Shown here: positions 1 through 64,000 of the stretch, in pieces | Numbering within the stretch: the first letter of the stretch is position 1 | Layout of the letters: each line of letters starts with the position of its first letter | Source of the DNA: Escherichia phage vB_EcoM_ESCO10 | Sequence record: OM386655.1 | Strand: one strand, 5' to 3' | DNA length: 64,000 bases | Position numbers and translations under genes: made by a program | The notes under the pieces: generated by a model | Database searches by the model: none | Told to the model about the DNA's origin: nothing | Seen by the model: only the letters and a program-made list of their open reading frames with translations

Positions 1-473
1 TACACGGCATCGGCTCGCCCGGAACAATCAGCATATTCATCGGTTGTAACTTTATATGATTCTACTGCCTTAATACGAGTCATTGCTTCTCTGAATAAGG
101 TTTCAAATGCTTCACGAAGGGCTTTATTACCTTTTGAGGTAGGACGGAAACGAACTTGGATACCGTCAGCCAGAATATTAATGACTAAGTTACGAGCGGT
201 AAAATTAATATTCTTGATATTAACAGGAACCGTAACAATGCGCCCTGCTGTAGACAAAAGGTCTTTGATATTAGCTCGTAATGTTGCAGCAAATAAATGA
301 GCAGGGCTACGGCAGTAATCATTCAAAGAAGAGATATAAGTTCCTTTACGACCTACGCCATAAGTATAACTACCATTACAAATATAGCCAAAGTCAGCTA
401 GCCGGTCAATAGCGATACGACGAGTCGTGTCATGGTCATATATAGAGTATTCTTTACGTGTTTTAATGTTCAT
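1..473 (-). CDS. hypothetical early protein, 5' part only (gene runs off the left edge)
   Basis: ATG at 471-473 on minus strand; frame stays open to position 1 (checked codon by codon); absent from ORF track because truncated. Confidence 0.45.
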   Translation of the reverse strand, partial: MNIKTRKEYSIYDHDTTRRIAIDRLADFGYICNGSYTYGVGRKGTYISSLNDYCRSPAHLFAATLRANIKDLLSTAGRIVTVPVNIKNINFTARNLVINILADGIQVRFRPTSKGNKALREAFETLFREAMTRIKAVESYKVTTDEYADCSGRADAV

Positions 474-474
474 A

Positions 475-684
475 TTAAAGTCCAAATAATTTTTCATAGA
501 ATTTAGCGATTGGCCACACTATAGCCATAACAATACCGGTAATCCAGAATATAGGCCAGGCGAGGGTAGTGAACACTGCATCATACTCATCACCTCTTTC
601 AAAACGACTATCATATTTGTGGAGTAATACGGTAGTAATAAATCCTAAAATGAAGTAAGTAATAATATAAGCAATAATTTCCAT
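475..684 (-). CDS. small hydrophobic protein (2 predicted TM segments)
   Basis: 69-aa ORF with hydrophobic stretches; tightly packed behind upstream gene. Confidence 0.5.
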   Translation of the reverse strand: MEIIAYIITYFILGFITTVLLHKYDSRFERGDEYDAVFTTLAWPIFWITGIVMAIVWPIAKFYEKLFGL

Positions 685-686
685 GA

Positions 687-1532
687 TTAATCCTTAAGAA
701 GATTTAGAATATCAAGATATTTTTGTCGTTCAGCCTTGGCTTTATCATTCAGACCGGAAAGTCGGAAAATCTCATCGTCTTGGCGCTGGATTTCAACATT
801 CAAGCAAGTAATCAAATTAGTAAAATACTCAATCTGGGTCTGGTGTTTCTCATTGCTACGCACTGGTACAGGTTCCGCTTTAGGAGCTTGTTCTGAATGA
901 TTCTTAACTTCATTGCCTGGCCTAATAAGTTTAATACGCCAACCTGTATTGGTGTGAACATTATCGAAGGTAAGAATACCACTACGTTCAAGTTCGGTCA
1001 ACGCTAATCGGAGATGGAACTTCCAGTTGTCATATTGGCAGCCACTAAAAGTTGAAGTAAGATACTCGTTTTCATTTCCTGGTTGGTTAACAATATTAAA
1101 AATAATCCAATCAGCCGAGCCATTAGTCTTAAATGGCATTTGCTTATCTTGACCTGAAGCCATACGCGCACCTAGTGCTAGTAAACGGCGTTGGTTGGTA
1201 CGAAGGTCTTTAACAACTTCATCAAATGTCATCGCCGGGATTAAACGACCATAGAGGTCATAGCCTTTGTTATAATTTTTAAGAATAATTTTGGCATTAG
1301 CACGAGACAACATACCTGCTCTGTTAAGAGATTTCATGACTCGGTCTTCTAACGTAAATAGGCCTTTAGTCTTGTCAAAGATTTTAGTGAATTCATCTAT
1401 AGCAATAGAAACTTCAAACTTTTCCCACATCATGGCCAAAACCTTTCCAACCACTTCTTTAGTACTTGGAATACTGTTAAATTTAATAGCTTTTTTAACT
1501 TCAGAACGAATTTGATTAATTGCTTGAGACAT
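687..1532 (-). CDS. hypothetical protein
   Basis: Track ORF 687..1571; start placed at internal ATG 1532 behind GAGGAA SD; 1571 is the alternative. Confidence 0.55.
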   Translation of the reverse strand: MSQAINQIRSEVKKAIKFNSIPSTKEVVGKVLAMMWEKFEVSIAIDEFTKIFDKTKGLFTLEDRVMKSLNRAGMLSRANAKIILKNYNKGYDLYGRLIPAMTFDEVVKDLRTNQRRLLALGARMASGQDKQMPFKTNGSADWIIFNIVNQPGNENEYLTSTFSGCQYDNWKFHLRLALTELERSGILTFDNVHTNTGWRIKLIRPGNEVKNHSEQAPKAEPVPVRSNEKHQTQIEYFTNLITCLNVEIQRQDDEIFRLSGLNDKAKAERQKYLDILNLLKD

Positions 1533-1595
1533 AATAATTTCCTCAGTAAGTAAATAAGAACCTAGAACCATTATACCATCCTTGGTATAAAGCGT

Positions 1596-2120
1596 TTATG
1601 CGAGAACCGTCTTTAAACGCTCTTCAAATTTCTGAAGCAGAGCTTGGCGTTCAGCTCGTTGTGATTTGTACTGCTCGATACGTCCTGAAGTGAGGGCGTA
1701 CTGTTCGTTTACTGATTCCCGCATAAATTCAGGAATTTCTTTACAAGCTTTGATTTCGTCAAACTTGTCAATAACAGCTTGTTGTTCAGCAATCATATTA
1801 TCGAAATAAGCGATATCTGATTTAACGTTTGCCAGGTCAGATTCGGTAGGCATTAAACGTTTGTTACGTTCAGCTTGATAAGCTTGGTTGGTTTCACGAC
1901 TCCAGTGAAGAGTACGTTTTTTGTTAGTATTTTTATAGAGCTCTACAATACCTACTGAATCGATGATAGCAATCCAGTTCCAACGGCTTTTGTAAATCTC
2001 TCCTCCAGATACGGTAATCTCATTTCCACAAGCAACATCGTTAAAGAACTTGCTTTGTTTTTCAGATTTGAAATTACCGTTATTAAAATTAATCAGTGAA
2101 AAAATATCTTTAGCGTTCAT
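1596..2120 (-). CDS. hypothetical protein
   Basis: 174-aa ORF; GGAGG SD; early-promoter cassette directly upstream. Confidence 0.6.
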   Translation of the reverse strand: MNAKDIFSLINFNNGNFKSEKQSKFFNDVACGNEITVSGGEIYKSRWNWIAIIDSVGIVELYKNTNKKRTLHWSRETNQAYQAERNKRLMPTESDLANVKSDIAYFDNMIAEQQAVIDKFDEIKACKEIPEFMRESVNEQYALTSGRIEQYKSQRAERQALLQKFEERLKTVLA

Positions 2121-2146
2121 GTTAACCTCCAGTAGTTGATAGGTCT

Positions 2147-2175
2147 ATAGTATCATTCCTACTGGAGATGTAAAC
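2147..2175 (-). promoter_or_regulatory. early promoter cassette (GTTTAC -35, 17 nt, TACTAT -10) inside stem-loop
   Basis: Minus-strand GTTTAC at 2170..2175, TACTAT at 2147..2152; inverted repeat CCAGTAG/CTACTGG (2129..2135, 2159..2165). Confidence 0.6.
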
Positions 2176-2177
2176 AA

Positions 2178-2519
2178 CTAATAGAAACTTTTTTCGCCGG
2201 TTTGTCCGCTAAACCAGGCTGATTGGGTATTAGGTTTCCGTTGTTGCTCAATACGGGTACGATATTCTTTTCTGATGGCACAGAGGTCATCCTGGAAGTC
2301 GCCTGCCAACTTTACCTGCTTACGGTCTAGATTTATTAAGGCCTGAGTCTTAGCGGCCAAGGCCAGTCTCTTGTAGTCTCCTTCTTCACAATCAGTTTTA
2401 TAAACTCTATTAGCGTATCCGTCGATAAATTCTTTATCATAGTCTTTGATAGACTGTTCCATGGCATTAGAGTACTTCAACTCTGCTTTTATAAGGTCAT
2501 AACTAAATTGTTCAAACAT
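2178..2519 (-). CDS. hypothetical protein
   Basis: 113-aa ORF; AAGGTA SD; co-directional packing. Confidence 0.5.
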   Translation of the reverse strand: MFEQFSYDLIKAELKYSNAMEQSIKDYDKEFIDGYANRVYKTDCEEGDYKRLALAAKTQALINLDRKQVKLAGDFQDDLCAIRKEYRTRIEQQRKPNTQSAWFSGQTGEKSFY

Positions 2520-2528
2520 AATTTACCT

Positions 2529-3509
2529 TTATTTTAAAAGTGTAACTTCAGCAATTTCAGCCCAATCATTAGAATCAGTAGCAATGAAATCAGCCAAATA
2601 GAGGGCGGTACGCAATGAAACATTACGCAAACGTGATACATTAGCCTTCATCCATGAGAGTGCCTGGTAAGTCTGAGCGTCAGTCAGACCACGCTTCTGC
2701 ATCATATCTGTAGACAGGATAACGTCTTCAACACGAACCATAATCTCTTCGTTAGAGTGAACACCCAGGTCTAAGTAAACTGAACGTGATACTAAAGCTT
2801 GGAGATGCGGAGAAAGTTTAGTTCCACGTTCCAATTCACGGTCAATATCAACGTTAGTGATGAATACGACGGTGCCTTCATACTCGAATTCTTTATCGAT
2901 ATTTTTATCATCAAGATAAGAACTTGAAGTGCTCCAGCATACCTTACGTTTCTCACCGGTGTCCAATGCCGCTTTCAGAAGGTTCAGGATATCCATGTCA
3001 GAGAATACATCAACATCATCGATAAGAAGAACACTATTAGGGCCGCGGTTATTCCAAAGCTGCTCGTAAAGACCGATTCCACTAATCTTTCCGTTGATTG
3101 ATTTATATTCGATAGTTTCATTTTCGTGGGCATTCTGTAATGCTTTATCCAATGAATATGTTTTACCAATACCTGCGGCACCAGAGATGATAAGGGAACG
3201 AATTTTACCATCGATGATTCCATTAGTCATCATGTTCATTACTTTAAAACGTTTGTTGATGCGGTGTTTCATTTCGTCCTGGGATTCAGTTAAGACGGCA
3301 GGGGTTTCAACACCTTCAGTTTCGATATCAGATTTGAACACCCATACACCACGCTCTACACCATCAATCTGAACAAAGACCTTACCATCGCCGAGGTGGG
3401 CTTCTGATTCATGAATTTTATTAGGGAACCAGGTTTTACCTGAACTCATGAACGTACCAGAGATTTCGTTACCGCGGTAGATGCCTTTGTTGATTTTGAT
3501 AGTTAACAT
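2529..3509 (-). CDS. P-loop NTPase (AAA-like) with ~100-aa N-terminal extension
   Basis: Walker A GAAGIGKT and Walker B LLIDDVD; start moved from GTG 3524 to ATG 3509 behind AAGGA SD; early-promoter cassette upstream. Confidence 0.6.
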   Translation of the reverse strand: MLTIKINKGIYRGNEISGTFMSSGKTWFPNKIHESEAHLGDGKVFVQIDGVERGVWVFKSDIETEGVETPAVLTESQDEMKHRINKRFKVMNMMTNGIIDGKIRSLIISGAAGIGKTYSLDKALQNAHENETIEYKSINGKISGIGLYEQLWNNRGPNSVLLIDDVDVFSDMDILNLLKAALDTGEKRKVCWSTSSSYLDDKNIDKEFEYEGTVVFITNVDIDRELERGTKLSPHLQALVSRSVYLDLGVHSNEEIMVRVEDVILSTDMMQKRGLTDAQTYQALSWMKANVSRLRNVSLRTALYLADFIATDSNDWAEIAEVTLLK

Positions 3510-3544
3510 TTTATTATCCTTCACTCATTTGTTTTGATAGGTCT

Positions 3545-3573
3545 ATCTTAACACGATTAATCAGGTTGTAAAC
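3545..3573 (-). promoter_or_regulatory. early promoter (GTTTAC -35, TAAGAT -10)
   Basis: GTTTAC at 3568..3573, 17-nt spacer, TAAGAT at 3545..3550; conserved leader TAGACCTATCAAAAC. Confidence 0.5.
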
Positions 3574-3592
3574 AATTTTTTGCACTAAACCC

Positions 3593-3618
3593 AAAAAAAG
3601 GAACCCGAAGGTTCCTTG
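3593..3618 (-). terminator. rho-independent terminator
   Basis: Minus-strand hairpin AGGAACC-TTCG-GGTTCCT followed by a U7 run, directly after the stop of gene 3621..3905. Confidence 0.7.
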
Positions 3619-3620
3619 TA

Positions 3621-3905
3621 TTATTTCTTACAACCTACATATTTAGGCATATGGCAGAAAACAGAATCGGTAACTACTCGACCTTTGGCCCATGCTTCCT
3701 GTGCTTTACCGTGAGTAGTATTCACATAGCTGGATTTAATATTCTCGATACCTTGAGAATGTGATGCGTGTGCAGAACCATTAGAAGGACCTGCTGACTG
3801 ACTTGAACCTTGACCGCCCGGGCCTGATGTGCCTTCAGTAGCCAGTACACCAAAAGACATAACAGCGGCCAACAGGCCTATAGCCACTTTTAATTTTAAT
3901 TTCAT
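3621..3905 (-). CDS. small secreted protein (signal peptide, Gly/Ser-rich)
   Basis: N-terminal MKLKLKVAIGLLAAVMSFGVLA; AAAGGTG SD; hairpin+T-run terminator just downstream. Confidence 0.6.
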   Translation of the reverse strand: MKLKLKVAIGLLAAVMSFGVLATEGTSGPGGQGSSQSAGPSNGSAHASHSQGIENIKSSYVNTTHGKAQEAWAKGRVVTDSVFCHMPKYVGCKK

Positions 3906-3924
3906 ATTTTCACCTTTTATTAAC

Positions 3925-4137
3925 TCAACATTGAGTAAGATTATTGTATACTAAAGTTTTAAAGCATTTAAATAGCGCTCCAATAATTATGGAAGCGGAT
4001 ATCATTGATTGCCCAGTTAACAAACCTGCGAGTTTGCTTGGGAGTTGGTTTACATATGTACTTATTGTTGATTCGTCTGCCGGTTTCCCGACAGACTGCT
4101 TCGAGATACCAGCGCCGACCTTTATTGGGTCTTCCAT
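3925..4137 (-). CDS. hypothetical small protein
   Basis: 70-aa ORF in a gap between better-supported genes; weak SD; competing overlapping ORFs. Confidence 0.3.
   Translation of the reverse strand: MEDPIKVGAGISKQSVGKPADESTISTYVNQLPSKLAGLLTGQSMISASIIIGALFKCFKTLVYNNLTQC
3943..3966 (-). promoter_or_regulatory. putative MotA-dependent middle promoter
   Basis: Minus-strand TGCTTTA box (3960..3966), 11-nt spacer, TACAAT -10 (3943..3948), upstream of gene 3621..3905. Confidence 0.4.
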
Positions 4138-4163
4138 ATGATAAGAAGACCTTCATTTCTTCA

Positions 4164-5174
4164 TTAACGATAATAGGAATTGTGGTTGTCAAGATATACC
4201 TCTTCAACAAACTTGTCCCAGAACTTCATGTCTACCTTATCGGGCATACCGTTCTTAGCCGCCCAGACGGCATTGGTTTCGACTTCATCGACGATTGCTT
4301 CAAGTTCAGCTTGTACATCTTTAAAAGCGTGTAGGCCTTGTTTGATTTCAAGGATAAATGGAGCCGTACGTAAAGGATATTGGAGATCGCCGGTTTGGTA
4401 AATTTCTTTCAACTGGTATCCAGCACGATAAGCATGGCTCAGAGCTTTCCAGTCAATACCTTCATTGGCTTCGGCCTTACGAGCACGCTCACCGTATTCG
4501 GCATCGAGCTTATTCAGAGATTGCTTGAGCTCGATTAATGACAAAGTGGTCTGGTATTTGCGTCCTAAGACAGTATAGAACGTTTGTGGGCCGGTTTTCT
4601 CATGGTTATGGAATACCCATTCACAGAATTCGTTTTCAGGGAGTCGATGCTTAATATCTTCAACTTTAGTACGACGTTGTTTAGTCGAACCATCTTCTTG
4701 GTAGTCAACCCACTGTTCAGGAATCTGGTTAACAATTGACAGTACACCACGTAATGCAGCTAAACGAGAACCCTTAACACCATACTTAGAAGCTTGCTTA
4801 CGGACGTACCCTAAATATGCTTTCATGTTAGTTGTATAGAACCGAGAACGGTTGTCTTGGATAAATTTCCATACATCTGGTAAATCGGATTTGACTACCA
4901 GGTTAGCCGGAGTATGAATCATATCCAGAGCTACAGTTTCACCTTCAGCGGCCAGTTTAAAGAAATATTTAAGGCTGTAAAGCTCGTGGTCAACATCGTC
5001 TTTAGTGTTTTTGGATGCCGTGTTATTCGTGTTCAAGTTGGTATGGTTCATAGCCGTACCCAACAGAATATCACGCGGGTGTGGAACAAAGATTTCCTTA
5101 AAATCGATATCAGATTCCGGAGTACTTGTTCCATAAAGATGGCTACCGAAGTAGCCCTTCATAACTGTTCTCAT
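4164..5174 (-). CDS. putative nucleotidyltransferase (Pol-beta-type NTase signature)
   Basis: GSHLYGTSTPESDIDF fits G[SG]-x(9-13)-DxD; ATGA overlap with upstream stop; GAGG SD. Confidence 0.45.
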   Translation of the reverse strand: MRTVMKGYFGSHLYGTSTPESDIDFKEIFVPHPRDILLGTAMNHTNLNTNNTASKNTKDDVDHELYSLKYFFKLAAEGETVALDMIHTPANLVVKSDLPDVWKFIQDNRSRFYTTNMKAYLGYVRKQASKYGVKGSRLAALRGVLSIVNQIPEQWVDYQEDGSTKQRRTKVEDIKHRLPENEFCEWVFHNHEKTGPQTFYTVLGRKYQTTLSLIELKQSLNKLDAEYGERARKAEANEGIDWKALSHAYRAGYQLKEIYQTGDLQYPLRTAPFILEIKQGLHAFKDVQAELEAIVDEVETNAVWAAKNGMPDKVDMKFWDKFVEEVYLDNHNSYYR

Positions 5175-5623
5175 TTCTTCGCCTCAAAATGGATTACCGG
5201 ACAGACCTTAGATTTACGAGCTTTGATATATTGAATGAAAACGTTTTCTTTAGTTTCTCTGCCTTCACGCTCAGCTTTAATTCGTTCCCATTCCTTTTCT
5301 TCTTTACGTGTATCGTACCAGGACCATAAATTCATCAGACCATACACTAAACCAAATGCTACCGCCAGAATAATAGCCATTGTAGCCAGTCCTAAAATAA
5401 ACCCTAACCCTAAACCAACAGGAATACTTAATACAAAGAACTGGTCTAATACACCAGCACCTGCAACAGTTAAGGCGAAGATTGTACTACCTGCAATCAC
5501 AGAACAAATAAAGCAGGCCCATACAATTTTCCAGAAGTAAGCACATAAAGAGTGTGGTCGAGAATAATGGCTATAAAAACGGTCGTGTAATTTAGTGTGC
5601 CAGGCGTTTTCATTAATAATCAT
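5171..5623 (-). CDS. membrane protein (2-3 TM helices), charged C-terminal tail
   Basis: Long hydrophobic core then RKEEKEWERIKAEREGRETKE; AAGGAA SD. Confidence 0.55.
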   Translation of the reverse strand: MIINENAWHTKLHDRFYSHYSRPHSLCAYFWKIVWACFICSVIAGSTIFALTVAGAGVLDQFFVLSIPVGLGLGFILGLATMAIILAVAFGLVYGLMNLWSWYDTRKEEKEWERIKAEREGRETKENVFIQYIKARKSKVCPVIHFEAKK

Positions 5624-5632
5624 TGTAATTCC

Positions 5633-6187
5633 TTAAGAGTTCATAGTTGGGATAATAGTGTTCAGGTATTTTACCAGAACTTTTAATTCGTCTTTAGTGA
5701 ATACTACTTCAGCTTCACCGTCGTGGGTCTGGATGATAGATAACATATCGCGACCTTGATGTTGGTAGACACTGAATTCAGTATTATAATCACCTTCTTC
5801 ATCACCTTCAAAGGTTTCGCTTGAATGCATAATAGCATCACAACCAGGGATTTTCCACTCGAGCTCAGGTACACACTCTTCTTGGAACAGTTTAAAAATT
5901 TTCTCTAAAAATTCTGAACGGTTTTTAATGGATAAACAAGCCCATTCGGTTTCCAGATTAAAGCCATTTTCACCTCGATACAACCAAGCCATATCTTCAT
6001 CGTTAATTTTAAAGACCCGATTATGAGTTCGAATATACTGCTCTGCATCAATAACAGACAAGTCGTACAGGTTCTGAATATCCTGAATGGTCAAAACGAC
6101 TGTATCATCTTCTTGTTTAAGCACGATTGCATTATCAATTACATCGGCAGTCAGGTCACCAAACAACCCAGATTTTTCAATAATCAT
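5633..6187 (-). CDS. hypothetical acidic protein
   Basis: 184-aa ORF; GAGGAAA SD. Confidence 0.55.
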   Translation of the reverse strand: MIIEKSGLFGDLTADVIDNAIVLKQEDDTVVLTIQDIQNLYDLSVIDAEQYIRTHNRVFKINDEDMAWLYRGENGFNLETEWACLSIKNRSEFLEKIFKLFQEECVPELEWKIPGCDAIMHSSETFEGDEEGDYNTEFSVYQHQGRDMLSIIQTHDGEAEVVFTKDELKVLVKYLNTIIPTMNS

Positions 6188-6198
6188 TTTCTATTTCC

Positions 6199-6381
6199 TC
6201 ATTTCACATTTTGTTTAATAAAATTTAGTAATTCTTTAAGGGCCTTATCTTCTTCTTTAGAAAGCCTAGTACAATCATCAACCGAGTATTGGTGACAAAA
6301 TGCGGTTTCGAATCTAGCAACTGTACCTGCATAGGCCTCGATAAGCTCTTCAAGCTTTAAGTGCTTTTCTTTAGTTTTCAT
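6199..6381 (-). CDS. hypothetical protein
   Basis: 60-aa ORF; GGTGA SD. Confidence 0.4.
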   Translation of the reverse strand: MKTKEKHLKLEELIEAYAGTVARFETAFCHQYSVDDCTRLSKEEDKALKELLNFIKQNVK

Positions 6382-6384
6382 AAA

Positions 6385-6594
6385 TCACCGGTTATGTTTT
6401 AAAATACTATAAAGCTCTTCAACTTGGCTCGCATCCAGATAAATGACCTCGTCATCTTGTTCTAGGACAATCCCACCCTTAACAATATTCCACTCTACTA
6501 CTTCAACAGTCATATCATCACCAGAGCCTGCTAATGTTTCAGGTTCTAAAACAATAATACCATCTTCAGAATTACCACTCGGGTCATATAACAT
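6385..6594 (-). CDS. hypothetical small acidic protein
   Basis: Track ORF 6385..6669; start placed at ATG 6594 behind GAGGAAA SD; 5' boundary uncertain. Confidence 0.4.
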   Translation of the reverse strand: MLYDPSGNSEDGIIVLEPETLAGSGDDMTVEVVEWNIVKGGIVLEQDDEVIYLDASQVEELYSILKHNR

Positions 6595-6685
6595 TACAGT
6601 TTCCTCGCTAACCATGAAAAGAATAAACCAATTAAAACAGGCCCTACAGCCATTGTTAACCAAGCCCAAGGTTCAAGATAGTAAA

Positions 6686-6943
6686 TCATCTCATGCTCCT
6701 ATGCCAACAGTTACGTGGCTCGCGTTTAAAAATTTCATCATGCATCGCTTGACAACCTACACAGTATATCACACCCTTGATAGCTTGACGTCGTGCTTCA
6801 GGAATCTCTTCATCACAATCAAAACAATATTCAGCGGATTCACGTTCAACCGCTACTTGCTTACGAGCGTGTACTATAGCAGCCTGGACGACGGCTTCCA
6901 TTTCGAGCTGTTCGGCTCCATCCTTCGCAAATCCAACAGCCAT
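6686..6943 (-). CDS. TraR/DksA-type C4 zinc-finger protein
   Basis: CFDC...CVGC (CxxC-x17-CxxC) in an 85-aa protein. Confidence 0.55.
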   Translation of the reverse strand: MAVGFAKDGAEQLEMEAVVQAAIVHARKQVAVERESAEYCFDCDEEIPEARRQAIKGVIYCVGCQAMHDEIFKREPRNCWHRSMR

Positions 6944-7125
6944 TATATTTTTATCTCGTTTAGATAAGCGACCAATTTTTCTTTAGAATTCTTTAAGTCA
7001 CGGTTACATGCCTCTATCCCGGAGTATGAATATCCTTCGCAATGTTCAACAGCCAGTTCATAAGAGGTAATTTCAATATCACGAGCGAGTTTAATAATTT
7101 TTTCAATCTGTTCAGTGGTTAACAT
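6943..7125 (-). CDS. hypothetical protein
   Basis: 60-aa ORF abutting upstream stop. Confidence 0.45.
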   Translation of the reverse strand: MLTTEQIEKIIKLARDIEITSYELAVEHCEGYSYSGIEACNRDLKNSKEKLVAYLNEIKI

Positions 7126-7129
7126 AATA

Positions 7130-7366
7130 TCACCAGTATTTGTTGATGGTAGAAATTAATTCTTGGGCTTGAGTAGTCTTCAGCTTACACCCACATCCAT
7201 TTAATGTATCTTTAAGGAGCCATGGCTCCTTGAGCTCGTCCTTTTCTAGACGAATTCTGTATCCTCGGTAATCAGCAAAGATACTTCGGTCATCAAATAT
7301 CTTAATCTCAAGGAGACGGTTATTGATTTCGTATTCCAACGAAACCATAGTACTTGTAAGTTTCAT
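7130..7366 (-). CDS. hypothetical protein
   Basis: 78-aa ORF; GAGGAGAA SD; early-promoter cassette upstream. Confidence 0.55.
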   Translation of the reverse strand: MKLTSTMVSLEYEINNRLLEIKIFDDRSIFADYRGYRIRLEKDELKEPWLLKDTLNGCGCKLKTTQAQELISTINKYW

Positions 7367-7393
7367 AATATTCTCCTCATTAGTTGATAGGTC

Positions 7394-7422
7394 TATAGTA
7401 TCATGTTCCTAGAGGATGTAAA
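7394..7422 (-). promoter_or_regulatory. early promoter cassette with SD-pairing stem
   Basis: GTTTAC 7417..7422, TACTAT 7394..7399; TCCTC in the spacer is complementary to the downstream GAGGA SD. Confidence 0.6.
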
Positions 7423-7431
7423 CACCTAAAC

Positions 7432-7458
7432 GAAAAAAGGTCCCACCGAAGTGAGACC
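7432..7458 (-). terminator. rho-independent terminator
   Basis: Minus-strand hairpin GGTCTCAC-TTCG-GTGGGACC followed by a U6 run after gene 7464..7850. Confidence 0.65.
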
Positions 7459-7463
7459 TTTGA

Positions 7464-7850
7464 TTATTCTAACGTTAACAAATACTTAGTTTGGTAAAAG
7501 ACACCAGTGATGTCGTCCAAAGTCGATTGGATGGCCTTAGGAAGATTTTTGTAGATTTTATCAGATGCTTTAATAAGTTCATCAAGAAAATCTATAGGGT
7601 CTTTAGGCAGTTCTGAAGCAGACGGCAGTGATGCTTTATATTCTTTGCCACTAAATCCTAGATACTGCTCACTGAACTGGTCTAGTGGTCCTTGAACTTC
7701 CGTATAATAGAAGTCGTATGCTTTGTGTCTTGCATAGCTTTTGGTTTCCAAATGGGCTGACTTAAAATAGGCTAAAGAAACCAATAGCCAGCCAATATAA
7801 GAATCTACTTCAGTCCCTCGACTAAGTACGAAATCATTGAATTTCATCAT
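7464..7850 (-). CDS. hypothetical protein (position of T4 rI.-1)
   Basis: 128-aa ORF downstream of rI-like gene; hairpin terminator follows. Confidence 0.5.
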   Translation of the reverse strand: MMKFNDFVLSRGTEVDSYIGWLLVSLAYFKSAHLETKSYARHKAYDFYYTEVQGPLDQFSEQYLGFSGKEYKASLPSASELPKDPIDFLDELIKASDKIYKNLPKAIQSTLDDITGVFYQTKYLLTLE

Positions 7851-8127
7851 CTACCTTCATTAGTTTAGCGTATCGTTCTCCGACCGCCCGACCTTCAATC
7901 GAGCAAGACTCTATTGTATTGCAATTTGAAAGTTTCCAAGAAGCAGTTACATAAGCCCAGTAGTCTTCAGAGGCCTTTACGCTAGGTTTACTCATTTGCG
8001 CATAAACTGGCATCGCACTACTAGCAAAGGCGTCCATCAATTTAGGATCGGATTTGTTTGCTAGTGAAACTGTTGGGCTTAAACATCCAATCATAAGGAT
8101 ACAAGCCACTGTACGGAAAATACCCAT
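7834..8127 (-). CDS. rI: lysis-inhibition regulator RI-like protein
   Basis: 97 aa as in T4 RI; N-terminal hydrophobic signal-anchor; adjacent to tk as in T4. Confidence 0.55.
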   Translation of the reverse strand: MGIFRTVACILMIGCLSPTVSLANKSDPKLMDAFASSAMPVYAQMSKPSVKASEDYWAYVTASWKLSNCNTIESCSIEGRAVGERYAKLMKVDDEIQ

Positions 8128-8217
8128 ACAAAAGTCCTTTGTTATTTTATACGAATTTGCCTTTCGGCCTTAACCGATAGCGTTTTCCAAAAGCAAAAGC
8201 TCTATGGTTAGTAATTG

Positions 8218-8225
8218 TATTTATA
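8218..8225 (-). promoter_or_regulatory. possible late promoter (TATAAATA) upstream of rI-like gene
   Basis: Exact minus-strand TATAAATA about 90 nt upstream of the start; overlaps the stop of the upstream ORF. Confidence 0.3.
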
Positions 8226-8499
8226 GCTTTTTAAGCTTACTACAATAAGCATAAAATACATCGTTAAAATTTTCAGAAACCCATCCACGCTGTATAGGCG
8301 AAGTAATTGAAAGCAGATAATGTGCTTTAATTAACTCCATCCCATTTTTATTAGGGCATTCTTTATTATTAGCATTATACGTCGCTGCTACAACCTCTAT
8401 CTCTCTTTTGTAAGCCGTATCATCCATGATAGGCAAAAGAACAATATAAGAAATAGCCACAGCTACCGCTAGAATTAAAATCTTTGAATTTAGGTCCAT
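8221..8499 (-). CDS. small membrane protein
   Basis: 92-aa ORF with N-terminal TM helix, between tk and rI-like gene. Confidence 0.5.
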   Translation of the reverse strand: MDLNSKILILAVAVAISYIVLLPIMDDTAYKREIEVVAATYNANNKECPNKNGMELIKAHYLLSITSPIQRGWVSENFNDVFYAYCSKLKKL

Positions 8500-8506
8500 A
8501 GTACCC

Positions 8507-9079
8507 TCAACTCGTTATTTCTATCCAATGCTTCCTGCACAATGACACGTAAGAATCGTTGCCACCTATAGAAACTTGGTCGCCGTCCTTAATTGCGATA
8601 CCATTTTGGATACGAGCTGTCATAGTAGCCTTACGTCCACAATGGCACACACCTTTGTACTCAACGAGTTTATCTGCTGTAGCTAATAATTCAGCAGAGC
8701 CAGGAAACAGTTTACCCTGAAAATCAGTTCTTAGACCGTAACACATGACCGGTATATTATAATTATCTACTATCTTTGCTAATTGTTTTATTTGCAAAGG
8801 TTCTAAGAACTGTGCTTCATCCACAAACACACAGTGGATATCTTTTTGAGATTCAGCCCAACGATAGAACTCGTATAGGTCCATATCTGGAGTCACTGCA
8901 TTAGCCTCTTGGCTAATCCCTATACGAGACGAAATTCTATGGCTTGATTCTCTATTATCTATCGCAGGCTTTAAAAGGAGTACACCCATACCACGTTCTT
9001 TGTAGTTATGGGCCGCCGTTAGCAATGAAGAGGTCTTCCCAGAATTCATCGCAGCATAATGGAAATAAAGTTGGGCCAT
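8507..9079 (-). CDS. tk: thymidine kinase
   Basis: P-loop AAMNSGKT; strong similarity to E. coli Tdk / T4 Tk (MAQLYF..., CYGLRTDF, CRKH) from memory. Confidence 0.95.
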   Translation of the reverse strand: MAQLYFHYAAMNSGKTSSLLTAAHNYKERGMGVLLLKPAIDNRESSHRISSRIGISQEANAVTPDMDLYEFYRWAESQKDIHCVFVDEAQFLEPLQIKQLAKIVDNYNIPVMCYGLRTDFQGKLFPGSAELLATADKLVEYKGVCHCGRKATMTARIQNGIAIKDGDQVSIGGNDSYVSLCRKHWIEITS

Positions 9080-9088
9080 ATTACCTTC

Positions 9089-9277
9089 TTAAAGACTATT
9101 TACATAAGCAATTAATTCGTTTTCTTTCTCATCAAACTGTTCGGCGATTTTTTCGTAATCTTCAGCGCTCACAGGACCCCATTCATCGTATGATTGCATT
9201 CCAGAATTCTCTTCTAGAAGCTCATGGATAAGCTCAAACAATTTATCTTTTTGTTCTTTACTTAGACTCATAACCAT
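9089..9277 (-). CDS. hypothetical small acidic protein
   Basis: Track ORF 9089..9292 starts at TTG; start moved to ATG 9277 behind AAGG SD. Confidence 0.45.
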   Translation of the reverse strand: MVMSLSKEQKDKLFELIHELLEENSGMQSYDEWGPVSAEDYEKIAEQFDEKENELIAYVNSL

Positions 9278-9480
9278 TGCACCTTTAAACAATATTCATC
9301 TACGTGTTGGACACGTTTGTTTTTGTCAATAAAAGTATATTCAACATACTCGCCAATATACCGCTTATCCACATTGTGAGGACTTTTTATAGGACACTTG
9401 GTTACTCGGGTTTCAGTCCAGTGTCGAATAATTTCTGCTTTGTTTTTAGGGTCAAACGGATGTGGGTAATGGGCTTTCAT
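9268..9480 (-). CDS. hypothetical protein
   Basis: 70-aa ORF; overlaps 3' end of macro-domain gene by 29 nt. Confidence 0.4.
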   Translation of the reverse strand: MKAHYPHPFDPKNKAEIIRHWTETRVTKCPIKSPHNVDKRYIGEYVEYTFIDKNKRVQHVDEYCLKVQWL

Positions 9481-9922
9481 AATCTACCACCACTAAATTA
9501 ATATCAGGAGTAAACAAATTAATCAATTGATAAACATTGTCCCAATCACCACCAGCAATACCACAGCCAATGCGAGGAATATAAATTCTCGGTTTAAACA
9601 AAAGACCCTTTGCAGTACGGTTTAATTCTATCATACAGTTTACTAAAGCACCATAATCAAGATTAGGACCTGGTTCATATTGCGTATAAAGATTATAGCA
9701 AATTTGGCCATTATTGCCTGTGGCTTGAGTAAATGTCCCAAGTTTTGCCGCATCACCTAAATAAGTGGCTTCTCTATCAATGGCAAGAATAGGTGAATAA
9801 GCCTTAGCCAATTGACCTGCTACGCCCGAACCCATAGTATGAAAACAGTTACACCCATGAGCAACGTTATTACCTTGAAGAAACAGGGCGACGATATCGC
9901 CCTTAATATAATCAATAATCAT
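9452..9922 (-). CDS. macro-domain protein (putative ADP-ribose binding/processing)
   Basis: N-x(5)-MGSGVAGQLAKA and IGCGIAGGDW resemble the two Gly-rich macro-domain motifs; ATGA overlap with upstream gene. Confidence 0.55.
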   Translation of the reverse strand: MIIDYIKGDIVALFLQGNNVAHGCNCFHTMGSGVAGQLAKAYSPILAIDREATYLGDAAKLGTFTQATGNNGQICYNLYTQYEPGPNLDYGALVNCMIELNRTAKGLLFKPRIYIPRIGCGIAGGDWDNVYQLINLFTPDINLVVVDYESPLPTSV

Positions 9923-10275
9923 TTAGAGTTTAGTCCTCGGTTGTAAGAGTCAACGAGTCTGTCTACCATAGACGCGCACATTTCTTTATACTTTTTATCA
10001 GATGGAACACATTCAGTAACATTTAGACGTTGCTCGTATCTTTTAGAAAGGGTTTTCTCTTTCATTCGACGATGCTCGACGTCATTCTGCCCGTCTTTAA
10101 AAGCAGCTGTTATTTTTGAACTGAATTCAATAACACATTCAGTATTACTTGGATGACAATAATCTTTTGCTGTACGGGTAGCATACTCGACAATTGAATT
10201 ATTGGTATCATCAACCTGTGACGCTAATACTCCCGGAGCAATCAACATAAGCGCTATAGTCATCTGTTTAATCAT
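9919..10275 (-). CDS. secreted Cys-containing protein (signal peptide)
   Basis: N-terminal MIKQMTIALMLIAPGVLASQV; abuts upstream stop. Confidence 0.5.
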   Translation of the reverse strand: MIKQMTIALMLIAPGVLASQVDDTNNSIVEYATRTAKDYCHPSNTECVIEFSSKITAAFKDGQNDVEHRRMKEKTLSKRYEQRLNVTECVPSDKKYKEMCASMVDRLVDSYNRGLNSK

Positions 10276-10815
10276 TTAATATACCGCCTCAAACATCTTT
10301 TTAGATTTTAGGTAATTGGCCTTTTCTAGAACTTCCGAAGCATATTTACTACCTGCTTTGGCATTCCAGCCTGCATTATAAGAAGCAATCGCTTTTCTCA
10401 GGTCACCTTTGTGAACATTAATCCAATACGACAGTTCAATGTAGGCCCAAGAGGCACTGTTCTGTCGGTTTTGGACCATACGAATTATTTCTTTATCTGA
10501 CATCTTCCAACCTACCTGTTTAACACGACTTCTTAACGTAGGCAAGTAATTTTGGAACATGCCATAAGCATGGTGCTTATCTTTATTTAAACCTTGATTA
10601 ATCCCAGCAGATGATTCCTGCCATAATAATCCAGCCATTATATATCCTAATCCTTTTTGATTAGGGGTTTCTTTGAACTTTCCCGACTTTTGGTATTGTT
10701 CACCGAAAGCATACGCGTAATGTAAATTATCGAGTTGTTCATTACTGAAAGTAGGCTCTACGCTATAGGCAGACATACTAACTGTCAATAGTAAAGTGGC
10801 TAATACTTTTTTCAT
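10276..10815 (-). CDS. lytic transglycosylase-like protein with signal peptide
   Basis: Signal peptide MKKVLATLLLTVSMSAYS; catalytic-region-like LWQESSAG...AYGMFQ and AYNAG motif typical of SLT domains. Confidence 0.6.
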   Translation of the reverse strand: MKKVLATLLLTVSMSAYSVEPTFSNEQLDNLHYAYAFGEQYQKSGKFKETPNQKGLGYIMAGLLWQESSAGINQGLNKDKHHAYGMFQNYLPTLRSRVKQVGWKMSDKEIIRMVQNRQNSASWAYIELSYWINVHKGDLRKAIASYNAGWNAKAGSKYASEVLEKANYLKSKKMFEAVY

Positions 10816-10827
10816 GAGACCTCATTA

Positions 10828-11286
10828 TTAAAGATAGATTACTTTAGTGCTCGTTTTACCTTCTAAACGTTTAGAGTTAACAAATGCCATACGACATTTT
10901 AATGAATATCCTTTATCAGGATGTTTACGATCTACAGTCATACCTAACCATAAGGTTTTATCGGTAATCTCGAGACGCAGTGGACGATACACTTTACCTG
11001 GGACAATTTCAGATTCTACATCAGGCATAGGTTCCTGGATTAAAAATTCATGGATTTCTTTAACATGGTTATGGAGTTGCTTGAATAAAGCAAAAACGTA
11101 TTTTTCGTCAATTTCACGTTGGATAGCACGGTCCAATAGGTGATTAGAGTACTTAATAAAGAAAGCTGGGACTCCACTCTTAATGGCGGCTTTTTTGATG
11201 GATGTATTCAGTTCACGAAATTCGGTTTCGAACTGACGACGTAATTTGTTGCGGCGGATGAATACTTCTGAATTAATTTCTGACAT
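10828..11286 (-). CDS. regB: RegB site-specific endoribonuclease
   Basis: 152 aa; strong similarity to T4 RegB (EVFIRRNKLRR...HLLDRAIQREIDE) from memory; AGGAGAAA SD; early-promoter cassette. Confidence 0.85.
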   Translation of the reverse strand: MSEINSEVFIRRNKLRRQFETEFRELNTSIKKAAIKSGVPAFFIKYSNHLLDRAIQREIDEKYVFALFKQLHNHVKEIHEFLIQEPMPDVESEIVPGKVYRPLRLEITDKTLWLGMTVDRKHPDKGYSLKCRMAFVNSKRLEGKTSTKVIYL

Positions 11287-11313
11287 TTTGTTTCTCCTGT
11301 AGTTGATAGGTTT

Positions 11314-11342
11314 ATAGTATCATGCCTACAGGAGATGTAAAC
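11314..11342 (-). promoter_or_regulatory. early promoter cassette upstream of regB
   Basis: GTTTAC 11337..11342, TACTAT 11314..11319; inverted repeat CCTGTAG/CTACAGG (11296..11302, 11326..11332) overlapping the SD. Confidence 0.6.
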
Positions 11343-11346
11343 TGCT

Positions 11347-11556
11347 TTATTCTTGGAATGGTGTGAGTTTTCCAGCTATCGAACAAATTTCTACCATTGC
11401 AGGATAAAACTCTTTCACTTGTTCAAGGCGCTGGACAGCGTACCGCATTTCGCCTTCTTCAAGACAAGCAACCTGGTCATCGAGCAAATATTTGTGGTAA
11501 CCGGTACAGGCTTCGCTAATGATACGTTGGAATTCTTGCAAACTTTCAATTTTCAC
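11347..11556 (-). CDS. hypothetical protein
   Basis: Track ORF 11347..11598 overlaps upstream gene; proposed GTG start at 11556 behind GAGGAAAAA SD; start uncertain. Confidence 0.4.
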   Translation of the reverse strand: MKIESLQEFQRIISEACTGYHKYLLDDQVACLEEGEMRYAVQRLEQVKEFYPAMVEICSIAGKLTPFQE

Positions 11557-11819
11557 TAGTATTTTTCCTCGGGTCGAAATACTGCACGACATGCCCACAT
11601 GCTGGCTTCTTTTAGATGTTGCTTAGCATACTTAAGAGCCTGCACCGCATCCATATCTTCTTTGGTTTGTTGCTCTGTTTCATTTTCTTTCAAGATATAT
11701 GCTTCTTCAATCAGAGCATCAAACATCAATCCAAGACGGACTTCTGCATCTTTAATAGCGTTCACTTTACCGATTTTATCGTCGGTATGCGGCTTGTAAC
11801 CTTTGATGTCTTCAATCAT
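11556..11819 (-). CDS. hypothetical protein
   Basis: 87-aa ORF; ATGA overlap with upstream gene. Confidence 0.5.
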   Translation of the reverse strand: MIEDIKGYKPHTDDKIGKVNAIKDAEVRLGLMFDALIEEAYILKENETEQQTKEDMDAVQALKYAKQHLKEASMWACRAVFRPEEKY

Positions 11820-12034
11820 TTCACTTCCTCACCAGTTGCGATATCATATTCTACCAAACGAAGCCCATCCGTCCAACCTTGTACGGAGATATAAGTGGTC
11901 GGATAAACCATTTCTTTACCATTCCATTGACCACCGTCCCAGACTTCCAGAAAGTCTTGTTCACCGGGTCCATTAAACCATTCAACGAATCTTTTCAAGG
12001 CTACATCAGAGCCTTCAATCGTCAGTTTAGACAT
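11816..12034 (-). CDS. hypothetical protein
   Basis: Track ORF 11816..12073; start placed at ATG 12034 overlapping upstream stop; alternatives 12049, 12073. Confidence 0.4.
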   Translation of the reverse strand: MSKLTIEGSDVALKRFVEWFNGPGEQDFLEVWDGGQWNGKEMVYPTTYISVQGWTDGLRLVEYDIATGEEVK

Positions 12035-12323
12035 ATTTTTTCCAGTCATTAACCATACGAATCTCTTGGTCATATGTCAAGAGGCTACGAGTTATAATAC
12101 CCTTACATGGTCCTGAGATGAACTCTAGAGTGAAGTAAGGAACTTGTTTCATTAATCGGATACTTGGGGCATGGCATCTAAAACGAGAGCCTGTAAATGG
12201 CCCTGACATGAACACGTATTCTAATGGATAGAAATATGCGTATTCAAAATTTATAGTAAGGTCTTCTCTTCGAACCTTACGTGAGAAATAGCAGAACTCA
12301 AAAAGCTCTTCATCAGTCATCAT
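12027..12323 (-). CDS. hypothetical protein
   Basis: 98-aa ORF; ATGA overlap with upstream gene. Confidence 0.5.
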   Translation of the reverse strand: MMTDEELFEFCYFSRKVRREDLTINFEYAYFYPLEYVFMSGPFTGSRFRCHAPSIRLMKQVPYFTLEFISGPCKGIITRSLLTYDQEIRMVNDWKKYV

Positions 12324-12859
12324 TGCATTCCAATCACAAAAAATTGAGGTCGAGTATTACCACCAATGCAAAATTTACTATCGCAGCAGTACTGTACAGT
12401 GTCAATATGGGCACTATAAATCTTATCCATATCAGGAGATTTAATAGGCTCATCAATTATATACAAAATTCGCGAAAGCTTTAAACCTCTGAACTTGCTT
12501 CCTTTATTACCGATAAAGCTACGTAATGAATCATGGAAAAGCCGGTAACGAATATCTTCCGCGCTAAAACGAATAAAATCATTTTTGATAGAATCGGATG
12601 AAATTTTAGCGTAAGCTGAAGTATTAGAAAGAACAATAACTGTTCCGCCATCATATAACCAATTGGCAGCAAAGTTAGTCACAGCAATTGATTTACCGGA
12701 TTGACGTCCACCATCTATACGAAGTGTGCAATACTGTTTAAGTACGTCTTCAAATGGCGGGATATAATCGTTTTTACAAAGTTCTTCTATTCGAGCATCA
12801 GAATGGTGGGTAAAAGCATTCATCAGGGATAGATAAGGTCCGGTTAAAAAAGTTCTCAT
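12320..12859 (-). CDS. P-loop protein (Walker A/B)
   Basis: GGRQSGKS and ILYIIDE motifs; start placed at ATG 12859 behind AAGAGAAA SD (track start 12910). Confidence 0.5.
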   Translation of the reverse strand: MRTFLTGPYLSLMNAFTHHSDARIEELCKNDYIPPFEDVLKQYCTLRIDGGRQSGKSIAVTNFAANWLYDGGTVIVLSNTSAYAKISSDSIKNDFIRFSAEDIRYRLFHDSLRSFIGNKGSKFRGLKLSRILYIIDEPIKSPDMDKIYSAHIDTVQYCCDSKFCIGGNTRPQFFVIGMQ

Positions 12860-13021
12860 ATTGTTTCTCTTAAGGTTTTGGGGCCATTCCTTGGCACATA
12901 ATTCATCCATGTATCCGTATGTAACCCTTTACCGCACTTGGGCTCGACCTTATTACAGGTAGGGAAAGGTCCATCACTCAGAGGACGCGACGTTCATGAG
13001 GAGAGGGCCGGCTTGCCTTTA

Positions 13022-13321
13022 TTAGAAAGAACCAGAGCCTTTAATTGTATTCTGACGTCCTTTATTTTCTACTTCAGAGTGGTCGATTTCGTAAGCTTGT
13101 GCTACACCAAAGGATTTTTTAATTTTAGCCAATGAGCCTTTAGAAATAACAATGTTAAAGGTGTTGCCTTTAGAAAAATCAACCAACTCTACAGTAACAC
13201 CGTTATTGGTTAAACTATTAACAATAGCATCAACATATTGCTGGTCTAAAGTTCCCTGAACGCCAATTTGAAAAGCTTTAGGTGCTTTAGCTTCAGTGAT
13301 AAATTCTTGATATGTTTTCAT
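13022..13321 (-). CDS. internal-protein-like head cargo protein (capsid-targeting N-terminus)
   Basis: Begins MKTYQEFITEAK, matching the T4 IPI/II/III capsid targeting sequence MKTYQEFIAE; AAGGAATAAT SD. Confidence 0.7.
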   Translation of the reverse strand: MKTYQEFITEAKAPKAFQIGVQGTLDQQYVDAIVNSLTNNGVTVELVDFSKGNTFNIVISKGSLAKIKKSFGVAQAYEIDHSEVENKGRQNTIKGSGSF

Positions 13322-13329
13322 ATTATTCC

Positions 13330-13689
13330 TTAAAGATGGTCAAGGGCTGGGTTATGAGGTTTTTCTGCTTTAGTAGTGTTTTTATGCCAATCTGATTTAG
13401 AAACACGGATGGCATCAGCGCCATAAGAACTCTTAAGGAGACCTTTTTTATTGTACACACTTATTGAAGTAAGAGAATCACCATTCCATGTAGCATGAAT
13501 GAAGTTAGATTTAGATTTAAGTTCTTTAGCCAAGCTCTGGTTAGTGGCCATGGAAGCAAAGTCTATACCTGTAACTTTAAAAACTTCAGATGGGTTCAGC
13601 CCTTCTTTAGCCTTAGCCAATTGTTCAGGAGACATACCTTCGTTAATGCGCTGAGTAGATTCAGTAATAAATTGTTTGTAAGTTTTCAT
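13330..13689 (-). CDS. internal-protein-like head cargo protein
   Basis: Begins MKTYKQFITEST; AAGGAATAAT SD; early-like promoter upstream. Confidence 0.7.
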   Translation of the reverse strand: MKTYKQFITESTQRINEGMSPEQLAKAKEGLNPSEVFKVTGIDFASMATNQSLAKELKSKSNFIHATWNGDSLTSISVYNKKGLLKSSYGADAIRVSKSDWHKNTTKAEKPHNPALDHL

Positions 13690-13713
13690 ATTATTCCTTA
13701 AGTTGATAGAAGT

Positions 13714-13743
13714 ATTCTATCACGGATTTAATTAAGCGTAAAT
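13714..13743 (-). promoter_or_regulatory. early-like promoter upstream of IP-like gene
   Basis: ATTTAC (-35 variant), 18-nt spacer, TAGAAT -10. Confidence 0.35.
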
Positions 13744-14148
13744 AGCCTTACCATAATGTTTGTACCAGGTAGGGCGTTGTGCAATTTTTTCGTCTAAACG
13801 GGCTTGTGATATAGCGATAGAAGCTTCATGGGGAATATAATCACCACGGAATTCCTGAGGAATATCACTAATATCCTGGACTGTAGTATCCTTGATATTA
13901 AACCCGCGTTTTAGACATTCGGCTATAAGCTCAATTTGACGTTTACGTAAGAACTCAAGCTTATCGTAAAAGAATGTAACATGACCCGTGCCAAGGATAA
14001 AACCTGAGCTGATTTTAAAATCACGAACACGTTTACCATTAGCAACATGCTTACGAACTGCACTGAAAACACGTGGTAATTCACGATATTCAGCCATTAA
14101 GTGTTGGTCAGCCAATTCAGATACTAAAGTAAGGTTGATACGAGTCAT
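13732..14148 (-). CDS. denV: endonuclease V (pyrimidine-dimer DNA glycosylase)
   Basis: 138 aa, near-identical to T4 DenV as recalled ([28 protein letters not shown]...); start corrected from track 14325 to ATG 14148. Confidence 0.95.
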
Positions 14149-14176
14149 TTTTAATCTCCTGTGTCGGTATGAGAGT

Positions 14177-14205
14177 ATCATATCACAACTACAGGAGATG
14201 TAAAC
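14177..14205 (-). promoter_or_regulatory. early promoter cassette upstream of denV
   Basis: GTTTAC 14200..14205, 17 nt, TATGAT 14177..14182; CCTGT/ACAGG stem pairs into the SD. Confidence 0.6.
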
Positions 14206-14209
14206 AACT

Positions 14210-14704
14210 TTATAGATTTTTATACGCGTCCCAAGTACCAGTTCTAAACGTTGAAATGACTCGCTTAGCTCGGTTGGGGGTCTGTTTGTACCAACGAGAC
14301 TGTGCCAGGTTAACTGCGGCCTCATCCCAACGTTTTTGTTGGAGCATACGAAGAGAGTTAGTAAATCCTGCTACACCAGCTTCACCCATTTGGAAGACCA
14401 TATTAATTAGTGCGCAACGACGAACTTCGTCAAGCACATCATAAACAGGTTTCAATTTAGGATTACGCAGAATAGCTCTACGAGCATTTTCCACTGAACG
14501 ATTAAAGAGTTGTTCTGCTTCAGTCATTGTAATACGACCATTACAAACTCGACCCATAAGTTTATCAAGTTCAGCACGAGCAACATCTTTAGAAGGATTC
14601 TTGGTTATCAATTGACCGATGCCAATAGTCCAATAACCTTCGGTGTCTTTATAAAGATTTAAATCAAGACCTTCGTCTTGACGTAACATATCAAAAATAT
14701 CCAT
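14210..14704 (-). CDS. e: lysozyme (endolysin)
   Basis: 164 aa, near-identical to T4 lysozyme ([17 protein letters not shown], ...[11 protein letters not shown]). Confidence 0.97.
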
Positions 14705-14734
14705 AATACCTCCTGAGTATAGGAGGTATTTATT
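14705..14734 (-). promoter_or_regulatory. SD-sequestering hairpin and late-promoter-like box in front of lysozyme gene e
   Basis: mRNA ACCUCCU-AUACUC-AGGAGGU (14708..14727) holds the SD in the 3' arm 4 nt before AUG; AAUAAAUA box (14727..14734) abuts the 5' arm. Confidence 0.6.
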
Positions 14735-14738
14735 ATTC

Positions 14739-15188
14739 TTAGAACATCGAGCTCAGAACCTTATACATCGACTGGCCCATGACATATTCCCATTGTGGAC
14801 GTTTAATCAAGGCGAAAGCATCGAACTCAGGAATACTACGACCGTCAGGGAACGTATGATAAGCAGTACATTTGCAATTCTTGAACTGCTCGTGTTCCAC
14901 AGGCACAGTATATAAGAACAGGTGTAGATTCTTATTGCTAGAATATTTGAACTCACCTAGGTCTTTCAGGAACGCAGGGTCATATGCAGTGAATCCAATC
15001 TCTTCTTCGGTTTCACGCATAGCGGCTTGAATTGGTTCTTCACCCAGTTCAACATGACCTTTAGGAATGTCCCATTTATGACGCATATTCTCTGGATTAC
15101 GAGAACCTGTTACACGGCCCATGACTAGTTCTTTATCAACGGTCATGAACAAAATACCTGCTGATAGTTCTTTAACTTTCTTACTCAT
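14739..15188 (-). CDS. nudE: Nudix hydrolase
   Basis: Nudix box [23 protein letters not shown]; 149 aa (T4 NudE about 151); start moved to ATG 15188; directly downstream of e as in T4. Confidence 0.8.
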
Positions 15189-15417
15189 CGTCTCGTTTCC
15201 ATGATTGGTTAAAAATATCTTGCATAATAATTTCAAGGCGGGTTTCTGTTGATGGACTTTCACTATTAGATACTTGAACCATATAGTCGGAAATAGGACG
15301 GAACATATCCAAGTCACTTTCTAAATCTTCTTTTATTTTCTCTTCCGATGCTCCAGTATCATAGGAATACAGATAAGAATCGCATGATTCAGATTTAACA
15401 TAAATCGCAATACTCAT
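15181..15417 (-). CDS. hypothetical acidic protein
   Basis: Start by ATGA overlap with upstream stop (alternative ATG 15426). Confidence 0.45.
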   Translation of the reverse strand: MSIAIYVKSESCDSYLYSYDTGASEEKIKEDLESDLDMFRPISDYMVQVSNSESPSTETRLEIIMQDIFNQSWKRDDE

Positions 15418-16007
15418 TTTCGACATTCCTCAATAAAATCATTTAAATTCTGTTTAGTTTTACCTTCGTCATAAAGACGTTGTTGACGACGTAATCGCCA
15501 TGGCATTTCAATAGCCAAACACCAGATACTTAAAGCAGCACCAGCAGTAAAAAGGTTCATTAACCCAGCGCCAATAATAGTTCGTTCTAACGCATCATTC
15601 CAGTTGACATCAATTAAAAACGAGCTCAGCACTAGCATCGGAAATAAAGTAATAAGATATGCCACTACATATCGTCCAAACGTAAGCCATTCAGTATCAA
15701 TGAGCTTGGCCTTCCCATCTTGGAGGCAAATATACTTATCGTCAGTGCGAGTAATTTTCTTTGCGGGTTGCCATCCATTAACGATATATCCCATTTTATA
15801 TTCCTCAATTAAAAGCTCTTTCATATGACGGTTACAGTGCGACCAATCTACTGTACTGGCTGAAAGACCTTCATCACCATCATCAAGATTTCGCCAGGAC
15901 TTTTTAATAACCATATTTTCACCGCTTGGTACAATGATTCCGGCGTTTTCAGAACGCCGGACGAAGTTCACATCAAGGCCCATACATCCGGGTTCATAAA
16001 GAGCCAT
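15414..16007 (-). CDS. membrane protein (C-terminal TM helices)
   Basis: 197-aa ORF; GGAGGG SD; TAATG start/stop overlap with upstream gene. Confidence 0.55.
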   Translation of the reverse strand: MALYEPGCMGLDVNFVRRSENAGIIVPSGENMVIKKSWRNLDDGDEGLSASTVDWSHCNRHMKELLIEEYKMGYIVNGWQPAKKITRTDDKYICLQDGKAKLIDTEWLTFGRYVVAYLITLFPMLVLSSFLIDVNWNDALERTIIGAGLMNLFTAGAALSIWCLAIEMPWRLRRQQRLYDEGKTKQNLNDFIEECRK

Positions 16008-16693
16008 TACCAGCCCTCCATAGGGAATTCAAGATAAACCTGAGCATTAACACGAATTTCATTGGTAATATTTTTAACACGGTCAGTGTTACGAGATACA
16101 CGACCAAACCAACGCCATCCATTACTTACCGTACGAGAACCAGTATGCCAGGTTTGCCAATCAAACTGCAAGAGTGTACGGTCTGGAGCTTCCCACTGCT
16201 CTAATTCACCTGATTCAATTTTAGCCAAGACTTCTTTGTGCCATTGACGATAAATCAATTCACCTTCCGGGATTTCACTAAAGGTAGCTTCACCTGTAGC
16301 AAAATGGGTAGGACACACATCAGCGTTAACAAGACCAAGAATGTGTTCAGATAAATAGAGAGGATTGTCATAATCAGGTTGTCCTGCAGTAATAAAATGT
16401 TGGCCTGTTGGAATAGGTGGACGAGGAACATCGTCGTGGTGATAACCTGGGATAGCCGGATACCAGCCAGGCATCAACATATGCACACGCGAATCAAACA
16501 CTACTTGGTCATTGTTCCAATCATCAGGCAAGTTCATAATAAAAGAGCGCGTAATAGGGCCGCCATTATTATAAGCAAATTCTAAACTACAGTTGAAGAA
16601 CATCGGTTCGTTCTTGATTTTATCATTAGAAATGCCACCAGCAAAACCACCTACTGCACGAGCTTGACTATTAAAAGTTTTAGGACCGTTCAT
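16007..16693 (-). CDS. hypothetical protein
   Basis: Track ORF to 16777; start placed at ATG 16693 behind GAGGAAAA SD. Confidence 0.5.
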   Translation of the reverse strand: MNGPKTFNSQARAVGGFAGGISNDKIKNEPMFFNCSLEFAYNNGGPITRSFIMNLPDDWNNDQVVFDSRVHMLMPGWYPAIPGYHHDDVPRPPIPTGQHFITAGQPDYDNPLYLSEHILGLVNADVCPTHFATGEATFSEIPEGELIYRQWHKEVLAKIESGELEQWEAPDRTLLQFDWQTWHTGSRTVSNGWRWFGRVSRNTDRVKNITNEIRVNAQVYLEFPMEGW

Positions 16694-16706
16694 AATATTT
16701 TCCTCA

Positions 16707-16919
16707 TTACTTTTTATTGAAAAAGTACATTTTACCTTTAGGAGATAAAGATACACGAAGTGCGTTACCGATACCAACTGAACATTTAACCAGGTCGGCA
16801 GATTTCAATTCACCGAACGCTTGACGAAGGTCACCATCACGAGTGTTAACCATCAGGCATTTAGCACCAGCTGCACGAACTTCGTTTAACATGTTGATTG
16901 CTTGGTTAGAAAGTTTCAT
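16707..16919 (-). CDS. hypothetical small protein
   Basis: Start placed at ATG 16919 behind GGAGAA SD, downstream of early-promoter cassette; track start 16997 lies inside the promoter. Confidence 0.5.
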   Translation of the reverse strand: MKLSNQAINMLNEVRAAGAKCLMVNTRDGDLRQAFGELKSADLVKCSVGIGNALRVSLSPKGKMYFFNKK

Positions 16920-16956
16920 TTTATTCTCCATTTCACTCTGTTGTTTTGATAGGTCT

Positions 16957-16985
16957 ATAGTATCACACCTATAGACCTTGTACAC
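16957..16985 (-). promoter_or_regulatory. early promoter cassette (GTGTAC -35 variant, TACTAT -10)
   Basis: Inverted repeat GGTCTATAG/CTATAGACC brackets the -10; conserved leader. Confidence 0.5.
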
Positions 16986-16997
16986 TGTTTTGTGCAT

Positions 16998-24569: not shown

Positions 24570-24594
24570 ATAATAACACACTGCTCTTAAAGCA
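24570..24594 (-). promoter_or_regulatory. putative MotA-dependent middle promoter
   Basis: Minus-strand TGCTTTA box (24588..24594), 12-nt spacer, TATTAT -10 (24570..24575), upstream of gene 24072..24491. Confidence 0.45.
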
Positions 24595-24603
24595 TATTAC
24601 TTG

Positions 24604-24984
24604 TTAACCTTCGTCAACAATAGTATGGGTGTTGGCATTAACAATCTGCCACCAGTCAAAACGGTTGGAACCATATTGAGGCTTATTCTCGTTTTCTTTA
24701 ATGATATCACGCAGTTCGTCTTCAGTAGCAGCTTTTGCAATTAAATCTGCATAACCGCCACGGGGATAATAGCTATCGCCAGCAAAGAGTAAAAAGTTTG
24801 TTTTAATATTCTTGAATTCTTCAAGAGTAATAACCGTTCCAGATGGTTGAACAATATCTACGTAACTATATCCTAATTTCTGGGCTTCATTTACTGCTTC
24901 AAGCAGGGTGTCATGGGCCCATCCGATTTGACAATCCGGTTTTTCAGATGGGTTGGCTTGATAATCTGCGTACACTTTATACAT
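24604..24984 (-). CDS. hypothetical protein
   Basis: Start placed at ATG 24984 behind AAAGGTGAG SD (track 25032). Confidence 0.5.
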   Translation of the reverse strand: MYKVYADYQANPSEKPDCQIGWAHDTLLEAVNEAQKLGYSYVDIVQPSGTVITLEEFKNIKTNFLLFAGDSYYPRGGYADLIAKAATEDELRDIIKENENKPQYGSNRFDWWQIVNANTHTIVDEG

Positions 24985-24985
24985 T

Positions 24986-25171
24986 TTACTCACCTTTAGA
25001 GATTTTATCCATAACGAAAGAGATTGAACCAATTAAAAATGCCACTACTAAAGAGATTGTATTCTCAGAAGTTGAAAGCAAATTCAACATGAATCCTGCA
25101 AACATACTAAAACCAAAAGCAGTAATAGCGACCAGTGCAGTAACATTTCTAATTAATTCACAACGTTTCAT
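24986..25171 (-). CDS. small membrane protein
   Basis: Start moved from TTG to ATG 25171 behind GGAGAA SD; two hydrophobic segments. Confidence 0.5.
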   Translation of the reverse strand: MKRCELIRNVTALVAITAFGFSMFAGFMLNLLSTSENTISLVVAFLIGSISFVMDKISKGE

Positions 25172-25207
25172 TTTATTCTCCAATCACTCATTTGTTTTGA
25201 TAGGGCT

Positions 25208-25237
25208 ATAGTATCATCACTAGAGCCCGTTGTAAAC
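25208..25237 (-). promoter_or_regulatory. early promoter cassette
   Basis: GTTTAC 25232..25237, TACTAT 25208..25213; GGGCTCTAG/CTATAGCCC inverted repeat. Confidence 0.55.
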
Positions 25238-25240
25238 AAT

Positions 25241-25465
25241 TTATTCAACACCAGCTGCTTTCAAAAGTTTTTTAAGATTGGCTGTGCCCTGAGCAGAAAA
25301 CGTGACCTTGCCACCTTTTTCACTGATAGAACCAACCAATTTGGCAAGTTTATCATTAGGAATTTTTTTAAAATCGGCCAATGTTCCATCAAAGGTTTTT
25401 GAAACAAAAGGCAGTTCGTCTTCGTGTCTTTTAGCTTCTGTGATAAATTCTTGATATGTTTTCAT
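25241..25465 (-). CDS. internal-protein-like head cargo protein (position of T4 ipI)
   Basis: Begins MKTYQEFITEAK at ATG 25465; overlapping early and late (TATAAATA) promoters upstream; adjacent to 57B as ipI is in T4. Confidence 0.7.
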   Translation of the reverse strand: MKTYQEFITEAKRHEDELPFVSKTFDGTLADFKKIPNDKLAKLVGSISEKGGKVTFSAQGTANLKKLLKAAGVE

Positions 25466-25502
25466 TTTGATTTCCATTTGGTTGGTTTGTTTTGATAGGG
25501 TA

Positions 25503-25531
25503 ATAGTATCATATTTATAAATGCTGTAAAC
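25503..25531 (-). promoter_or_regulatory. overlapping early and late (TATAAATA) promoters for IP-like gene
   Basis: GTTTAC 25526..25531 and TACTAT 25503..25508; exact TATAAATA (25512..25519) sits inside the spacer. Confidence 0.55.
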
Positions 25532-25543
25532 AACTTTTTGAAA

Positions 25544-26221
<678 letters not shown>

Positions 26222-26229
<8 letters not shown>

Positions 26230-26980
26230 TTTTATTTCCTAATAATTTATCAATAGTAGTGTATAGTTCAGAAAGGGTTCCGTTATTTTCAATAACAACG
26301 TCACCCGGTAAAATTGGTAGACCCGCTTCAGTAATGTGCGAGTCTTGTACTTGACCGGTATCAGCGCGAACTACGTGAATAATCGTAGCACCCATCGCCC
26401 TGAGCGAATCAATTTCATGTGTTTGACGAACATCAGGTACGACATAGTATTTCGCATCAGAATATATTCTATCAAAATAGTCTAAAGCGAATAACTTAAC
26501 CCAATACATCTTATCAAATTGGTTAACAATAACATCGGTCCCAAGGGTCTGCATGAGACGACGTACTGACCAATTGTTAATATTATTTATTACTTCAAAC
26601 AGGTAGTCTTTTGTTTCTTCAGACAAATACTGGATAGTAGGGCCGTAATGATACTGGGTACAGACATCAATTCCTTTAATAGGAAGTATATTATTCAGTT
26701 TAACGATAGCATGTTCAAAGATGTCAATAACATCATATGGTTTTAAAGGAAGGATTTCTTCGCGGTTGTATCCAATACCTTCAAAACAATTAAAATCTAA
26801 TTTAGGCATATAGCTACGATCGAATACGGGGTCATCAGATATGTATTCGTAAGCTTCTGCTAGATACTTTTTAATAGGCCCAGCGAGCTGGAATTTAACA
26901 GAATCCATATTCTCAATTACATAGTTAGCAACGGTGTCCTTACCGCTACGTTTGAGTCCTACAATTGATATTAGTTTCAT
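26222..26980 (-). CDS. 1: gp1 deoxynucleoside monophosphate kinase
   Basis: MKLI...G.KRSGKDT P-loop; strong similarity to T4 gp1 (...WSVRRLMQ.LGTD..VN.FD.MYWVKLFALDY...). Confidence 0.9.
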
Positions 26981-27570
26981 TATTTTCTCATAGATGGATG
27001 CATAGACATACGTGCCACACGTTGTTCGGCATACGAATCAATTTGTGGACGACCTGTAACTATTGTACCATCTATTTCTACAGCAAACGACTTGAAGTTG
27101 AATGTTGCTGTGGCAATTATTGCAGGGTCAGAATCTTCTTTATAAGAGTACTGGATCTCGGAAAGGTCCGACGGCCATCCACCATAGTAATGGATGCTCA
27201 TTACGATTTTCTGTTTATTGTTATCAAGGATATGAAGCGTAATCGCTTCAGGCAGGCCTTTAGGATGCCATGCTTCAGATTCATGGGTTACATAGTTGTT
27301 TAATGATAACATCCATTTATAAATGTCCATCCATGATTTCAATTCACGGTCTACAAGAAAGTTTACAATCAAGGGGTCGAATTCTACAGTAGAACCTGGC
27401 AGCTTAGCACGATGTATACCCTGGGTCGATCCTGGGACATCTGAAATCGGAATATGGATACCTGGTAGTGTTACATCTTGCACGTTTAATTTGAATGACT
27501 GAGTCATTCCAGAGTCACTAACCTCTAAGATAAAGTTAGTAGTGTTAGTTTGGTTAAATAAACCGTTCAT
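26980..27570 (-). CDS. 3: gp3 tail completion / sheath stabilizer (by synteny)
   Basis: 196-aa ORF between genes 1 and 2 as in T4; sequence itself not recognised with certainty. Confidence 0.65.
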   Translation of the reverse strand: MNGLFNQTNTTNFILEVSDSGMTQSFKLNVQDVTLPGIHIPISDVPGSTQGIHRAKLPGSTVEFDPLIVNFLVDRELKSWMDIYKWMLSLNNYVTHESEAWHPKGLPEAITLHILDNNKQKIVMSIHYYGGWPSDLSEIQYSYKEDSDPAIIATATFNFKSFAVEIDGTIVTGRPQIDSYAEQRVARMSMHPSMRK

Positions 27571-27658
27571 AGTATTCCTATATTGCTTAAACCCTAGCCA
27601 GTGTATAATGGTCCTAGGTCTGTTCCATTCAATAACTGGCTGGGATAATAGATTAAGA

Positions 27659-28495
27659 TTATGCGTTCTTCCAAACTTTCTGAGCTGAGTAACGCTTACC
27701 TTTAGACATGAACTGCTGGAGAGGCATCATTACTACATTAGCCCAATCAGATGGTTTTATCTCTACCAAAGGACCTTTTATATTTCCTGGGATATAAGCT
27801 TTAATCATCATGTCGGCACCAGCGAATCCTTTAACTTTACTCCAATCGATTTTTAATTTTGTCGAGTTAGTAATGGTAGGCGTACTCGCGTATTGCTTCA
27901 GCAATTCTTCTAGAAATTGTTGGCGTGCTTTAGGTGGAATATAGTGTAAGTTCAACCCGTACATAAGATTATGCTTACCAAGCCCTAGATAAATGATTAA
28001 AGGATATTTGTCCCAATACGGTAATGTATCCTTGTGTTTGGCATCATAAATATAAGCATAAAGCTTGCCAGGAGACGGTTTAGATACCTGGTGTCCACGA
28101 ATTCCTTTCTTTAACGTTTCTGTAAACCATTTAGCCGATTTATTGTTTACAGCAGCGCCTTCATTAGCAATCTTATCACGAATACTCTTTCTAAAACTAT
28201 TTACCAAAATTAATTGACGTTCAGCTTTGGTTAATTTATTGCCAGGTTTCTTCTGGAGTTTTTCGACTTGTACAGCGGTTTTAATTCGACTCGAGTATCG
28301 AGACATCGCAGATGTAAAGCTAGAATACTTGATGCCTTTATCTTCAGCGAATTTCTTAGCCGAGGCACCTTTAGCCTTAGCTTTGGCATATTCAACACCT
28401 AAAGCTATCCATTGTTGTTCCGAACGAGTAGGCTTAGAACCTTTTGTGGTTTCAGTAGCCTCATTGATGTAGGAAAATATACTCATCCTTTCCAT
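27659..28495 (-). CDS. 2: gp2 DNA end protector
   Basis: 278 aa (T4 gp2 about 274); synteny 3-2-4; basic protein. Confidence 0.75.
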
Positions 28496-28932
28496 CCTAA
28501 TTTTTTCAGTGAGTTTTCAGTTATCAATCTAAAATTGATTCCCATTTTATCTGCTGTAGCTTTAGCAGCTTTCCATTTATCTTTATTTACACTCCATGTA
28601 TAATGTTCGTTGATATATCTCTTTTTAGCGGCTGTAGTCATTTTAGCAGGCGCCGCTGGAGGATGGGTTTCTTTAAAAGGTTTGACTTCAAAAAAGAATT
28701 GTTGGCCATTATCAAACTTAACCCAGAAGTCCATAAAATAACGACGTTTCTTTCCATCCGCATTACTAAAATATGGGATAACCACCTCTTCAGAGTTCCA
28801 TTGGACCACGTTAGGATGGTTATCAAGCCAACGCATGAGCCATGCTTCCCATGAAGAACGATATTGGATTTTCTTCCAGTCACCTTTATATTTTTGTAAG
28901 TTAGTAGGTTTAAATTTCCCTGAGTAAGCCAT
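28483..28932 (-). CDS. 4: gp4 head completion protein
   Basis: 149 aa; similar to T4 gp4 (MAYSGK...GKKRRYFMD...TTAAKKR...YTWSVN.DKWKAA); AAGGAGG SD; minus-strand late promoter upstream. Confidence 0.85.
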
Positions 28933-28943
28933 AGTTGCCTCCT

Positions 28944-28951
28944 TATAAATA
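28944..28951 (+). promoter_or_regulatory. late promoter (TATAAATA) for gene 53
   Basis: Exact TATAAATA 27 nt upstream of the gene 53 ATG. Confidence 0.65.
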
Positions 28952-28958
28952 TTAATAT

Positions 28959-28966
28959 TATTTATA
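28959..28966 (-). promoter_or_regulatory. late promoter (TATAAATA) for gene 4, divergent from the gene 53 promoter
   Basis: Exact minus-strand TATAAATA 27 nt upstream of the gene 4 ATG. Confidence 0.6.
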
Positions 28967-28978
28967 CTCGGAGGCCCT

Positions 28979-29581
28979 ATGCTCTTCTCATTTTTCGATC
29001 CTATCGATTACGAATCAAAAACAGTCAAGCCGGATTCGGGCTCATTAACTAATGCCGATGTATTGAGCGTGCCGATGACTGATATATTTAGAAATTATAA
29101 AGAATATTTTGATAAAGTGGCTAAAAATTATACACTAAAAACTTATTACATCAACGGAGCCCCTCGCCCAGAAGAATTAGCTAATCAACTTTATGGTAAC
29201 GTTCAATTGTATTGGGTCCTTTTGATGTGTAACAATATCTATGACCCATATTACGGATGGATTACAGGACAGGAATCTGCCTATCAAGCGGCCATTCAAC
29301 GTTATGCTACCGCAGGTGGAAACCAAGTCCTTTATCATGTTAATGAAAAGGGTGAGAAATTCTGGAATCTTGTTAACACACCAGAAAATCCATATACTTG
29401 GTATGACAAAGGTGATACAGAAAAACGTTATCCTCAGTACGAAGGCCCATTGGCCGCAGTAGATATTTACGAGGATGCTATTCGTAAAAATGAATATAAG
29501 CGCGAAATAAAAATAATCGACCCTAATGATATTGAGTCTTTTATTTCTGCTCTTATTCGCGAAATGGAGAAAGCCCTCTAA
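28979..29581 (+). CDS. 53: gp53 baseplate wedge protein
   Basis: 200 aa; similar to T4 gp53 (MLF.FFDPI.Y..KTV...PMTDIFRNYK.YF); late promoter + GGAGG SD. Confidence 0.85.
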   Translation: MLFSFFDPIDYESKTVKPDSGSLTNADVLSVPMTDIFRNYKEYFDKVAKNYTLKTYYINGAPRPEELANQLYGNVQLYWVLLMCNNIYDPYYGWITGQESAYQAAIQRYATAGGNQVLYHVNEKGEKFWNLVNTPENPYTWYDKGDTEKRYPQYEGPLAAVDIYEDAIRKNEYKREIKIIDPNDIESFISALIREMEKAL

Positions 29582-31323
29582 TGATTAACATGTCTGATAA
29601 CGTAAGTTGGTTCGTCGGTGTAGTTGAAGACCGAATGGACCCACTACAACAAGGCCGAGTACGTGTACGTGTATGGGGTATGCATCCGTATGAAAAAGTA
29701 CAAGGCCCTGTAAAAGGCCTTCGTACAGAAGATTTACCATGGATGTCTGTATTGATGCCTACATCTTCTGCATCTGTTTCAGGTATCCAAACTGCCATGA
29801 CAGGCATGGTCCCAGGCACACAAGTTTATGGTCATTTTCTTGATAAATGGAAATTAAACGGGCTTGTCCTCGGTACATATGGGTCTGCTTCAAAACAAAA
29901 AGCAAACCCTAATGAAGGTTTTAGTGACCCTACAGGACAGTATCCACTTTATTTAGGTAATGACGCTGCTGCACTAAACAGAGGTGGTGAAGTTGGATAC
30001 GACGCCACGTCTAATATAATACAAGATGCAAACACCGATGTAGGTATTAATCCTGATGGATTAGACTTAAGCCAAGTCAAGCCTGATGATAATCCTAATT
30101 TCACAATAGAAAACATGCTTCATCGTGATGAGGGCCTTCGTCTTAAGGTATATTGGGACACAGAAGGATATCCTACTATAGGTATAGGCCATCTTATTAC
30201 TCCACAACCTATTAGAGATATGAACCAGATAAACAAAATATTATCTAATCAGGTAGGACGAGAAGTTAAAGGTAACCCCGGTGCAATATCAATGGACGAG
30301 GCTTCTAAATTATTCCAAGAAGACCTTAAAAAAGTCCAAAATGATATAGGCCGGCATAGTGTTGTAGGTCCTGTTTACAATAAAGAAAACCGTTCAAGAC
30401 AAATGGCTCTTGAAAACATGGCTTTCCAAATGGGATTAGGTGGATTGGCTAAATTCCGTGGAATGCTTAGTGCAATGCTAATAGGCGATTATAAAAAGGC
30501 ATTTGAAGAAGCTCGTAATTCAGTGTGGTTTAACCAAACTAAGGGGCGTGCATCAAGGGTGTCAATGATTATCCTCACAGGTAACGTGGAATCATATGGT
30601 ATTATGGCCCCTAAAGAAAGAGAATTTAAAGGGCGCTCATATAGAATGATTCAAACCTTTGCAGCTCCTGCGAATTCCGACCCAGCAGATCCGTGGACGC
30701 CAGAAGATACAAGAATTCTTTTTAAAGAACCTGATTCTAGTTATAAAGGTGAATACCCATATGTCCAAACCATGCAGACCGAAGGTGGACACATCCAAGA
30801 ATTTGATAACACCCCAGGGCAAGAACGTTATCGTTTAATCCATCCAACCGGTAGTTATGAAGAGGTTGCTCCTGATGGTCGTAAAACTTCTAAGACGGTG
30901 GCTGATGGGTATTATATGACCCAAGGCGATTCTAATACTTATGTTGGCGGTAATAATAAAGTCAACATAGGTGGTGATGAAACATATTATAATATGGCAA
31001 ACGTGCGCCGTCAAACTGACGGGTCTGAAAGCATCCATATTCGTGGTAATGAAACCAAAACAGTAGAAGGTGATGGAACCCTTATTGTTAAAGGAAACGT
31101 CACAATTCTTGTTGAGGGTAATGCAGATATAACTGTTAAGGGTGACGCAAAAACATTAGTTGAAGGCAACCATGATTATACAGTAAATGGAAACGTTAAA
31201 TGGTCTGTAAATGGAAACGTTGATATGGCTGTTGCAGGCAATTGGTCTGAAACAATGAGTACGATGAGTTCAATTGCTTCAGGCCAGTACACTATTGATG
31301 GTTCGAGGATTGACATTGGCTAA
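29581..31323 (+). CDS. 5: gp5 baseplate hub / tail lysozyme
   Basis: 580 aa; internal lysozyme domain DEGLRLKVYWDTEGYPTIGIGHLI paralogous to gene e; C-terminal beta-helix VxGxxxxx repeats. Confidence 0.95.
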   Translation: MINMSDNVSWFVGVVEDRMDPLQQGRVRVRVWGMHPYEKVQGPVKGLRTEDLPWMSVLMPTSSASVSGIQTAMTGMVPGTQVYGHFLDKWKLNGLVLGTYGSASKQKANPNEGFSDPTGQYPLYLGNDAAALNRGGEVGYDATSNIIQDANTDVGINPDGLDLSQVKPDDNPNFTIENMLHRDEGLRLKVYWDTEGYPTIGIGHLITPQPIRDMNQINKILSNQVGREVKGNPGAISMDEASKLFQEDLKKVQNDIGRHSVVGPVYNKENRSRQMALENMAFQMGLGGLAKFRGMLSAMLIGDYKKAFEEARNSVWFNQTKGRASRVSMIILTGNVESYGIMAPKEREFKGRSYRMIQTFAAPANSDPADPWTPEDTRILFKEPDSSYKGEYPYVQTMQTEGGHIQEFDNTPGQERYRLIHPTGSYEEVAPDGRKTSKTVADGYYMTQGDSNTYVGGNNKVNIGGDETYYNMANVRRQTDGSESIHIRGNETKTVEGDGTLIVKGNVTILVEGNADITVKGDAKTLVEGNHDYTVNGNVKWSVNGNVDMAVAGNWSETMSTMSSIASGQYTIDGSRIDIG

Positions 31324-31357
31324 TATTTTACCTATGAGCACAGATTTAGGAGATTCC

Positions 31358-31855
31358 ATGGAAGGAAGCTCTATCGATGTTACGTTTACAGCTCAATTAG
31401 AAACAAACGAAACATTAGTTGAAATAAATATAACAGAATATGAGCCTACAGAAGGCATTATTGTCGATGGAGCTCGTTTATATGGAACCTACGAATCTGT
31501 ATTTGGATTCTCTGAGGATGCATTAAAATACCGATTAGGAGATGAATTTAAAACTGCCGGTTCATGGAAAGACCTACCAACTGATAGTAATGCTCAATTA
31601 TACCTCTGGAAAGCTCCTGGTAATCTTCAGAAGACATTTTCTTACACAGTCACATTAACCTATGACTTTCAAGAAGAGACGTCAGGAGGCGATACAGGGA
31701 ACTCAGGCGGCAGTAACTCTAGGGCTGGCGCTGAAACCGATCCACCTCCTGCTCCTGTAAGAAAAACTCTTACCAAGGTTTATACCAAGGTTATAGTCGG
31801 AAATTGGAGCAAGTGGGCTAACCAATTAAGAGAATATGTATATGCGAGGCCATAA
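31358..31855 (+). CDS. 5.1: gp5.1-like baseplate-associated protein
   Basis: Track ORF 31274..31855 overlaps gp5; start placed at ATG 31358 behind AGGAGA SD (alternative 31334). Confidence 0.6.
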
Positions 31856-32148
31856 TGTCTGGGTTAAGTTATAACCAATGTGTGACAGCAGGTCATGAAG
31901 CATGGCCTCCTACCATAATTAACGCCACCCAAGGTAAAGTATTTACCGGTGGAATTCCTGTATTAGTTGATGGGGACCCTATTACAGAACATACAGAAAT
32001 TAAAAAACCATATGAAACCCACGGTGGGGTAACCCAACCTAGAACATCAAAGGTGTATGTTACAGGCAAAAAGGCTGTCCAGATGGCAGACCCGATTTCA
32101 TGTGGTGATACAGTCGCCCAAGCCTCAGCAAAAGTGTTTATAAAATAG
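31855..32148 (+). CDS. 5.4: gp5.4 PAAR-repeat spike tip protein
   Basis: 97 aa, near-identical to T4 gp5.4 as recalled ([19 protein letters not shown]...). Confidence 0.9.
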
Positions 32149-32156
32149 GAAAACTA

Positions 32157-34115
32157 ATGGCTACTCCTACGAATTACCAATTAACAAGAACCGTTAACGC
32201 TATCCCAAAAGTATTTGTGGGAGCTACGTTTGAAGAAATTAAAAAGAACATCATTGACTGGCTTTCTAGCCAGGAAGAATTTAAGGATTATGATTTCGTT
32301 GGTTCTCGAATGAATATTCTTATCGATATGCTTGCTTATAATACGTTGTATATGCAGCAGTTTGCTAACACAGCTTTATACGAATCTTTTATAGGAACGG
32401 CAAACCTTCGTTCTTCGGTTGTCCAGGCTGCACAAGATAACGGATATCTCCCTAGTTCTAAATCAGCGGCAAAAACTACGGTAATGCTTACTTGTACCCA
32501 GGCCCTTAATGAAAAGAATATCCGTATCCCTAGAGGTACTAAATTCCTGGCTTATGCCCGTGATACATCAGCGGACCCGTATTCTTTTGTGACCACTGAT
32601 AACGTTATTGCCGTACGCGATGTTAATAACCAATATTGGCCTATTGTTTCTTTGGCCCAGGGACGTATTATTCGTACTGAACTTAAATATGACCCTAAAA
32701 CTCCTATTCTTATTCGTGACCCGGATATTGATAGACAAGAAGTTAAACTTTATGTTGATGGGGCCGAATGGATTAACTGGACTAATAAATCAATGGTCCA
32801 TGCAGGCAGTACTTCAACAATTTATTATATGCGTGAAACCGTAGATGGTAATACAGAATTCTTCTTTGGTGAAGGTGAAGCCGAGAAATCCGTTGCCGGT
32901 GGAGTATTAGAAGCTAATTATATCGGTGGTCTGAAACCTGTTAAAGATTCTACTATTGTTATCGAATATCTTCGTACAGACGGTGAAGTTGCTAACGGTG
33001 CAGTGGATTTCAGTTATGCAGACTCATTGGCTTATATAACCGTAGAAAAAATTACAGAAAACTATAATGACGACCCGGATTATGTGGGTGCTGACGGTGG
33101 CGGCGACCCTGAAGATATTGAACGCATTCGAGAGCTGGCTGTAGTTAAGCGTGAAGCCCAGATGCGTGCTGTTACAGGAACCGACTATGATACATTCGTG
33201 TCTGAACGTTTTGGTTCTATTGTACAGGCAGTACAAACCTTTACAGACTCAAATAAACCAGGTTATGCTTTTGTTACCATTAAACCTAAATCAGGGCTGT
33301 ATTTGACCGCTGTTCAACGTGAAGATATCCAAGATTATCTAAAAGAATTTAACTTAGCACCTATTACCCCTTCTGTTATTTCTCCCGACTATTTGTTCTT
33401 AAAGCATAAAATTAAAGTTTCTTATGCTCTGAATAAATTACAGGAATCTGAACAGTGGTTATCGGCTCAAATTCTTTCTCAGATAGATCGTTATTATATT
33501 AACGAAGTAGAAATTTTTAACCACGGTTTCGCTAAGTCTAAAATGTTGACTTATATTGATAATGCAGACCACAGTATTTTAGGTTCTTCGGCTACAGTAA
33601 CAATGGTTCGTGAGGTATTGAACTTTTTCAAAACTCCTGAGTCAGGTATTAAATACTATAATCAATACACTAACCGTTCTGTGGTTTCTAGTGAATTTGA
33701 GTTTGTCCCTACTAACGTTTCTGAAGACCTCCCATCATATAATGTCAGAATTGCTGCTACAGATAAAGATGAGCGTGGTGATGGTAAAATAATTATTGGT
33801 CCTTTCCGTCCAGGAGATGTGATTGAAAACCAATATATTAAACCTTATACAGGAAATGACTTTGATAAAATGCCGGCTCCTGCGGACCAATCTGTTTATT
33901 ACGTTATAGGTGAAATCGATTATTATTCGGATTTCATTTTCTGGGACATTGCGGCTATCGGTTTAACGTCTGATCGTTTTGAAGTTCAATCTATAGAACT
34001 TTATGCAGGACCTGACCAAGATAACATCTTTACAAAAGACGGTTCGTTAATTGTATTTGAAGATGACCTCCGCCCTCAATACACGACCATTGAATTAGAA
34101 CCTATTACAATATAA
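32157..34115 (+). CDS. 6: gp6 baseplate wedge protein
   Basis: 652 aa; synteny and size (T4 gp6 660 aa). Confidence 0.9.
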   Translation: MATPTNYQLTRTVNAIPKVFVGATFEEIKKNIIDWLSSQEEFKDYDFVGSRMNILIDMLAYNTLYMQQFANTALYESFIGTANLRSSVVQAAQDNGYLPSSKSAAKTTVMLTCTQALNEKNIRIPRGTKFLAYARDTSADPYSFVTTDNVIAVRDVNNQYWPIVSLAQGRIIRTELKYDPKTPILIRDPDIDRQEVKLYVDGAEWINWTNKSMVHAGSTSTIYYMRETVDGNTEFFFGEGEAEKSVAGGVLEANYIGGLKPVKDSTIVIEYLRTDGEVANGAVDFSYADSLAYITVEKITENYNDDPDYVGADGGGDPEDIERIRELAVVKREAQMRAVTGTDYDTFVSERFGSIVQAVQTFTDSNKPGYAFVTIKPKSGLYLTAVQREDIQDYLKEFNLAPITPSVISPDYLFLKHKIKVSYALNKLQESEQWLSAQILSQIDRYYINEVEIFNHGFAKSKMLTYIDNADHSILGSSATVTMVREVLNFFKTPESGIKYYNQYTNRSVVSSEFEFVPTNVSEDLPSYNVRIAATDKDERGDGKIIIGPFRPGDVIENQYIKPYTGNDFDKMPAPADQSVYYVIGEIDYYSDFIFWDIAAIGLTSDRFEVQSIELYAGPDQDNIFTKDGSLIVFEDDLRPQYTTIELEPITI

Positions 34116-34132
34116 GCCTCTTAGGAGGCTTT
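34114..34132 (+). other. intergenic stem-loop overlapping the gene 6 stop
   Basis: AAGCCTC-TTAG-GAGGCTT immediately before the GAGGAG SD of gene 7. Confidence 0.4.
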
Positions 34133-34143
34133 GAGGAGATTTA

Positions 34144-37100
34144 ATGTCTGTACAAGCGCCTTCCGTTACTAGTTTGAGAATCGATAAACTCTCGGCTAAC
34201 CATGTAAGTATTCTTTGGGATGACGTAGGCGCCAATTTCTATTATTTCGTAGAACTGGCCCAAACCAAGGATGCGGGTGAATCTATACCCGATGATAAGT
34301 TATTTTGGAGAAATTTAGGTTATACCCCGAACAACAATTGGTTCGAAGAAAGATTTATTTCTCCTAATTCGTTTTATAAAATGCGTGTCGCTGTAGCAGC
34401 TCAAGGATTTGAACAATCTGACTGGGTTTATACAGAAGAATTCGAGACATTTTCTACCAACGCATATACCTTCGAGCATATGCGAGAATTCACTTTATCT
34501 AATAAATTCATTGAAGAAAAATTTACCAAAAATAACCAGAGTTACGTGGATTTTAATAGTGACGCCATTATGGCTTCTATGATGGCCGAAGATTTTACTT
34601 GGACTCCGGCATATTCGCACCTTTCTTCAATTTCTAATTATGTATTAAAGGCCGACCGCTTCCATGAGATTCAAGGAAGTATCCAAGCTGTTTGTAAAGA
34701 CCCTAATCGTTCCATTTTAATGGAGCTTGGTGGAGTACTTTATCTTTTAGAAAGATTTCAGAACACTGCTAAGGTATCTAATGACAAAGCTCAAAACTGG
34801 CACTATATTCGCCTGTTTAACGACCGAGTTGGTAATCCGGTTTCACGTACGGCCCATTACCAAACAGACACCACAACTTATGTTTTAGGTTATGATCGTA
34901 TATTTTACGGACGTAAATCGAGCGATATCAGATGGTCTGCTGATGATGTACGTTTTAGCTCGCAAGATGTGACTTTTGCTAAAATTGGTAGTGATATTGA
35001 CCTTGATTTTGAAATTGAAATTTTTGGTTCTTATGCTCGTTTACCGTTAGCTATTTCTACTATAGCAGAGGCAATATGTGCTTCGGATGATTTTATTTAC
35101 GTAGCTGCTAGAGACAGAGTTTATAAAGCAAAAACCACTGATGCCCCTATTGACACCGATCCAGGTTCACCTACTTACGGTGAAAAAATATTTGAAAGTG
35201 GATATTCTTCTATAACAGGTAATCCTAAAGCGGTTTGTTATAAACTGGATTCTATTCAGGGAAATACCTTTGCCTTAATTACAGGCGAAGTTAAAGAAGA
35301 AAGAATGGACCCTACTAAAGAAGAAAACGTGGTTGATTCTGAATCTAAAGGTGTTTATTGGCTTGATGTCGAAACCGATACATGGACCCGAGTATTTGGT
35401 AATACTGAAGAAGAGAGACGCCGTATTGAGCATGGTTATACCAGCATGTCTACAGATGGTGAAGAAATATTCTTTAGTTCTAGCAACTTCAAATATGAGG
35501 TAGAAGTTGACAATGAATTGCCTTTAGAATACCCTATCGTGGCTTCTGCAGTAAAATACGTTAAGGATGAGCAGTGGATTCACGATAAACACTATCTTAT
35601 GATGAGCTTTAGGGCTAACAGTAAATCAGATTTTAAAGAATTCAAACCTGGTAGAATGGCTTATTATGCTGAACCGTTCTTTAGTTGGTCTAGACGTGAT
35701 GGGACCCGCTCTTGGATTACCACAAGTAATCATGTAATGGTGGTTTATAATGATGCTTTATATCAGAAAATTATTGATTTAAACAGTGGTTCTTCTCCTG
35801 AACGTATTATCCGTGAAATTTGGAATAAAGGCTTTTGTACTGTAACATGCCCTAACATCGAATTCAATGGGTTTAAAAAATATTCTTCAGGTATCATGAT
35901 TCATAAATCATCAGGTGAATTGGTAGGATATTTTGAGTTCGATTATCGAGTTCGAGACGAGGTTAGAATAATTTGGAAGCCTAAAGAAATAATGTTTACG
36001 GCTGAGCTCCAAAACCAAGAGCATGAGATTCCATGGACTCCTAAAGAAGAAACCGGTGAACAGGACCCTGATTTGCGTCCTTTATTGGTTAAAATGGTTC
36101 CTGATAGTTATTTGCTTCAAGATTCTAACTTTGAAAAATTCTGCGAATATTATCTTCAATTTATTAGTGATGGCTCCGGCACCCATTATAATAATCTATT
36201 AAATCTTATTCGCAACCAATATCCTAGAGAAGAAGATGCATGGGAATACTTATGGTCCGAAATCTATAAACGTAATATCTATTTGTCTAAAGAAAAGCGT
36301 GATGAAGTAGTTCGTTTCTTCCAGGCTCGACAATCTGATTTCTGGTCTACAAAAGGTACCGAAGCTTCTTATAAGTTCTTGTTTAAATTGCTTTATAACG
36401 AAGATGTTGAAATTGATATCGAGTCTAAAAACTCTATTGAATACGATATCATCGTAGAATCTGATAATATCAGTGAAGATATAGTCGGCCAAACAATTTA
36501 TACTCCTACAGGAAGAAGTAATGTTACTTATATAGAACGAAATTATAAAGATGGTAAATTGCAATGGCGTTTAACCATTCATAATCTTTTAGGTCGTTTT
36601 ATAGTGGGTCAAGAGATTAAATCTGAACGCACATCATTTAAAGGTATGATAGTGCAGGGTGTACGCGGTAAAGAATTGTTAAGTAACAATATCGATTATA
36701 TTAACCGCAACCGTTCTTATTATGTTATGACTATTAAATCAAACCTCCCAACTTCTCGCTATCGTAATGACGTGTTGAGATTTGTCCATCCGGTAGGATT
36801 TGGTTTTATAGGGATTACATTGCTTTCTATGTTTGTTAATGTCGGTTTGACATTAAAGCACACGGAAACCATTATTAATATACTTAAGAACTATAAGTGG
36901 GACTCGGGACTTCCGTCAGAATGGTATGATAGAGTTGCTGTAATCGGATTTGATGGTAATATAGAACGAGACCCTAGAACAGGGCTCCCGGTTTATAATG
37001 TCGGTCCGAAAGCAGGTGAACCATTCCCTATTCCGGCAGATTATGATACAGAAAATGATTTCTCTGTATTCCAAGGCCAATTACCTCATGAACGTATTAA

Positions 37101-37236
37101 AAAGCACAGTCCTTTATTTGACCAAAGCGCGGTAACATTTTCAAAATGGCGAGCTTTAGTTGACGACAGACTTAAAGCTGATATCGGAAACCCTAGAGAC
37201 CCACAAGACCCAACTCAGGTAAAAATTGATGATTAA
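34144..37236 (+). CDS. 7: gp7 baseplate wedge initiator
   Basis: 1030 aa (T4 gp7 1032); synteny. Confidence 0.9.
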   Translation: MSVQAPSVTSLRIDKLSANHVSILWDDVGANFYYFVELAQTKDAGESIPDDKLFWRNLGYTPNNNWFEERFISPNSFYKMRVAVAAQGFEQSDWVYTEEFETFSTNAYTFEHMREFTLSNKFIEEKFTKNNQSYVDFNSDAIMASMMAEDFTWTPAYSHLSSISNYVLKADRFHEIQGSIQAVCKDPNRSILMELGGVLYLLERFQNTAKVSNDKAQNWHYIRLFNDRVGNPVSRTAHYQTDTTTYVLGYDRIFYGRKSSDIRWSADDVRFSSQDVTFAKIGSDIDLDFEIEIFGSYARLPLAISTIAEAICASDDFIYVAARDRVYKAKTTDAPIDTDPGSPTYGEKIFESGYSSITGNPKAVCYKLDSIQGNTFALITGEVKEERMDPTKEENVVDSESKGVYWLDVETDTWTRVFGNTEEERRRIEHGYTSMSTDGEEIFFSSSNFKYEVEVDNELPLEYPIVASAVKYVKDEQWIHDKHYLMMSFRANSKSDFKEFKPGRMAYYAEPFFSWSRRDGTRSWITTSNHVMVVYNDALYQKIIDLNSGSSPERIIREIWNKGFCTVTCPNIEFNGFKKYSSGIMIHKSSGELVGYFEFDYRVRDEVRIIWKPKEIMFTAELQNQEHEIPWTPKEETGEQDPDLRPLLVKMVPDSYLLQDSNFEKFCEYYLQFISDGSGTHYNNLLNLIRNQYPREEDAWEYLWSEIYKRNIYLSKEKRDEVVRFFQARQSDFWSTKGTEASYKFLFKLLYNEDVEIDIESKNSIEYDIIVESDNISEDIVGQTIYTPTGRSNVTYIERNYKDGKLQWRLTIHNLLGRFIVGQEIKSERTSFKGMIVQGVRGKELLSNNIDYINRNRSYYVMTIKSNLPTSRYRNDVLRFVHPVGFGFIGITLLSMFVNVGLTLKHTETIINILKNYKWDSGLPSEWYDRVAVIGFDGNIERDPRTGLPVYNVGPKAGEPFPIPADYDTENDFSVFQGQLPHERIKKHSPLFDQSAVTFSKWRALVDDRLKADIGNPRDPQDPTQVKIDD

Positions 37237-38233
37237 CTCAACAGTAATATACCGTTCTATTGTTACTTCTAAATTTAGAACGGAAAAAATGTACAACTTT
37301 TACAGAACAATCGGTGATGGCGAAGACCAGAACACGATGTATGTATCTTTCGGAAGAGCCCAACCATGGGCTCCTAACGAAAACGACCCAGGCTTTGCTC
37401 CGCCGTATCCTGTGGATGATTCTGAGGGCGTAGAGGATGTCTGGACAAACATGATGGGTTGTGTTAAGGTTTATAAGAGTATGCTGGATTGTGTTGTTCC
37501 TCGCAAAGACTGGGGCGATACCTCTTATCCTAATCCTTTCACATTCCAGATTGGTGAAATTGTAGTGGCGAATAGCCAGCCACAAAACCGTACTGATGTC
37601 GGTGCAGGTTGGATGGTTTATCGTTGTGTAGACGTTCCTGAATCTGGAGCATGCTCTATTTTATCTCTTGATAACAAAACAGAGTGTATTAAACTTGGTG
37701 GTAAATGGACCGCTAATGTCCCTTCAGTTAAAGCCCCAGCTGGACAAGGTGACACTGAAGGTATGGTTGATACAGGCGACGGTTATCTTTGGGAATATCT
37801 TTATGAGATTCCACCTGATGTGAGCATTAACCGTTGTACCAATGAATACATTGTGGTTCCATGGCCGGAAGAAATTGCTGAAGACCCCGAACGTTGGGGA
37901 TATGAAAATAACCTCACTTGGCAACAAGATGATTATGGGTTGATTTATCGTATTAAAGGCAATACTATTCGTTTTAAAGCATTCCTAGATTCGGTTTATT
38001 TCCCTGAATTTAGTTTGCCAGGGAATAAAGGATTTAGACAACTTTCAATAATTTCTAACCCATTGGAAGCTAAAGCCCACCCATCCGATCCGATCATTAA
38101 AGCCGAAAAAGAGTACTATGATGTTATAGACCTCTCCCGCCACTCAGGTGAAATGATTTATATGGAAAACCGTCCTCCGGTTATTCGTTCCATGGACCAA
38201 ACCGAAGAAATTAACATTATCTTCGAATTCTAG
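37226..38233 (+). CDS. 8: gp8 baseplate wedge protein
   Basis: 335 aa (T4 gp8 334); synteny. Confidence 0.9.
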   Translation: MMINSTVIYRSIVTSKFRTEKMYNFYRTIGDGEDQNTMYVSFGRAQPWAPNENDPGFAPPYPVDDSEGVEDVWTNMMGCVKVYKSMLDCVVPRKDWGDTSYPNPFTFQIGEIVVANSQPQNRTDVGAGWMVYRCVDVPESGACSILSLDNKTECIKLGGKWTANVPSVKAPAGQGDTEGMVDTGDGYLWEYLYEIPPDVSINRCTNEYIVVPWPEEIAEDPERWGYENNLTWQQDDYGLIYRIKGNTIRFKAFLDSVYFPEFSLPGNKGFRQLSIISNPLEAKAHPSDPIIKAEKEYYDVIDLSRHSGEMIYMENRPPVIRSMDQTEEINIIFEF

Positions 38234-38256
38234 AAAGGGGCCGCAAGGCCCTTTCG
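38233..38256 (+). terminator. possible terminator/attenuator after gene 8
   Basis: GC-rich hairpin AGGGGCC-GCAA-GGCCCTT with only a short T tract. Confidence 0.4.
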
Positions 38257-38260
38257 GGGG

Positions 38261-38268
38261 TATAAATA
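38261..38268 (+). promoter_or_regulatory. late promoter (TATAAATA) for gene 9
   Basis: Exact TATAAATA 26 nt upstream of ATG, preceded by a GC hairpin. Confidence 0.65.
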
Positions 38269-38294
38269 CGTTATATCAATAATGAGGCATACCT

Positions 38295-39155
38295 ATGATT
38301 AAGCAAACTGGTAAATTACTAATTGACGTTGGTGAAATTGGTAATGCTAGCACCGGCGACATCTTATATGACGGTGGTGTTAAACTAAACACCGACTTAA
38401 ACAACATCTATAATACCTTTGGTGACCAACGTAAGGCATCTCTTACAGGCGAAACTACCGGCCAGAAATTACACGCCACCGGATATTACCAAAAATTCGG
38501 CGATTCAGACCAAGCAGGTTCTGTTGACCTTGGCTCCTTGGTTGATATTGATGCTTCCACAGGCTCTATAGTTTTAACTACGGTAAAAGGGGCTGTGGGT
38601 GAAGGTATTGAAATAATTAACTCTAATGGAAGTATTTCAGCTACTAATTATCTTGAAATCCGTATATTGGACTCGTTTTTAAACCACCCTACATCAACTC
38701 TAAGAATAGTAACCCCTTATACTCGAGTTCTGTTATGGTGCGTAAGTGATATAAACGGGATAGCTGTATGGGATTATTCTATTGAGAGTATGTTTGGTGA
38801 TAAACGAGTACCGTTAAATAGAACATATAACATTTCTGACGTATCTAGAGATATCCCGGTGGTTTTTTCAGGACAATATTCTTTGGTCAAGCTTTTAGTT
38901 ACAGCAGTAAATGCTAATGAAACCATTTATAAAGCTTCTGAATATCTTTTGTTTATGGATAACCAAGCTAAAAAAATATATTCTACAGAATATGCCGTTA
39001 TCCGTCGTGGACAGGCCACTGATGAAGACGAAATTTACAAACTCGATTTTAAATTTGATACCTCTAACTATATAGTGGCTACGGCATCATCTGAAACCCC
39101 TATGAGATTAGCAATTAAAGTCGTAGATACCCAAACTATTGGAGTTCCAGTATAA
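38295..39155 (+). CDS. 9: gp9 baseplate wedge / long-tail-fiber socket
   Basis: 286 aa (T4 gp9 288); TATAAATA late promoter and GAGG SD upstream. Confidence 0.85.
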   Translation: MIKQTGKLLIDVGEIGNASTGDILYDGGVKLNTDLNNIYNTFGDQRKASLTGETTGQKLHATGYYQKFGDSDQAGSVDLGSLVDIDASTGSIVLTTVKGAVGEGIEIINSNGSISATNYLEIRILDSFLNHPTSTLRIVTPYTRVLLWCVSDINGIAVWDYSIESMFGDKRVPLNRTYNISDVSRDIPVVFSGQYSLVKLLVTAVNANETIYKASEYLLFMDNQAKKIYSTEYAVIRRGQATDEDEIYKLDFKFDTSNYIVATASSETPMRLAIKVVDTQTIGVPV

Positions 39156-40966
39156 TGAAACAAGAATTAAAAATAGGCCAGGCCGTTGACGATGGCTCCG
39201 GAGATTACCTGCGTGCAGGTGGTCTAAAAATCAATAATAACTTTAATGAGTTATACTATCAATTAGGTGATGGAGATAATCCTCACGCGGCTGGTGCCTG
39301 GAAACAATATTCTACTGCAGATGGTCCTTTACTTAATGCTGTTATGGGTCATAGCTATACGTTGAATACCCAAGGTGGAAGGATTAACGTTCAGCTTCCT
39401 AAAGGCACCCCTTCAGAGTATAACTTTGTAATTCGTTTGCGTGATGTTTATTCTTCTTGGCAAGCGAACCCTGTAACAATTATACCTGCTCCAGGCGATA
39501 CGATTAAAGGCTCTGCTGTTCAAGTTGAAATAGCACGTAATTTCGCTGACCTTGAACTTGTTTATTGTGCTCCAGGGCGTTGGGAATATGTTGAGAATAA
39601 GCAAGTTAACCGTATCCCAAATAACGACCTCGCTACTGTAGCAACCAAACAGTTTATTGCTACTGAAGGTCAAACTGATTTCTTGGATATTTTCCCAGGA
39701 TTGACCTATAATATTTCTAGTCTTAGTGTAATTCAACGCGGTAACACCCTGTTTTATGGTGTAGATGATATATTTGATGAAGCCACTTCAGAGTTTGGTA
39801 GCCCAGGCACTAACCCGGGTGAATTGGTTGAATTGAATGGTAAAGATATCCGTTTGAAATATCCATGTGAAGCCGGTGATACAGTAATCATTAAATCATA
39901 TAATGATGGGTTGGCTCAATGGCGTAGTTCTTACAATCGTCGTGATATTACAATTTTAGATAAAGCTTTGACTCACGAAACATCAGTCAATGGTTCTAAA
40001 ATAGTATTAGACCTTTCTACTATACAAACCATTACAGCAGTAGAATTAAATGTTTCTCCTACAAGCCCTATTAACCCTAATGCTTGCCAGGTAATGCTTA
40101 ACAGTACATTAATGCATCAAGCAGGCACCGCAGGTTATCCAGCATTTTATTGTGAAGGTGTTGATACGGATGATGCAGGCCTTTGTGCTGATTCAGGCGG
40201 CGTGTGGACCCAATCTAAATCTGATTATATTTTGAATATTGCAGATGACGATAAAATTGAATCATTCGAATTTGGACGTAAATTAGAACATGGTGATATC
40301 CTTACCGTAATTTGGTACAATAATGATATTGGTACTACCATGACTATTGACGAGATTTTAGATACTACAAATGATATCTACATTTCTCAAGGACCTTCGG
40401 TGTCTTTAACAGGACAAGTTCGTATTACTGACGTAGATAATCCGTTTTCTCCTAACTTTGAACCGGTGGCAGAATCCGAAGTTTCTATTAATACAGCTGC
40501 AGTTATGTTTGATTTGTTCCACCCAATAGGGACGATTTATGAAAACACCGTGAACCCTAATAACCCTGCAACTTATATGGGTATGGGCAGTTGGAAACGT
40601 TTATCAGATAGTTTCCTTGTAGGTTGGTCACCAGATGCAGATTCGTTGTTCAATGCGAACAATAATGATTTGGATTCTGCAGGTGTTCCGCAGTCTACTG
40701 CAGGTGGTACAGGTGGCTCTCATAATATTTCTATTAAGTATGAAAACGTTCCTGAACTTACTACCGATGAAAAGGTTCTTGTTGCTGATGATAATGGTAC
40801 TGTGGTTGTTGGTGGCTGTTTGGTTGACCCGGATGCACAAGGCCCTGCTTATACTAAATATCGTGAAGATAATGCCACGATTAATAAACAACAATCTACC
40901 ACGCCTATTCCAATTGGTACTTTGCCTCCATATACAACCGTTTATCGCTGGGTGAGGATTGCGTAA
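39155..40966 (+). CDS. 10: gp10 baseplate wedge / pin protein
   Basis: 603 aa (T4 602); synteny. Confidence 0.9.
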   Translation: MKQELKIGQAVDDGSGDYLRAGGLKINNNFNELYYQLGDGDNPHAAGAWKQYSTADGPLLNAVMGHSYTLNTQGGRINVQLPKGTPSEYNFVIRLRDVYSSWQANPVTIIPAPGDTIKGSAVQVEIARNFADLELVYCAPGRWEYVENKQVNRIPNNDLATVATKQFIATEGQTDFLDIFPGLTYNISSLSVIQRGNTLFYGVDDIFDEATSEFGSPGTNPGELVELNGKDIRLKYPCEAGDTVIIKSYNDGLAQWRSSYNRRDITILDKALTHETSVNGSKIVLDLSTIQTITAVELNVSPTSPINPNACQVMLNSTLMHQAGTAGYPAFYCEGVDTDDAGLCADSGGVWTQSKSDYILNIADDDKIESFEFGRKLEHGDILTVIWYNNDIGTTMTIDEILDTTNDIYISQGPSVSLTGQVRITDVDNPFSPNFEPVAESEVSINTAAVMFDLFHPIGTIYENTVNPNNPATYMGMGSWKRLSDSFLVGWSPDADSLFNANNNDLDSAGVPQSTAGGTGGSHNISIKYENVPELTTDEKVLVADDNGTVVVGGCLVDPDAQGPAYTKYREDNATINKQQSTTPIPIGTLPPYTTVYRWVRIA

Positions 40967-41631
40967 TGACTTTAACAGAAATGAAAAGCGGGTTAAAATC
41001 CCGCCTTGCCGACTTTTTAGAATTTTCTTTTACAACTAATCAACCTGCCGCTGTGGCAGGTCAACGCCCTATTGGTGGACCGTCAGCAAACCAAACCCGA
41101 AAAGGTGTTTATTATCCTACGGTCCAAAGCGCTATTGATGATATTGCTTTCCGCGCAGAACTTCCTGTTAATGCAGTGATAACTACTACTGAAAACAGAG
41201 CACCGGGTTTTATCCAACAATCAGATAAATTAACTTTCTCTGGTTCCATTTCTTCCGGTGGCGAATTAGGCGATACGGTTATAATTAAGGTATTTGGCCT
41301 ACCGGTAGAAGTTATTGTGGGTGATTCTTCTGTTCTGGTTGCTTCTAAAGTTAACGATGTTTTTATAAGCGCTATTGCTAATAGTTATATTTTGGCAGAA
41401 ACCTCTATCGACCCTCTGGACCAATCTACTTTAAACATTAAATATAACGACTACCAAAACCATATTTTTGAGCCATTTAAACAAGCAGGATGTACCATTT
41501 CCCAAACCATAGTCCAAGAGCCTCGTGCAGGTTATGGGTACTGGGAATATTTAGGTTCTACTACAGAATCTATGACTGGTGGAACTATAAATGGAACAAC
41601 AACTTTATATCACTATAAGCGAGTAAGTTAA
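40966..41631 (+). CDS. 11: gp11 baseplate wedge / short-fiber attachment protein
   Basis: 221 aa (T4 219); synteny. Confidence 0.85.
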   Translation: MTLTEMKSGLKSRLADFLEFSFTTNQPAAVAGQRPIGGPSANQTRKGVYYPTVQSAIDDIAFRAELPVNAVITTTENRAPGFIQQSDKLTFSGSISSGGELGDTVIIKVFGLPVEVIVGDSSVLVASKVNDVFISAIANSYILAETSIDPLDQSTLNIKYNDYQNHIFEPFKQAGCTISQTIVQEPRAGYGYWEYLGSTTESMTGGTINGTTTLYHYKRVS

Positions 41632-43163
41632 TGTCTACAAATACACTAAAACATATAAGTGATAAATCAGAATTTAAAACATTCGACCCTACTGGGTCGA
41701 ATTTTGACCCCAGTATTACCAACGTCCAAGACGCATTATCATCCATTTCCGCTATAGGTGTTACAGGTGATATTCCAGCTGCATCTGAAACAGAACAAGG
41801 TATTATTAGATTAGCCACCCAACAAGAAGTTATTGATGGTACTGATACTTTCACTGCGGTGACCCCTGCTACTTTAAAAGGACGCTTGGATATCCCTACT
41901 CAAGCAACAGAAACTTATGTAGGTATTACTCGTTATGCTACTAATGGCGAGGCCATCGCCGGGACAGAGACCCAGGCTGCAATCGTAGCATCATCTTTGA
42001 AGGCTACTATAGATTATACATTCACTAATCGTTTAGCCACAGAGAACACTACAGGCGTACTCAAGATTTCAACCCTGCCAGCGGCTTTAGCGGGTACAGA
42101 TGATACTACGGCTATGACACCTCTGAAAACCGCACAGGCAATTGGAGCTGCTACATCGGCTTTACCTACTTATGCAAGTGCCACGCAAACCACTGAAGGT
42201 ATTGTTAGAATCGCAACAAATGCTGAAGTGGCAAACGGTACATTGACCAATGGTGTGGCAATTTCTCCTTCAGGGTTAAAATCCCTAACTTCTACCCAAG
42301 GACGTGCAGGTATTATTAGATTGGCCACTCCACAAGAAGCTTCTGCCGGTAGTAATTCTAATATAGCTTTATCTCCTTCAACTCTTCTTTCTCGTACTGG
42401 TACTACCGGAAGGGTTGGTGTTGTTAAATTGACTACCACGGTAGGTTCTGGTGACGGAAGTACAGCATTGGCATATAATGCTAACGTTATTTCTACCACC
42501 GGCGGTACTATTAATGGTACTTTAAACGTTAATGGTACTTTACGTCGTAATGGGCGTGATGTTGTTACTGTCGACCAATTAAAAGATTCTGTTCCTATTG
42601 GTACTATCGTTATGTGGGGAGGCCAAATTAATAATATCCCTGCAGGTTGGGCCGTTTGTGATGGCGGTAACTCTGGTGAGCAAGGATTCCGGAACGTAGT
42701 TGGTAGTAAATGGGGTTCAACCGGTGCTCGTCCTGACTTCCGTGGATTATATCCTAGAGGTGCAAACCAAACTAATGACGGTGGATTAAAAGAATGGGAC
42801 GCTAACGTTAGAATCAGAGACGCCAAAGGTAACGACGCTAAAGGCAAACCTAAATTGGGTGTTGGTGTAGGCTCTTATGGTCATGGTACTGTACAAGCTC
42901 AACAACTTCGTTTCCATAAACATGCCGGTGGTTTTGGTGAGCATGATAACTCAGGTGCTTTTGGTAACACGGTTCGTTCTAACTTTGCAGGTACTCGTAA
43001 AGGATTGGACTGGGATAACCGTTCTTACTTTACAAACGAAGGATACGAAATTGACGGTTCAGGTTCACGAGATTCAAGAACCACCCTAAATAGTGAAGGG
43101 TTAATTGGTAACGAAAACCGTCCTTGGACTATGTCCATTCTATTCATTATTAAAGTTGCTTAA
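41631..43163 (+). CDS. 12: gp12 short tail fiber
   Basis: 510 aa; about six ~35-aa fibre repeats (GIIRLATQQEV..., GIVRIATNAEV..., GIIRLATPQEA...); synteny. Confidence 0.85.
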   Translation: MSTNTLKHISDKSEFKTFDPTGSNFDPSITNVQDALSSISAIGVTGDIPAASETEQGIIRLATQQEVIDGTDTFTAVTPATLKGRLDIPTQATETYVGITRYATNGEAIAGTETQAAIVASSLKATIDYTFTNRLATENTTGVLKISTLPAALAGTDDTTAMTPLKTAQAIGAATSALPTYASATQTTEGIVRIATNAEVANGTLTNGVAISPSGLKSLTSTQGRAGIIRLATPQEASAGSNSNIALSPSTLLSRTGTTGRVGVVKLTTTVGSGDGSTALAYNANVISTTGGTINGTLNVNGTLRRNGRDVVTVDQLKDSVPIGTIVMWGGQINNIPAGWAVCDGGNSGEQGFRNVVGSKWGSTGARPDFRGLYPRGANQTNDGGLKEWDANVRIRDAKGNDAKGKPKLGVGVGSYGHGTVQAQQLRFHKHAGGFGEHDNSGAFGNTVRSNFAGTRKGLDWDNRSYFTNEGYEIDGSGSRDSRTTLNSEGLIGNENRPWTMSILFIIKVA

Positions 43164-43172
43164 GGAAATAAA

Positions 43173-45335
43173 ATGATTGACAAACTGAGTATTAAAGAAC
43201 TTCCGTTTGTCGATGGTGTACCTGATGCATCCCAAGAGCGTATCCGTTGGATACGCAATGGTGAATGTATTGAAGGAGCCACGACTAAATACGGCCACGA
43301 CGGTAATTTGAATGCTCCTGCTTTAGGAGTACAAACTAACGTAGTTAGATTAGAAGAAAACGGCATAGCTTCTAAAGACAAAATTAATGAGCTTGTAGAT
43401 AACGTTAATTTAATTAATGAAGCCCTGGATATTTCTACTGATACAGCTGTTATTCAGCAAATTGAAAAGAACCGTGTCGATATATTGGCCGTAGATGAAA
43501 AGGCTTCCGAGACTAAAAAGGAATTAAGTGACTTAACAGTTAATTTTAATTTTTTAGAAGAAGACGTCGGTTATTATGACCCGACTTTAGATGGTCCATA
43601 TCTCACTGTTAGAGAAAATATAAATCTTCTTAAATCAGAAATTGGTCATTATGCAAACCAAGATATAAACAGTCAGCCGCTTCCTCCGGGTGAAACTTCT
43701 GAAGCCACCGGTATGAAACGCCGTATTATGGATAATACCAGTGCTATTGTCGACCATTCACAACGTATAGATACCCTTGAAAAGAATTATGAAGATTCTG
43801 ATGTAGGTCAACTCGGGCTTAAACTTAACGAAATTCGTGAAGAACTCGGTCCACACATTGATACGGTAGGTAAACAACCCGCTTATACTAGAATTTCCAC
43901 TCTCGAGACGGCGGCCGTAAGCTTTAACGAATCTATAGATTCTATCAAATCCAGCATAGGCTTTGATACGGGTCCTATTGATACCAGAGTAACTACATTA
44001 GAAACTAAAACATCCGTCCTAGAAAACACCGTTAATAACAGTTTGGTCCCTAGGGTTACTGCAGTAGAAACTGCCATCGGTGCTGCCGATACCCCTACTT
44101 CTATTAATGGCAGATTAGGTGGCTTGCGTACTGATGTTAACGAGTTAAAAACTATAGTTGGTGCTAGTTCATCTGAAGGGCTTCGTTTTCAGGTTTCTGA
44201 TATAGATCGTAAAATCGGCGCTGACGTAAGCCCAGCGGCCGGAACTATCAATAAACGTTTGAACGACCTTACAACTCAAGGTAATACTTCAGCCTCTACT
44301 ATTCAGGATTTGCAGGCAGAAATTGGTAATAACCAGACAGGTATCAAAGGTTCTATTCTTAAAATCACCAACCAAGTTGAAGGAACAAACCCCAACGGTA
44401 GTACTGTAGAAGAACGAGGGTTAATAAACTCTGTTAAAGGCCTTGAAGCTCAGATGACTACAAAATTGGGCGAAGCACCGACTGATGGTAAAATGTACGG
44501 ACGTAAGGATGCAGCATGGACTGAAATTCTTGACAGCACTACAGAGGTCGATGCGGTAAAAGCTTCTTTATTGGTTACTGACGGTAAGGTATCAGCTTTA
44601 ACGGCTAGAGTCGATACTAATGACGCTTCCATTTCTTCTCTTGATACCAGAACAGGTGCTTTAAACACCTCAGTAGGAGAAATTAAAGCCGATATTGTTT
44701 TGTTAAAATCTAAAGATACGGAGCAAGATAATCGTATTACTGCTTTGGAAGAAAGTGACGTAACAATTAATGGCAAAATAACGGCATTAGAAACCAAGAC
44801 CGATACCACTGATTCTGACGTTACTGCTTTGGCTTTAGATGTGAGTTCTATAGAATCACAATTAACTCCTATTAAAGCCGATATAAGCAAGAATAAAGGT
44901 GATATCGTTACTTTAACAGGACGAGTAGCGGCTAATGAAGGTGAAATTACTGATATTAAATTAGATACCGCTAAAATAACTCCTTTAACAACTCGTGTAA
45001 CCACAGCTGAAGGTAAAATAACTACCCTTGAAACGGGTTTAGCCGCAGTTAAAGTTGAATCGGATAAAGTAGCAGGAATTGATACCCGTTTAGGTACGGT
45101 CGAAGGTAAAGTTGGTACTCTTGAAACAGGTTTGGCTGCAGTTAAGGTCGAATCTGATAAAGTTGCTGATTTAGGGACCCGTTTAACTGCTGCTGAAGCA
45201 AAAATTACTGCTTTAGAAACAGAATTGACCAAACGTCCACCTGCTGCCCCTGTTGCAGACGGACTCCCGTATGTTCTGGTTGATAACGCATGGGTATTAT
45301 TGTCCGATTTTGTGACTTTAAACCCGGCACCATAA
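43173..45335 (+). CDS. wac: fibritin (whisker antigen control), elongated
   Basis: 720 aa coiled-coil protein; C-terminal foldon-like ...YVLVDNAWVLLSDFV; T4 Wac is 487 aa. Confidence 0.8.
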   Translation: MIDKLSIKELPFVDGVPDASQERIRWIRNGECIEGATTKYGHDGNLNAPALGVQTNVVRLEENGIASKDKINELVDNVNLINEALDISTDTAVIQQIEKNRVDILAVDEKASETKKELSDLTVNFNFLEEDVGYYDPTLDGPYLTVRENINLLKSEIGHYANQDINSQPLPPGETSEATGMKRRIMDNTSAIVDHSQRIDTLEKNYEDSDVGQLGLKLNEIREELGPHIDTVGKQPAYTRISTLETAAVSFNESIDSIKSSIGFDTGPIDTRVTTLETKTSVLENTVNNSLVPRVTAVETAIGAADTPTSINGRLGGLRTDVNELKTIVGASSSEGLRFQVSDIDRKIGADVSPAAGTINKRLNDLTTQGNTSASTIQDLQAEIGNNQTGIKGSILKITNQVEGTNPNGSTVEERGLINSVKGLEAQMTTKLGEAPTDGKMYGRKDAAWTEILDSTTEVDAVKASLLVTDGKVSALTARVDTNDASISSLDTRTGALNTSVGEIKADIVLLKSKDTEQDNRITALEESDVTINGKITALETKTDTTDSDVTALALDVSSIESQLTPIKADISKNKGDIVTLTGRVAANEGEITDIKLDTAKITPLTTRVTTAEGKITTLETGLAAVKVESDKVAGIDTRLGTVEGKVGTLETGLAAVKVESDKVADLGTRLTAAEAKITALETELTKRPPAAPVADGLPYVLVDNAWVLLSDFVTLNPAP
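45027..45212 (+). repeat. tandem 93-bp (31-codon) duplication inside wac
   Basis: cttgaaacgggtttagccgcagttaaagttgaatcggataaagt... at 45027 recurs at 45120 with few substitutions; protein TLETGLAAVKVESDKVA twice. Confidence 0.8.
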
Positions 45336-45336
45336 T

Positions 45337-45358
45337 AAAAGGGCTTCGGCCCTTTTTT
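45337..45358 (+). terminator. rho-independent terminator after wac
   Basis: AAAAGGGC-TTCG-GCCCTTTTTT. Confidence 0.75.
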
Positions 45359-45360
45359 GC

Positions 45361-45368
45361 TATAAATA
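45361..45368 (+). promoter_or_regulatory. late promoter (TATAAATA) for gene 13
   Basis: Exact TATAAATA 21 nt upstream of ATG, directly after the wac terminator. Confidence 0.65.
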
Positions 45369-45389
45369 CGGTTATTAGAGGAATAAAAC

Positions 45390-46322
45390 ATGGCAAGCGA
45401 ATCATTTAACCCTAAGCAACTCAAGGACGCTATCCTGCGCCGCCTGGGTGCGCCGATTACAAATATTGAAGTAACTACAGACCAAGTATACGATTGCATC
45501 CAGCGAGCCCTAGAGCTCTACGGTGAGTATCATTATAACGGGTATAACAAAGGCTATCAGGCTTTTTATATCGGTCATGACGATGAAGAAAAATTCCGTA
45601 ATGGGGTATTTGACCTTAAAGGCCGTAATATATTTGCAGTGACACAAATTTTGAGAACCAATGTAGGTTCTTTAACATCTATGGATGGGCAAGCAACTTA
45701 TCCATGGTTTACTGATTTTGTATTAGGCTTAGCAGGTATTAATGGCGGGTTAGGGTCTTCGTGTAACAGTTTTGGACCTAATGCCTTCGGTGCTGACCTT
45801 GGTTATTTTACCCAACTAATGCAATATCGTTCTATGATGCAGGACCTTTTGGTTCCACTACCTGATTATTGGTATAACGACGCCACCGAACAGTTGAAGG
45901 TAATGGGTAACTTTGTTAAAGGTGATTTTATTGTAATTGAAGTTTATACTCGCTCTTTTAATGGAGTGGATTCTATGGTAGGAAATACCGTAGGATATGG
46001 TTATGCTTCATCTTGTGGTGAAGATGCATGGAGTCCAGGTGCTGTTTGGGATAATCCGGCTCGTCGTATTTCTGGTATGCGTGTAGGTGAGGACCTTGGT
46101 CTTCAAGATGGTGCATATAATAACCGTTGGGTTAAAGATTATGCTACTGCATTGGTTAAAGAAGTCAATGGTAATATTTTAGCCAAACACCAAGGCATGC
46201 AACTTGCAGGTGGAACCACCGTAGATGGTATTCGATTGATTGAAGAAGCTCGTTTAGAAAAAGAACGTCTTCGCGAAGAATTGGATTTACTCGACCCACC
46301 AACACCTATTTTAATTGGATAA
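45390..46322 (+). CDS. 13: gp13 neck protein
   Basis: 310 aa (T4 309); TATAAATA late promoter and GAGGAA SD. Confidence 0.85.
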
Positions 46323-46324
46323 TT

Positions 46325-46969
46325 ATGAACTATAATAAGATTTACAAATCTTTAATAAATAAGGGCCTCGAAAGAGGTCTAAATAAAAAGAAGGTAGGGT
46401 TTTATACAGAGAAGCATCATATTGTCCCTAAATCCATGGGTGGTAGTGAAGACAAATCTAATTTTGTTCTTTTAACCGCTAGAGAACATTTTGTAGCTCA
46501 TCAATTATTGTATAAAATACACAAAAACCGTTCTATGGCCCATGCTATGATTAATATGTGTGCTGATAGCACAGGTAATAGGGTTAATTCTAAGTTATTA
46601 GATTGGCACCGTAAAGCTAAGGCTAAGGCCCAAAGTGAGATGGTTTCAGGTGAAAACCATCCTATGTATAACAAGAAACATAAAAAAGAAACATTAGAAA
46701 AAATGAGATTGGCCAAATTAGGCGTCCCATGGACTGAAGAAGTTAAGGAATCTAGAAGAGAAGAATTACTTAAAACCTCTGAACACGCTAGGACTTTCAT
46801 CGACTATAAATCTGGCGGAGAAAATCCAGCCGCAAAGAAAATATGTATAGAAGGTATAGTATTTGATTATATGGAAGAAGCGGTTCCTTGGTGTAATATA
46901 ACAAGAAGAACTCTTTTAAATAGAATCAAATCTTCAGACCCTAAATGGAGGGATTGGAATTATGTCTAA
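46325..46969 (+). CDS. HNH homing endonuclease (free-standing)
   Basis: H-N-H motif region [31 protein letters not shown]; inserted between genes 13 and 14, which are adjacent in T4. Confidence 0.75.
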
Positions 46970-47738
46970 CACTTTTGATTCAAGCTTATTTGCTAGGCTT
47001 GAGGATGGTTCAGGTTACGTTAATACAAATAAAAGCGAAATTCTCAATCCGTTCGTCAACTTTTATCGCCATGAGAATACTCAAACATTGGCCGATGCTT
47101 TAGTTGCAGAATCTATCCAAATGAGGGGAATTCCTTTATATTATATCCCTAGACAGTATGTTAAGCCTGACCAATTGTTCGGCGAAGACCTCCAAAACAA
47201 GTTTACAGTGGCCTGGAAGTTTGCGGGTTATTTGGATTCCTTTGAAGGATATTCTGGTGACAATACTTATTTCAGTAAGTTTGGTATGATGGTTAATGAT
47301 GAAGTAACAATCACAATTAACCCTAACCTTTTTAAACATCAATGCAACGGTACTGAACCAGCTTCAGGTGATTTGATTTATTTCCCTATGGACAACAGCC
47401 TATTTGAAATTAACTGGGTTCAACCTTACGACCCGTTCTATCAAGTTGGTACAAACGTCCAGCGTCGTATTACTGCTACCAAGTTCATTTATAATGGTGA
47501 AGAACTTCGTCCTGAATTACAGAGAAATGAAGGTATTAATATTCCTGAATTCAGTGAGCTTGATTTAATGCCTGTTAAGAATATTGATGGGTTGGCTGAT
47601 ATCTCAGATATCCAATACGAAGAGGTTAATGAGATTAATGCTGAAGCGGCGGAATTCGTACACCCTTATGTGGTGATTAATGGTAGAGGAGAAGATGCTC
47701 CTCCTACAGCATTTGATGATGCTTTTTTAGATGATTAA
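46962..47738 (+). CDS. 14: gp14 neck protein
   Basis: 258 aa (T4 256); synteny. Confidence 0.85.
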
Positions 47739-47776
47739 ATAATACATGGCGCATAGTGCGCCATTTAGGAGGTTTG

Positions 47777-48639
47777 ATGTTTGGACATTGGTATAATAGT
47801 TCGCTACGTCGCTATATTGTTTTGATGGGTGATTTATTTTCCCATGTTCAAGTAGCGCGTCAAAGAGAAGACACAGGGCTTAAATTTATTAAAGTTCCTA
47901 TTACATATGCTTCTAAAGAAAGATTTATGGCTAATTTAGGTAAGTGGACGGCAGTTCAAAATATCCCAAATCCTAATATGTCTCCTAAAGAAAGGGCTGA
48001 ACAAAAAGCTAAAGTGGAAACTGTTCTTCCACGTATGAACCTTCAAATGGTTGACATGCTTTATAACTCACAATACAAAACAGCCCTTCAAAATAGAACA
48101 CAAATACAATTTGAGAACGGAGACCCGCGAAAACGAGTCAGCCAATATTCTCCTACTCCAGTAAAAATGATTTTTGAACTAGGAATTTACACTAGAACTC
48201 AAGATGATATGTTCCAAATTGTGGAACAAATTATGCCATATTTCCAACCTCACTTTAATACAACAATTACCGAACTCTATACAAACGAAATTAAATTTGA
48301 CCGCGACATTCGTATTGTATTTCAATCTATAGCAATGGACGAACAATTAGAAGGTGATACCAGTTCACGTCGTCGCTTGGAATGGTCTATGATGTTTGAG
48401 GTTAACGGATGGCTGTATCCTCCTGTTAAAGAAATGGAAGGCGAAATCAAAACCATTTATCTTGATTTCTTTGCCAACTCTAAAGAACTCGCTCCTGAAG
48501 GTAATTTTGAATCTGTTGATAGCGAAGTGGTTCCTAGAGGTGTAGAAGAAAAAGAATGGGATGGTAGATCCATTCAAACATATTCACAAGATATTCCGGT
48601 GCCTGTTGAACCAGAACCTCCAGCACCAAGGAGAAACTC

Positions 48640-48643
<4 letters not shown>
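47777..48643 (+). CDS. 15: gp15 tail sheath stabilizer / tail terminator
   Basis: Similar to T4 gp15 (MFG..YNSS.RRY..LMGDLFS...); start moved from GTG 47756 to ATG 47777 behind TAGGAGG SD. Confidence 0.9.
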
Positions 48644-50953
<2,310 letters not shown>

Positions 50954-50982
50954 ACAATAAAGCATAACCAAGAGGATTCAAA

Positions 50983-52965
50983 ATGGCTTTATTATCACCG
51001 GGCATTGAGCTCAAAGAAACGTCCGTACAGAGTACTGTCGTTCGTAACGCAACGGGTCGTGCAGCGCTGGTTGGTAAATTCCAGTGGGGCCCTGCTTTCC
51101 AGGTAACTCAGATTACTAATGAAGTTGAACTGGTCGACTTATTTGGTGGCCCTAATAACGAAGTAGCAGATTACTTTATGTCTGGTATGAACTTCCTCCA
51201 GTATGGTAATGACCTTCGTACAGTACGTGTTGTTAGTCGCGACCACGCTAAAAACGCATCTCCAGTTGCAGGTAACATTGAGACCACTATTACTACGGCA
51301 GGTTCTAACTATGCAGTAGGCGATAAAATCAATATCAAATATAACCAGACTGTTGTCGAATCTGAAGGTCGTGTGACTTCCGTAGATACAGATGGTAAAA
51401 TTCTTTCTGTGTTTATTCCATCAGCAAAAATTATTGCTTATGCCCGTTCTTTAAACCAGTATCCTACCCTAGGCCCGGCTTGGACCGCTGAAGTTACTTC
51501 TGCATCTTCTGGTGTGTCTGGTACTATTACTGTTGGTAAAATCGTAACCGATTCCGGTATTCTTTTGACCGAAGCCGAGAATAGTGAAGAAGCTATTACT
51601 TCTCTTGAATTCCAAGCGGCCCTTAAGAAATTTGCTATGCCAGGTGTCGTGGCTCTTTATCCGGGTGAAATTGGTTCTACTCTGGAAGTTGAAATTGTTT
51701 CTAAAGCAGCTTATGATGCTGGTTCTTCTAAAATGTTGGATATTTATCCAAATGGCGGCACTCGTGCTTCTATTGCCAAGGCGGTATTTAATTACGGTCC
51801 ACAAACAGATGACCAATATGCCATTATTGTTAGACGTGATGGTGCTATCGTAGAATCTGTCGTACTTTCTACCAAAGAAGGTGAAAAAGACGTTTACGGT
51901 AATAACATTTATCTTGATGATTATTTCGCTAAAGGTACTTCTAACTATATTTTTGCTACCTCTTTGAATTGGCCTAAAGGCTTTAGTGGTATCATCAATC
52001 TTATGGGTGGTGTATCTGCGAACGATCAAGTTACTGCCGGTGATTTGATGCAGGGTTGGGATTTGTTTGCTGATCGCGAAGCACTCCATATTAACCTGCT
52101 TATTGCTGGTGCTGTTGCAGGTGAAGGTGATGAAGTAGCTTCTACTGTTCAGAAACATGTTGTGAGTATTGCTGATGAACGCCAGGATTGCTTAGCATTT
52201 ATTTCTCCTCCTAAAGGACTGTTGGTTAACGTTCCACTGACTCGTGCAGTAGATAACCTTATTGACTGGCGTACTGGCGCGGCACTGTTCGATACTAACA
52301 ACATGAACATCAGTACTACTTATGCTGCTATTGACGGTAACTATAAATATCAGTATGACAAATATAACGATGTTAACCGTTGGGTTCCGTTAGCTGCTGA
52401 TATGGCTGGCTTGTGTGCACGTACGGATGATGTGTCTCAGCCTTGGATGTCTCCGGCTGGTTATAACCGTGGTCAGATTCTTAACGTTCTGAAATTGGCA
52501 ATTGAACCGCGTCAAGCACAACGTGACCGCATGTACCAGGAAGCTATTAACCCGGTTGTTGGTTTTGCTGGTGGTGATGGTTTCGTATTGTTTGGTGATA
52601 AGACTGCAACTAAAGTTCCATCTCCGATGGACCATATTAACGTTCGCCGTCTGTTCAACATGCTTAAGAAAAATATTGGTGATGCCTCTAAATATAAACT
52701 GTTTGAGTTGAATGATAACTTCACTCGTTCAAGCTTCCGTATGGAAGTTTCTCAGTACTTAGATGGTATTAAGGCACTTGGTGGGATTTATGAAGGACGT
52801 GTGGTTTGTGATACTACAGTGAACACCCCTGCGGTTATTGACCGTAACGAGTTTATTGCTAATATCTATGTTAAGCCTGCTCGTTCTATTAACTACATCA
52901 CGTTGAACTTCGTTGCAACGAGCACTGGTGCTGATTTTGATGAATTGATTGGACCTCTAGTATAA
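50983..52965 (+). CDS. 18: gp18 tail sheath protein
   Basis: 660 aa (T4 659); late promoter TATAAATA upstream. Confidence 0.95.
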   Translation: MALLSPGIELKETSVQSTVVRNATGRAALVGKFQWGPAFQVTQITNEVELVDLFGGPNNEVADYFMSGMNFLQYGNDLRTVRVVSRDHAKNASPVAGNIETTITTAGSNYAVGDKINIKYNQTVVESEGRVTSVDTDGKILSVFIPSAKIIAYARSLNQYPTLGPAWTAEVTSASSGVSGTITVGKIVTDSGILLTEAENSEEAITSLEFQAALKKFAMPGVVALYPGEIGSTLEVEIVSKAAYDAGSSKMLDIYPNGGTRASIAKAVFNYGPQTDDQYAIIVRRDGAIVESVVLSTKEGEKDVYGNNIYLDDYFAKGTSNYIFATSLNWPKGFSGIINLMGGVSANDQVTAGDLMQGWDLFADREALHINLLIAGAVAGEGDEVASTVQKHVVSIADERQDCLAFISPPKGLLVNVPLTRAVDNLIDWRTGAALFDTNNMNISTTYAAIDGNYKYQYDKYNDVNRWVPLAADMAGLCARTDDVSQPWMSPAGYNRGQILNVLKLAIEPRQAQRDRMYQEAINPVVGFAGGDGFVLFGDKTATKVPSPMDHINVRRLFNMLKKNIGDASKYKLFELNDNFTRSSFRMEVSQYLDGIKALGGIYEGRVVCDTTVNTPAVIDRNEFIANIYVKPARSINYITLNFVATSTGADFDELIGPLV

Positions 52966-53091
52966 TCTATTATCCCAGGCTGTAATATAAAGAACCTAAA
53001 ACCATTATACCATGTGTTTGGTTACAGCGTATATCACGCAGGAATTGCGCCTGGGGTTGGTTAACTATCAGGAATATGATTTATCAACTGT

Positions 53092-53099
53092 TATAAATA
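53092..53099 (+). promoter_or_regulatory. late promoter (TATAAATA) for gene 19
   Basis: Exact TATAAATA about 52 nt upstream of ATG; 5' UTR hairpin TTCCTGG-TGTG-GCCAGGAA at 53114..53133. Confidence 0.6.
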
Positions 53100-53151
53100 A
53101 ATTAATCAGAACGTTCCTGGTGTGGCCAGGAACTGACTTATGAGGCATCCC

Positions 53152-53643
53152 ATGGAGTTGACAGATATCACTCGTGCGTTTGAGTCAGGTGACTTTGCAC
53201 GCCCTAACCTTTTCGAAGTGGAAATTCCATTTCTTGGTAAAAACTTTAGCTTTAAATGTAAAGCAGCACCTATGCCGGCTGGCATTGTAGAAAAAGTACC
53301 AGTTGGCTACATGAACCGTAAAATTAACGTAGCTGGTGACCGTACATTTGATGATTGGACCATTACCATTTATAACGATGATGCTCATGACACCCGTCAG
53401 GCAATTGTTGATTGGCAGAACCTCTGTCATGGTATGACTAATGAAATTACCGGTGCTGCACCTGCAGAATATAAGAAACAAGCAATTGTTCGTCAGTTCC
53501 ACCGTGACGGCAAGACTGTGACTAAAGAAGTTACAATTTACGGCTTATGGCCTACTAACGTTGGTGAAGTCCAGATGGATTGGGATTCAAACAACGAGGT
53601 AGAAACTTTCGAATCTACGTTCGCTATCGATTGGTGGGAATGA
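53152..53643 (+). CDS. 19: gp19 tail tube protein
   Basis: 163 aa, highly similar to T4 gp19 (..DITRAFESGDFARPNLF.VEI...); start moved to ATG 53152 behind GAGG SD. Confidence 0.95.
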   Translation: MELTDITRAFESGDFARPNLFEVEIPFLGKNFSFKCKAAPMPAGIVEKVPVGYMNRKINVAGDRTFDDWTITIYNDDAHDTRQAIVDWQNLCHGMTNEITGAAPAEYKKQAIVRQFHRDGKTVTKEVTIYGLWPTNVGEVQMDWDSNNEVETFESTFAIDWWE

Positions 53644-53644
53644 G

Positions 53645-53652
53645 TATAAATA
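53645..53652 (+). promoter_or_regulatory. late promoter (TATAAATA) for gene 20
   Basis: Exact TATAAATA; 5' UTR hairpin AAGGAGC-TTCG-GCTCCTT follows. Confidence 0.65.
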
Positions 53653-53700
53653 GAACTATAAAGGAGCTTCGGCTCCTTATCCCATTCATCGGAGACTCTA

Positions 53701-55275
53701 ATGGCAAACTTTAATACAATATTAAGTTTTCTTAAGCCATGGGCTAATGAAGACGAAAAAGAATATAAACAACAATTAAATAACAATTTAGAGTCTGTCA
53801 CTGCACCTAAGCTTGATGATGGCGCTCGCGAAATTGAAACCCAAGAGCAAAATATCCCTTATAATGCTCTTATGCAACAAATGTTTGGTAGTAATGAGCC
53901 TGAAGTAAAAAACACCAGGGAACTCATTGATACCTACCGTAATTTGATGAATAACTATGAAGTCGATAATGCAGTTCAAGAAATTGTGTCCGATGCTATT
54001 GTCTACGAGGATGATAAAGAAGTAGTTGCATTAAATTTAGACGGGACAGATTTCAGTCAATCAATTAAAGATAAAATTTTGGCTGAATTTAGTGAAGTTT
54101 TGAATCTTTTAAATTTCCAACGTAAAGGCACCGACCATTTCCAGCGTTGGTATGTAGACTCGAGAATATTCTTTCATAAAATTATAAACCCTAAAAAAAT
54201 GAAAGATGGTATACAAGAGCTCCGTCGTTTAGACCCTCGCCAACTCCAATATATCCGTGAAATTGTTACACGTATGGAAGACGGCGTTAAAATCGTTGAT
54301 GGGTATCGCGAGTTTTTCGTTTACGATACGGGTCATGAAAGTTATTGTGCTGATGGACGTGTTTATTCAGCTGGTACTAAAGTTAAAATTCCTCGTGCTG
54401 CAGTGGTTTATGCACATTCCGGATTATTAGATTGTTGTGGTAAAAACATCATAGGTTATTTGCAACGGGCTATCAAACCTGCAAACCAGCTTAAATTGAT
54501 GGAAGACGCAATGGTCATCTATCGTATTACCCGTGCTCCAGACCGTCGTGTATTTTATATCGATACAGGAAATATGCCTTCTCGTAAGGCCGCAGCACAA
54601 ATGCAACATATCATGAACACGATGAAAAACCGTGTAGTATATGATGCTTCGACAGGTAAAATTAAAAACCAACAACACAATATGTCAATGACTGAAGACT
54701 ATTGGTTGCAACGTCGAGACGGTAAAGCAGTTACAGAAGTTGATACTATGCCTGGTGCCACAGGTATGAGTGATATGGATGACGTTCTTTATTTCCGCAC
54801 AGCACTTTATCGTGCGCTGCGTATCCCAGAGTCACGTATCCCTAGTGAATCTAATTCCGGCGTTATGTTTGATGCTGGCACAGCTATAACTCGTGATGAG
54901 TTGAAATTTGCTAAATGGATTCGTCAACTCCAAAATAAATTCGAAGAAATTTTCTTAGACCCATTAAAAACAAACCTCATTCTTAAAAAGATTATTACAG
55001 AAGATGAGTGGGAAAGAGAAATAAATAATATTAAAGTTACGTTCAATCGTGATAGCTATTTCAGTGAAATGAAAGATGCTGAAATCATGGAACGCAGAAT
55101 CAATATGCTAACGATGGCTGAACCATTTATTGGTAAGTATATTTCACATCAAACGGCTATGAAAGATTTCCTTCAGATGACTGACGAAGAAATTAATCAA
55201 GAAGCTAAGCAAATTGAAGAAGAGTCTAAAGAGGCTCGTTTCCAAAACCCAGATGAAGAAGAAGAGGATTTCTAA
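53701..55275 (+). CDS. 20: gp20 portal vertex protein
   Basis: 524 aa as T4 gp20; late promoter and 5' UTR hairpin upstream. Confidence 0.95.
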
Positions 55276-55541
55276 TGGAAGATTTAATCGAAGCTATTAA
55301 ATCAAACGACCTCGTAGCAGTTCGTAAAGCAGCAGGCCCGCTTATCGAATCTCGAGTAGCCGCTTTGATTGAAGCCCGTAAAGCAGAAATTGCTCGCTCC
55401 GTTATGATTGAAGGCGAAGAAGCCGAAGATGACGAAGACGAAGATAAAGACGAAAAATCCGATAAAGCAGATAAGAAAGACAAAAAAGAATCTGATGATG
55501 CGGATGAAGGTGATGACGACGATGACGAGGACGACGAATAA
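55275..55541 (+). CDS. 67: gp67 prohead core protein
   Basis: 88 aa with highly acidic C-terminus; position 20-67-68-21 as in T4. Confidence 0.7.
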
Positions 55542-55969
55542 TGTTCCTTATCCCTGATGATTACGAATTAACTCTAGAAAGTGTAGAGGCCAAAATTCCA
55601 GAAGCACAGGGACGTTTTGCTGCTCTTTCTGAAGCCCTCGAGAAAAGCGATATAAATAATCTTGTAGAGAACATGATTGCTGATGGTGATATTGATACAG
55701 CTATTGCCATCGCCTCTTTGAATGAAAATATGGCTCTTAACGAATTTATCGTTAAGCACGTCTCCTCTAAAGGTGAGCTTACTCGTACTAAAGATATTAA
55801 AACCCGTCAACGCAACGCCTATCAAACGACTGGGTTATCTAAAGCAAAACGCCGTCAGATTGCTCGCAAAGCATCTAAAACCAAGCGTGCTAATCCATCT
55901 ACTCAAGTACGTGCTGAACGTAAGCGTAAAAAAGCTCGTTCTAAACGTAAAGCCTTTGGACTTAACTAA
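55541..55969 (+). CDS. 68: gp68 prohead core protein
   Basis: 142 aa (T4 141); basic C-terminus; synteny. Confidence 0.75.
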
Positions 55970-56604
55970 TGAAACCTGAATTGCTCATCGAACATTGGGG
56001 ACAACCAGGTGAAATTATCGATGGGGTTCCTATGTTGGAATCTCATGATGGAAAAAATTCTGGACTTGCCCCAGGCCTTTATATAGAAGGCGTATTCATG
56101 CAAGCCGAAGTAGTTAACCGTAATAAACGTCTTTATCCAAAACCTATTTTGGAAAAAGCCGTTGCCGATTATATGGCAGAACAAGTTGCTACTAAACAAG
56201 CTTTAGGAGAATTAAATCATCCGCCTCGTGCTAACGTCGACCCTATGCAAGCCGCTATTATTATTGAAGATATGTGGTGGAAAGGTAATGACGTTTATGG
56301 ACGTGCTCGTATTATTGAAGGCGACCATGGTCCTGGTGATAAACTAGCTGCTAATATTAGAGCCGGTTGGGTGCCTGGTGTTAGTTCTCGTGGTCTAGGT
56401 TCTTTAACCGAAACCAATAAAGGATATAAGCGTGTAAACGAAGGTTATAAATTAACCGTCGGTGTTGATGCAGTATGGGGACCATCTGCTCCTGATGCTT
56501 ATGTAACCCCGAAGCAAATTACAGAATCACAAACGGTAGAAACCGATACCAGTGCCGATGACGCCTTTATGGCTCTCGCAGAGGCCATGAAAAAAGCGTT
56601 ATAA
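55969..56604 (+). CDS. 21: gp21 prohead core scaffold / protease
   Basis: 211 aa, highly similar to T4 gp21 (LLIE.WGQPGEIIDGVPMLESHDGK...). Confidence 0.92.
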   Translation: MKPELLIEHWGQPGEIIDGVPMLESHDGKNSGLAPGLYIEGVFMQAEVVNRNKRLYPKPILEKAVADYMAEQVATKQALGELNHPPRANVDPMQAAIIIEDMWWKGNDVYGRARIIEGDHGPGDKLAANIRAGWVPGVSSRGLGSLTETNKGYKRVNEGYKLTVGVDAVWGPSAPDAYVTPKQITESQTVETDTSADDAFMALAEAMKKAL

Positions 56605-56607
56605 ATA
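56600..56607 (+). promoter_or_regulatory. late promoter (TATAAATA) for gene 22
   Basis: Exact TATAAATA 27 nt upstream of ATG. Confidence 0.6.
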
Positions 56608-56634
56608 TTATTATCTAAACAACAGGACTACAAA

Positions 56635-57450
56635 ATGCTTAAAGAACAACTGATCGCCGAAGCACAGAATATTGATGCTTCCGTTGCTCTTGATAGTATT
56701 TTCGAATCAGTTAATATTTCTCCGGAAGCAAAAGAAACTTTCGGCACTGTATTCGAAGCTACCGTCAAGCAACACGCCGTTAAACTGGCTGAATCTCATA
56801 TCGCTAAAATCGCTGAAAAAGCGGAAGAAGAAGTTGAGAAAAATAAAGAAGAAGCTGAAGAGAAAGCTGATAAGAAAATCCAAGAAGCTGCCGGTCGTTT
56901 CCTTGACCACGTCGCTAAAGAATGGATGGCTGAAAACCAGCTGGCTGTTGATAAAGGTATTAAAGCCGAACTGTTCGAATCCATGTTGATGGGTATGAAA
57001 GAACTGTTTGTTGAACACAATGTGGTTGTTCCAGAAGAAGCAGTAGACGTTGTCTCTGAGATGGAAGAAGAATTGGCCGAACAGAAAGCCGAAACAGCCC
57101 GTTTGTTCGAAGAAGTTGGCAAGCGTGAAGCATATATTAATTACGTGCAGCGTGAAGTGGCTGTAACTGAAGCAACTAAAGATTTGACCGAATCTCAGAA
57201 AGAAAAAGTTAGTTCTCTGGTAGAAGGCATGGATTATTCCGATGCATTTGGTAAAAAAATTGGCGCTATCGTTGAAATGGTTAAAGGTCAGACCGACGTT
57301 GAAAAACCAATCACTGAAGCCGCTATAAATAAAACTGAAGACGATGCTGCAGCACTGAATTATATTTCGGAAGCAGTTGAAGAAAAAGGCGCTAAGCCTA
57401 CCCTGTCCTTCGCGGACCTGTCTGCAATCGCAGCATCTCGAATTTCTTAA
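56635..57450 (+). CDS. 22: gp22 prohead core scaffold protein
   Basis: 271 aa acidic coiled-coil protein (T4 269); synteny. Confidence 0.85.
   Translation: MLKEQLIAEAQNIDASVALDSIFESVNISPEAKETFGTVFEATVKQHAVKLAESHIAKIAEKAEEEVEKNKEEAEEKADKKIQEAAGRFLDHVAKEWMAENQLAVDKGIKAELFESMLMGMKELFVEHNVVVPEEAVDVVSEMEEELAEQKAETARLFEEVGKREAYINYVQREVAVTEATKDLTESQKEKVSSLVEGMDYSDAFGKKIGAIVEMVKGQTDVEKPITEAAINKTEDDAAALNYISEAVEEKGAKPTLSFADLSAIAASRIS
57324..57331 (+). promoter_or_regulatory. possible late promoter for gene 23 inside gene 22
   Basis: Exact TATAAATA 140 nt upstream of the gene 23 ATG, within the 3' end of gene 22. Confidence 0.4.
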
Positions 57451-57471
57451 TTTAATAAGGTTATACAACAC

Positions 57472-59031
57472 ATGAAAAAGAATGCATTAGTACAAAAATG
57501 GTCCGCTCTGCTGGAAAACGAAGCTCTTCCTGAAATCGTTGGTGCTTCTAAACAAGCCATCATCGCTAAAATCTTTGAAAACCAGGAACAAGATATTCTG
57601 ACCGCTCCTGAATATCGTGACGAAAAAATCTCTGAAGCATTTGGTTCTTTCCTGACTGAAGCCGAAATCGGTGGTGACCACGGTTATGATGCTACCAATA
57701 TCGCAGCTGGCCAGACCTCTGGTGCAGTAACTCAGATTGGGCCGGCAGTAATGGGTATGGTTCGTCGTGCTATTCCTCATCTGATTGCTTTTGATATTTG
57801 TGGTGTTCAGCCTCTGAATAACCCTACTGGTCAGGTATTTGCACTGCGTGCAGTATATGGTAAAGACCCTGTAGCTGCTGGTGCTAAAGAAGCTTTCCAC
57901 CCGATGTATGCTCCGAACGCTATGTTCTCTGGTCAGGGTGCTGCTGAAGCTTTCGAAGCTCTGGCTGCAAGCAAAGTTCTTACCGTTGGTAAAATTTATT
58001 CTCACTTCTTCGAAGCAACCGGTTCTGCACACTTCCAGGCTGTTGAAGCTGTAACCGTTGATGCCGCCGCTACTGATGCTGCTAAACTTGACGTTGAAGT
58101 TACCAAACTGCTCGAAGCTGGTAAGCTGGCAGAAATCGCTGAAGGTATGGCTACTTCTATCGCCGAACTTCAGGAAGGCTTTAACGGTTCCCAGGATAAC
58201 CCGTGGAACGAAATGGGCTTCCGCATCGATAAACAAGTTATCGAAGCTAAATCCCGTCAGCTGAAAGCAAGCTACTCCATCGAACTGGCACAGGACCTTC
58301 GTGCAGTACACGGTATGGATGCAGATGCTGAACTGAGTGGTATTCTTGCTACTGAAATTATGTTGGAAATCAACCGTGAAGTTATCGATTGGATTAACTA
58401 TTCTGCACAGGTTGGTAAATCTGGTATGACCAACACCGTTGGCGCTAAAGCTGGTGTGTTTGACTTCCAGGACCCGATTGATATCCGTGGTGCTCGTTGG
58501 GCCGGTGAAAGCTTTAAAGCTCTCCTGTTCCAGATTGATAAAGAAGCCGCCGAAATCGCTCGTCAGACCGGTCGTGGTGCTGGTAACTTCATCATCGCTT
58601 CCCGTAACGTAGTTAACGTACTGGCTGCAGTTGATACTTCTGTAAGTTATGCCGCTCAGGGTCTTGGTCAAGGTTTCAACGTTGACACTACCAAAGCAGT
58701 ATTTGCCGGTGTTCTTGGTGGTAAATATCGCGTTTACATCGACCAGTATGCTCGTGCTGATTACTTCACCATCGGTTATAAAGGTTCTAACGAAATGGAC
58801 GCAGGTATTTACTATGCTCCTTACGTTGCACTGACCCCACTGCGTGGTTCCGATCCGAAGAACTTCCAGCCGGTAATGGGCTTCAAAACTCGTTACGGTA
58901 TCGGTATTAACCCGTTCGCTGACCCAGCTGCTCAGGCACCTACCAAACGTATTCAGAATGGTATGCCGGACATCGTTAACAGCCTCGGTCTGAATGGTTA
59001 CTTCCGTCGCGTTTACGTTAAAGGTATCTAA
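57472..59031 (+). CDS. 23: gp23 major capsid protein
   Basis: 519 aa (T4 521); paralogous to the two downstream gp24-like proteins; terminator hairpin after stop. Confidence 0.97.
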   Translation: MKKNALVQKWSALLENEALPEIVGASKQAIIAKIFENQEQDILTAPEYRDEKISEAFGSFLTEAEIGGDHGYDATNIAAGQTSGAVTQIGPAVMGMVRRAIPHLIAFDICGVQPLNNPTGQVFALRAVYGKDPVAAGAKEAFHPMYAPNAMFSGQGAAEAFEALAASKVLTVGKIYSHFFEATGSAHFQAVEAVTVDAAATDAAKLDVEVTKLLEAGKLAEIAEGMATSIAELQEGFNGSQDNPWNEMGFRIDKQVIEAKSRQLKASYSIELAQDLRAVHGMDADAELSGILATEIMLEINREVIDWINYSAQVGKSGMTNTVGAKAGVFDFQDPIDIRGARWAGESFKALLFQIDKEAAEIARQTGRGAGNFIIASRNVVNVLAAVDTSVSYAAQGLGQGFNVDTTKAVFAGVLGGKYRVYIDQYARADYFTIGYKGSNEMDAGIYYAPYVALTPLRGSDPKNFQPVMGFKTRYGIGINPFADPAAQAPTKRIQNGMPDIVNSLGLNGYFRRVYVKGI

Positions 59032-59045
59032 GATATAACCTTATT

Positions 59046-59072
59046 ATGGGAGACTTCGGTCTCCCATTCTTG
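59046..59072 (+). terminator. terminator after gene 23 (UUCG tetraloop hairpin)
   Basis: ATGGGAGAC-TTCG-GTCTCCCAT followed by a T-rich tract; same hairpin occurs at 21006..21025. Confidence 0.65.
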
Positions 59073-59080
59073 TTTCTGTA

Positions 59081-59347
59081 CTATACAATCTTGACTCTGC
59101 GATTGATAATATCGCGGAAGTCAATACGATTTTCTTGGATTTTCAACCAGTTGCCGGATTTGTCTTTGGTGTGGGTAGAATATTCACCGTTCCACCAGAA
59201 GTCAGTAGCATAAGTCATGGTTTCGTATTTCTTAACTAACGCATTAACTGCATTACCGTTAGGATTGCGGCCAAATTTTTCTACCAAGGCTTTGATGTCT
59301 TTATCAAGAGCGGAAAGTGTAGTACGAATAAAGTTTAACTTGTTCAT
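59081..59347 (-). CDS. hypothetical early protein embedded between genes 23 and 24
   Basis: Start placed at ATG 59347 behind GAGGAGA SD; early-promoter cassette at 59377..59406; T4 carries segD at this position. Confidence 0.5.
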   Translation of the reverse strand: MNKLNFIRTTLSALDKDIKALVEKFGRNPNGNAVNALVKKYETMTYATDFWWNGEYSTHTKDKSGNWLKIQENRIDFRDIINRRVKIV

Positions 59348-59376
59348 TTTTAATCTCCTCATGTTTTGATAGGTCT

Positions 59377-59406
59377 ATAGTAACACGTGATAACCTTGGT
59401 GTAAAC
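59377..59406 (-). promoter_or_regulatory. early promoter cassette for the minus-strand gene between 23 and 24
   Basis: GTTTAC 59401..59406, 18 nt, TACTAT 59377..59382; conserved leader. Confidence 0.55.
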
Positions 59407-59412
59407 AACTTT

Positions 59413-59420
59413 TATAAATA
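59413..59420 (+). promoter_or_regulatory. late promoter (TATAAATA) for gene 24
   Basis: Exact TATAAATA 28 nt upstream of ATG; divergent from and abutting the minus-strand early promoter. Confidence 0.65.
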
Positions 59421-59448
59421 AACATATACCCTCAATAAGGAAAGCGCA

Positions 59449-60729
59449 ATGGCAAAGATTAACGAATTACTGCGCGAGTCAACAACTACTACCAGCAACT
59501 CATTGGGTCGCCCTAATCTTGTTGCTTTGACCCGTGCTACCACTAAACTAATTTATCGCGATATCATCGCTGAACAGCGTACAAACCAGCCTATCGCTGC
59601 GTTATACGGTGTCAAATACCTTACCCCTGATAATGAATTTAGCTTCCAGACTGGTGCTACTTACGGTGGTGAAGTTGGTTCTAAAGACCGTGAAACTATC
59701 CCGGAATTAACAGATAAGTCCCAGGCTATTGCCAAGGGTGGCTACTTTAAGTATCAGAATGTGGTTTATAAGGCTCTCGAATCAAGCCCTCTCGCATCTA
59801 CTAGCGCTACAGAATTGTCTGAAGCCCTCCAAGAAGGTTTAGTATCATTAACGTGTCGTTTGGTTCCAGATGCAGCCCACACAGAGAAATTCGAAGCAAA
59901 CGATGTCGAAATTAGCAATGCTGTATTCCAGGTTAATAAATGGAACGCTCCTGTTAAGTCTCGTAAACTTAAAACTTCTTTGACTGTGGAATTAGCCCAA
60001 GATATGGAATCTAATGGCTTCGACGCGCCGGCGTTCTTAGAAGACCTTTTAGCTACTGTAATGGCAGATGAAATCAATAAAGACGTATTACAATCCTTGA
60101 TTACAGTATCTAAACGTTACAGAGTAACAGGTGTATCTGATAACGGAATTATTGATTTATCTTATAATTCTGCTCCAGAAGGCGCACGTAAATTGTACGA
60201 AATGGTTTGTGAGATGAATTCCGAAATTCAGAAAACTACTTCTTATTCCGGTACGTTTGTTGTTGCCTCTAGTCGTGTGGCTGCGATGCTCGCAGGTTCC
60301 GGTTGGTTGAAACATAAACCTGAAGATGAGGCTTGGCTCCCAGAAACAGCTTATGGTTATTTGATTAATGGCTTACCTGTGTTCTGTGATGTGAATAGTC
60401 CATTGGATTATGTTACCGTAGGTGTTAAAGAAGACTACGGCGGTAATGAAGTTGTTGGTTCTATTTTCTACGCCCCGTACACCGAAGGTTTGGATTTAGA
60501 CGATCAAGAACACGTGGGTGCTTATAAGGTTATTGTAGACCCGGATAGTTTACAACCTTCAATTTCTCTAATGGTCCGTTATGCACTTTCGGCTAACCCT
60601 TATACTGTAGCTAAAGACGATAAAGAAGCTCGTATTATCGACGCAACTAATATGGATTTAATGGCAGGCCAGAGTAATATGTCATATCTGCTTGGTGTTA
60701 AACTTCCTCCAATTATTTACGAGGCATAA
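59449..60729 (+). CDS. 24: gp24 capsid vertex protein
   Basis: 426 aa, highly similar to T4 gp24 (MAKINELLRESTTT.SNS.GRPNLVALTRATTKLIY...). Confidence 0.9.
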   Translation: MAKINELLRESTTTTSNSLGRPNLVALTRATTKLIYRDIIAEQRTNQPIAALYGVKYLTPDNEFSFQTGATYGGEVGSKDRETIPELTDKSQAIAKGGYFKYQNVVYKALESSPLASTSATELSEALQEGLVSLTCRLVPDAAHTEKFEANDVEISNAVFQVNKWNAPVKSRKLKTSLTVELAQDMESNGFDAPAFLEDLLATVMADEINKDVLQSLITVSKRYRVTGVSDNGIIDLSYNSAPEGARKLYEMVCEMNSEIQKTTSYSGTFVVASSRVAAMLAGSGWLKHKPEDEAWLPETAYGYLINGLPVFCDVNSPLDYVTVGVKEDYGGNEVVGSIFYAPYTEGLDLDDQEHVGAYKVIVDPDSLQPSISLMVRYALSANPYTVAKDDKEARIIDATNMDLMAGQSNMSYLLGVKLPPIIYEA

Positions 60730-62013
60730 ATGAAAAAGATTAATGCATTAATACAAGAATCAACTTTGACGGCGGCGAACCAGGTCGCCCGTCCTAATCT
60801 TCTTTCATATACCCGAGCAACCAATAAAAGAATTTTTAAAGCCCTTGTTGCTGAACAAAAAACTACTCAGCCTGTAGCAGCATTATATGGCGTCCGTGTT
60901 TTAAACCCAGATGATAAAATGACTTATCTTGGTGGAGCTACCTTCGCAGGTGAAATTGGTATGTTTGAACGTAAAAACATTCCTGAGTTCACTAATAAAG
61001 ACGAAGCCTATGCTGCTGGTGATATGTTCCAATTTGAAAGCATAGTTTTCAAGGTATTAGAAGCTTCTCCATTTGCCGGAACCACTGAAACCGATTTAGG
61101 TGAAGTTATTTCAGAAGCTATTGCAGCGGGTCATATTCGTATGATGTCTGATGCAGCCTTTACCAATAAATTTGAAAAAGGGCATCCTGAGATTGCTGAA
61201 GCCGGGTTCCGTATTGATAAGTGGCAGACTGAAGTTAAATCACGTAAACTTAAAACTTCTTTGACTGTAGAACTGGCTCAGGATTTAGAATCTAACGGGT
61301 TTAATGCTCCGGACTTTATCGACAATATTTTGGCTATCCAAATGGCTGAAGAAATCAATAAAGACGTTCTACAATCTTTAATTACCGTGAGTTCACGTTT
61401 TAAAGTCCAGGGTGTTTCCGAAAAAGGTGTACTTAATCTTACTGATGCCGCTTATGATAATGCTCAGGACCGCGCGCGTACTTTATATTACTATATGTGT
61501 GAAATGAATTCTGCGGTTCAACGCCAGACTTCTTTTGCAGGTACTTATGCAGTAGCTAGTTCGCGTTGTGCCGCTATTTTAGCTGCGTCCGGTTGGGTTG
61601 AGAAAAAAGAAGACCAGGACGAATTGGCTTATGGTATATTAAAGAATGGACTACCTCTTTATGCTGATATGAATAGTCCGTGTGATTATGTTATTGTTGG
61701 TGTAAATGCTGATATGGGTGAAGGACAGACGGTCGCATCTTTGTATTATGCGCCATATGTAGAAGGCCTGGAAAACGTAGATGATGAGGGTGATACTTCT
61801 GTAGGTGAATTTAAGGTTATTGTAGACCCGGAAAGTTTGCAACCTACCGTAGCCCTGTTGGCTCGATATGCACTGACAGCAAACCCGTATACCGTTGCCA
61901 AAGATGATAAAGAAGCTCGTATTATTGATGGGTCCGATATGGATAAGATGGCTAACCAAAGTCAATTGAGTTCTTATCTTGGTGTTAAACTTCCTCCATT
62001 GGATAAAAACTAA
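60730..62013 (+). CDS. gp24 paralog (second capsid vertex-like protein)
   Basis: 427 aa, roughly half identical to the upstream gp24 by eye (shared KSRKLKTSLTVELAQD, YAPY.EGL, ANPYTVAKDDKEARIID). Confidence 0.85.
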   Translation: MKKINALIQESTLTAANQVARPNLLSYTRATNKRIFKALVAEQKTTQPVAALYGVRVLNPDDKMTYLGGATFAGEIGMFERKNIPEFTNKDEAYAAGDMFQFESIVFKVLEASPFAGTTETDLGEVISEAIAAGHIRMMSDAAFTNKFEKGHPEIAEAGFRIDKWQTEVKSRKLKTSLTVELAQDLESNGFNAPDFIDNILAIQMAEEINKDVLQSLITVSSRFKVQGVSEKGVLNLTDAAYDNAQDRARTLYYYMCEMNSAVQRQTSFAGTYAVASSRCAAILAASGWVEKKEDQDELAYGILKNGLPLYADMNSPCDYVIVGVNADMGEGQTVASLYYAPYVEGLENVDDEGDTSVGEFKVIVDPESLQPTVALLARYALTANPYTVAKDDKEARIIDGSDMDKMANQSQLSSYLGVKLPPLDKN

Positions 62014-62036
62014 AAAGGGCCTTGCGGCCCTTTATC
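62012..62036. terminator. bidirectional terminator between gp24 paralog (+) and rnlB (-)
   Basis: AAAAAGGGCC-TTGC-GGCCCTTT with A/T runs on both sides. Confidence 0.7.
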
Positions 62037-62038
62037 GT

Positions 62039-63046
62039 TTATTTGGATACTAATTCAATCCACACAGCTCGTAGCGTATCTTTAACACACTCAATGAGCT
62101 GCTTTTTAACTTCAACAGGATTTTCTGCATCGGTTAATTCTAATTCTTCACGGGACGCCTCTTCCAAAATATCTTGGACTGTTAGTCCCATTACCTTTCC
62201 GAAATCCTTAGGCGTTACTTCACCAATCTTACTGATAACATTGTTAATACGGTTAACAGTCACATAATCAGTGAATTGCCACATCAAGTCCATGTCATCT
62301 TGGGACAACACAACAGCAGCCTTGATAGGCTTATCAGACTTTTTCTTTTCACTGAATTTAGAGTTCTTACATTTAATCGCTACACGATTTCCATTTGGAA
62401 GCCAGGTAGGAACATCAGGTTTCAGTACAAAGCCTTCAGCCGTAAATACTTTGCCTTCAACCTTTGGAATAAAATCAGTCGAGTTTGCGATAGTCAGGCC
62501 TGCATTATCCACTGCAAAATTGTAATCAGGAACCACAGAATCAAAATCATTAGGGAGCTTAATAAGGTCTTCAAAGCTACCAGTAGCCAGACATGGAGCA
62601 ACTTTAAACTTATGGATAATGCAGAATGCTTCCATCAATGTATCAGTCAGAACAGATTCTGTGCCGTCGTCTTTAGTAACGCGGATATCGAACACATAAA
62701 AATCTTTATCACCATAATCAACATTCTTCTGAATACCTGAACCGGCGAACTCACCATAAATCTGGTACGACTGATAATCAATCGATTCAATTAGATGCTG
62801 AACAGATTTAATAGAATCAGCATAATTCTTTAAAACAATTTCATAGCCATAGAAATCTTCGGCTGGGAGAATTGGGCCAGTGCGCTTGGCGCATGTGACT
62901 GCGTCACGTTCTATGATTAGACTAAAGTTCGTACCATGAATCTTTTCACGAGCTACCCATTCACCATCGGTCATACCATGGGTACGGAGTTTTTCAATGA
63001 ACTTATTGTTGTAGTGGTTTTCCAGACTGCTATATTTCTTGAACAT
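62039..63046 (-). CDS. rnlB: RNA ligase 2
   Basis: 335 aa, highly similar to T4 Rnl2 ([19 protein letters not shown]...[13 protein letters not shown]... with KxHG ligase motif). Confidence 0.9.
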
Positions 63047-63133
63047 AAATCACCATAATAAATATAATTAAATAGAAGAGCTAGTAATCTTCTGTCACCA
63101 AGCCAAATGGTTTAACGGAAGGACCTAGACCCA

Positions 63134-63373
63134 TTATAACACACCTAAATTTAAAGCATAATACTTTAGACCAAAAACGCGCTTAGCGCCGACCTTTTTA
63201 TTAATCAAACGTTTACGATACACTACTTTTTCTCGTGCTTTAAATTTCTCTTTGGCATTTTCAACTTCAACCCAGGCCTTACCCATTTCTTTAGCTGTCC
63301 CGCCTAAGAGCTTGGCTATTTCAATAAATGTCATACCAGATTCATGTAAAAAATGTACTTTAATCTTATCCAT
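63134..63373 (-). CDS. small basic protein with possible helix-turn-helix
   Basis: 79-aa ORF; MTFIEIAKLLGGTAKEMGKAW HTH-like segment; early-type promoter upstream. Confidence 0.45.
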   Translation of the reverse strand: MDKIKVHFLHESGMTFIEIAKLLGGTAKEMGKAWVEVENAKEKFKAREKVVYRKRLINKKVGAKRVFGLKYYALNLGVL

Positions 63374-63402
63374 AATGATTCCCGTGTTGAGTTAGTGAAG
63401 CC

Positions 63403-63432
63403 ATCTTAACATGGGATTTTTAACTTGTAAAC
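63403..63432 (-). promoter_or_regulatory. early-type promoter for gene 63134..63373
   Basis: GTTTAC 63427..63432, 18 nt, TAAGAT 63403..63408. Confidence 0.45.
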
Positions 63433-63522
63433 AGGAGTTTTATACCAGATATTCTTGAACGAAAGATTTACTTTACAACCGCTAGTACCTTTAATAAATA
63501 TTAAATTAATAACGGGGGATTT

Positions 63523-64000
63523 ATGACACAAACTACAGGTGAAAAAGAAGGTGTATTTTACGGTTATTCTCTTTATGATTTGAATAAAGAAAAACTAATA
63601 ACTTTTGATGAATTACTTACGGGTATTCGAGGAGAGCCTGGAGAAAATGGCGATATTGGACCAAAAGGTGACCAAGGTCCTGTGGGACCCCAAGGTATTC
63701 AAGGGGAAACAGGGGCCCAAGGTATTCAGGGTATTCAAGGTCTAAAAGGTGATAAGGGTGACCAAGGTATTCAAGGACTAAAAGGAGATAAAGGCGACCA
63801 AGGTATTCAAGGAGTTCCTGGAACTCAGGGTCCACAGGGTATTCAAGGTCTAAAAGGTGATAAGGGTGACCAAGGTATTCAAGGGGAAACAGGGGCCCAA
63901 GGTATTCAGGGTATTCAAGGAGTTCCAGGTGCCAAAGGAGATATAGGCCCAGTCGGTCCGGCAGGTTTAACATGGAAAGGTTCTTGGAATATTGCAACTG
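63523..64000 (+). CDS. collagen-like (Gly-X-Y repeat) protein, 3' truncated by window edge
   Basis: ATG 63523 behind GGGGG SD; frame 1 open to window end; about 38 uninterrupted Gly-X-Y triplets from 63622; missing from ORF track because no stop in window. Confidence 0.7.
   Translation, partial: MTQTTGEKEGVFYGYSLYDLNKEKLITFDELLTGIRGEPGENGDIGPKGDQGPVGPQGIQGETGAQGIQGIQGLKGDKGDQGIQGLKGDKGDQGIQGVPGTQGPQGIQGLKGDKGDQGIQGETGAQGIQGIQGVPGAKGDIGPVGPAGLTWKGSWNIAT
63622..63963 (+). repeat. Gly-X-Y triplet repeat region with longer direct repeats
   Basis: ggtattcaaggtctaaaaggtgataagggtgaccaaggtattcaagg recurs around 63841 and in diverged form around 63721/63766. Confidence 0.8.

Follow-up and report, generated by a model that had tools for sequence, protein, structure and literature searches.

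What is the function of a nucleotidyltransferase whose gene overlaps that of a small membrane protein in a lytic phage? We analysed a window of 64,000 nt from Escherichia phage vB_EcoM_ESCO10 (sequence record OM386655.1), in which genes for an acidic protein, a membrane protein and a putative Polβ-type nucleotidyltransferase follow each other on the minus strand. The original prediction had taken these genes for a tightly coupled module and had drawn an analogy to nucleotide-signalling systems of defence and exclusion, with a conserved T-even accessory gene as its fallback guess.

Three neighbours in a T-even early gene string

All three reading frames were confirmed on the minus strand, with 184 codons for the acidic protein (5633–6187), 150 for the membrane protein (5171–5623) and 336 for the nucleotidyltransferase (4164–5174). 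A gap of 9 nt separates the first gene from the second, and the stop codon of the second overlaps the start of the third in an ATGA at 5171–5174 on the minus strand, which can be read directly from the DNA as had been predicted. Each of the three starts is preceded by a Shine-Dalgarno-like motif. Matches to PHROG profiles were obtained for the three genes with E-values of 1e-132, 6e-54 and 1e-66. Furthermore, a tblastn search found homologs of the nucleotidyltransferase in 1,547 and homologs of the membrane protein in 1,266 phage records. These profile matches, together with the phage homologs of the nucleotidyltransferase and the membrane protein, show that the three ORFs are genuine genes that did not arise by chance.

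The close spacing is therefore present as predicted, but the module is not, since the flanking genes on both sides are packed equally tightly. The nearest terminator-like hairpins on the minus strand lie at 7461–7436 and at 3617–3598; the latter (3598–3617) is bidirectional, terminator-like on both strands, and is located downstream of the nucleotidyltransferase gene at the end of the gene string. Therefore, the three genes are consecutive members of an early gene string of about ten T-even genes, extending from about 7420 to 3598. A self-contained operon of three genes was ruled out, as no promoter/terminator pair encloses them.

At the DNA level, the window shares 93–94% identity with VR5, VR25 and TH22, all of them Escherichia phages, and about 83% with IME08. 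Judged by this DNA identity, it is assigned to Dhakavirus, the JS98-like T-even phages. In relatives which are annotated in the style of T4, the order of genes is mobD.1, an unnamed 'RB69 ORF104c-like' membrane gene, nrdC.11 and then nrdC.10. The counterpart of 5633–6187 is annotated as mobD.1 in JS98 and IME08, and the gene at 5171–5623 is the 'RB69 ORF104c-like' one (phrog_944, PHROG E-value 5.8e-54, in agreement with alignments and an AF2 model). A comparison with the ORFs of the T4 nrdC region, which had been suggested for the 336-aa protein, led to NrdC.11: both proteins are 82.4% identical over the full length (residues 1–336). The position between nrdC.10 and mobD.1 is also kept, which places the protein within the NrdC.11 orthologous group, and from this similarity it is identified as the ortholog of T4 NrdC.11. 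It was hence the fallback guess that held for nrdC.11, mobD.1 and the 'RB69 ORF104c-like' gene alike, and the locus itself is an ordinary one, consisting of nrdC.11 and its usual neighbours.

T4 has an NrdC.11 of the same length with the same flanks as ESCO10, mobD.1/y05I upstream and nrdC.10 downstream. The latter gene, which follows nrdC.11 in most related loci, is found here at 2529–3524 on the minus strand (phrog_1250, 2e-162; weak AAA matches) and encodes a predicted P-loop ATPase. The two phages differ in that the site of the 150-aa membrane gene is taken in T4 by mobD, a homing endonuclease gene, whereas two extra small ORFs between nrdC.11 and nrdC.10 (3925–4137 and 3621–3905) belong to ESCO10. 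VR26 has kept both the membrane gene and nrdC.11, with mobD inserted between them. We compared 31 related loci from IMG/VR: the membrane gene adjoins the nucleotidyltransferase gene in 13, is located 0.4–1.7 kb upstream of it in 12 and is missing in six, including T4 and the Aeromonas T4-likes.

As predicted, the 184-aa protein is acidic (pI 4.31; 37 D+E versus 15 K+R). It passes both Pfam models for y05I, with E-values of 3.9e-30 for T4_y05I_N and 1.4e-20 for T4_y05I_C (104.9 bits for PF24449, 73.9 bits for PF24448). These matches, together with the annotation in relatives, identify it as MobD.1, a member of the y05I family, which carries the Pfam label putative transcription factor.

The nucleotidyltransferase belongs to the RlaP family

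The expected Polβ-type nucleotidyltransferase was recovered both by family assignment and by modelling. The Pfam family RlaP (PF10127) matches the 336-aa protein with 42.8 bits (threshold 23; E-value 6.7e-11), the match being limited to residues 8–133, that is, to the nucleotidyltransferase domain. PF10127 was present in all 120 homologs among the matches listed, and a bacterial homolog of the T4 type also scores above the threshold. An exhaustive search with the protein returned 3,081 cluster representatives (798 below 1e-30, most full-length at about 320 aa). By these profile matches, the protein is classified as a Polβ-type nucleotidyltransferase of the RlaP family. The nrdC.11/RlaP locus as such is already known, as public annotation and recent literature assign the protein to this family. 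A search of NCBIfam gave no matches. Sequence searches against the PDB with the single protein, a full-length profile and a profile of the N-terminal domain gave nothing meaningful; the lone match, to an editosome TUTase, is at the level of the motif (E-value about 1).

The motif quoted in the original prediction, GSHLYGTSTPESDIDF, is G10-S11-x10-D22-x-D24 of the 336-aa protein and comprises the hG[GS] and DxD catalytic motifs, encoded at 5103–5147 on the minus strand. We computed residue conservation on 145 representatives with no more than 55% identity to the query. G10, D22 and D24 are conserved in 100% of these and S11 in 99%, and all four residues are invariant in two further alignments of the nucleotidyltransferase. 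The proposed check of the active-site aspartates extends to D60 and D62 (96% each, and invariant in a further alignment); D84 is conserved in 97%. D60-x-D62, encoded at 4989–4997 on the minus strand, lies at the onset of strand 61–67 of the model and probably provides the third catalytic carboxylate, although which aspartate is catalytic is something that we infer. The Polβ signature of hG[GS], [DE]x[DE] and a third carboxylate is present and conserved across NrdC.11 homologs. Conservation is also found in the C-terminal half (Y227, G228, R230, D241, W242, K243, H247, R250, P267, K278 and G280), where several of the conserved residues are basic.

The structure model (pLDDT 89) consists of an α/β nucleotidyltransferase domain, a β-rich insert at about residues 150–210, which is variable, and a conserved helical C-terminal domain. 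Judged by this model, the protein has a Polβ-type nucleotidyltransferase fold. A UUCG hairpin in the 5' end of the gene was considered as a conserved regulatory element and rejected, as it falls on the codons for G-Y-F-G-S and degenerates in T4.

The two genes are distributed independently

In Hailong, the nucleotidyltransferase HalB controls the HalA channel, and a toxic effector such as HalA could not exist without the nucleotidyltransferase. In CBASS, likewise, CD-NTases control membrane effectors. By analogy, the ESCO10 enzyme could make a nucleotide or oligonucleotide signal which controls the membrane protein next to it. HalB is indeed the closest solved fold to our model, but the likeness is generic (10% identity over 148 residues), and HalB has about 217 aa and no C-terminal domain, compared to the 336 aa of NrdC.11. 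HalA and the ESCO10 membrane protein are unlike, the latter being a two-helix hairpin of 150 aa without a solved relative. No PADLOC model matched the locus; for CD-NTase/SMODS there was neither a Pfam nor a PADLOC match, and no CD-NTase, cGAS or OAS appeared among the fold matches listed. RlaP, moreover, is an RNA-repair family.

The main argument comes from the distribution of the genes. Effector and nucleotidyltransferase of Hailong obligately co-occur, whereas the nucleotidyltransferase and membrane genes of the ESCO10 type are distributed independently: T4, Aeromonas phages and 80 out of 80 bacterial loci have the former without the latter, and Pseudomonas phage SPA05 has the membrane gene but no RlaP. 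Hailong is also a bacterial defence, whereas the ESCO10 locus belongs to a lytic phage and not to a bacterial defence island. As the three genes are not self-contained and the membrane gene and RlaP occur apart, a Hailong-like reading is unsupported. The analogy to defence or exclusion thus fell: a signalling pair is largely refuted by the independent distribution, and with PADLOC, sequence and the fold of the membrane protein against it as well, this candidate was rejected as highly improbable.

Minimal and KNTase-type nucleotidyltransferases (ANT(4'), LinB, MNT antitoxins, 3c18) show no relationship to NrdC.11 at the sequence level, and the NrdC.11 locus differs from theirs in having neither a HEPN partner nor a context of antibiotic resistance.

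Repair of RNA 3'-ends as the proposed function

The name of the RlaP family is derived from its genomic association with RNA ligases and RNA-repair genes. T-even phages are the classic model for an arms race of tRNA cleavage and repair, in which PrrC is opposed by Pnkp and Rnl1, and nucleases of the RloC type are thought to defeat such repair through removal of a nucleotide. Two enzymes from Pseudomonas, PfRlaP and PaRlaP, add one or two NMPs to the 3'-OH of RNA, while DNA and protein are not substrates; on an annealed mimic of a cleaved tRNA, the 3' end at the break site is favoured over the acceptor 3' end, and aminoacylation of a repaired tRNA lacking one nucleotide is restored (bioRxiv 10.64898/2025.12.29.696909). 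In the same study, RlaP was proposed as an antidote to 'smart' ribotoxins such as RloC, and T4 NrdC.11 was found in cluster 5 of a similarity network, labelled as RlaP 'of unknown function' (bioRxiv 10.64898/2025.12.29.696909). A survey of jumbo phages made the same prediction, replacement of the nucleotide removed by RloC, for the RlaPs of phages (PMC7824862).

NrdC.11 and canonical RlaP share the Pfam family and the Polβ catalytic core with its three aspartates. In the crystal structure of PfRlaP, an N-terminal nucleotidyltransferase domain and a C-terminal helical domain enclose a cleft; judged by the model, NrdC.11 would share this order of domains. However, NrdC.11 exceeds the canonical RlaP length of about 255 aa by about 80 residues, the poorly conserved β-rich insert is its own, and it forms a sequence cluster separate from canonical RlaP, the cluster 5 of the preprint. 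PfRlaP and PaRlaP are encoded between rtcB and rtcA, whereas no ligase gene adjoins the ESCO10 nucleotidyltransferase.

Does the association with repair genes hold for the T4 type at all? When prokaryotes were scanned at one genome per species, 80 loci with full-length T4-type homologs of NrdC.11 were obtained (32–50% identity). A canonical RlaP paralog is located nearby in 24 of these, RtcB in ten, Hen1 and Ro60/TROVE in four each and RtcA in two. At least one bona fide repair gene (RtcB, RtcA, Hen1 or TROVE) occurs within 5 kb in 14 of the 80 loci, or in nine of the 44 with complete flanks. A full operon in Nitrosospira, verified by Pfam, has the order Ro60/TROVE, RtcB, RtcA, T4-type RlaP, canonical RlaP, Hen1 and AAA. 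NrdC.10 was considered as a homolog of this AAA protein and rejected for lack of any similarity. The association hence holds for the bacterial T4-type subfamily, while at the ESCO10 locus the nearest ligase is 57 kb off. This is an Rnl2-type RNA ligase at 62039–63046 on the minus strand (jackhmmer with Pfam-verified Rnl2 seeds, E-value 2e-162), a potential sealing partner for an enzyme of the RlaP type.

We consider it probable, if by no means certain, that NrdC.11 is an RNA 3'-end repair enzyme of the RlaP type and that the three genes are neighbours in the T-even early string. The anticodon loop of a tRNA would be cut and trimmed by an RloC-type anticodon nuclease of the host. Working without a template, NrdC.11 would then extend the 3'-OH of the broken RNA by one or two nucleotides, its probable substrate being the 5' half of the cut and trimmed tRNA, and the Pnkp and RNA ligases of the phage could reseal the full-length molecule. 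We infer the RNA substrate, the number of nucleotides and the role against nucleotide-removing nucleases. Template-independent refilling is the best supported reading because of the repair-operon context of the bacterial T4-type genes and the Pnkp and ligase partners in this phage lineage. The healing and sealing by Pnkp/PseT and Rnl1 of T4, directed against PrrC, is the proposed setting, together with RloC as a nuclease that defies repair; the lineage has PseT, RnlA and Rnl2, of which the first two are encoded by JS98. The genes of this pathway are dispersed across the genome, and their link to the ESCO10 nucleotidyltransferase is a proposal. As the T4 segment from nrdC.11 to mobD.3 can be deleted under laboratory conditions (PMC9825161), any role of NrdC.11 must be a conditional one. 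The restriction of the Pfam match to the nucleotidyltransferase domain, the distance to Rnl2 and the small share of bacterial loci with a recognisable repair neighbour (14 of 80) also count against the repair reading.

The same enzyme could have another job and act on a different 3' end, for instance in the maintenance or repair of the CCA tails of tRNAs, whether from the host or from the phage, or in RNA tailing during the takeover of the host. RlaP has little specificity for NTPs, and in total RNA from E. coli it labels several size classes, those of full-length tRNA and rRNA among them (bioRxiv 10.64898/2025.12.29.696909). Because of its β-rich insert and a C-terminal domain longer than that of canonical RlaP, the substrate of NrdC.11 could also differ, and the frequent tandem arrangement of both RlaP types in bacteria, in the 24 loci mentioned above, suggests distinct roles. 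Against this stand the preference of RlaP for the break site over the acceptor end in the cleaved-tRNA mimic and the context of the T4-type homologs, which is one of end healing and sealing (RtcB, RtcA, Hen1, Ro60) and not of tRNA maturation. We therefore regard a different 3' end as unlikely and prefer refilling of the anticodon loop.

The membrane protein and its possible association with RNA-repair genes

A hydrophobic block spans about residues 25–105 of the 150-aa protein and is followed by a tail rich in Lys and Glu. Two or three transmembrane helices and a charged tail had been predicted; the tail was found, and the AlphaFold model (AF2, pLDDT 78) has two long transmembrane helices in a hairpin, not three. 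The model suggests a topology with both termini inside, N-in/C-in, and a small cytoplasmic module. In it, a strand of residues 2–4 pairs with a strand of residues 145–147, and this pairing gathers on the cytoplasmic side W8, C27, Y29 and C141-P142, which are invariant in alignments of the family. The tail is basic, with the motif K-A-K-K-S-K-x-C-P. Compared to the PDB, the model showed no likeness to a solved structure, with no match better than an E-value of 6. At related loci the membrane protein is 28–40% identical where the nucleotidyltransferase is 65–82% identical and, hence, evolves much faster.

A word-indexed profile search with the family found mostly members from T-even phages and ICP1. 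The PseT.3 membrane protein of T4-style phages was considered as a relative of phrog_944 and turned out to be unrelated, and for the small ORFs adjoining the nucleotidyltransferase gene in Vibrio K491 and Ochrobactrum OC membership in the family was not detected. Besides the T-even synteny, no other gene families were found to travel with the membrane gene across clades.

Wherever the family occurs near RNA-repair enzymes, it is located upstream and on the same strand. The family precedes RlaP in enteric and Acinetobacter T4-likes. In Pakpunavirus the genes directly after it encode an Rnl1-type ligase (PF09511) and a P-loop kinase, and in the metagenomic contig L038 an Rnl1-type ligase and a kinase are found two genes downstream. 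An RNA ligase of the PF09414/PHA02142 type follows in Aeromonas phages 25, 31 and 44RR, whereas in Cronobacter phage S13 and contig L044 the membrane gene is one small gene upstream of Rnl2. 44RR has an RlaP gene of its own elsewhere in the genome, without the membrane gene beside it. In the complete genome of SPA05, where the membrane gene adjoins two of the three repair genes among 175 genes in total, an RlaP-type nucleotidyltransferase was not found anywhere.

Altogether, five out of 16 independent phage clade-contexts are linked to a repair gene, whereas 5–9% would be expected per context. In the other 11 no recognisable repair gene occurs within 3.5 kb; these are the ICP1-like phages, CC2 and 65, the Yersinia and Erwinia jumbo phages, Milchi, Phynn, phiTY18 and the contexts L039, L040, L147, L148 and L155. 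A rough binomial estimate for five out of 16 gives P values of 0.001–0.01, or of 0.005–0.04 with the two Rnl1 contexts counted as one, both for a hand-picked sample and with phylogeny ignored. Because the sample was picked by hand and not corrected for phylogeny, the proximity of membrane protein and RNA repair is suggestive, a lead and not a result.

One explanation would extend the repair reading of RlaP: the membrane protein might recruit or regulate repair enzymes, RlaP here and ligases elsewhere, at the inner membrane. The membrane gene and the nucleotidyltransferase gene, coupled by the ATGA, would then be a real unit of two genes. The occurrence upstream of four kinds of RNA-repair enzymes in separate lineages argues for such a tether, as do the position next to a ligase and not next to RlaP in 44RR, the excess of linked contexts over expectation and the arrangement in SPA05. 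Against it speak the 11 unlinked contexts, the absence of the gene from T4, the splitting of the pair by mobD in VR26 and the much faster evolution of the membrane protein. Furthermore, none of the 80 bacterial T4-type RlaP loci carries the family, and the P values of roughly 0.001–0.04 come from contexts sampled by hand, without regard to phylogeny. On balance, we find a membrane-tethered repair module rather doubtful. The more general idea that phrog_944 is an unrecognised, membrane-anchored accessory of phage RNA-repair systems, which travels with whichever repair enzyme is present, we put forward only tentatively and with similar doubt. A membrane-linked component of phage RNA repair was not described in the literature searched.

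For the biology of T-even phages, NrdC.11 is an obvious candidate for the missing counter-measure to nucleases of the RloC type, a prediction that is cheap to test. Beyond the ordinary locus in ESCO10, the recurrence of a single small membrane protein ahead of four different RNA-repair enzymes suggests that RNA repair in phages may have a component linked to the membrane. If this is true, the inner membrane could be the site at which phrog_944 localises or regulates the repair of damaged tRNA.

Genomic neighbourhood of nrdC.11

The short membrane-protein gene which overlaps nrdC.11 (5171-5623, minus strand) is duplicated in tandem in Acinetobacter phage Acj61 (locus L054, 3010-3890) and in Pseudomonas phage Milchi (locus L053, 3498-4374), and it is present only as N-terminal fragments in T2 and some Tequatroviruses. 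The junction between this gene and nrdC.11 is also a site of insertion of the homing endonuclease gene mobD, in T4 (locus L002, 3238-4017), where the membrane gene has been lost, and in VR26 (locus L005, gap 5234-6001), where both the membrane gene and nrdC.11 have been retained. In a metagenomic phage contig (L040, 3172-7314) a gene of the membrane family is flanked by genes for a seryl-tRNA synthetase and a HisRS-like protein and is adjoined by a DUF4326 gene; this setting is tRNA-related, but without repair character.

Between nrdC.11 and nrdC.10 two small ORFs are located on the minus strand. One of 70 aa with a single hydrophobic segment (3925-4137) occurs in VR25, VR26 and three other relatives, the other of 94 aa (3621-3905, phrog_2243), with a signal-peptide-like N-terminus, in VR25 and in the comparison locus L016. 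Because both are found in few relatives only, this interval is a variable insertion spot. It is followed by a bidirectional terminator-like hairpin, AAGGAACC-TTCG-GGTTCCTT (3598-3617), and then by a promoter-like site ahead of nrdC.10 (3572-3545). The PHROG alignment suggests that the GTG listed as the start of nrdC.10 (3524) is not the true one, which lies five codons further downstream at an ATG.

Upstream of nrdC.11, in the same string of genes, an 85-aa DksA/TraR-type C4 zinc-finger protein is encoded (6686-6943, minus strand). Acinetobacter phage Acj61 has a homolog of this protein in the interval from nrdC.11 to nrdC.10. The opposite end of the window carries the gene for an Rnl2-type RNA ligase, homologous to rnlB (62039-63046, minus strand).

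A hairpin within the nrdC.11 reading frame

Starting 18 nt into the nrdC.11 ORF, the minus strand can form a perfect UUCG-tetraloop hairpin, GGCTAC-TTCG-GTAGCC (5141-5156), which covers the codons for G-Y-F-G-S. An exact copy is present in 16 related loci, some related loci preserve the pairing via G·U wobble pairs, and the T4 version is degenerate. This element is probably a side effect of codon conservation; it may influence translation or mRNA stability.

NrdC.11 homologs in databases and in bacteria

Many public entries for homologs of NrdC.11, which are nucleotidyltransferases, are labelled 'thioredoxin'; the labels 'HNH homing endonuclease' and 'ArsR family regulator' occur in a few. Such names look like propagated annotation errors that go back either to the name of the gene, nrdC.11, or to adjacent genes.

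Bacteria often encode a long RlaP of the T4 type (about 320 aa) and a canonical short one (about 255 aa) as tandem genes; 24 out of 80 loci have such a pair, for instance L092 at 5001-6743. This tandem arrangement suggests that the two paralogs, T4-type and canonical, have distinct roles in repair.

Follow-up and report, generated by a model that had tools for sequence, protein, structure and literature searches.

A YbiI-like zinc-finger protein of the DksA/TraR family in a putative early transcription unit of Escherichia phage vB_EcoM_ESCO10

A conserved gene of the DksA/TraR family

Positions 6686..6943 on the minus strand of the analysed stretch of Escherichia phage vB_EcoM_ESCO10 DNA (the window, 64,000 nucleotides in length) constitute a real and strongly conserved gene, and the 85-aa protein which it specifies is a C4 zinc-finger member of the DksA/TraR family that is assigned by sequence and profile comparisons to the YbiI branch of this family and not to the TraR branch. 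It is reasonably likely that this protein, probably an early one, docks in the secondary channel of the host RNA polymerase and alters open-complex kinetics without ppGpp, and that it would thereby disfavour the promoters of rRNA and ribosomal-protein genes and free polymerase for strong phage promoters, a mechanism read across by homology from TraR and lambda Orf73, as regards the binding to polymerase, the choice of promoters and the advantage to the phage alike.

The gene runs from an ATG start to a TGA stop (included in the coordinates), and its product reads MAVGFAKDGAEQLEMEAVVQAAIVHARKQVAVERESAEYCFDCDEEIPEARRQAIKGVIYCVGCQAMHDEIFKREPRNCWHRSMR. Cysteines C40, C43, C61 and C64 make up an exact CxxC-x17-CxxC knuckle (6752..6826, minus strand), and the original prediction, which had described an 85-aa protein with such a finger at 6686-6943, is correct on both counts. 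A pattern scan of all six frames established that this is the single genuine match in the 64-kb window, with no second copy of the motif found, while shuffling the residues of all 267 six-frame ORFs with 60 aa or more gave a chance level of 0.013 matches per shuffle. Variable sites in 18 ungapped homologous DNA copies were distributed over the codon positions of this frame as 37/25/80, and Nei-Gojobori counts for 18 DNA copies gave a whole-gene pN/pS of 0.21 at a pS of 0.66; on the strength of this codon-position pattern and pN/pS value the minus-strand ORF is regarded as coding. The same two measures led to the rejection of an antisense ORF of 174 aa (6443..6967) as a real gene.

The family assignment is carried by several searches. 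Pfam model PF01258 (zf-dksA_traR) matched the protein with 37 bits as against a gathering threshold of 24.9, with residues 38-66 aligned to profile positions 4-32 of 36 and the cysteines in register; the spacing on which the original prediction had staked its assignment therefore does align with the DksA/TraR finger. The protein also matched PHROG 54, 'DksA-like zinc-finger protein' (E = 6e-20). Single-sequence comparison with solved structures returned YbiI (PDB 2KGO) at E = 2.5e-9, in an alignment starting at Met1, and TraR (PDB 5W1S/6N57) at E about 6e-5, and with a 42-sequence profile these matches improved to 8e-17 and 1.6e-9, respectively. In the HHpred-type comparison which had been suggested as a check, hhalign aligned a 34-sequence family alignment with a TraR alignment at 98.9% probability (residues 19-73 on TraR 16-70), and at 99.6% in global mode with 130 YbiI-type as against 29 diverse TraR-type sequences; the first set of TraR homologues was composed of close TraR relatives only (at least 67% identity), with little diversity in that profile comparison, and the TraR profile was remade with 28 diverse sequences of the TraR type that the representative search had returned. 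The TraR/DksA-type layout originally proposed is thus upheld by Pfam, PHROG 54, hhalign and the fold searches described below.

Among the NCBIfam models the best match was the YbiI equivalog NF008243, which covered residues 1-71 with 75.5 bits and was below its cut-off of 96, followed by the TraR subfamily TIGR02419 (51.7 bits, cut-off 59.7) and the TraR equivalog NF010268 (31.4 bits, cut-off 108), while the DksA model NF033459 scored 12.3 bits, far under its cut-off of 105. The sub-cut-off scores with the YbiI and TraR models count against the mechanism proposed above. No match to the PADLOC defence models was obtained. YbiI of E. coli nevertheless gives the strongest match in both sequence and profile searches, and it aligns without gaps from Met1 through residue 31, shares the N-terminal pattern MAxG[FW]AxDxA and a C4 knuckle with IPEARR, and is of similar length (88 as against 85 aa). 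The N-terminus MAVGFAKDGA agrees with the bacterial YbiI signature MA[GST]G[FW]AKDGA. The two proteins differ in that their identity is about 35-46%, with the equivalog cut-off missed, in that the YbiI tail [YFI]NRRGSKDSQLR is replaced here by PRNCWHRSMR, and in that YbiI is chromosomally encoded and is itself without an assigned function. DksA and the phage protein have the zinc-finger motif and the paradigm of the secondary channel in common, whereas DksA is a ppGpp-dependent coiled-coil protein of 151 aa and the present protein has 85 aa and a single helix.

In an AlphaFold2 model of the protein (mean pLDDT 74) a long N-terminal helix at residues 5-28 (6860..6931, minus strand) is followed by the knuckle, by a C-terminal helix at residues 62-72 (6728..6760, minus strand) and by a tail of low confidence. 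TraR is made up of an N-helix at residues 2-27, a globular domain at 28-57 and a C-helix at 58-73 (PMC6970531), and the two predicted helices are the apparent counterparts of the N-helix and C-helix of TraR; the TraR-type architecture of a single N-helix, a zinc domain and a C-helix within about 70-90 aa is present in the model. Foldseek searches with the predicted structure returned YbiI as the top match, RNA-polymerase-bound TraR next and then DksA, the last as a weak match (E = 0.2-0.5), and the predicted fold is, as modelled, closest to YbiI and to RNA-polymerase-bound TraR. The phage protein resembles TraR of the F plasmid, a ppGpp-independent factor encoded on a mobile element, in its single N-helix, C4 knuckle and C-helix and in retaining counterparts of TraR R48, R49, P45 and E46, of which R51, R52 and P48 are invariant. 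It differs from TraR in that the DxxDxA motif is present in part, as F/A..D.A, in that its N-terminus is 2-3 residues longer, in that a basic tail of 12 residues extends past the TraR end, and in being encoded by a virulent phage and not by a conjugative plasmid.

Genomic setting and distribution

The 2.6 kb surrounding the gene are 95% identical to Escherichia phage vB_EcoM-VR5 and 82-93% identical to other Dhakavirus phages such as JS10, IME08, dhaeg and CLB_P2, which belong to the Tevenvirinae of the Straboviridae (T4-like coliphages). The gene is located in a variable region between nrdC and tk, where the order on the minus strand is tk, a small gene, rI, rI.-1/MobD.6, a terminator, a promoter, a 78-aa gene, MobD.3 and the zinc-finger gene, followed downstream by a 31-aa ORF, DUF7189, DUF7438, MobD.1, a membrane protein and NrdC.11. 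The rI/rI.-1 unit is closed by an intrinsic terminator (7436..7461, minus strand) with an 11-bp stem, a TTCG loop and a T-run, and directly downstream of it a promoter scan identified a sigma-70 promoter (7395..7423, minus strand) consisting of GTTTACA, a 16-nt spacer and a TG-extended TACTAT. This promoter is called T4-early-type because of its GTTTAC, which we take to be the -35 signature of T4 early promoters; it lies 479 nt upstream of the zinc-finger gene and contains the sole GTTTAC in 6600..8300.

The zinc-finger gene is the third gene of a translationally coupled block behind this promoter. The first gene (7130..7366, minus strand) specifies a 78-aa protein of PHROG 10363 with no assigned function and has a GAGGAG ribosome-binding site before its ATG, and the second (6943..7125, minus strand) specifies a 60-aa MobD.3-like protein (DUF7438), its stop overlapping the zinc-finger ATG in the sequence TAATG. 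On the downstream side the zinc-finger stop overlaps, as ATGA, with a hydrophobic ORF of 31 aa (PHROG 12165; 6594..6689, minus strand), which is followed by a 69-aa DUF7189 gene (6385..6594, minus strand) whose N-terminus is fused to the zinc-finger C-terminus in some Mosigvirus phages. The segment encoding the C-terminal tail of the zinc-finger protein shares sequence with the ribosome-binding site and the start of the ORF that follows, and a match resembling a promoter is present at 6707..6678.

Between the promoter and the zinc-finger gene neither a MotA-box/-10 pair nor a late TATAAATA motif was found. Of 21 related phage loci, 15 have the same promoter hexamers at a distance of 294-735 nt upstream of the homologous gene, and in these the TG is usually kept while the sequence of the spacer varies; the loci lacking the promoter motif include all four from jumbo-phage contigs of ~110-370 kb. 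The zinc-finger protein is therefore probably expressed early, and the placement of the gene among early genes in the original prediction agrees, at the level of sequence, with the T4-early-type promoter, the absence of an intervening middle or late motif and the recurrence of the promoter at these 15 loci.

Homologue searches distinguished three kinds of small DksA-family protein, the first being the TraR type, with about 70 aa and the N-terminus M(S/A)DxxDxA, and the second the YbiI type, with about 88 aa, the N-terminus MAxG[FW]AKDGAVQ and an invariant C-terminal [YFI]NRRGSKDSQLR. The third is the clade to which the present gene belongs, and combines a YbiI-type tip, MAVGFAKDGAEQ, with an invariant tail, FKRxPRNCWHRSMR. 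Many proteobacteria carry proteins of the YbiI type, as do T4-like phages infecting Klebsiella, Enterobacter and Acinetobacter; Cronobacter phage GAP52, which is not T4-like, also has one, and the one in Aeromonas phage 44RR2.8t ends in a different tail. Those members of the clade for which a long contig or a named source is available derive from T4-like phages of ~170 kb infecting Escherichia, Shigella, Citrobacter, Klebsiella and Yersinia and from jumbo phages of ~350 kb, such as 121Q and PBECO4. Two clade members are labelled as bacterial proteins, and both are located on contigs of jumbo-phage size. The YbiI-type proteins of T4-like phages, namely those of CC31, of the Klebsiella Slopekvirus/Jiaodavirus, of the Acinetobacter Hadassahvirus and ORF130c of Aeromonas phage 44RR2.8t, belong to the same family and occupy a similar early or accessory position, often near rI or mobD. 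Most of them differ in having the bacterial tail YNRRGSKDSQLR and the tip MAxG[WFY]GPxD, whereas the tip GFAKDGAEQ and a separate tail characterise the clade (Dhakavirus, Moon-like and Yersinia phages and the 350-kb jumbo phages).

A tblastn search at 1e-5 returned 677 phage records across many genera, 411 of which cover most of the protein. Four IMG/VR loci (L024-L027) with tail-only matches were discarded as chance, as their PRNCWHRSMR is encoded out of frame in an unrelated 307-aa ORF. Public proteins with 94-99% identity are already named as zinc-finger, DksA-like or YbiI proteins, under the names 'C-4 type zinc finger protein', 'putative protein YbiI', 'DksA C4-type domain-containing protein' and 'DksA-like zinc-finger protein', and mentions of YbiI-type proteins in T4-like phages go back to 2006 and 2015, a comparison of T4-like genomes published in 2006 listing a Pfam hit for ORF130c of Aeromonas phage 44RR2.8t (PMC1524935). 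The DksA-like/YbiI label of the gene is thus already known, and the gene call is an ordinary, correct family call which carries the same label in the databases, while the assignment to the YbiI branch, the incomplete tip motif and the constraint on tip and tail were not found in the literature searched.

T4 itself lacks the gene (PMC4319498), and a truncated chimera of it is present in about 25 phage records, with some Mosigvirus phages carrying only this form. These two observations indicate that the gene is accessory, and its accessory status counts against the proposed action on host polymerase. Together with its location in the variable mobD/rI-tk region, they could also be taken to mean that the gene is decaying, or has lost its function, in a plastic part of the genome. 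The selection analysis refutes this reading, to which we give practically no credence, as the pN/pS of 0.21 is accompanied by nearly saturated synonymous divergence, 29 residues are invariant among homologues which are 58-94% identical, and the ORF is intact in T4-like and jumbo phages alike.

Constraint on the tip and the clade-specific tail

An alignment of 42 phage homologues from the clade (58-94% identity) contains 29 invariant residues, which comprise M1, A2, G4, Q12, E14, A17, H25, A26, R27 and Q29 in the N-terminal half, C40, C43, I47, P48, R51, R52, G57, C61, C64, Q65 and D69 in and just after the finger, and R74, R77, N78, C79, W80, H81, R82 and M84 in the tail. Across 34 diverse members of the wider family G4, A17, the four cysteines, I47, P48, R51 and R52 are invariant. 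For E49 conservation is 90% or more. The tip (codons 1-12; 6908..6943, minus strand) is invariant or nearly invariant in the 42 homologues.

When pN/pS was determined by segment, the tip and the clade-specific tail were found to be the most constrained parts of the protein. A pN/pS of 0.00 was obtained for the tip (pS 0.59) and of 0.024 for the tail (codons 72-85, pS 0.53), as against 0.35 for codons 13-39 (pS 0.70) and 0.21 for the zinc finger (codons 40-64, pS 0.74). In the tip, D8 is encoded by GAT in 9 and by GAC in 13 copies and G9 and A10 each use four codons, and in the tail the two codons are split 11/11 for N78, 15/7 for C79 and 11/11 for H81, with four codons in use for S83. As synonymous sites vary freely, the constraint on tip and tail acts at the level of protein and does not reflect a DNA or RNA signal, and a DNA or RNA element beneath the conserved tail was rejected on the same ground. 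The tail itself (FKRxPRNCWHRSMR, residues 72-85; 6689..6730, minus strand) is basic, replaces the NRRGSKDSQLR of YbiI and is modelled by AlphaFold2 at low confidence; an invariant tail that has no counterpart in TraR and is modelled in this way counts against a mechanism transferred from TraR.

Possible action on RNA polymerase

The tip of TraR carries the motif DxxDxA near the active site of the enzyme, and both D3 and D6 are needed for function (PMC9239242, PMC6970531); lambda Orf73 is crippled by D3N or by D6N, each on its own (PMC9239242). The tip of the present protein reads F5-A-K-D8-G-A10 and keeps this motif in part, at most its D-x-A half, the first Asp being absent in either register, with the invariant aromatic F5 in its position or, in the alternative register, A6. 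The register of the tip relative to TraR D3/D6/A8 is ambiguous, as local hhalign, which leaves residues 1-18 unaligned to TraR, global hhalign, which places G9 opposite TraR D6 at low confidence, and pairwise phmmer disagree; pairwise HMMER comparisons place D8 opposite the second TraR Asp, with A10 opposite the Ala, in five of the seven alignments that reach the tip. Both the incomplete DxxDxA and the fact that the tip has no confident profile-profile placement count against the proposed mechanism. The pN/pS of 0.00 in the tip is as expected for a part of the protein that reaches the active site. The docking loop is aligned by HMMER and hhalign alike, I47-P48-E49-A50-R51-R52 (6788..6805, minus strand) corresponding to TraR I44-P45-E46-A47-R48-R49. 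In the TraR complex R48 of the globular domain contacts the rim helices, R49, E46 and K50 contact beta' Si3, and the C-helix touches the beta lobe and Si1 (PMC9239242, PMC6970531).

By analogy, the long N-terminal helix of the phage protein would enter the secondary (NTP-entry) channel of host RNA polymerase and bring its conserved acidic, small-residue tip, D8-G9-A10, near the active site, the zinc knuckle with its invariant I-P-E-x-R-R loop would rest on the beta' rim helices and Si3, and the C-terminal helix and basic tail would touch the beta lobe and Si1. Those promoters whose open complexes are short-lived, such as the ones for host rRNA and ribosomal proteins, would be disfavoured, and during the first minutes of infection polymerase would be released for phage promoters that are strong. 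Binding to RNA polymerase and inhibition of rrnB P1 have been observed for each of the five phage-encoded TraR homologues that were assayed (PMC9239242). These homologues (lambda Orf73, P2 Orf82, VP882 Orf61, VHML Orf8 and X. bovienii Gp34) are, like the present protein, small, phage-encoded, early-expressed and of the same Pfam family (PMC9239242). They differ in origin, Gp34 being from a likely prophage and the other four from temperate phages, and in that all are of the TraR type, whereas the present protein belongs to the YbiI type and comes from a virulent T4-like phage; none of the five has been reported to carry the tail of this clade.

Conservation of the binding-loop residues next to an incomplete catalytic-type tip motif could also be read as the mark of a channel occupant that acts mainly by competition, with little effect of its own on initiation. 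Such a protein would exclude DksA, and hence ppGpp site 2, together with GreA and GreB, and would render the polymerase of the infected cell insensitive to shutdown by the stringent response. Rnk is an earlier example of a protein that binds in the channel and acts by competition alone, the tip aspartates of DksA are needed for function and not for binding (PMC9239242), and restriction of phages by a stringent response has been described (PMC13483052). Gp34, which lacks D3, is instructive in this respect, in that it binds RNA polymerase as well as TraR does and is about eight-fold less potent in inhibiting rrnB P1 (IC50 of 415 nM; PMC9239242). We consider this competitor role unlikely, given that Gp34 does inhibit rrnB P1 and that the tip is the most constrained segment of the protein (pN/pS 0.00), which argues for a specific role and not for a passive plug.

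It is likewise conceivable, if rather improbable, that the protein does not act on RNA polymerase and that its knuckle and invariant tail bind another partner, or sense or handle metal, in a pathway which the phage copy exploits. The best matches are to YbiI, for which no function has been assigned and whose gene is located in an iron-related operon (PMC2613031), and the tail, as constrained as the tip, is specific to the clade (RNCWHRSMR, as against NRRGSKDSQLR in bacteria and many other phages). The clade has moreover gained invariant H25, C79 and H81, which could serve as metal ligands in a second metal site, and some C4 DksA-like proteins do not act like DksA (PMC9239242). Those non-working proteins lack the C-terminal helix, whereas such a helix is predicted here, and the whole TraR architecture is kept, including the I-P-E-x-R-R loop that contacts RNA polymerase. 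When overexpressed, YbiI reportedly relieves a dksA deletion strain of its amino-acid auxotrophy ('data not shown'; PMC2613031), which speaks for an action on polymerase and against a role away from it; the authors of that report guessed at a role for YbiI in iron metabolism. The rescue of the dksA deletion strain is the sole published functional statement on YbiI (PMC2613031). No binding or transcription assay of any YbiI-type protein was found in the literature searched.

The proposed docking in the secondary channel, with inhibition of rRNA promoters, has to be set against what is established for this group of phages. T4-type phages are the textbook case of a stepwise takeover of host RNA polymerase, by Alt/Mod, Alc, AsiA/MotA and gp55/gp33, and to our knowledge no takeover factor of these phages works via the secondary channel. 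They shut off host transcription by other means, including Alc, ADP-ribosylation and breakdown of the host DNA, and the need for an inhibitor of rRNA promoters is therefore not obvious. If the protein does bind polymerase, it would add a new layer to the T4-type takeover programme and provide a first function for the widespread bacterial YbiI branch. The phage TraR paradigm has been established for temperate phages (PMC9239242). The new lead is the near-absolute constraint on the tip and on the clade-specific tail, which indicates sites for mutation.

These same features allow the tentative and, in our estimation, doubtful proposal that the Dhakavirus-type and jumbo-phage clade represents a functionally distinct secondary-channel factor, in which the TraR docking loop is kept and is combined with an aromatic-plus-single-Asp tip, G-F-A-K-D-G-A, and an invariant basic Cys/Trp/His tail, RNCWHRSMR. 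As a secondary-channel regulator it would be the first on record for a virulent phage of the T-even type. Such a factor could have activities which TraR lacks, in that it could shield phage-directed polymerase from DksA/ppGpp or from the Gre factors, or could act on polymerase that has already been modified by T4-type factors. Its tail could also recruit a second partner, in the manner of the VP882 TraR, which according to a 2026 preprint works with the partner protein QisA.

Conservation of the C-terminal tail

The C-terminal tail of the zinc-finger protein, FKRxPRNCWHRSMR (codons 72-85, window 6689-6730, minus strand), was found to be without variation across T4-like and jumbo phages, with a pN/pS of 0.024 for these codons. 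Neither TraR nor bacterial YbiI possesses a counterpart to it. The clade-specific residues H25, C79 and H81 are possible ligands of a second metal site. In the tail, the predicted structure has low confidence. The peptide PRNCWHRSMR was also encountered on four IMG/VR contigs (L024-L027, approximately positions 1501-1542), where it lies in an alternative frame within an unrelated 307-aa ORF, and these contigs were rejected as relatives, the occurrence being a chance match of the 7-residue search pattern.

Clade members in jumbo phages

Members of the clade were identified at 62-66% identity on jumbo-phage contigs of approximately 110-370 kb, representing relatives of 121Q and PBECO4 (loci L009, L014, L022 and L023; proteins P0024 and P0030), and their presence there implies that the zinc-finger gene was exchanged between T4-like and jumbo phages. 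Two clade entries are labelled in databases as proteins of E. coli or Salmonella, but the contigs that encode them are phage-like and of approximately 350 kb.

A chimeric ORF in place of the zinc-finger gene

In approximately 25 phage records, among them those of the Mosigvirus JS09 and of PhAPEC2 and TH58, the position of the zinc-finger gene is occupied by a 54-aa chimeric ORF (phrog_25948), located in phage JS09 (L028) at 1459-1623 and with counterparts at window 6686-6775 and 6513-6594 on the minus strand. Over its N-terminal ~27 residues the chimera matches the N-terminus of DUF7189, the gene that lies downstream; its C-terminal 29 residues are those numbered 57-85 in the zinc-finger protein. 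The first CxxC is gone but the RNCWHRSMR tail is whole, and in one variant C61 is additionally replaced by Y. The chimera represents either a remnant whose reading frame is preserved because of translational coupling, or an indication of a separate use for the RNCWHRSMR tail.

Neighbouring genes and transcription signals

Two small genes, at 6943-7125 and 6199-6381 on the minus strand, flank the cluster. Each matches DUF7438 (MobD.3-like), the second at 22.5 bits, slightly under the Pfam cut-off of 25, which suggests a local duplication. Putative transcription-related labels are carried by two further minus-strand neighbours, namely rI.-1/MobD.6 (7464-7850; DUF5856; PHROG 858, 'starvation-inducible transcriptional regulator') and MobD.1 (5633-6187), which matches both Pfam T4_y05I domains, the N-terminal and the C-terminal, each described as a 'putative transcription factor' domain. 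The T4 late-promoter motif TATAAATA (8218-8225, minus strand), directly upstream of rI, belongs to a separate transcription unit closed by a terminator at 7461..7436, which precedes the early promoter serving the zinc-finger block. Elsewhere in the window, the gene for tRNA-Arg(TCT) (23909-23985) adjoins that for tRNA-Met(CAT) (23990-24064) on the minus strand, and together they form the phage's small tRNA cluster.

Follow-up and report, generated by a model that had tools for sequence, protein, structure and literature searches.

The tk.4/adfM ortholog of a Dhakavirus encodes a macrodomain protein with a glutamine-type active site and a likely role against the toxin DarT2

The tk.4 locus and its surroundings

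The window (i.e. the whole 64,000-nt stretch of DNA that was analysed) comes from a T-even phage of the JS98/IME08/VR5-like kind, a Dhakavirus. The Dhakavirus phages VR5, IME08, Bp7, QL01 and WG01 match its tk.4 region with 92-99% identity, and tk.4 is the name borne by the corresponding gene in IME08. The open reading frame had been listed in a preliminary description without a strand; it is real, lies on the minus strand, begins with ATG and has a GC content of 38% (window, 39%). It belongs to a tightly packed run of minus-strand genes (Table 1), the late baseplate genes being encoded on the plus strand. Between regB and tk, neighbouring genes either overlap or leave gaps of no more than 12 nt, the stop of vs and the start of tk.4 share 4 nt (ATGA), and the nearest upstream intergenic gap is the 60 nt before regB (11287..11346).

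The gene order regB-vs.1-vs-tk.4-tk.3-tk.2-tk is common to the window, IME08 and T4. The T4 Tk.4 protein is 54% identical to the window protein over 155 aa, i.e. over the full length (E 7e-64). This identity, together with the synteny, makes the window gene the ortholog of T4 tk.4. The two proteins are of equal length, are both encoded between vs and tk.3, and share the motifs H-G-C-N-C, NLYTQ and PRIG-G. They differ in the phosphate-binding loop, which reads GCGIAGGDW in the window (the family consensus) and GAGIGKGNW in T4 Tk.4.

Among close relatives the gene shows low dN/dS values (0.06 against IME08, 0.18 against VR5), which indicates purifying selection. A local difference from VR5 was found downstream. 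In VR5 (8799..9728) a homing-endonuclease gene sits between tk and tk.2 and tk.3 is missing, whereas the corresponding part of the window (9080..9480) has no homing endonuclease and carries tk.3, whose start overlaps the end of tk.4. The C-terminal tails of the two Tk.4 proteins differ as a result (ESPLPTSV in the window, EPK in VR5). Beyond the genus the family is widespread, with matches in 2,667 phage records from many genera and unrelated phage groups; an exhaustive profile search recovered 9,454 cluster representatives at E <= 1e-10, of which 1,316 pass E <= 1e-30.

Other minus-strand features of the window include a putative nrdC.11-type nucleotidyltransferase (4164..5174, PHROG 388), an ortholog of rI.-1/MobD.6 with the putative label "starvation-inducible transcriptional regulator" (7464..7850, PHROG 858), and adjacent genes for tRNA-Arg(TCT) and tRNA-Met(CAT) (23909..24064), arranged as in VR5.

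Table 1. Features of the regB-to-tk run and active-site residues of the Tk.4 ortholog
Feature	Coordinates	Strand	Evidence
Candidate T4-early-type promoter GTTTACA-16-TACTAT before regB	11314..11341	-	consensus scan and sequence
regB endoribonuclease, first gene of the run	10828..11286	-	PHROG 1323, E 6e-72
vs.1 ortholog, upstream in the run	10276..10815	-	PHROG 600; synteny with T4 and IME08
vs (valyl-tRNA synthetase modifier), directly upstream of tk.4	9919..10275	-	PHROG 1256, E 4e-34
tk.4/adfM ortholog, single-domain macrodomain protein, 156 aa	9452..9922	-	ORF, Pfam, identity to T4, AlphaFold2 and Foldseek
First Gly-rich (substrate-binding) loop, residues 22-41, HGCNCFHTMGSGVAGQLAKA, with H22, N25 and T29	9800..9859	-	alignments
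NLYTQ, residues 77-81; Q81 at the catalytic-lysine position of TARG1/DarG	9680..9694	-	alignments
Second Gly-rich (phosphate-binding) loop, residues 116-127, PRIGCGIAGGDW	9542..9577	-	alignments
tk.3 ortholog, sharing 29 nt with the 3' end of tk.4	9268..9480	-	PHROG 2008, E 1e-37
tk thymidine kinase, last gene of the run examined	8507..9079	-	PHROG 592, E 5e-87
H22 = SCO6735 His24 = Poa1p His23			alignment
G23 = SCO6735 Val25			alignment
N25 = SCO6735 Asn27			alignment
T29 = Poa1p Ser30			alignment
Q81 = SCO6735 Gln85 (through BT1257) = TARG1 Lys84			alignment
G119 and G121 = SCO6735 Gly126 and Gly128			alignment
A123 = SCO6735 Ala130 = TARG1 Asp125			alignment

The candidate promoter before regB is probably the source of the transcript that reaches tk.4. 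Across 8300..13500 the scan returned 17 promoter-like sites, a number not above chance (14.7 expected from shuffles). From the position of tk.4 in the operon and from the early-type promoter before regB, early expression of the gene appears plausible. The ribosome-binding site of regB contains GGAG, the motif cleaved by RegB in T4.

Inside tk.4, at codons 91-99, lies a MotA-box-like motif (TGCTTTA-13-TAGAAT; 9625..9650, minus strand) that is identical in IME08 and VR5; T4 tk.4 has cGCTTTA-13-TAGAAT at the same place. Judged by its sequence, the motif could drive tk.3, tk.2 and tk; it is one of six matches on the whole minus strand and is not significant alone. A terminator-like hairpin (9885..9903, minus strand; 8-bp, GC-rich, AGGGCGAT ATC GTCGCCCT, with a weak T-run) is found 20 nt into tk.4. 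It is the only one near the gene and was rejected as a terminator: it lies inside the coding sequence for the conserved KGDIVAL and its T-run is weak, so that it is probably a coding coincidence.

Macrodomain fold and active site

Profile searches and the predicted structure agree that the product is a genuine macrodomain, and the macro-domain call of the preliminary description was thus correct. Pfam Macro (PF01661) matches the Tk.4 ortholog with E 8.9e-7 and 29.3 bits (gathering score 22), and the match spans positions 2-117 of the 118-position profile. When the single sequence was searched against the PDB, it found Bacteroides BT1257 (E about 1e-8), SCO6735, Poa1p, DarG and TARG1. When a family profile built from 69 homologs was used, the same proteins were matched with E values of 3e-20 (BT1257), 2e-17 (TARG1), 8e-17 (SCO6735), 2e-13 (Poa1p) and 5e-11 (DarG). 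The AlphaFold2 model (mean pLDDT 94.7, pTM 0.89) has six strands and five helices in the canonical macrodomain layout, with the six-stranded sheet flanked by the five helices. Foldseek aligned this model to TARG1, Poa1p, BT1257, DarG and SCO6735 in the PDB with probability 1.00 and TM 0.70-0.78; coronavirus Mac1 domains rank below these five.

Both Gly-rich motifs that had been pointed out earlier were found, as MGSGVAGQLAKA at residues 30-41 and as IGCGIAGGDW at residues 118-127. The Asn placed before the first motif is indeed conserved (N25), although its spacing had been misread: it is N-x4-MGSG (or N-x5-G) and not N-x5-MGSG. The two Gly-rich loops of the ADP-ribose cleft (residues 30-35 and 118-125) are conserved in homologs, with G33, G119, G121 and G125 retained in 249-261 of 262 family sequences.

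Residue equivalences (Table 1) were read from HMMER alignments and from the numbering of the SCO6735 paper, which equals the PDB chain index minus 20. This numbering was confirmed, as His24, Val25, Asn27, Gln85, Lys89, Gly126 and Gly128 of SCO6735 all fall on the right letters. The absence of the predicted ligand-binding residues from homologs would have spoken against the macrodomain call; these residues are instead invariant across the 262 family sequences. N25, Q81 and G33 are each retained in 261 of them, H22 in 256, N77, Y79 and Q81 each in 260-261, and G119 and G121 in 258; 259 have Ala or Gly at position 123. At the variable position 29, Thr occurs in 147 of the 262 sequences, Val in 23 and Ser in 21.

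Gln85 of SCO6735 has been stated to be equivalent to Lys80 of DarG and Lys84 of TARG1, and mutants of Gln85 and of Asn27 lose activity (PMC9411070). The ADP-ribose that DarT places on thymidine is removed by SCO6735 both in vitro and in cells, and the enzyme rescues E. coli from DarT (PMC9411070). Given that Q81 is invariant (the NLYTQF of T4 AdfM included), the whole phage family is of the Gln type, like SCO6735 and BT1257. By its aligned residues it is not of the Lys type, unlike DarG, TARG1 and the AdfM of PhiKZ (N23, K78). What is new here is that, in alignment, the active-site constellation of T-even AdfM (H22, N25, Q81, G119, G121, A123) matches that of SCO6735.

Comparison with characterised macrodomains

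BT1257 is the best sequence match of the Tk.4 ortholog, and the His, Asn, Gln and Gly-x-Gly-x-Ala-Gly-Gly positions align with SCO6735/BT1257. The window protein has the residues of this subclass, with Gln where the catalytic Lys would stand, and with the conserved Asn and the phosphate-loop Gly. The differences lie elsewhere. SCO6735 and BT1257 are chromosomal and strongly basic, whereas the window protein is phage-encoded and acidic (pI 4.9, with 5.9 for T4 Tk.4 and 8.4-9.5 for BT1257, TARG1 and SCO6735), and the mobile loop that follows its Gln is shorter by 6 residues. Eight residues separate Q81 from Y90, compared with 14 in BT1257; the family has 8 in 141 and 14 in 10 of 262 sequences. 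The mobile loop of SCO6735/BT1257 type, which exceeds that of TARG1 and DarG by about five residues, is absent from the window protein.

With DarG the protein shares the macrodomain fold and the conserved Asn, and both would remove DarT2 adducts. The PADLOC DarG model gives the window protein 21.8 bits and T4 Tk.4 34.5 bits, with the match limited to the macrodomain half (positions 3-142 of 329). Identity with DarG was nevertheless rejected. The score against the curated equivalog model (NCBIfam NF048014) is 17.3 bits with a cut-off of 250, the 156-aa protein has no C-terminal DarT-binding domain, and its gene has vs and tk.3 as neighbours and no darT. Gln81 also stands in place of the catalytic Lys80, an equivalence drawn via TARG1 K84 and SCO6735 Gln85 and not from a direct DarG alignment. 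The Tk.4 ortholog thus resembles DarG's enzymatic half in its mode of action without itself being a DarG. A DarG-like C-terminal half was sought in the larger multi-domain family members and none was found. What the exhaustive search did reveal is a 472-aa Macro-NADAR-DUF4326 fusion (P0226) and a DUF4326-Macro fusion (P0248). Their domain composition suggests that such fusions may combine, in one chain, the removal of thymine-linked and of guanine-linked ADP-ribose from DNA.

Human TARG1 (OARD1) is the top Foldseek match (TM 0.75-0.77, profile E 2e-17) and likewise reverses thymine- and uracil-linked ADP-ribose (PMC13036486). It was rejected as an identity, as its dyad Lys84/Asp125 is replaced by Gln81/Ala123; moreover TARG1 has a Ser where the window protein has Asn25. 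The chimallivirus AdfM, PhiKZ gp104, is similar in being a single phage macrodomain that counters DarTG2 and removes ADP-ribose from DNA (PMC13309987). It is DarG2-like, with Asn23/Lys78, and is imported into the phage nucleus (PMC13309987). T-even AdfM has a Gln instead, the two proteins being compared by published description. T-even phages are not known to form a phage nucleus. Yeast Poa1p, an ADP-ribose-1''-phosphate phosphatase, shares the N-terminal motif H-x-C-N-C-x3-[MW]-G-x-G-[IV]-A-x-Q-L-A and the fold (TM 0.77). In the single-sequence search it aligns over residues 3-43 only, and its function is unrelated to phage defence.

Probable function against DarT2 and competing readings

Part of the picture was already known, i.e. 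the domain assignment since 2006 and the anti-DarTG2 role in T4 since 2025. Nolan et al. had matched tk.4 orthologs to the A1pp/macro "phosphatase" domain in 2006 (PMC1524935), and the "phosphatase" label in RefSeq and PHROG 335 goes back to this match. Some phage records are already labelled "Macro domain, Poa1p_like", and Iyer et al. found macro domains in 41% of myoviruses in 2022 (PMC9503650). In the HIDEN-SEQ preprint a T4 transposon library was screened on a host with DarTG2, where no gene other than tk.4 gave a significant signal; a clean tk.4 knockout made T4 sensitive to DarTG2, and the gene was renamed adfM, for anti-DarT factor Macrodomain (bioRxiv 10.1101/2025.11.20.689424). The removal of ADP-ribose from DNA by T4 AdfM is the proposal of these authors, whose evidence is genetic (bioRxiv 10.1101/2025.11.20.689424). 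Biochemical evidence comes from chimalliviruses, whose macrodomain AdfM proteins remove DarT2 adducts from DNA (Cell Reports 2026, PMC13309987). The NADAR protein T4 30.3/AdfN acts likewise on the guanine adducts of DarT1 (PMC11825919). The literature searched contained no enzyme assay on an AdfM from a T-even phage, and the CmdTAC paper makes no mention of phage macrodomains.

Against this background the window gene is read as the Dhakavirus adfM, and we consider it quite probable that its product, most likely made before replication from the regB-to-tk transcript, strips DarT2-made ADP-ribose from phage DNA. The suggestion in the preliminary description of a role against DarT-type toxins is supported by the T4 ortholog, the sole T4 gene required on the DarTG2 host. 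We infer the anti-DarT2 function of this particular allele, as well as its chemistry and the timing of its expression. The host toxin DarT2 modifies thymidines of single-stranded DNA with ADP-ribose (at TNTC motifs) and thereby blocks phage replication. In the proposed scenario the two Gly-rich loops of AdfM would hold the diphosphate and the distal ribose of the adduct, N25 and Q81 would, as in SCO6735, hold substrate and water in place, and hydrolysis of the thymine-ribose N-glycosidic bond would yield unmodified DNA and free ADP-ribose. As it is without the second, DarT-binding domain of DarG, AdfM would act as an orphan, purely enzymatic antitoxin.

Besides the fold, the orthology to T4 tk.4, the SCO6735-like residues, the chimallivirus enzymes and the low dN/dS, two further observations favour the anti-DarT2 scenario. 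DarG is the sole PADLOC match of both the window protein and T4 Tk.4, and the family member P0226 is fused to a NADAR domain, a fold that reverses guanine-linked DNA ADP-ribosylation (PMC11825919). Several points weigh against it. The T4 evidence is genetic and from a preprint, and the window allele is only 54% identical to that of T4, with different phosphate-binding loops. According to the alignments, Gln appears to replace the catalytic Lys of DarG, TARG1 and PhiKZ AdfM. The long mobile loop has been credited with the strong DNA activity of SCO6735 (PMC9411070), and the window protein is without this loop, has a pI of 4.9 and scores 17 bits against the DarG cut-off of 250. Conceivably these features mark the T-even AdfM family as a mechanistically distinct anti-DarT enzyme with a Gln-type site, a short mobile loop and an acidic surface, which we regard as a tentative and rather unlikely extension. 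If it were true, the range of AdfM could exceed DarT2 DNA adducts, and the enzyme might also remove uracil-linked RNA or glutamate-linked protein ADP-ribose, as SCO6735 does. AdfM would then be a general eraser that also covers defence ADP-ribosyltransferases still to be found.

Three other readings were weighed against DNA repair. The protein could be a metabolite enzyme similar to Poa1p that dephosphorylates ADP-ribose-1''-phosphate or deacylates O-acetyl-ADP-ribose and so clears by-products of RNA repair or sirtuins. The "phosphatase" label of PHROG 335 and of RefSeq relatives and the A1pp match of 2006 point in this direction, as does the place of Poa1p among the top fold and profile matches. 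H22 and T29 align with His23 and Ser30 of Poa1p, the two positions mutated by the depositors of PDB 6lfs and 6lft; H22 is present in the window protein, and the Ser30 position is a Thr that varies across the family. The label, however, reflects domain naming and not any test, and past the first 45 residues BT1257, SCO6735 and TARG1 align better than Poa1p. Activity on ADP-ribose-1''-phosphate or O-acetyl-ADP-ribose in vitro is moreover a side reaction of many macrodomains. With a T4 knockout phenotype that is specific to DarTG2, a metabolic role seems improbable. Still less credible, to a degree that makes it highly improbable, is a reversal or tuning of the ADP-ribosylation that the phage itself carries out on proteins through Alt, ModA and ModB. 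This idea had been put forward in the preliminary description and finds no support here, since Alt and Mod modify arginine, whereas the linkages cleaved by macrodomains of the TARG1 kind are O-linked esters and bonds to bases. It is DraG/ARH-type enzymes that take ADP-ribose off arginine. The premise that such a phage has ADP-ribosyltransferases of its own is borne out in IME08, a close relative: elsewhere in its genome it carries modA, modB and two alt genes, along with 30.3. The window itself contains none of these mod and alt genes. SCO6735 and TARG1 do also act on glutamate-linked ADP-ribose of proteins, and an arginine-specific macrodomain, Legionella MavL, exists. Yet tk.4 has no alt or mod gene beside it, its family is spread over many unrelated groups of phages, and the T4 knockout phenotype appeared only on the DarTG2 host.

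The remaining reading holds that the protein binds or degrades ADP-ribose-derived immune signals (e.g. of the Thoeris type) or reverses RNA ADP-ribosylation, instead of or besides DNA repair. According to one proposal, the preferred ligands of phage macrodomains are soluble ADP-ribose derivatives made by host defence systems (PMC9503650); weak matches to the ThsA macro model occur in some family members, and uracil-linked RNA ADP-ribose is reversed by TARG1, DarG and SCO6735 (PMC13036486). By analogy, because all three enzymes have it, activity on uracil-linked RNA ADP-ribose is plausible for AdfM as an extra. On the other side, there is no known genetic or biochemical link to such signals or RNA. 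SCO6735 does not reverse ADP-ribosylation at the 2'-OH of RNA and was reported to have no activity on 5'-phosphate ends, and the only PADLOC match of the window protein is DarG. We therefore give this reading a low probability, too, and retain the removal of DarT2-made ADP-ribose from phage DNA as the best explanation.

DarTG systems stop phages through DNA ADP-ribosylation, and T-even phages appear to have matched erasers, with AdfN (NADAR) for the guanine adducts of DarT1 and AdfM for the thymine adducts of DarT2. The presence of adfM in a genome helps to predict the growth of therapeutic or model phages on strains that carry DarTG2. Its recognition also corrects uninformative "phosphatase" or "hypothetical protein" labels on hundreds of records.

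The window also encodes a nudE-type Nudix hydrolase (14739..15317, minus strand; PHROG 1185, E 2.5e-71). T4 NudE.1 is reported to hydrolyse ADP-ribose, the product that is released by the macrodomain. By analogy, the nudE-type hydrolase and the macrodomain could together form a clearance route for ADP-ribose.

An ortholog of T4 57B is located at 25544..25999 (minus strand; PHROG 755) under the label "RNA ligase". In T4, 57B is the anti-CBASS nuclease Acb1 (bioRxiv 10.1101/2025.11.20.689424), which makes it a second mislabelled counter-defence gene in the window.

What the first reader, a model, noticed from the sequence alone, without database searches (positions are those of the whole stretch)
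10276..11286. Secreted lytic-transglycosylase-like protein encoded directly downstream of regB
Gene 10276-10815 encodes a signal peptide followed by SLT-like motifs (ES...GMFQ, AYNAG). The next gene, 9919-10275, also has a signal peptide. A periplasmic peptidoglycan-cleaving enzyme made early, separate from the endolysin, could act in cell-wall remodelling or superinfection control. The upstream RegB nuclease is known in T4 to cleave GGAG in early-gene SD sequences, and many SDs in this block are GGAG-type.
Basis: partly seen in the sequence, partly recalled or inferred. Interest (0 to 1): 0.4.

Follow-up and report, generated by a model that had tools for sequence, protein, structure and literature searches.

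The report
Exported cell-wall-cutting enzyme Vs.1 of T4-like phage
This gene is the counterpart of phage T4's vs.1, an early-made enzyme-like protein predicted to be exported to the space around the bacterial cell wall and to cut wall glycan strands; the resemblance was already noted in the literature, so the finding is correct but not new, although what the protein does in infection has never been tested.

Summary
On the minus strand the window carries regB (10828-11286), vs.1 (10276-10815) and vs (9919-10275). The window is about 98.5% identical to Escherichia phage vb_EcoM-VR5, and the gene order matches T4.

The SLT similarity was published in 2006, and at least one GenBank record already annotates the secretion signal. 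Novelty is therefore low.

Only regB itself has GGAG in its Shine-Dalgarno region within the local block.

The most interesting result goes beyond the finding. In 54 of 54 Straboviridae-type loci, vs.1 is followed within -8 to +7 nt by vs. Vs is labelled "valyl-tRNA synthetase modifier", yet its family has a conserved signal peptide and four invariant cysteines. In published T4 transposon data, vs.1 and vs share a fitness defect that their neighbours lack. The infection role of Vs.1 remains untested.

The parts
11314..11342 (-). Early-type promoter-like site upstream of regB (GTTTAC/TTTACA, 16-17 nt spacer, TACTAT). It lies in the only intergenic gap of the block.
   Evidence: Consensus scan (the scan as a whole is not above chance). 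The position and both hexamers align with the T4 regB upstream region. Function is inferred.
10828..11286 (-). regB, the site-specific RNA endonuclease. Its own SD contains GGAG (at 11297).
   Evidence: Pfam REGB_T4 5.6e-69; phrog_1323 5.7e-72. GGAG positions.
10276..10815 (-). vs.1: 179-aa exported GH23/SLT-fold protein, predicted lytic transglycosylase. Predicted mature form is residues 19-179, 18.5 kDa, pI 9.5, no Cys.
10762..10815 (-). Predicted Sec signal peptide of Vs.1 (residues 1-18, MKKVLATLLLTVSMSAYS|VEP).
   Evidence: Rule-based test and conservation of the pattern in 36 of 38 relatives. Low sequence identity with kept hydrophobicity. Low-confidence detached helix in the model.
10615..10617 (-). 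Codon of Glu67, the candidate catalytic acid in the E-S-S motif.
   Evidence: Invariant in 38 and in 61 sequences. Aligned to the Glu of the EtgA AIAWNES segment and the Glu of the g-type lysozyme IISRES segment.
10552..10563 (-). G85-M-F-Q88, equivalent to SLT motif II (GLMQ).
   Evidence: G85, Q88 and N89 are invariant in A1.
10369..10383 (-). S145-Y-N-A-G149, equivalent to SLT motif III (AYNxG). Invariant Tyr158 follows it.
   Evidence: Y146, G149 and Y158 are invariant in 61 sequences.
9919..10275 (-). vs: 118-aa protein annotated as valyl-tRNA synthetase modifier. Its start codon directly abuts the vs.1 stop. It has a predicted signal peptide (residues 1-19, nt 10219-10275) and four invariant Cys in the mature part.
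   Evidence: phrog_1256 4.3e-34. Family alignment. T4 Vs has the same features. It is the +1 gene after vs.1 in 54 of 54 loci, at -8 to +7 nt.

Best explanation
The gene at 10276-10815 is the ortholog of phage T4 vs.1.

Proposed mechanism, step by step:
1. It is transcribed in the prereplicative period together with regB, from the conserved early promoter upstream of regB. (Inferred from sequence conservation with T4 and from T4 omics.)
2. It is translated with a cleavable Sec signal peptide, exported, and released as a soluble, basic periplasmic protein of about 18.5 kDa. (Predicted.)
3. Its single domain has the GH23/SLT lysozyme-like fold. (Shown by fold search on the predicted model.)
4. 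With the invariant Glu67 as the only conserved acid, it most likely cleaves the MurNAc-beta-1,4-GlcNAc bond of peptidoglycan as a lytic transglycosylase, giving 1,6-anhydro-MurNAc ends. (Inferred.)
5. It acts in a limited, non-lytic way, like the small exported 'specialised' transglycosylases (EtgA, VirB1, IagB) rather than like an endolysin. (Inferred.)

It is translationally coupled to vs, a second exported small protein. The two form a conserved module that contributes to phage fitness but is dispensable on laboratory E. coli.
For: Orthology and synteny:
- The window has regB-vs.1-vs-tk.4-tk.3-tk.2-tk, as in T4.
- 66% identity to T4 Vs.1.
- tblastn finds a homolog in 2015 phage records.

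Fold:
- AF2 pLDDT 86.3.
- Foldseek's top hits are the same families.

Sequence:
- SLT Pfam hits in 34 of 38 and 39 of 61 relatives.
- Profile hit to EtgA at 4.4e-7.
- E67, Y146, G149 and Y158 are invariant.
- No conserved second acidic residue appears at the positions of EtgA D60 or the g-lysozyme Asp residues (my reading of the alignments).

Export:
-.
- An independent GenBank annotation reads 'putative lytic murein transglycosylase, putative periplasmic secretion signal' for the Acinetobacter phage Berthold ortholog.

Timing:
- Promoter conserved with T4.
- T4 vs.1 is classed early RNA / middle protein and is detected as protein (PMC9697503 supplement).

Dispensable but not neutral (HIDEN-SEQ preprint 10.1101/2025.11.20.689424):
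- T4 vs.1 is classed 'non-essential', with 46 of 52 TA sites hit.
- Mean insertion counts in vs.1 (15-76) and vs (27-103) are several-fold to more than ten-fold below flanking genes (regB about 180-230, tk.4 about 260-290, vs.3 about 630-650) in liquid competitions.

Non-lytic role: established knowledge that T4 gene e (endolysin) mutants fail to lyse, so Vs.1 cannot replace the endolysin.
Against: - No enzymatic assay exists for any family member that I could find.
- The single-sequence Pfam score is below the gathering cut-off.
- Foldseek E-values are weak (about 0.03).
- Signal-peptide cleavage is predicted by rules only.
- A review of T4 lysozymes states that T4 has two genes coding for lysozyme activity, e and 5 (PMC7650644 abstract). 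No muralytic activity has been ascribed to Vs.1.
- The transposon phenotypes of vs.1 may be partly polar effects on vs.
- Nothing here shows what the enzyme is for.
Confidence: 0.72

Rival explanations
1. Vs.1 and Vs form a periplasmic enzyme-partner pair. Vs would be an exported disulfide-bonded regulator (inhibitor, activator or targeting factor) of the Vs.1 transglycosylase. The 'valyl-tRNA synthetase modifier' label would then not describe, or not fully describe, what Vs does.
For: - Vs is the immediately downstream gene in 54 of 54 Straboviridae-type loci, with -8 to +7 nt spacing.
- All 27 Vs-bearing IMG/VR contigs are contigs that also carry vs.1.
- The Vs family has a conserved signal-peptide-like N-terminus and four invariant Cys, in E. 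coli, Acinetobacter, Proteus-type and other phages.
- vs.1 and vs share a fitness defect that their neighbours lack.
- In M9, vs insertions are hit harder (log2FC -2.19, adj p 0) than vs.1 insertions (-0.87, adj p 0.155). That pattern would fit an unrestrained enzyme when only the partner is lost.
Against: - Classical genetics and biochemistry (from my own knowledge; not readable with these tools) tie vs to a roughly 10-kDa factor bound to host valyl-tRNA synthetase, which is cytoplasmic.
- Gene adjacency in a compact phage genome is weak evidence for interaction.
- Distant vs.1 homologs exist without vs.
- The M9 phenotype has a ready explanation through amino-acid supply, which is the preprint's own reading.
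Confidence: 0.2
2. Vs.1 is a muramidase (hydrolase) of the goose-type lysozyme kind rather than a lytic transglycosylase.
For: - Goose-type lysozymes are among the best sequence-profile and fold matches.
- GH23 contains both hydrolases and transglycosylases, and sequence alone does not separate them cleanly.
- EtgA, the best sequence hit, is described as a hybrid of both types (my own knowledge; PDB entry 4xp8 is a D60N mutant).
Against: - No conserved Asp at the positions of the auxiliary acidic residues. Those positions hold nearly invariant Ala83 and Tyr90 (alignment reading).
- The E-S / G-x-x-Q / Y-N-A-G / Y motif set is that of family 1 transglycosylases.
Confidence: 0.13
3. Vs.1 is a membrane-tethered (signal-anchor-release type) or secreted auxiliary endolysin that takes part in host lysis at the end of infection.
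For: - In Felixounavirus relatives the homolog lies near rIIB and the spanin genes, and some records call it 'putative lysin'.
- In Acinetobacter phages it heads a cluster ending in rI.
- In the window rI lies 2.1 kb downstream.
Against: - The uncharged N-terminal stretch is only 16 residues. It has a strongly hydrophobic 9-residue core and a polar c-region with small -3/-1 residues, which is typical of a cleaved signal peptide rather than a Gly/Ala-rich SAR domain (inference).
- It is expressed early in T4.
- T4 endolysin (e) mutants do not lyse (established knowledge).
- T4 vs.1 is non-essential.
Confidence: 0.07
4. Vs.1 serves superinfection control or lysis inhibition signalling.
For: - Early expression and periplasmic location resemble Sp and Imm.
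- It clusters with rI and phrog_6298 in Acinetobacter phages.
- vs.1 insertions are significantly depleted on a wild E. coli isolate: CFE299, log2FC -1.20, adj p 0.015.
Against: - There is no direct evidence.
- Known T4 exclusion is explained by Imm and Sp, with Sp inhibiting the gp5 lysozyme (PMC7677548 abstract).
- A wall-cutting enzyme would if anything ease entry of a second phage.
Confidence: 0.1
5. Vs.1 is a catalytically dead SLT-fold protein that only binds peptidoglycan or another periplasmic partner.
For: No activity has ever been reported. The Pfam score is marginal.
Against: The Glu and the substrate-groove motifs are invariant over relatives down to about 25% identity. That is not expected for a pseudo-enzyme.
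Confidence: 0.05

Closest known systems
Phage T4 Vs.1 (UniProt P13311; PHROG 600), conserved ORF of T4-like phages
   Same: - Full-length homology (66% identity; phrog_600 3.6e-67).
- Same length.
- Same position between regB and vs.
- Same signal peptide and motifs.
   Different: Nothing of substance. This is the Dhakavirus-type ortholog. T4 Vs.1 itself has no experimentally assigned function.
Specialised lytic transglycosylases of secretion systems (EtgA of the EPEC type III system; relatives IagB, IpgF, VirB1)
   Same: - Small single-domain GH23 proteins with a Sec signal peptide.
- Aligned catalytic Glu in an (A)IAW-x-ES context.
   Different: - Not encoded in a secretion-system or pilus cluster.
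- No known envelope-spanning machine to make room for.
- The Asp that EtgA uses in addition to Glu (D60) has no conserved counterpart.
Family 1 bacterial lytic transglycosylases (Slt70, MltC, MltD, MltE, MltF; Pfam SLT PF01464, CAZy GH23)
   Different: - Much smaller, with no accessory domains.
- Not a lipoprotein.
- Phage-encoded.
- The single sequence is below the Pfam gathering score.
Goose-type lysozymes (GH23 hydrolases)
   Different: The auxiliary Asp residues are not conserved. These are eukaryotic secreted hydrolases.
T4 periplasmic early proteins Spackle (Sp) and RI
   Same: Early-made, signal-peptide-bearing, periplasmic phage proteins that act on the envelope. rI lies 2.1 kb downstream in the window and is contiguous with the vs.1 cluster in Acinetobacter phages.
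   Different: No sequence or fold relation. Sp inhibits a lysozyme and RI inhibits the holin, whereas Vs.1 looks like an enzyme.

Membership tests
T4 Vs.1 family (PHROG 600) | Full-length sequence homology to T4 Vs.1 | tested here: met
   phrog_600 E 3.6e-67, residues 1-177 of 179. 66% identity to T4.
T4 Vs.1 family (PHROG 600) | Position between regB and vs in the prereplicative gene block | tested here: met
   Window order is regB-vs.1-vs-tk.4, as in T4. regB is upstream in 49 of 66 loci and Vs is downstream in 54 of 54 Straboviridae-type loci.
GH23 / Pfam SLT (family 1 lytic transglycosylases) | Score above the Pfam SLT gathering threshold | tested here: not met
   18.5 bits against a cut-off of 21.3, E 0.0015 for this sequence. 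Relatives do match at E<=0.01 (34 of 38 and 39 of 61, best 2.2e-10).
GH23 / Pfam SLT (family 1 lytic transglycosylases) | Lysozyme-like alpha-helical GH23 fold | tested here: met
GH23 / Pfam SLT (family 1 lytic transglycosylases) | Catalytic Glu in the E-S motif | tested here: met
   E67-S68 is invariant or nearly invariant in 61 sequences. It aligns with the Glu of the EtgA AIAWNES segment and the g-lysozyme IISRES segment.
GH23 / Pfam SLT (family 1 lytic transglycosylases) | Motifs G-L-M-Q and A-Y-N-x-G plus a downstream Tyr | tested here: met
   G85-M-F-Q88 and S145-Y-N-A-G149 are present. Y146, G149 and Y158 are invariant.
GH23 / Pfam SLT (family 1 lytic transglycosylases) | Non-hydrolytic cleavage giving 1,6-anhydro-MurNAc | not testable with these tools
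   Needs enzyme assay and muropeptide mass spectrometry.
Specialised secretion-system transglycosylases (EtgA/IagB/VirB1 type) | Small single-domain GH23 protein with a Sec signal peptide | tested here: met
   179 aa, one domain, predicted signal peptide. EtgA is the best PDB profile hit.
Specialised secretion-system transglycosylases (EtgA/IagB/VirB1 type) | Encoded within, and serving, an envelope-spanning secretion or pilus system | tested here: not met
   Neighbours are regB, vs, the tk.4 macro domain, tk and rI. No secretion-system genes are present.
Goose-type lysozyme (GH23 hydrolase) | Auxiliary acidic residues after the catalytic Glu | tested here: not met
   Apart from E67, the only other acidic column invariant in A1 is E127, outside this segment; the region following the Glu holds A83, G85, Q88, N89 and Y90. 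This rests on alignment reading, not superposition.
SAR (signal-anchor-release) endolysins | Long, weakly hydrophobic Gly/Ala-rich N-terminal membrane domain; late expression in a lysis cassette | tested here: not met
   A 16-residue uncharged stretch with the core VLATLLLTV and a polar c-region with small -3/-1 residues. Early-class gene in T4. No holin is adjacent.
Sec-exported periplasmic proteins | Tripartite cleavable signal peptide (basic n-region, hydrophobic h-region, c-region obeying the -3/-1 rule) | tested here: met
   Rule-based script. 36 of 38 relatives pass, against 6 of 94 window genes. SignalP was not available and export has not been shown experimentally.

The most novel reading that the evidence does not exclude
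vs.1 and vs are a conserved, translationally coupled, exported two-gene module of Straboviridae: a periplasmic transglycosylase plus a small disulfide-bonded partner.

On this reading the protein known for fifty years as the 'valyl-tRNA synthetase modifier' is, at least in part, a periplasmic protein that works with or controls the wall-cutting enzyme. Its minimal-medium phenotype would then be an envelope phenotype rather than a translation phenotype.
Probability: 0.2. Interest if true: 0.6.

Novelty: already known. Interest (0 to 1): 0.3.

Why it matters
As stated, the finding re-discovers a published annotation. T4 vs.1 was linked to lysozyme/SLT domains by 2003-2006 (PMC1524935), and some GenBank records already name it a secreted transglycosylase.

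It still marks a real gap. T4 is usually said to have two muralytic genes, e and 5. Vs.1 would be a third wall-cutting enzyme, made early and exported. It is conserved in more than 2000 phage genomes across several families, and it has a measurable fitness effect but no known role.

The conserved coupling to vs is cheap to test. The conflict between the predicted export of Vs and its textbook cytoplasmic function could be settled by fractionation and N-terminal mapping. The answer could change how one of the oldest T4 gene names is understood.

Tried and rejected
- **Single-sequence search of solved structures.** It gave only chance hits to a chloroplast membrane protein (E about 0.1). The 38-sequence profile gave sub-threshold g-lysozyme hits. 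Only the wider 61-sequence profile reached significance, against EtgA.
- **NCBIfam.** Nothing for Vs.1 or Vs.
- **The search for related loci with the wide alignment.** It failed for lack of a conserved stretch. The closer alignment worked.
- **Literature searches.**
  - Four searches on vs.1 returned one relevant paper (PMC1524935).
  - A fifth vs.1 search was swamped by clinical 'vs. 1' text.
  - Nothing was found on a Vs signal peptide.
  - The T4 genome review (PMC150520) is not held.
- **RegB link.** Rejected. GGAG is in the SD of regB only within the local block and is not enriched in prereplicative genes.
- **Lipoprotein reading.** Rejected for this protein: there is no Cys anywhere in it.
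- **Hairpin just after vs (9885-9903).** Considered as a terminator. It is conserved in T4 but lies in the conserved KGDIVAL coding stretch of tk.4, and its fold z-score is only -2.0. Left open.

Full report
**What is in the sequence**

All genes of the region lie on the minus strand:

| Gene | Coordinates | Evidence |
|---|---|---|
| regB | 10828-11286 | Pfam REGB_T4 5.6e-69 |
| 179-aa ORF (vs.1) | 10276-10815 | see below |
| 118-aa ORF (vs) | 9919-10275 | see below |
| macro-domain gene | 9452-9922 | Pfam Macro 8.9e-07, phrog_335 |
| two small ORFs | 9268-9480, 9089-9277 | phrog_2008 and phrog_653, unknown function |
| thymidine kinase | 8507-9079 | gene-order match to T4 tk |
| membrane ORF | 8221-8499 | phrog_6298 |
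| rI | 7834-8127 | phrog_1246, lysis inhibition |

The stretch is 98.5% identical in DNA to Escherichia phage vb_EcoM-VR5 and about 91-93% identical to IME08, Bp7, QL01 and other phages of that group. The gene order equals that of T4: regB, vs.1, vs, tk.4, tk.3, tk.2, tk.1, tk, rI.1, rI. The genes in question are the orthologs of T4 vs.1 (66% identity; phrog_600, 3.6e-67) and T4 vs (45% identity; phrog_1256, 4.3e-34).

**Signal peptide**

Vs.1 starts MKK-VLATLLLTV-SMSAYS|VEP. This gives a +2 n-region, a 9-residue strongly hydrophobic core, and a polar c-region with small residues at -3/-1.

- SignalP was not available, so I applied a simple rule set to 38 relatives. Thirty-six pass. The other two have longer called N-termini with an internal Met followed by the same pattern.
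- In the window only 6 of 94 crudely called genes pass. They include vs.1, vs and rI.
- The N-terminal 18 residues are poorly conserved in sequence (29% mean pairwise identity, against 54% for the rest) while their hydrophobic character is kept.
- In the AlphaFold2 model they form a detached low-confidence helix.
- There is no later membrane segment and no Cys, so this is not a lipoprotein.
- The uncharged stretch is 16 residues long. I take that to fit a cleaved signal better than a signal-anchor-release domain. This is inference.
- The annotators of Acinetobacter phage Berthold independently wrote 'putative lytic murein transglycosylase, putative periplasmic secretion signal' for its ortholog.

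**Enzyme domain**

The Pfam SLT match of this one sequence is below threshold (18.5 against 21.3 bits). Family-level evidence is much stronger.

- 34 of 38 close relatives and 39 of 61 distant relatives match SLT (best 2.2e-10).
- An exhaustive profile search found 493 representative clusters at E<=0.001. Most listed hits are 160-200 aa single-domain proteins.
- Across 61 of them (down to 25% identity) the invariant residues are Q27, E67, Y146, G149 and Y158.
- In the closer set, W65, S69, G85, Q88 and N89 are also invariant.
- These residues make up the E-S, G-x-x-Q and Y-N-A-G motifs of family 1 lytic transglycosylases.
- The wide profile hits the solved structure of EtgA, the exported transglycosylase of the EPEC type III secretion system, at E 4.4e-7. 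The alignment pairs AIAW-x-ES with AIAWNES.
- Goose-type lysozymes follow, with the Glu aligned to the Glu of their IISRES segment.
- I see no conserved second acidic residue where EtgA has D60 or g-type lysozymes have their Asp residues (alignment reading). This favours a single-Glu transglycosylase mechanism, but only product analysis can decide.

**Expression**

The only intergenic gap of the block (11287-11346) holds GTTTAC-N17-TACTAT. It aligns hexamer for hexamer with the region upstream of T4 regB. The vs.1 start follows regB after 12 nt, and the vs start codon abuts the vs.1 stop (TAA-ATG). In T4, both vs.1 and vs are classed as early RNA / middle protein, and both are detected as proteins (supplement of PMC9697503). 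'Made early' is therefore supported by homology.

**The RegB remark**

GGAG lies in the SD of regB itself (11297), inside regB (11175) and inside vs (10233). The SDs of vs.1 (GAGG) and vs (GAGG) do not contain it. GGAG occurs within 20 nt upstream of the start in 1 of 13 genes of the local block, 11 of 58 prereplicative-strand genes and 8 of 28 structural genes. There is no enrichment, and nothing ties Vs.1 to RegB beyond synteny. regB is the upstream neighbour in 49 of 66 loci. Acinetobacter phages keep vs.1-vs without it.

**What is already known**

Nolan et al. [quoted passage not shown] All six orthologs studied matched, and the paper noted earlier PSI-BLAST matches of T4 vs.1 to lysozyme (PMC1524935). 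UniRef and several GenBank records name relatives 'Transglycosylase SLT domain-containing protein'.

I found no paper with an enzymatic or genetic study of Vs.1. [quoted passage not shown]

A 2025 preprint gives the first functional data (10.1101/2025.11.20.689424):
- T4 vs.1 is 'non-essential', with 46 of 52 TA sites hit.
- In its supplementary competition tables, mean insertion counts in vs.1 (15-76) and vs (27-103) are several-fold to more than ten-fold below those of the flanking genes (regB 180-230, tk.4 260-290, vs.3 630-650).
- From LB to M9, vs drops by log2 -2.19 (adj p 0) and vs.1 by -0.87 (adj p 0.155).
- On the wild isolate CFE299, vs.1 drops by -1.20 (adj p 0.015).
- Reading these rows as a shared phenotype is my own interpretation. 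Polar effects of insertions in vs.1 on vs cannot be excluded.

**The neighbour vs**

The Vs family is annotated 'valyl-tRNA synthetase modifier'. It has a conserved signal-peptide-like N-terminus (T4: MTKILVLCIGLISFSASASA|DTS) and four invariant cysteines in the mature part, which is about 11 kDa.

A profile built from divergent members finds a Vs gene as the very next gene after vs.1 in 54 of 54 Straboviridae-type loci, spaced -8 to +7 nt. In several lineages simple pairwise search had not recognised these genes as Vs. The 12 loci without Vs are the distant vs.1 homologs (25-35% identity; they include Felixounavirus and Kuttervirus loci L003-L004). All Vs-bearing contigs found independently also carry vs.1.

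In Acinetobacter phages the order is vs.1, vs, phrog_4957, phrog_6298, rI, and all five genes have predicted export signals. In the window and in T4 the cytoplasmic tk.4-tk genes sit between vs and phrog_6298/rI.

An exported, disulfide-type Vs is hard to reconcile with binding to a cytoplasmic synthetase. I could not read the classical papers and found no discussion of this. The Vs model gave no informative fold match. I therefore record the idea of a Vs.1-Vs periplasmic pair as the most novel reading not excluded, at about 0.2.

**Verdict**

The RegB/GGAG link is not. The feature is the known T4 gene vs.1 with a known domain annotation, so novelty is low and interest is modest. The open points are the untested activity and role of Vs.1 and its conserved coupling to an apparently exported Vs.

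Noticed in passing
window 9919-10275 (-), and T4 locus L001 2501-2848: The gene annotated 'valyl-tRNA synthetase modifier' (vs) encodes a conserved signal-peptide-like N-terminus and four invariant Cys (C40, C47, C89, C100). This pattern is typical of an exported disulfide-bonded protein and is at odds with a cytoplasmic partner. Cleavage would leave about 11 kDa.
   Followed up: partly
L001-L056 (66 loci in all), vs.1/vs junction; window 10275/10276: vs directly follows vs.1 in 54 of 54 Straboviridae-type loci, with -8 to +7 nt between stop and start. This includes lineages where the downstream gene is too diverged for pairwise search to recognise it as Vs.
   Followed up: yes
L002 (Acinetobacter phage Berthold) 2474-4320; also L054-L056: Contiguous cluster of five genes with predicted export signals: vs.1, vs, phrog_4957, phrog_6298, rI. 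In the window the same phrog_6298 (8221-8499) and rI (7834-8127) are separated from vs by the tk.4-tk genes.
   Followed up: partly
public records: L003 1290-1838 (Salmonella phage Mushroom); Erwinia phage Tian (H56); UniRef names of P0019 and P0055: Several vs.1 homologs are mislabelled 'T4 RegB-like', 'endoribonuclease' or 'site-specific RNA endonuclease'. The label was apparently transferred from the neighbouring regB gene.
   Followed up: no
window 9452-9922 (-): The tk.4 macro-domain gene has a weak NCBIfam similarity to the DarG antitoxin. A 2025 preprint names the T4 ortholog AdfM and reports that it protects against DarTG2.
   Followed up: partly
window 11556-11819 (-): The vs.4 ortholog carries the Acb2/Tad1 hairpin domain (Pfam 6.2e-18), an anti-CBASS/Thoeris nucleotide sponge. 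The vs.1-vs pair is thus flanked by anti-defence genes on both sides.
   Followed up: no
window 9885-9903 (-): An 8-bp GC-rich hairpin followed by a T-rich run lies 16 nt after the vs stop, inside the first codons of tk.4. It is conserved in T4 with a compensating G-U. It also encodes the conserved KGDIVAL stretch, and its fold z-score is only -2.0. It could attenuate transcription after vs or be coding coincidence.
   Followed up: partly
window 3621-3905 (-): Another small gene with a clear signal peptide (MKLKLKVAIGLLAAVMSFGVLA|TEG) and a Gly/Ser/Pro-rich mature part. It belongs to phrog_2243, of unknown function.
   Followed up: no

Follow-up and report, generated by a model that had tools for sequence, protein, structure and literature searches.

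The translational lock on gene e, the lysozyme gene of phage T4, is said to have been established by McPheeters et al. in 1986 (NAR 14:5813). The early RNA of T4 extends into e and forms an inhibitory structure there, and lysozyme synthesis is reduced 100-fold (Uzan & Miller 2010, PMC3014915). Two late promoters lie inside the hairpin; transcripts from either of them are without the 5' portion and are well translated, and their starts have been mapped in T4 (PMC3014915). For close relatives among the T4-type phages, similar leaders were predicted, each having a late promoter where the 5' strand is encoded (PMC3014915), and the e genes of Aeromonas phages were reported to have no such hairpin (Uzan & Miller 2010).

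The window analysed here is a stretch of 64,000 nucleotides of Escherichia phage vB_EcoM_ESCO10 (OM386655.1), whose genus is Dhakavirus. The 1.2-kb stretch around its e leader is 95% identical to phage VR5 and ~89% identical to JS98 and relatives. With high probability, this Dhakavirus leader is orthologous to that of T4 gene e and acts as a promoter-dependent translational lock. This reading is based on sequence anatomy, folding energetics, positional orthology with T4, and conservation with compensatory change. The initial annotation had described the hairpin and likened it to the T4 lock; its observation and its interpretation are both correct, and the element is real but already known. The likeness is seen in the same gene order, box position, anti-SD and SD arms, and in near-equal folding costs.

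Anatomy and folding of the gene e leader

The features of the locus are as follows.

14210..14704, minus strand: gene e, T4-type soluble lysozyme, 164 aa (open reading frame; PHROG endolysin match, 2.8e-27)
14739..15191, minus strand: nudE (nudix hydrolase), the upstream gene (PHROG nudix match, 5.4e-71)
14741-14739, minus strand: nudE stop codon TAA, 34 nt ahead of the e AUG
14734-14727, minus strand: predicted late-promoter box AATAAATA, which matches the gp55-type consensus TATAAATA except for A at -13; T4 has its first e late promoter in this position
14730-14721, minus strand: 5' arm AAUACCUCCU (anti-SD) of the minimum-free-energy structure
14720-14715, minus strand: loop AUACUC of the same structure
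14714-14705, minus strand: 3' arm AGGAGGUAUU of the same structure, including the SD
14714-14709, minus strand: SD AGGAGG, within the 3' arm
14704-14702, minus strand: e start codon AUG, directly abutting the 3' arm

The e protein shares 99% identity with that of VR5 and 79% with e of the T4 group. On the minus strand the leader reads TAA-GAAT-AATAAATA-CCTCCT-ATACTC-AGGAGG-TATT-ATG. The gene order, nudE (e.1) then e, and the strand logic are the same in T4, the leader of which is TATAAATACCTTCTATAAATACTTAGGAGGTATTATG; the box of the window aligns with the first late promoter of T4. When the two leaders are aligned (window TATAAATACCTTCT...AGGAGGTATTATG, T4 AATAAATACCTCCT...AGGAGGTATTATG), the 3' arm, SD, spacer and AUG are identical (AGGAGGTATTATG), and the 5' arms are one base apart, CCTCCT in the window and CCTTCT in T4, so that a G-U pair of T4 is a C-G pair in the window and the helix is perfect. 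The base at -13 of the box is A in the window and T in T4, and the loop is 6 nt long in the window and 10 nt in T4. The T4 loop holds the second late promoter, TATAAATA. A second late promoter is absent from the loop of the window, where the corresponding region TATACTCA has 3 mismatches to TATAAATA, so that the window has a single late box; a promoter in the loop is a trait of T4 and its closest relatives and is not part of what defines the mechanism.

RNAfold gives a helix of 10 bp, AAUACCUCCU/AGGAGGUAUU, in which positions 14730-14721 pair with 14714-14705 and the SD is buried. The hairpin ACCUCCU-AUACUC-AGGAGGU of the initial annotation folds where it had been placed on the minus strand; the helix is longer than the 7 bp listed there, because AAU/AUU also pair. 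The SD had been located in the 3' arm, 4 nt before the AUG, and the 4-nt spacer between GGAGG and the AUG is indeed UAUU. A late-type box had likewise been assigned to the sequence just 5' of the hairpin. The box is present at 14734-14727, and its last 4 nt are shared with the 10-bp helix.

The isolated hairpin has a folding energy of -12.5 kcal/mol. The folding z-score of a 71-nt leader segment is -2.97, with 3 of 200 shuffles folding equally well. The pattern CCTCC-N3-14-GGAGG occurs once in the 64 kb, compared with 0.13 occurrences expected from shuffles. Among 76 rough gene models ranked by the cost of opening the SD region, calculated on RNA from -100 to +60, e is 5th with 13.3 kcal/mol (median 4.0); the four genes ranking above it are accounted for by other known arrangements. 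The e hairpin is more than chance. A search of positions 14000-15600 against Rfam returned two chance-level matches only (E = 0.3-0.4, far under the gathering score), and a family for the e leader element was not found in Rfam.

In read-through RNA, taken from -100 or -200 to +60, opening the six SD bases costs 12.8 kcal/mol and the mean probability that the SD is unpaired is 0.013. In RNA starting 5-8 nt after the box, the cost is 3.1-3.7 kcal/mol and the mean probability is about 0.2. The T4-type late promoter box comprises 8 bp at -13 to -6 (PMC1524935), which puts the predicted +1 either at the end of the 5' arm (14721, U) or on the base that opens the loop (14720, A). With such a start 9 of the arm's 10 nt would be removed, the predicted late RNA would retain at most 1 nt of it, and the SD would cost about 3.3-3.7 kcal/mol to open. 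The proposal that a late transcript without the 5' arm would expose the SD agrees with this model, in which the cost falls from 12.8 to 3.1-3.7 kcal/mol. A residual opening cost of 3-4 kcal/mol is left in the predicted late RNA because the SD pairs weakly with the U-rich coding start. Applied to T4, this calculation yields 13.8 kcal/mol when the RNA reads through and 3.4 kcal/mol when it starts at the first late promoter; by this model, the leader of the window is therefore energetically equivalent to the experimentally studied T4 leader.

In the mechanism proposed for the window, early or middle transcripts that cross nudE into e would carry both arms, which would fold into the 10-bp hairpin with the SD buried and the AUG abutted; ribosomes could then not load, and no early lysozyme would be made. 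After replication begins, gp55-RNA polymerase would recognise AATAAATA, which overlaps the 5' arm, and would start about 6 nt downstream of the box, at the end of the 5' arm. The late RNA would be without the anti-SD, the SD would be accessible, and lysozyme would be translated. We infer the firing of the A(-13) box in vivo and its start position, the existence of early read-through RNA in this phage, and the size of the translational block, which according to the literature is about 100-fold in T4.

Predicted late promoter box and candidate read-through transcripts into e

The first base of the box had been noted as off consensus, and it is A in place of T. This is a natural variant: in a list of 50 T4 late promoter sites, 32 match the consensus perfectly, and A(-13) is the commonest variant, with 9 sites (PMC2988020). 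Conservation of T(-13) is poor among other T4-like phages, where A or T is common (PMC1524935). A retrieval on the coding sequence alone gave 13 distinct e leaders, 6 of which have a box beginning with A, 4 with G and 3 with T; the ATAAATA part is invariant. The A(-13) variant does not argue against the function of the predicted promoter. In the literature, no usable modern transcription-start-site data covering T4 e were found.

The window contains 16 TATAAATA boxes and 7 AATAAATA boxes. Most of the 16 are located 20-45 nt upstream of genes, for example genes 4 and 53; judged by the sequence of these sites, the phage employs T4-type late boxes. When the printed flanks of the 7 AATAAATA sites were inspected, only the e box and a site at 63493 were found just upstream of an SD and an ATG. 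The latter box (63493-63500, plus strand) stands just ahead of its SD and ATG (AATAAATATTAAATTAATAACGGGGGATTTATG), and its gene runs past the end of the window. The site at 63493 suggests that A(-13) late promoters may be in use elsewhere in the genome.

Genes 4 (28483-28932, minus strand) and 53 (28979-29581, plus strand) are divergent, with back-to-back SDs and a palindrome GCCTCC...GGAGGC at 28934-28980. They have two divergent TATAAATA boxes, at 28944-28951 on the plus strand and 28959-28966 on the minus strand, from which the predicted late starts fall inside the palindrome. This palindrome follows automatically from the divergence of the two SDs; at the distant lysozyme loci L036-L040 an anti-SD hairpin is mimicked in the same way.

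Late starts upstream of the hairpin were one of two refutation tests set beforehand. On the minus strand no other late box with at most one mismatch is present in the 1.3 kb upstream of the e box (14735-16068), and the nearest perfect minus-strand late box upstream of e is at 23162. Late RNA from so far upstream would remain locked, and RNA from the proximal box would be unaffected.

Early-promoter-like sites upstream of e are listed below; all are sequence matches.

16950..16995, minus strand: the nearest upstream site, GTGTACA ... GATACTAT, a candidate source of read-through
about 18482, minus strand: GTTTACA-type -35 and GATACTAT-type -10
about 21677, minus strand: a site of the same type
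about 22134, minus strand: a site of the same type
about 22474, minus strand: a site of the same type

The nudE gene and further upstream genes are co-directional with e. The terminator scan found no minus-strand terminator-like site between 14705 and 18043. Co-directional genes, early-promoter-like sites and the lack of an intervening terminator would fit read-through into e. A pair of tRNA genes, tRNA-Arg(tct) and tRNA-Met(cat), is located 8-9 kb upstream of e (23909-24064, minus strand).

Cassettes resembling the PeSLs (promoter-early stem-loops) of T4-type phages, each with a GTTTACA ... GATACTAT early promoter and stem-loops, are found on the minus strand at about 25215, 22474, 22134, 21677, 18482, 16990, 14179, 11341 and 2170. 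At least three have an anti-SD within the promoter spacer or immediately ahead of it, namely those preceding 13732-14148 (denV), 10828-11286 and 1596-2120, and these genes therefore rank high for SD opening cost, with 12-16 kcal/mol. By the folding model, read-through RNA alone would have its SD sequestered in these three, a logic shared with the e leader but built on early promoters.

The internal-protein gene content differs among the window, VR5 and JS98. Small genes starting MKTY(Q/K/N)(E/Q)F..., which we take to be the N-terminal capsid-targeting motif of T4 internal proteins, are present at 13022-13321 and 13330-13689 (minus strand), and further such starts follow the late boxes at 23155 and 25512; two of these genes are preceded by a perfect TATAAATA. 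Compared with VR5 (locus L002, 2571-3658), the window is missing ip3 and ip7, a segment of about 1.09 kb located between e and denV, and the junction is at 14149-14209 on the minus strand. The breakpoint is in a GTTTAC -35 motif common to two early-promoter/stem-loop cassettes, a position that would fit PeSL-mediated modular shuffling (PMC2839356, PMC4122927).

Conservation of the leader in related phages

Conservation of the hairpin in relatives had been set beforehand as the second refutation test, and the hairpin is conserved. Leaders were gathered from IMG/VR and from named GenBank phages. The e leader of VR5 is identical to that of the window. In the IMG/VR Dhakavirus contigs L005-L007 and L012, the segment from box to AUG differs from the window only at the first box base; in JS98 it differs at that base and at three further positions. 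JS98 and several other Dhakavirus contigs carry the canonical TATAAATA. Beyond this genus, a NATAAATA box that abuts or overlaps an anti-SD arm and is followed by an SD arm was found in at least nine genera in all, namely Tequatro-, Mosig-, Dhaka-, Kanagawa-, Marfa-, Kagamiyama-, Karam- and Jiaodavirus and an unclassified phage with a GGGGG SD. The folding energies of the conserved hairpins range from -11 to -16.6 kcal/mol. A perfect second box is found only in Tequatrovirus leaders.

In a retrieval blind to the hairpin, loci were picked by the coding start alone (M-D/N-I-F-D/E-M-L). The box was present in 18 of 19 distinct 45-nt leaders, and the SD was paired in all 13 distinct box-to-AUG segments. 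Identity to the window is 88-100% for the box and 5-35%, no better than random, for the 20 nt that precede it.

Two types of helix are distinguished. The Dhaka/Tequatro/Mosig type is extended outward into the box (AUA/UAU). In the Karam/Kanagawa/Jiaoda type the extension is inward (UAUC/GAUA), and the innermost pair is A-U in place of C-G. Plain MAFFT left the 5' arms of the two types out of register, and on this basis the alignment was registered by hand. Six core pairs were formed in 98.9% of the cells (17 distinct leaders), compared with 33-54% when the partners were slid by 1-3 columns, in an alignment that leans towards structure because it was registered by hand with N pads, among sequences that are phylogenetically related and have a 3' arm also constrained as SD. 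The compensatory changes comprise one double change from U-A to C-G that involves the SD (SD GGGGG, anti-SD CCCC) and four G-U changes.

The leader of the Muldoonvirus Serratia phage WSPA (locus L088, about 660-710) has a perfect TATAAATA followed by a 10-bp complement, AGUCAUGUUA/UAACAUGACU, which would cover the AUG and leave the SD in the loop. This pairing was read by eye; RNAfold did not show the helix, the folded segment having stopped at the AUG without the 3' arm. Taken from the pairing seen by eye only, the WSPA leader would form the same lock by an independent route.

The e leaders of Tulanevirus and Angelvirus (Aeromonas phages) and the lysozyme leader of Phapecoctavirus (Stephanstirmvirinae) have no such hairpin. 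The distant lysozyme loci L036-L040 were rejected as cases of an anti-SD hairpin; the gene upstream is divergent, and the apparent anti-SD is that gene's own SD.

Alternative readings and comparison with known systems

It is very improbable that the hairpin acts mainly as an intrinsic terminator or 3'-end stabiliser for the nudE early unit, with sequestration of the SD incidental. The orthologous hairpin in the record of the Mosigvirus ATK48 (GenBank KT184310) is annotated as an ARNold terminator on the sense strand, and the stem is G+C-rich and located 11 nt after the nudE stop codon. However, the stem is followed on the sense strand by AUGGAUAUUUUUGAU, with no U-tract, and the terminator scan makes no minus-strand call at the site (tail AUGGAUAU). 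The early RNA of T4 is, moreover, documented to extend into e (PMC3014915). A sense terminator would also leave unexplained the constant anti-SD in the 5' arm and the late box that always overlaps or abuts it. On the plus strand the scan does make a call, at 14705-14730, with 11 pairs and the tail TATTATTCTT. The palindrome could then act as an intrinsic terminator that stops antisense transcripts arriving from lower coordinates, with the box complement serving as the U-rich tail, and both strands are transcribed at several sites in T4 (PMC2988020). We give this very little credence. A T-rich tail is automatic from a box next to the arm, positions 1-14704 contain no TATAAATA or AATAAATA box on the plus strand, and there are no plausible plus-strand genes nearby; terminator-like sites in the region number 4, compared with 4.2 expected in shuffles.

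A palindrome that arose by chance, or as a relic without a regulatory role, for instance from the back-to-back SDs of divergent genes, is hardly credible. Divergent genes do make such palindromes automatically, as at genes 4/53 (28934-28980) and at loci L036-L040, but nudE is co-directional with e, and the anti-SD is therefore not the SD of another gene. With 0.13 such palindromes expected per window, the one at e is also conserved, with compensatory change, in genera whose flanking sequences cannot be aligned. Compatible with the lock, and placed on top of it, would be a late promoter of e kept below consensus on purpose, the strength and number of boxes working as a dial that sets, lineage by lineage, when lysozyme is made or how much of it. 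We consider this improbable; it is proposed because -13 is T in only 3 of the 13 leaders, only Tequatrovirus adds a second perfect box, and TATAAATA is the commoner box in the window. A weaker alternative to such a dial is that the palindrome and the complement of the box could additionally terminate antisense transcription.

The promoter-dependent translational lock is the reading preferred here. The classic T4 device against premature lysozyme would be intact in this Dhakavirus, with the choice of promoter deciding whether the mRNA can be translated. The result matters little beyond correct annotation and opens no new question. In annotations, the hairpin should be entered as an element of translational control together with its late promoter; the ortholog is called a terminator in at least one GenBank record. 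The small additions are the single A(-13) box, the loss of the second T4 promoter outside Tequatrovirus, the genus-specific upkeep of the helix and the free variation at -13. A helix kept by different base pairs across genera, together with a freely variable -13 base, provides a natural data set for gp55 recognition and for structure-based control of translation.

Published accounts already exist of the mechanism (McPheeters 1986) and of how it is conserved among T4-type phages (Uzan & Miller 2010). The leaders of T4 soc, gene 49 and I-TevI follow the same logic, in that long transcripts of the early or middle period have their initiation region sequestered, and it is free in those from a late promoter located within the 5' arm or beside it (PMC3014915). 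Their genes and sequences differ, and they are non-homologous to the e leader of the window. The PeSL cassettes of T4-type phages combine, like the e element, a promoter with a stem-loop (Arbiol 2010, PMC2839356; Comeau 2014, PMC4122927). PeSLs, however, have sigma-70-type early promoters, are located in hyperplastic regions and are subject to modular shuffling, whereas the e element has a gp55-type late box and is fixed and syntenic.

Follow-up and report, generated by a model that had tools for sequence, protein, structure and literature searches.

A probable pair of interdigitated late promoters between genes 4 and 53 of the Dhakavirus Escherichia phage vB_EcoM_ESCO10

Genes 4 and 53 of Escherichia phage vB_EcoM_ESCO10 are transcribed away from each other, and the intergenic gap between them measures 46 bp (67% A+T). 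How can two units that run in opposite directions both be started from such a gap? We analyse the junction within a 64-kb stretch of the phage genome, hereafter the window, to which all coordinates refer unless another genome is named. The explanation that we favor, with a probability of roughly 0.9 for the whole of it, is that the gap consists of two interdigitated late promoters of the T4 type, P53 and P4, which would be recognized by gp55 and would fire alternately.

Genes and signals at the junction

At this locus the phage shares 95% identity with Escherichia phage vB_EcoM-VR5 and 94% with JS98 (Dhakavirus, Tevenvirinae). Following the annotation of JS98, the minus strand carries 57B-57A-1-3-2-4 in this order, and the plus strand continues with 53-5-5.1-5.4-6-7-8-9-10-11. 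The features of the junction are as follows.

28483 to 28932, minus strand: gene 4, head completion protein, a 149-aa ORF at the head of the leftward late unit 4-2-3
28938 to 28942, minus strand: Shine-Dalgarno site GGAGG of gene 4, 5 nt before the ATG
28944 to 28951, plus strand: late-promoter box of P53, an exact TATAAATA at positions -13 to -6, with the predicted +1 at A 28957
28952 to 28958: spacer TTAATAT, 7 bp, all A/T, holding both predicted start sites
28959 to 28966, minus strand: late-promoter box of P4, an exact TATAAATA (TATTTATA on the plus strand) at positions -13 to -6, with the predicted +1 at A 28953 on the minus strand
28970 to 28974, plus strand: Shine-Dalgarno site GGAGG of gene 53, 4 nt before the ATG
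28979 to 29581, plus strand: gene 53, baseplate wedge subunit, a 200-aa ORF (Pfam Phage_gp53, E 1.6e-73; same annotation in JS98)

Along the plus strand the gap and its two start codons read CAT AGTTG CCTCC T TATAAATA TTAATAT TATTTATA CTC GGAGG CCCT ATG. The original prediction had placed two boxes within 23 bp, one facing gene 53 and the other gene 4, and direct reading returns exactly the coordinates that it gave. The gene identities that it named agree with the ORFs, with the Pfam Phage_gp53 match, and with the annotation of JS98, RB69, and T4. In addition, the boxes had been put about 27 nt from the start codons, each with a strong Shine-Dalgarno site. Measured from box to ATG, the distance is 27 nt for gene 53 on the plus strand (ATG at 28979) and 26 nt for gene 4 on the minus strand (CAT at 28930-28932), with GGAGG on both sides.

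The identity of the flanking genes is clear. Gp4 matches its counterpart in JS98-like contigs at every residue (100% identity), and the protein is annotated as gp4 in JS98, RB69, and T4. The ORF that follows gene 53 encodes gp5, with the Gp5_OB, lysozyme, and Gp5_C domains. Residues 39-139 of gp4 also match PF08722 (Tn7_TnsA-like_N), a restriction-endonuclease-like fold, with an E-value of 2.9e-24.

A T4 late promoter is defined by an 8-bp box at -13 to -6 (PMC1524935) and lacks a -35 element (PMC2988020). Downstream of the box these promoters typically have an A/T-rich stretch, and T4 late transcripts are found with either polarity (PMC2988020). In the gene 4/53 gap, the 8-bp TATAAATA box lies about one helical turn before the predicted start site on both strands, and the stretch downstream of it, TTAATAT, is 100% A/T. 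There is no conserved -35 element, the sequence upstream of each box being coding or Shine-Dalgarno sequence, and the boxes stand just upstream of genes for virion or assembly proteins, gp53 and gp4. The start sites at 28957 (plus) and 28953 (minus) are predictions, extrapolated from the T4 rule that the box occupies -13 to -6. The sequence TATGAATA is a point-mutated form of the late box TATAAATA.

Two details of the original prediction need adjusting. It described the junction as a switch between an early and a late strand. The strand direction does flip here, but both flanking genes are late, since genes 4, 2, and 3, although located on the strand that carries the early genes, encode virion or assembly proteins. 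The first early gene on the minus side is gene 1 (dNMP kinase, 26222 to 26980), about 2 kb off. The other detail is the statement that the two -10 elements nearly abut, which understates the overlap: each box would fall within the opposite transcript, at +3 to +10, and 4 bp separate the predicted starts.

Downstream of P53, the next exact TATAAATA on the plus strand is at 38261, before gene 9. Genes 53, 5, 5.1, 5.4, 6, 7, and 8, which together cover about 9.3 kb, have no exact plus-strand box after P53. Since no exact box occurs on the plus strand from 28951 to 38261, genes 53 to 8 would depend on P53 or on variant promoters. A candidate variant box, AATAAATA, is found at 31423, inside gene 5.1. 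Barring weaker variant promoters, P4 probably drives genes 4-2-3 and P53 probably drives the 9.3-kb unit from gene 53 to gene 8. The pair would thereby mark the origin of both the leftward unit 4-2-3 and the long rightward baseplate unit 53 to 8.

Conservation of the box pair

The claim that the gap holds two divergent late promoters finds support in the exact consensus of both boxes, in the layout shared with T4, RB69, and 12 other relatives, and in promoter calls made in silico for RB69. Relatives of gp4 are present in 29 viral contigs, and gp53 is divergently adjacent in 18 of them. These 18 contigs, the window, and T4 give 13 distinct intergenic sequences of 45-56 bp; RB69 makes 14. All 13 variants contain [T/A]ATAAATA, then an A/T-rich spacer of 6-11 bp, and then TATTTATA, and both boxes are kept down to 63% identity of gp4 and 52% identity of gp53. 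Across the 14 distinct sequences the gene 53 box is always [T/A]ATAAATA, varying solely between T and A at -13, a position at which A is tolerated in T4 and its relatives (PMC2988020; PMC1524935). The gene 4 box is invariant in all 12 sequences of an alignment, A1, the invariant blocks of which are CAT, CTCC, ATAAATA, TATTTATA, GGAG, and the start codon. The spacer of the A1 sequences varies in sequence and keeps its A/T-richness. As judged from the alignment, the pattern of invariant blocks is the phylogenetic footprint of two putative promoters and two putative ribosome-binding sites.

In the gp4 loci L019-L030, which are more distant, gp53 is absent from the neighboring 2 kb, and these loci are not comparable with respect to the box pair. 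Among them, TATAAATA lies upstream of gp4 at varying distance in L021-L023 and L026-L029, and no exact TATAAATA lies upstream of gp4 in L019, L020, L025, and L030. The P4 side of the arrangement may be older than the divergent pairing. A scan of viral contigs for TATAAATA-N5-12-TATTTATA is uninformative on T4-like phages, many GVMAG giant-virus assemblies being among the matches listed. Another divergent junction, between rnh (minus) and gene 34 (plus), is located outside the window, at 150471-150579 of JS98 (4472-4580 of contig L154), and might hold a similar promoter arrangement.

The box sequence is enriched in the window and sorted by strand. Exact TATAAATA occurs 16 times, where 8.0 +/- 2.4 copies are expected, and none of 100 shuffles reached 16. 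Apart from the pair itself, the three minus-strand copies all lie to the left of 28.9 kb and the 11 plus-strand copies all lie to the right, a sorting that agrees with gene direction. Ten of the 16 copies precede an ORF of 80 aa or more on their own strand, at a distance of 21-48 nt from its ATG. A plus-strand box followed by a minus-strand box within 0-15 bp appears in 0.5% of 400 windows simulated with a Markov-1 model. The divergent box pair is not a chance product.

Could one box alone be a promoter, the other being a palindrome arm or an AU-rich leader whose gene is transcribed from elsewhere? Each box would be transcribed as UAUUUAUA in the opposite leader, so that a second constraint on it is conceivable, and a review of T4 cautions that some late consensus sites still lack in vivo proof of activity (PMC2988020). 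However, no further box with at most one mismatch occupies a plausible upstream position for gene 4, 2, 3, or 53 on either strand, and genes 4 and 53 each head the late block of their strand. In addition, variation in the P53 box is confined to -13, where it is tolerated, and the P4 box does not vary at all. In T4, L014-L016, and L018, moreover, the hairpin that the gap can form is not kept beyond what the functional elements impose. We regard a single-promoter gap as improbable, although it fares best among the alternatives to the two-promoter reading.

Palindrome, hairpin, and neighboring sites

28930 to 28981: quasi-palindrome running start codon, Shine-Dalgarno site, box, spacer, box, Shine-Dalgarno site, start codon

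The junction is a quasi-palindrome because its consensus boxes and its GGAGG sites come in opposed pairs. For RNA of 28925-28985 the predicted fold has a free energy of -22.7 kcal/mol (z -5.0) when read from the minus strand and -20.8 kcal/mol (z -5.7) when read from the plus strand, and in an RNA that reads through the gap the predicted hairpin engages the two Shine-Dalgarno sites and the two AUGs in base pairs. RNAs with their 5' end at a predicted late start fold at -3.1 and -4.3 kcal/mol, which is shuffle-like (z -0.5 and -0.4). The predicted starts, 28953 and 28957, fall in the 7-nt loop of the hairpin, and the late mRNAs would carry no 5' arm.

When only the unconstrained positions are shuffled, the fixed elements alone account for about -11 to -12 kcal/mol. 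The gene 4 strand folds significantly better than such shuffles in the Dhakavirus variants (fraction of constrained shuffles at least as stable, <=0.013) and in L008 (0.027); in L010, T4, L014-L016, and L018 it does no better (fractions 0.14-0.94). Maintenance of the hairpin beyond the functional elements is not family-wide. The Dhakavirus variants differ from one another only at internal-loop positions. In a QL01-like Dhakavirus (L003, 1947-2009), the outer 12 bp, CATAGTGCCTCC and GGAGGCACTATG, form a perfect inverted repeat, and the predicted read-through hairpin reaches -24.6 kcal/mol.

A function for such a structure has a precedent. For e, soc, 49, and I-TevI of T4, RNA structure hides the ribosome-binding site in the long transcripts made early, which cannot be translated; the late transcripts begin within that structure, leave the site accessible, and are translated (Uzan and Miller 2010, PMC3014915). 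The hairpin described here resembles these cases in that the helix pairs the Shine-Dalgarno site and the AUG and in that the predicted late starts lie inside the structure. It differs in that gene 4/53 is absent from the published list (PMC3014915) and in that most of the hairpin arises inevitably once two promoter and ribosome-site units mirror each other. If the hairpin were functional, early-direction read-through from the antisense strand of genes 5 and 53 would yield RNA in which the Shine-Dalgarno site and the AUG of gene 4 are paired, and only RNA started at P4, beginning inside the loop, would be translatable. The candidate source of the read-through would be an oriE-type promoter at 31014->30986. 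Gene 4, and symmetrically gene 53, would then join the e/soc/49/I-TevI class of genes gated at translation. We consider this gating of gene 4, and symmetrically of gene 53, unlikely, and take the hairpin to be a by-product that may have consequences.

It is more doubtful still, and less probable than a single-promoter gap, that the inverted repeat serves primarily as the site of a dimeric protein such as DsbA, or as an RNA or DNA hairpin, with the promoter match being secondary. The whole gap is indeed quasi-palindromic, with a strong predicted hairpin. In addition, DsbA has been reported to bind, weakly, A/T-rich sites that overlap two late promoters (PMC2988020), and dsbA is present in JS98. 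However, the spacer ranges from 6 to 11 bp, which shifts the relative phase of the half-sites, and DsbA is non-essential and has no effect in vitro. As for a hairpin, head-to-head promoters with Shine-Dalgarno sites are necessarily palindromic, as the energy of the constrained shuffles illustrates, and an Rfam search of 28600-29300 gave no match.

Genes 53 and 5 each contain a sigma-70-like match on the antisense strand, at 29154->29127 and 31014->30986, respectively, with weak terminator-like sites between these matches and gene 4. The number of sigma-70-like matches in the wider 6 kb is not above shuffle expectation (24 versus 19.6 +/- 4.5). The weakest alternative, which we set aside, is that the boxes serve host sigma-70 (early) or MotA-dependent (middle) promoters as their -10 elements, or arose by chance in A/T-rich DNA: TATAAA does resemble TATAAT and the gap is rich in A+T, but no sigma-70-type site with the required -35 element at 16-18 bp is called within the gap, the genes on either side encode virion proteins, the pair is shared between genera, and simulated windows seldom produce it.

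The match inside gene 5 is the best sigma-70-like site of the region, TTGACG-17-TATAAT (11/12) at 31014-30986 on the minus strand. In relative position it corresponds to the oriE promoter of T4 (L001 7378->7350, with a rep_origin annotated at L001 7356). Antisense to the beginning of gene 5, a 51-aa ORF (29585-29740, minus strand) shares 49% identity with T4 RepEB. The likeness in sequence and position suggests that the gene 5 promoter and the RepEB-like ORF form a conserved oriE-like module. No clear array of 12-nt iterons is seen, and a weak 13-nt repeat is located at 31184-31221. The cumulative GC skew is lowest at about 26-30 kb, where the coding strand changes between genes 4 and 53. This agrees with a remark on T4, namely that oriE is close to a site at which transcription diverges and the compositional bias shifts (PMC3016281).

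A further exact TATAAATA, at 25512-25519 on the minus strand, stands 34 nt upstream of a 78-aa ORF (25241-25477, minus strand) that begins MEIKMKTYQEFITEAK. This beginning resembles the capsid-targeting N-terminus of T4 internal proteins. The counterpart stretch of JS98 (72190-72839) is unannotated. ORF 25241-25477 is probably an unannotated late internal-protein gene.

Proposed mechanism and known counterparts

How would two late promoters of this geometry work? Recognition would be by E. coli RNA polymerase with the phage sigma factor gp55, assisted by the activators gp33 and the gp45 sliding clamp. The genes for gp55, gp33, gp45, gp44/62, and DsbA are annotated in JS98 and all lie outside the 64-kb window. 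Going by JS98, so close a relative at this locus, vB_EcoM_ESCO10 presumably possesses gp55, gp33, gp45, and gp44/62 and would use gp55 in the same way. Gp55 reads the box on the melted non-template strand and flips the bases at -12, -9, and -8 (PMC7892883).

From P53, transcription would start at about 28957 on the plus strand and yield a rightward baseplate mRNA of genes 53-5-5.1-5.4-6-7-8; from P4, it would start at about 28953 on the minus strand and yield a leftward mRNA of genes 4-2-3. The two transcripts would diverge without overlap. Both leaders would be about 21-22 nt long and of the form A(A/U)UAUUUAUA-GGAGG-AUG.

The bubble of P53 would begin at or before 28945 and that of P4 at or before 28965, with the spacer common to both, and within this shared region the roles of template and non-template strand would be swapped between the two promoters. 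With contacts of gp33 at about -35 to -39 and a further 13 bp covered by gp45, each complex would span the whole gap and the first codons of the opposite gene. Because the melted base pairs are shared, only one polymerase at a time should be in an open complex, and the promoters should alternate. From this geometry we infer that simultaneous open complexes at P53 and P4 would be sterically impossible and that firing should be mutually exclusive, in line with the interference suggested in the original prediction. Since the clamp activates in one orientation only, oppositely oriented clamps should serve P53 and P4. The junction would be a small natural example of two activator-dependent promoters that have to use a single melted region, and the orientation of the clamp could decide which of them fires.

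The same arrangement is present in T4 (AF158101), in which the gene 4/53 junction reads CAT-N11-TATAAATA-GATAATA-TATTTATA-N13-ATG. The two phages share the orthologous flanking genes, the two opposed TATAAATA boxes, the A/T-rich spacer of 7 bp, the GGAGG sites, and a gap of similar length (47 bp in T4, 46 bp here). They differ in the sequence of the spacer (GATAATA in T4, TTAATAT here) and in the flanks, which are less palindromic in T4, with a read-through hairpin of -14.6 versus -22.7 kcal/mol. The T4 pair is said to have been mapped experimentally by Scarlato, Storlazzi, Gargano, and Cascino in 1989, in work that reportedly dealt with overlapping promoters and the divergent transcription of the T4 base plate gene cluster.

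In RB69, late promoters Pl:80613(+) and Pl:80684(-) were predicted in silico (Nolan et al. 2006, PMC1524935, Additional file 5). They bracket the junction between gene 4 (80177-80626, minus strand) and gene 53 (from 80688, plus strand), and the core, TATAAATA-GTATTAT-TATTTATA, has the N7 spacer and the same gene 4/53 setting as the window. The leader of RB69 gene 53 is longer (26 nt from box to TTG start), and the RB69 gap is therefore 61 bp. Further opposite-strand overlapping late-promoter calls were made at 118620/118672 in RB69, 144977/145030 in RB49, 32617/32662 and 165888/165930 in RB43, and 122785/122835 in Aeh1 (Nolan 2006, PMC1524935). These pairs are alike in being opposite-strand calls within a few tens of bp; compared by call positions alone, they differ in offsets that imply other box geometries.

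In the window, as in T4 and RB69, genes 4 and 53 diverge, the plus-strand box lies to the left of the minus-strand box, each box falls in the other's predicted transcribed leader, and the spacer is 7 bp. The GenBank records of Dhakavirus genomes carry no promoter features, and the pair is useful for their annotation. The feature is not new: it is the Dhakavirus orthologue of the gene 4/53 divergent late-promoter pair already described.
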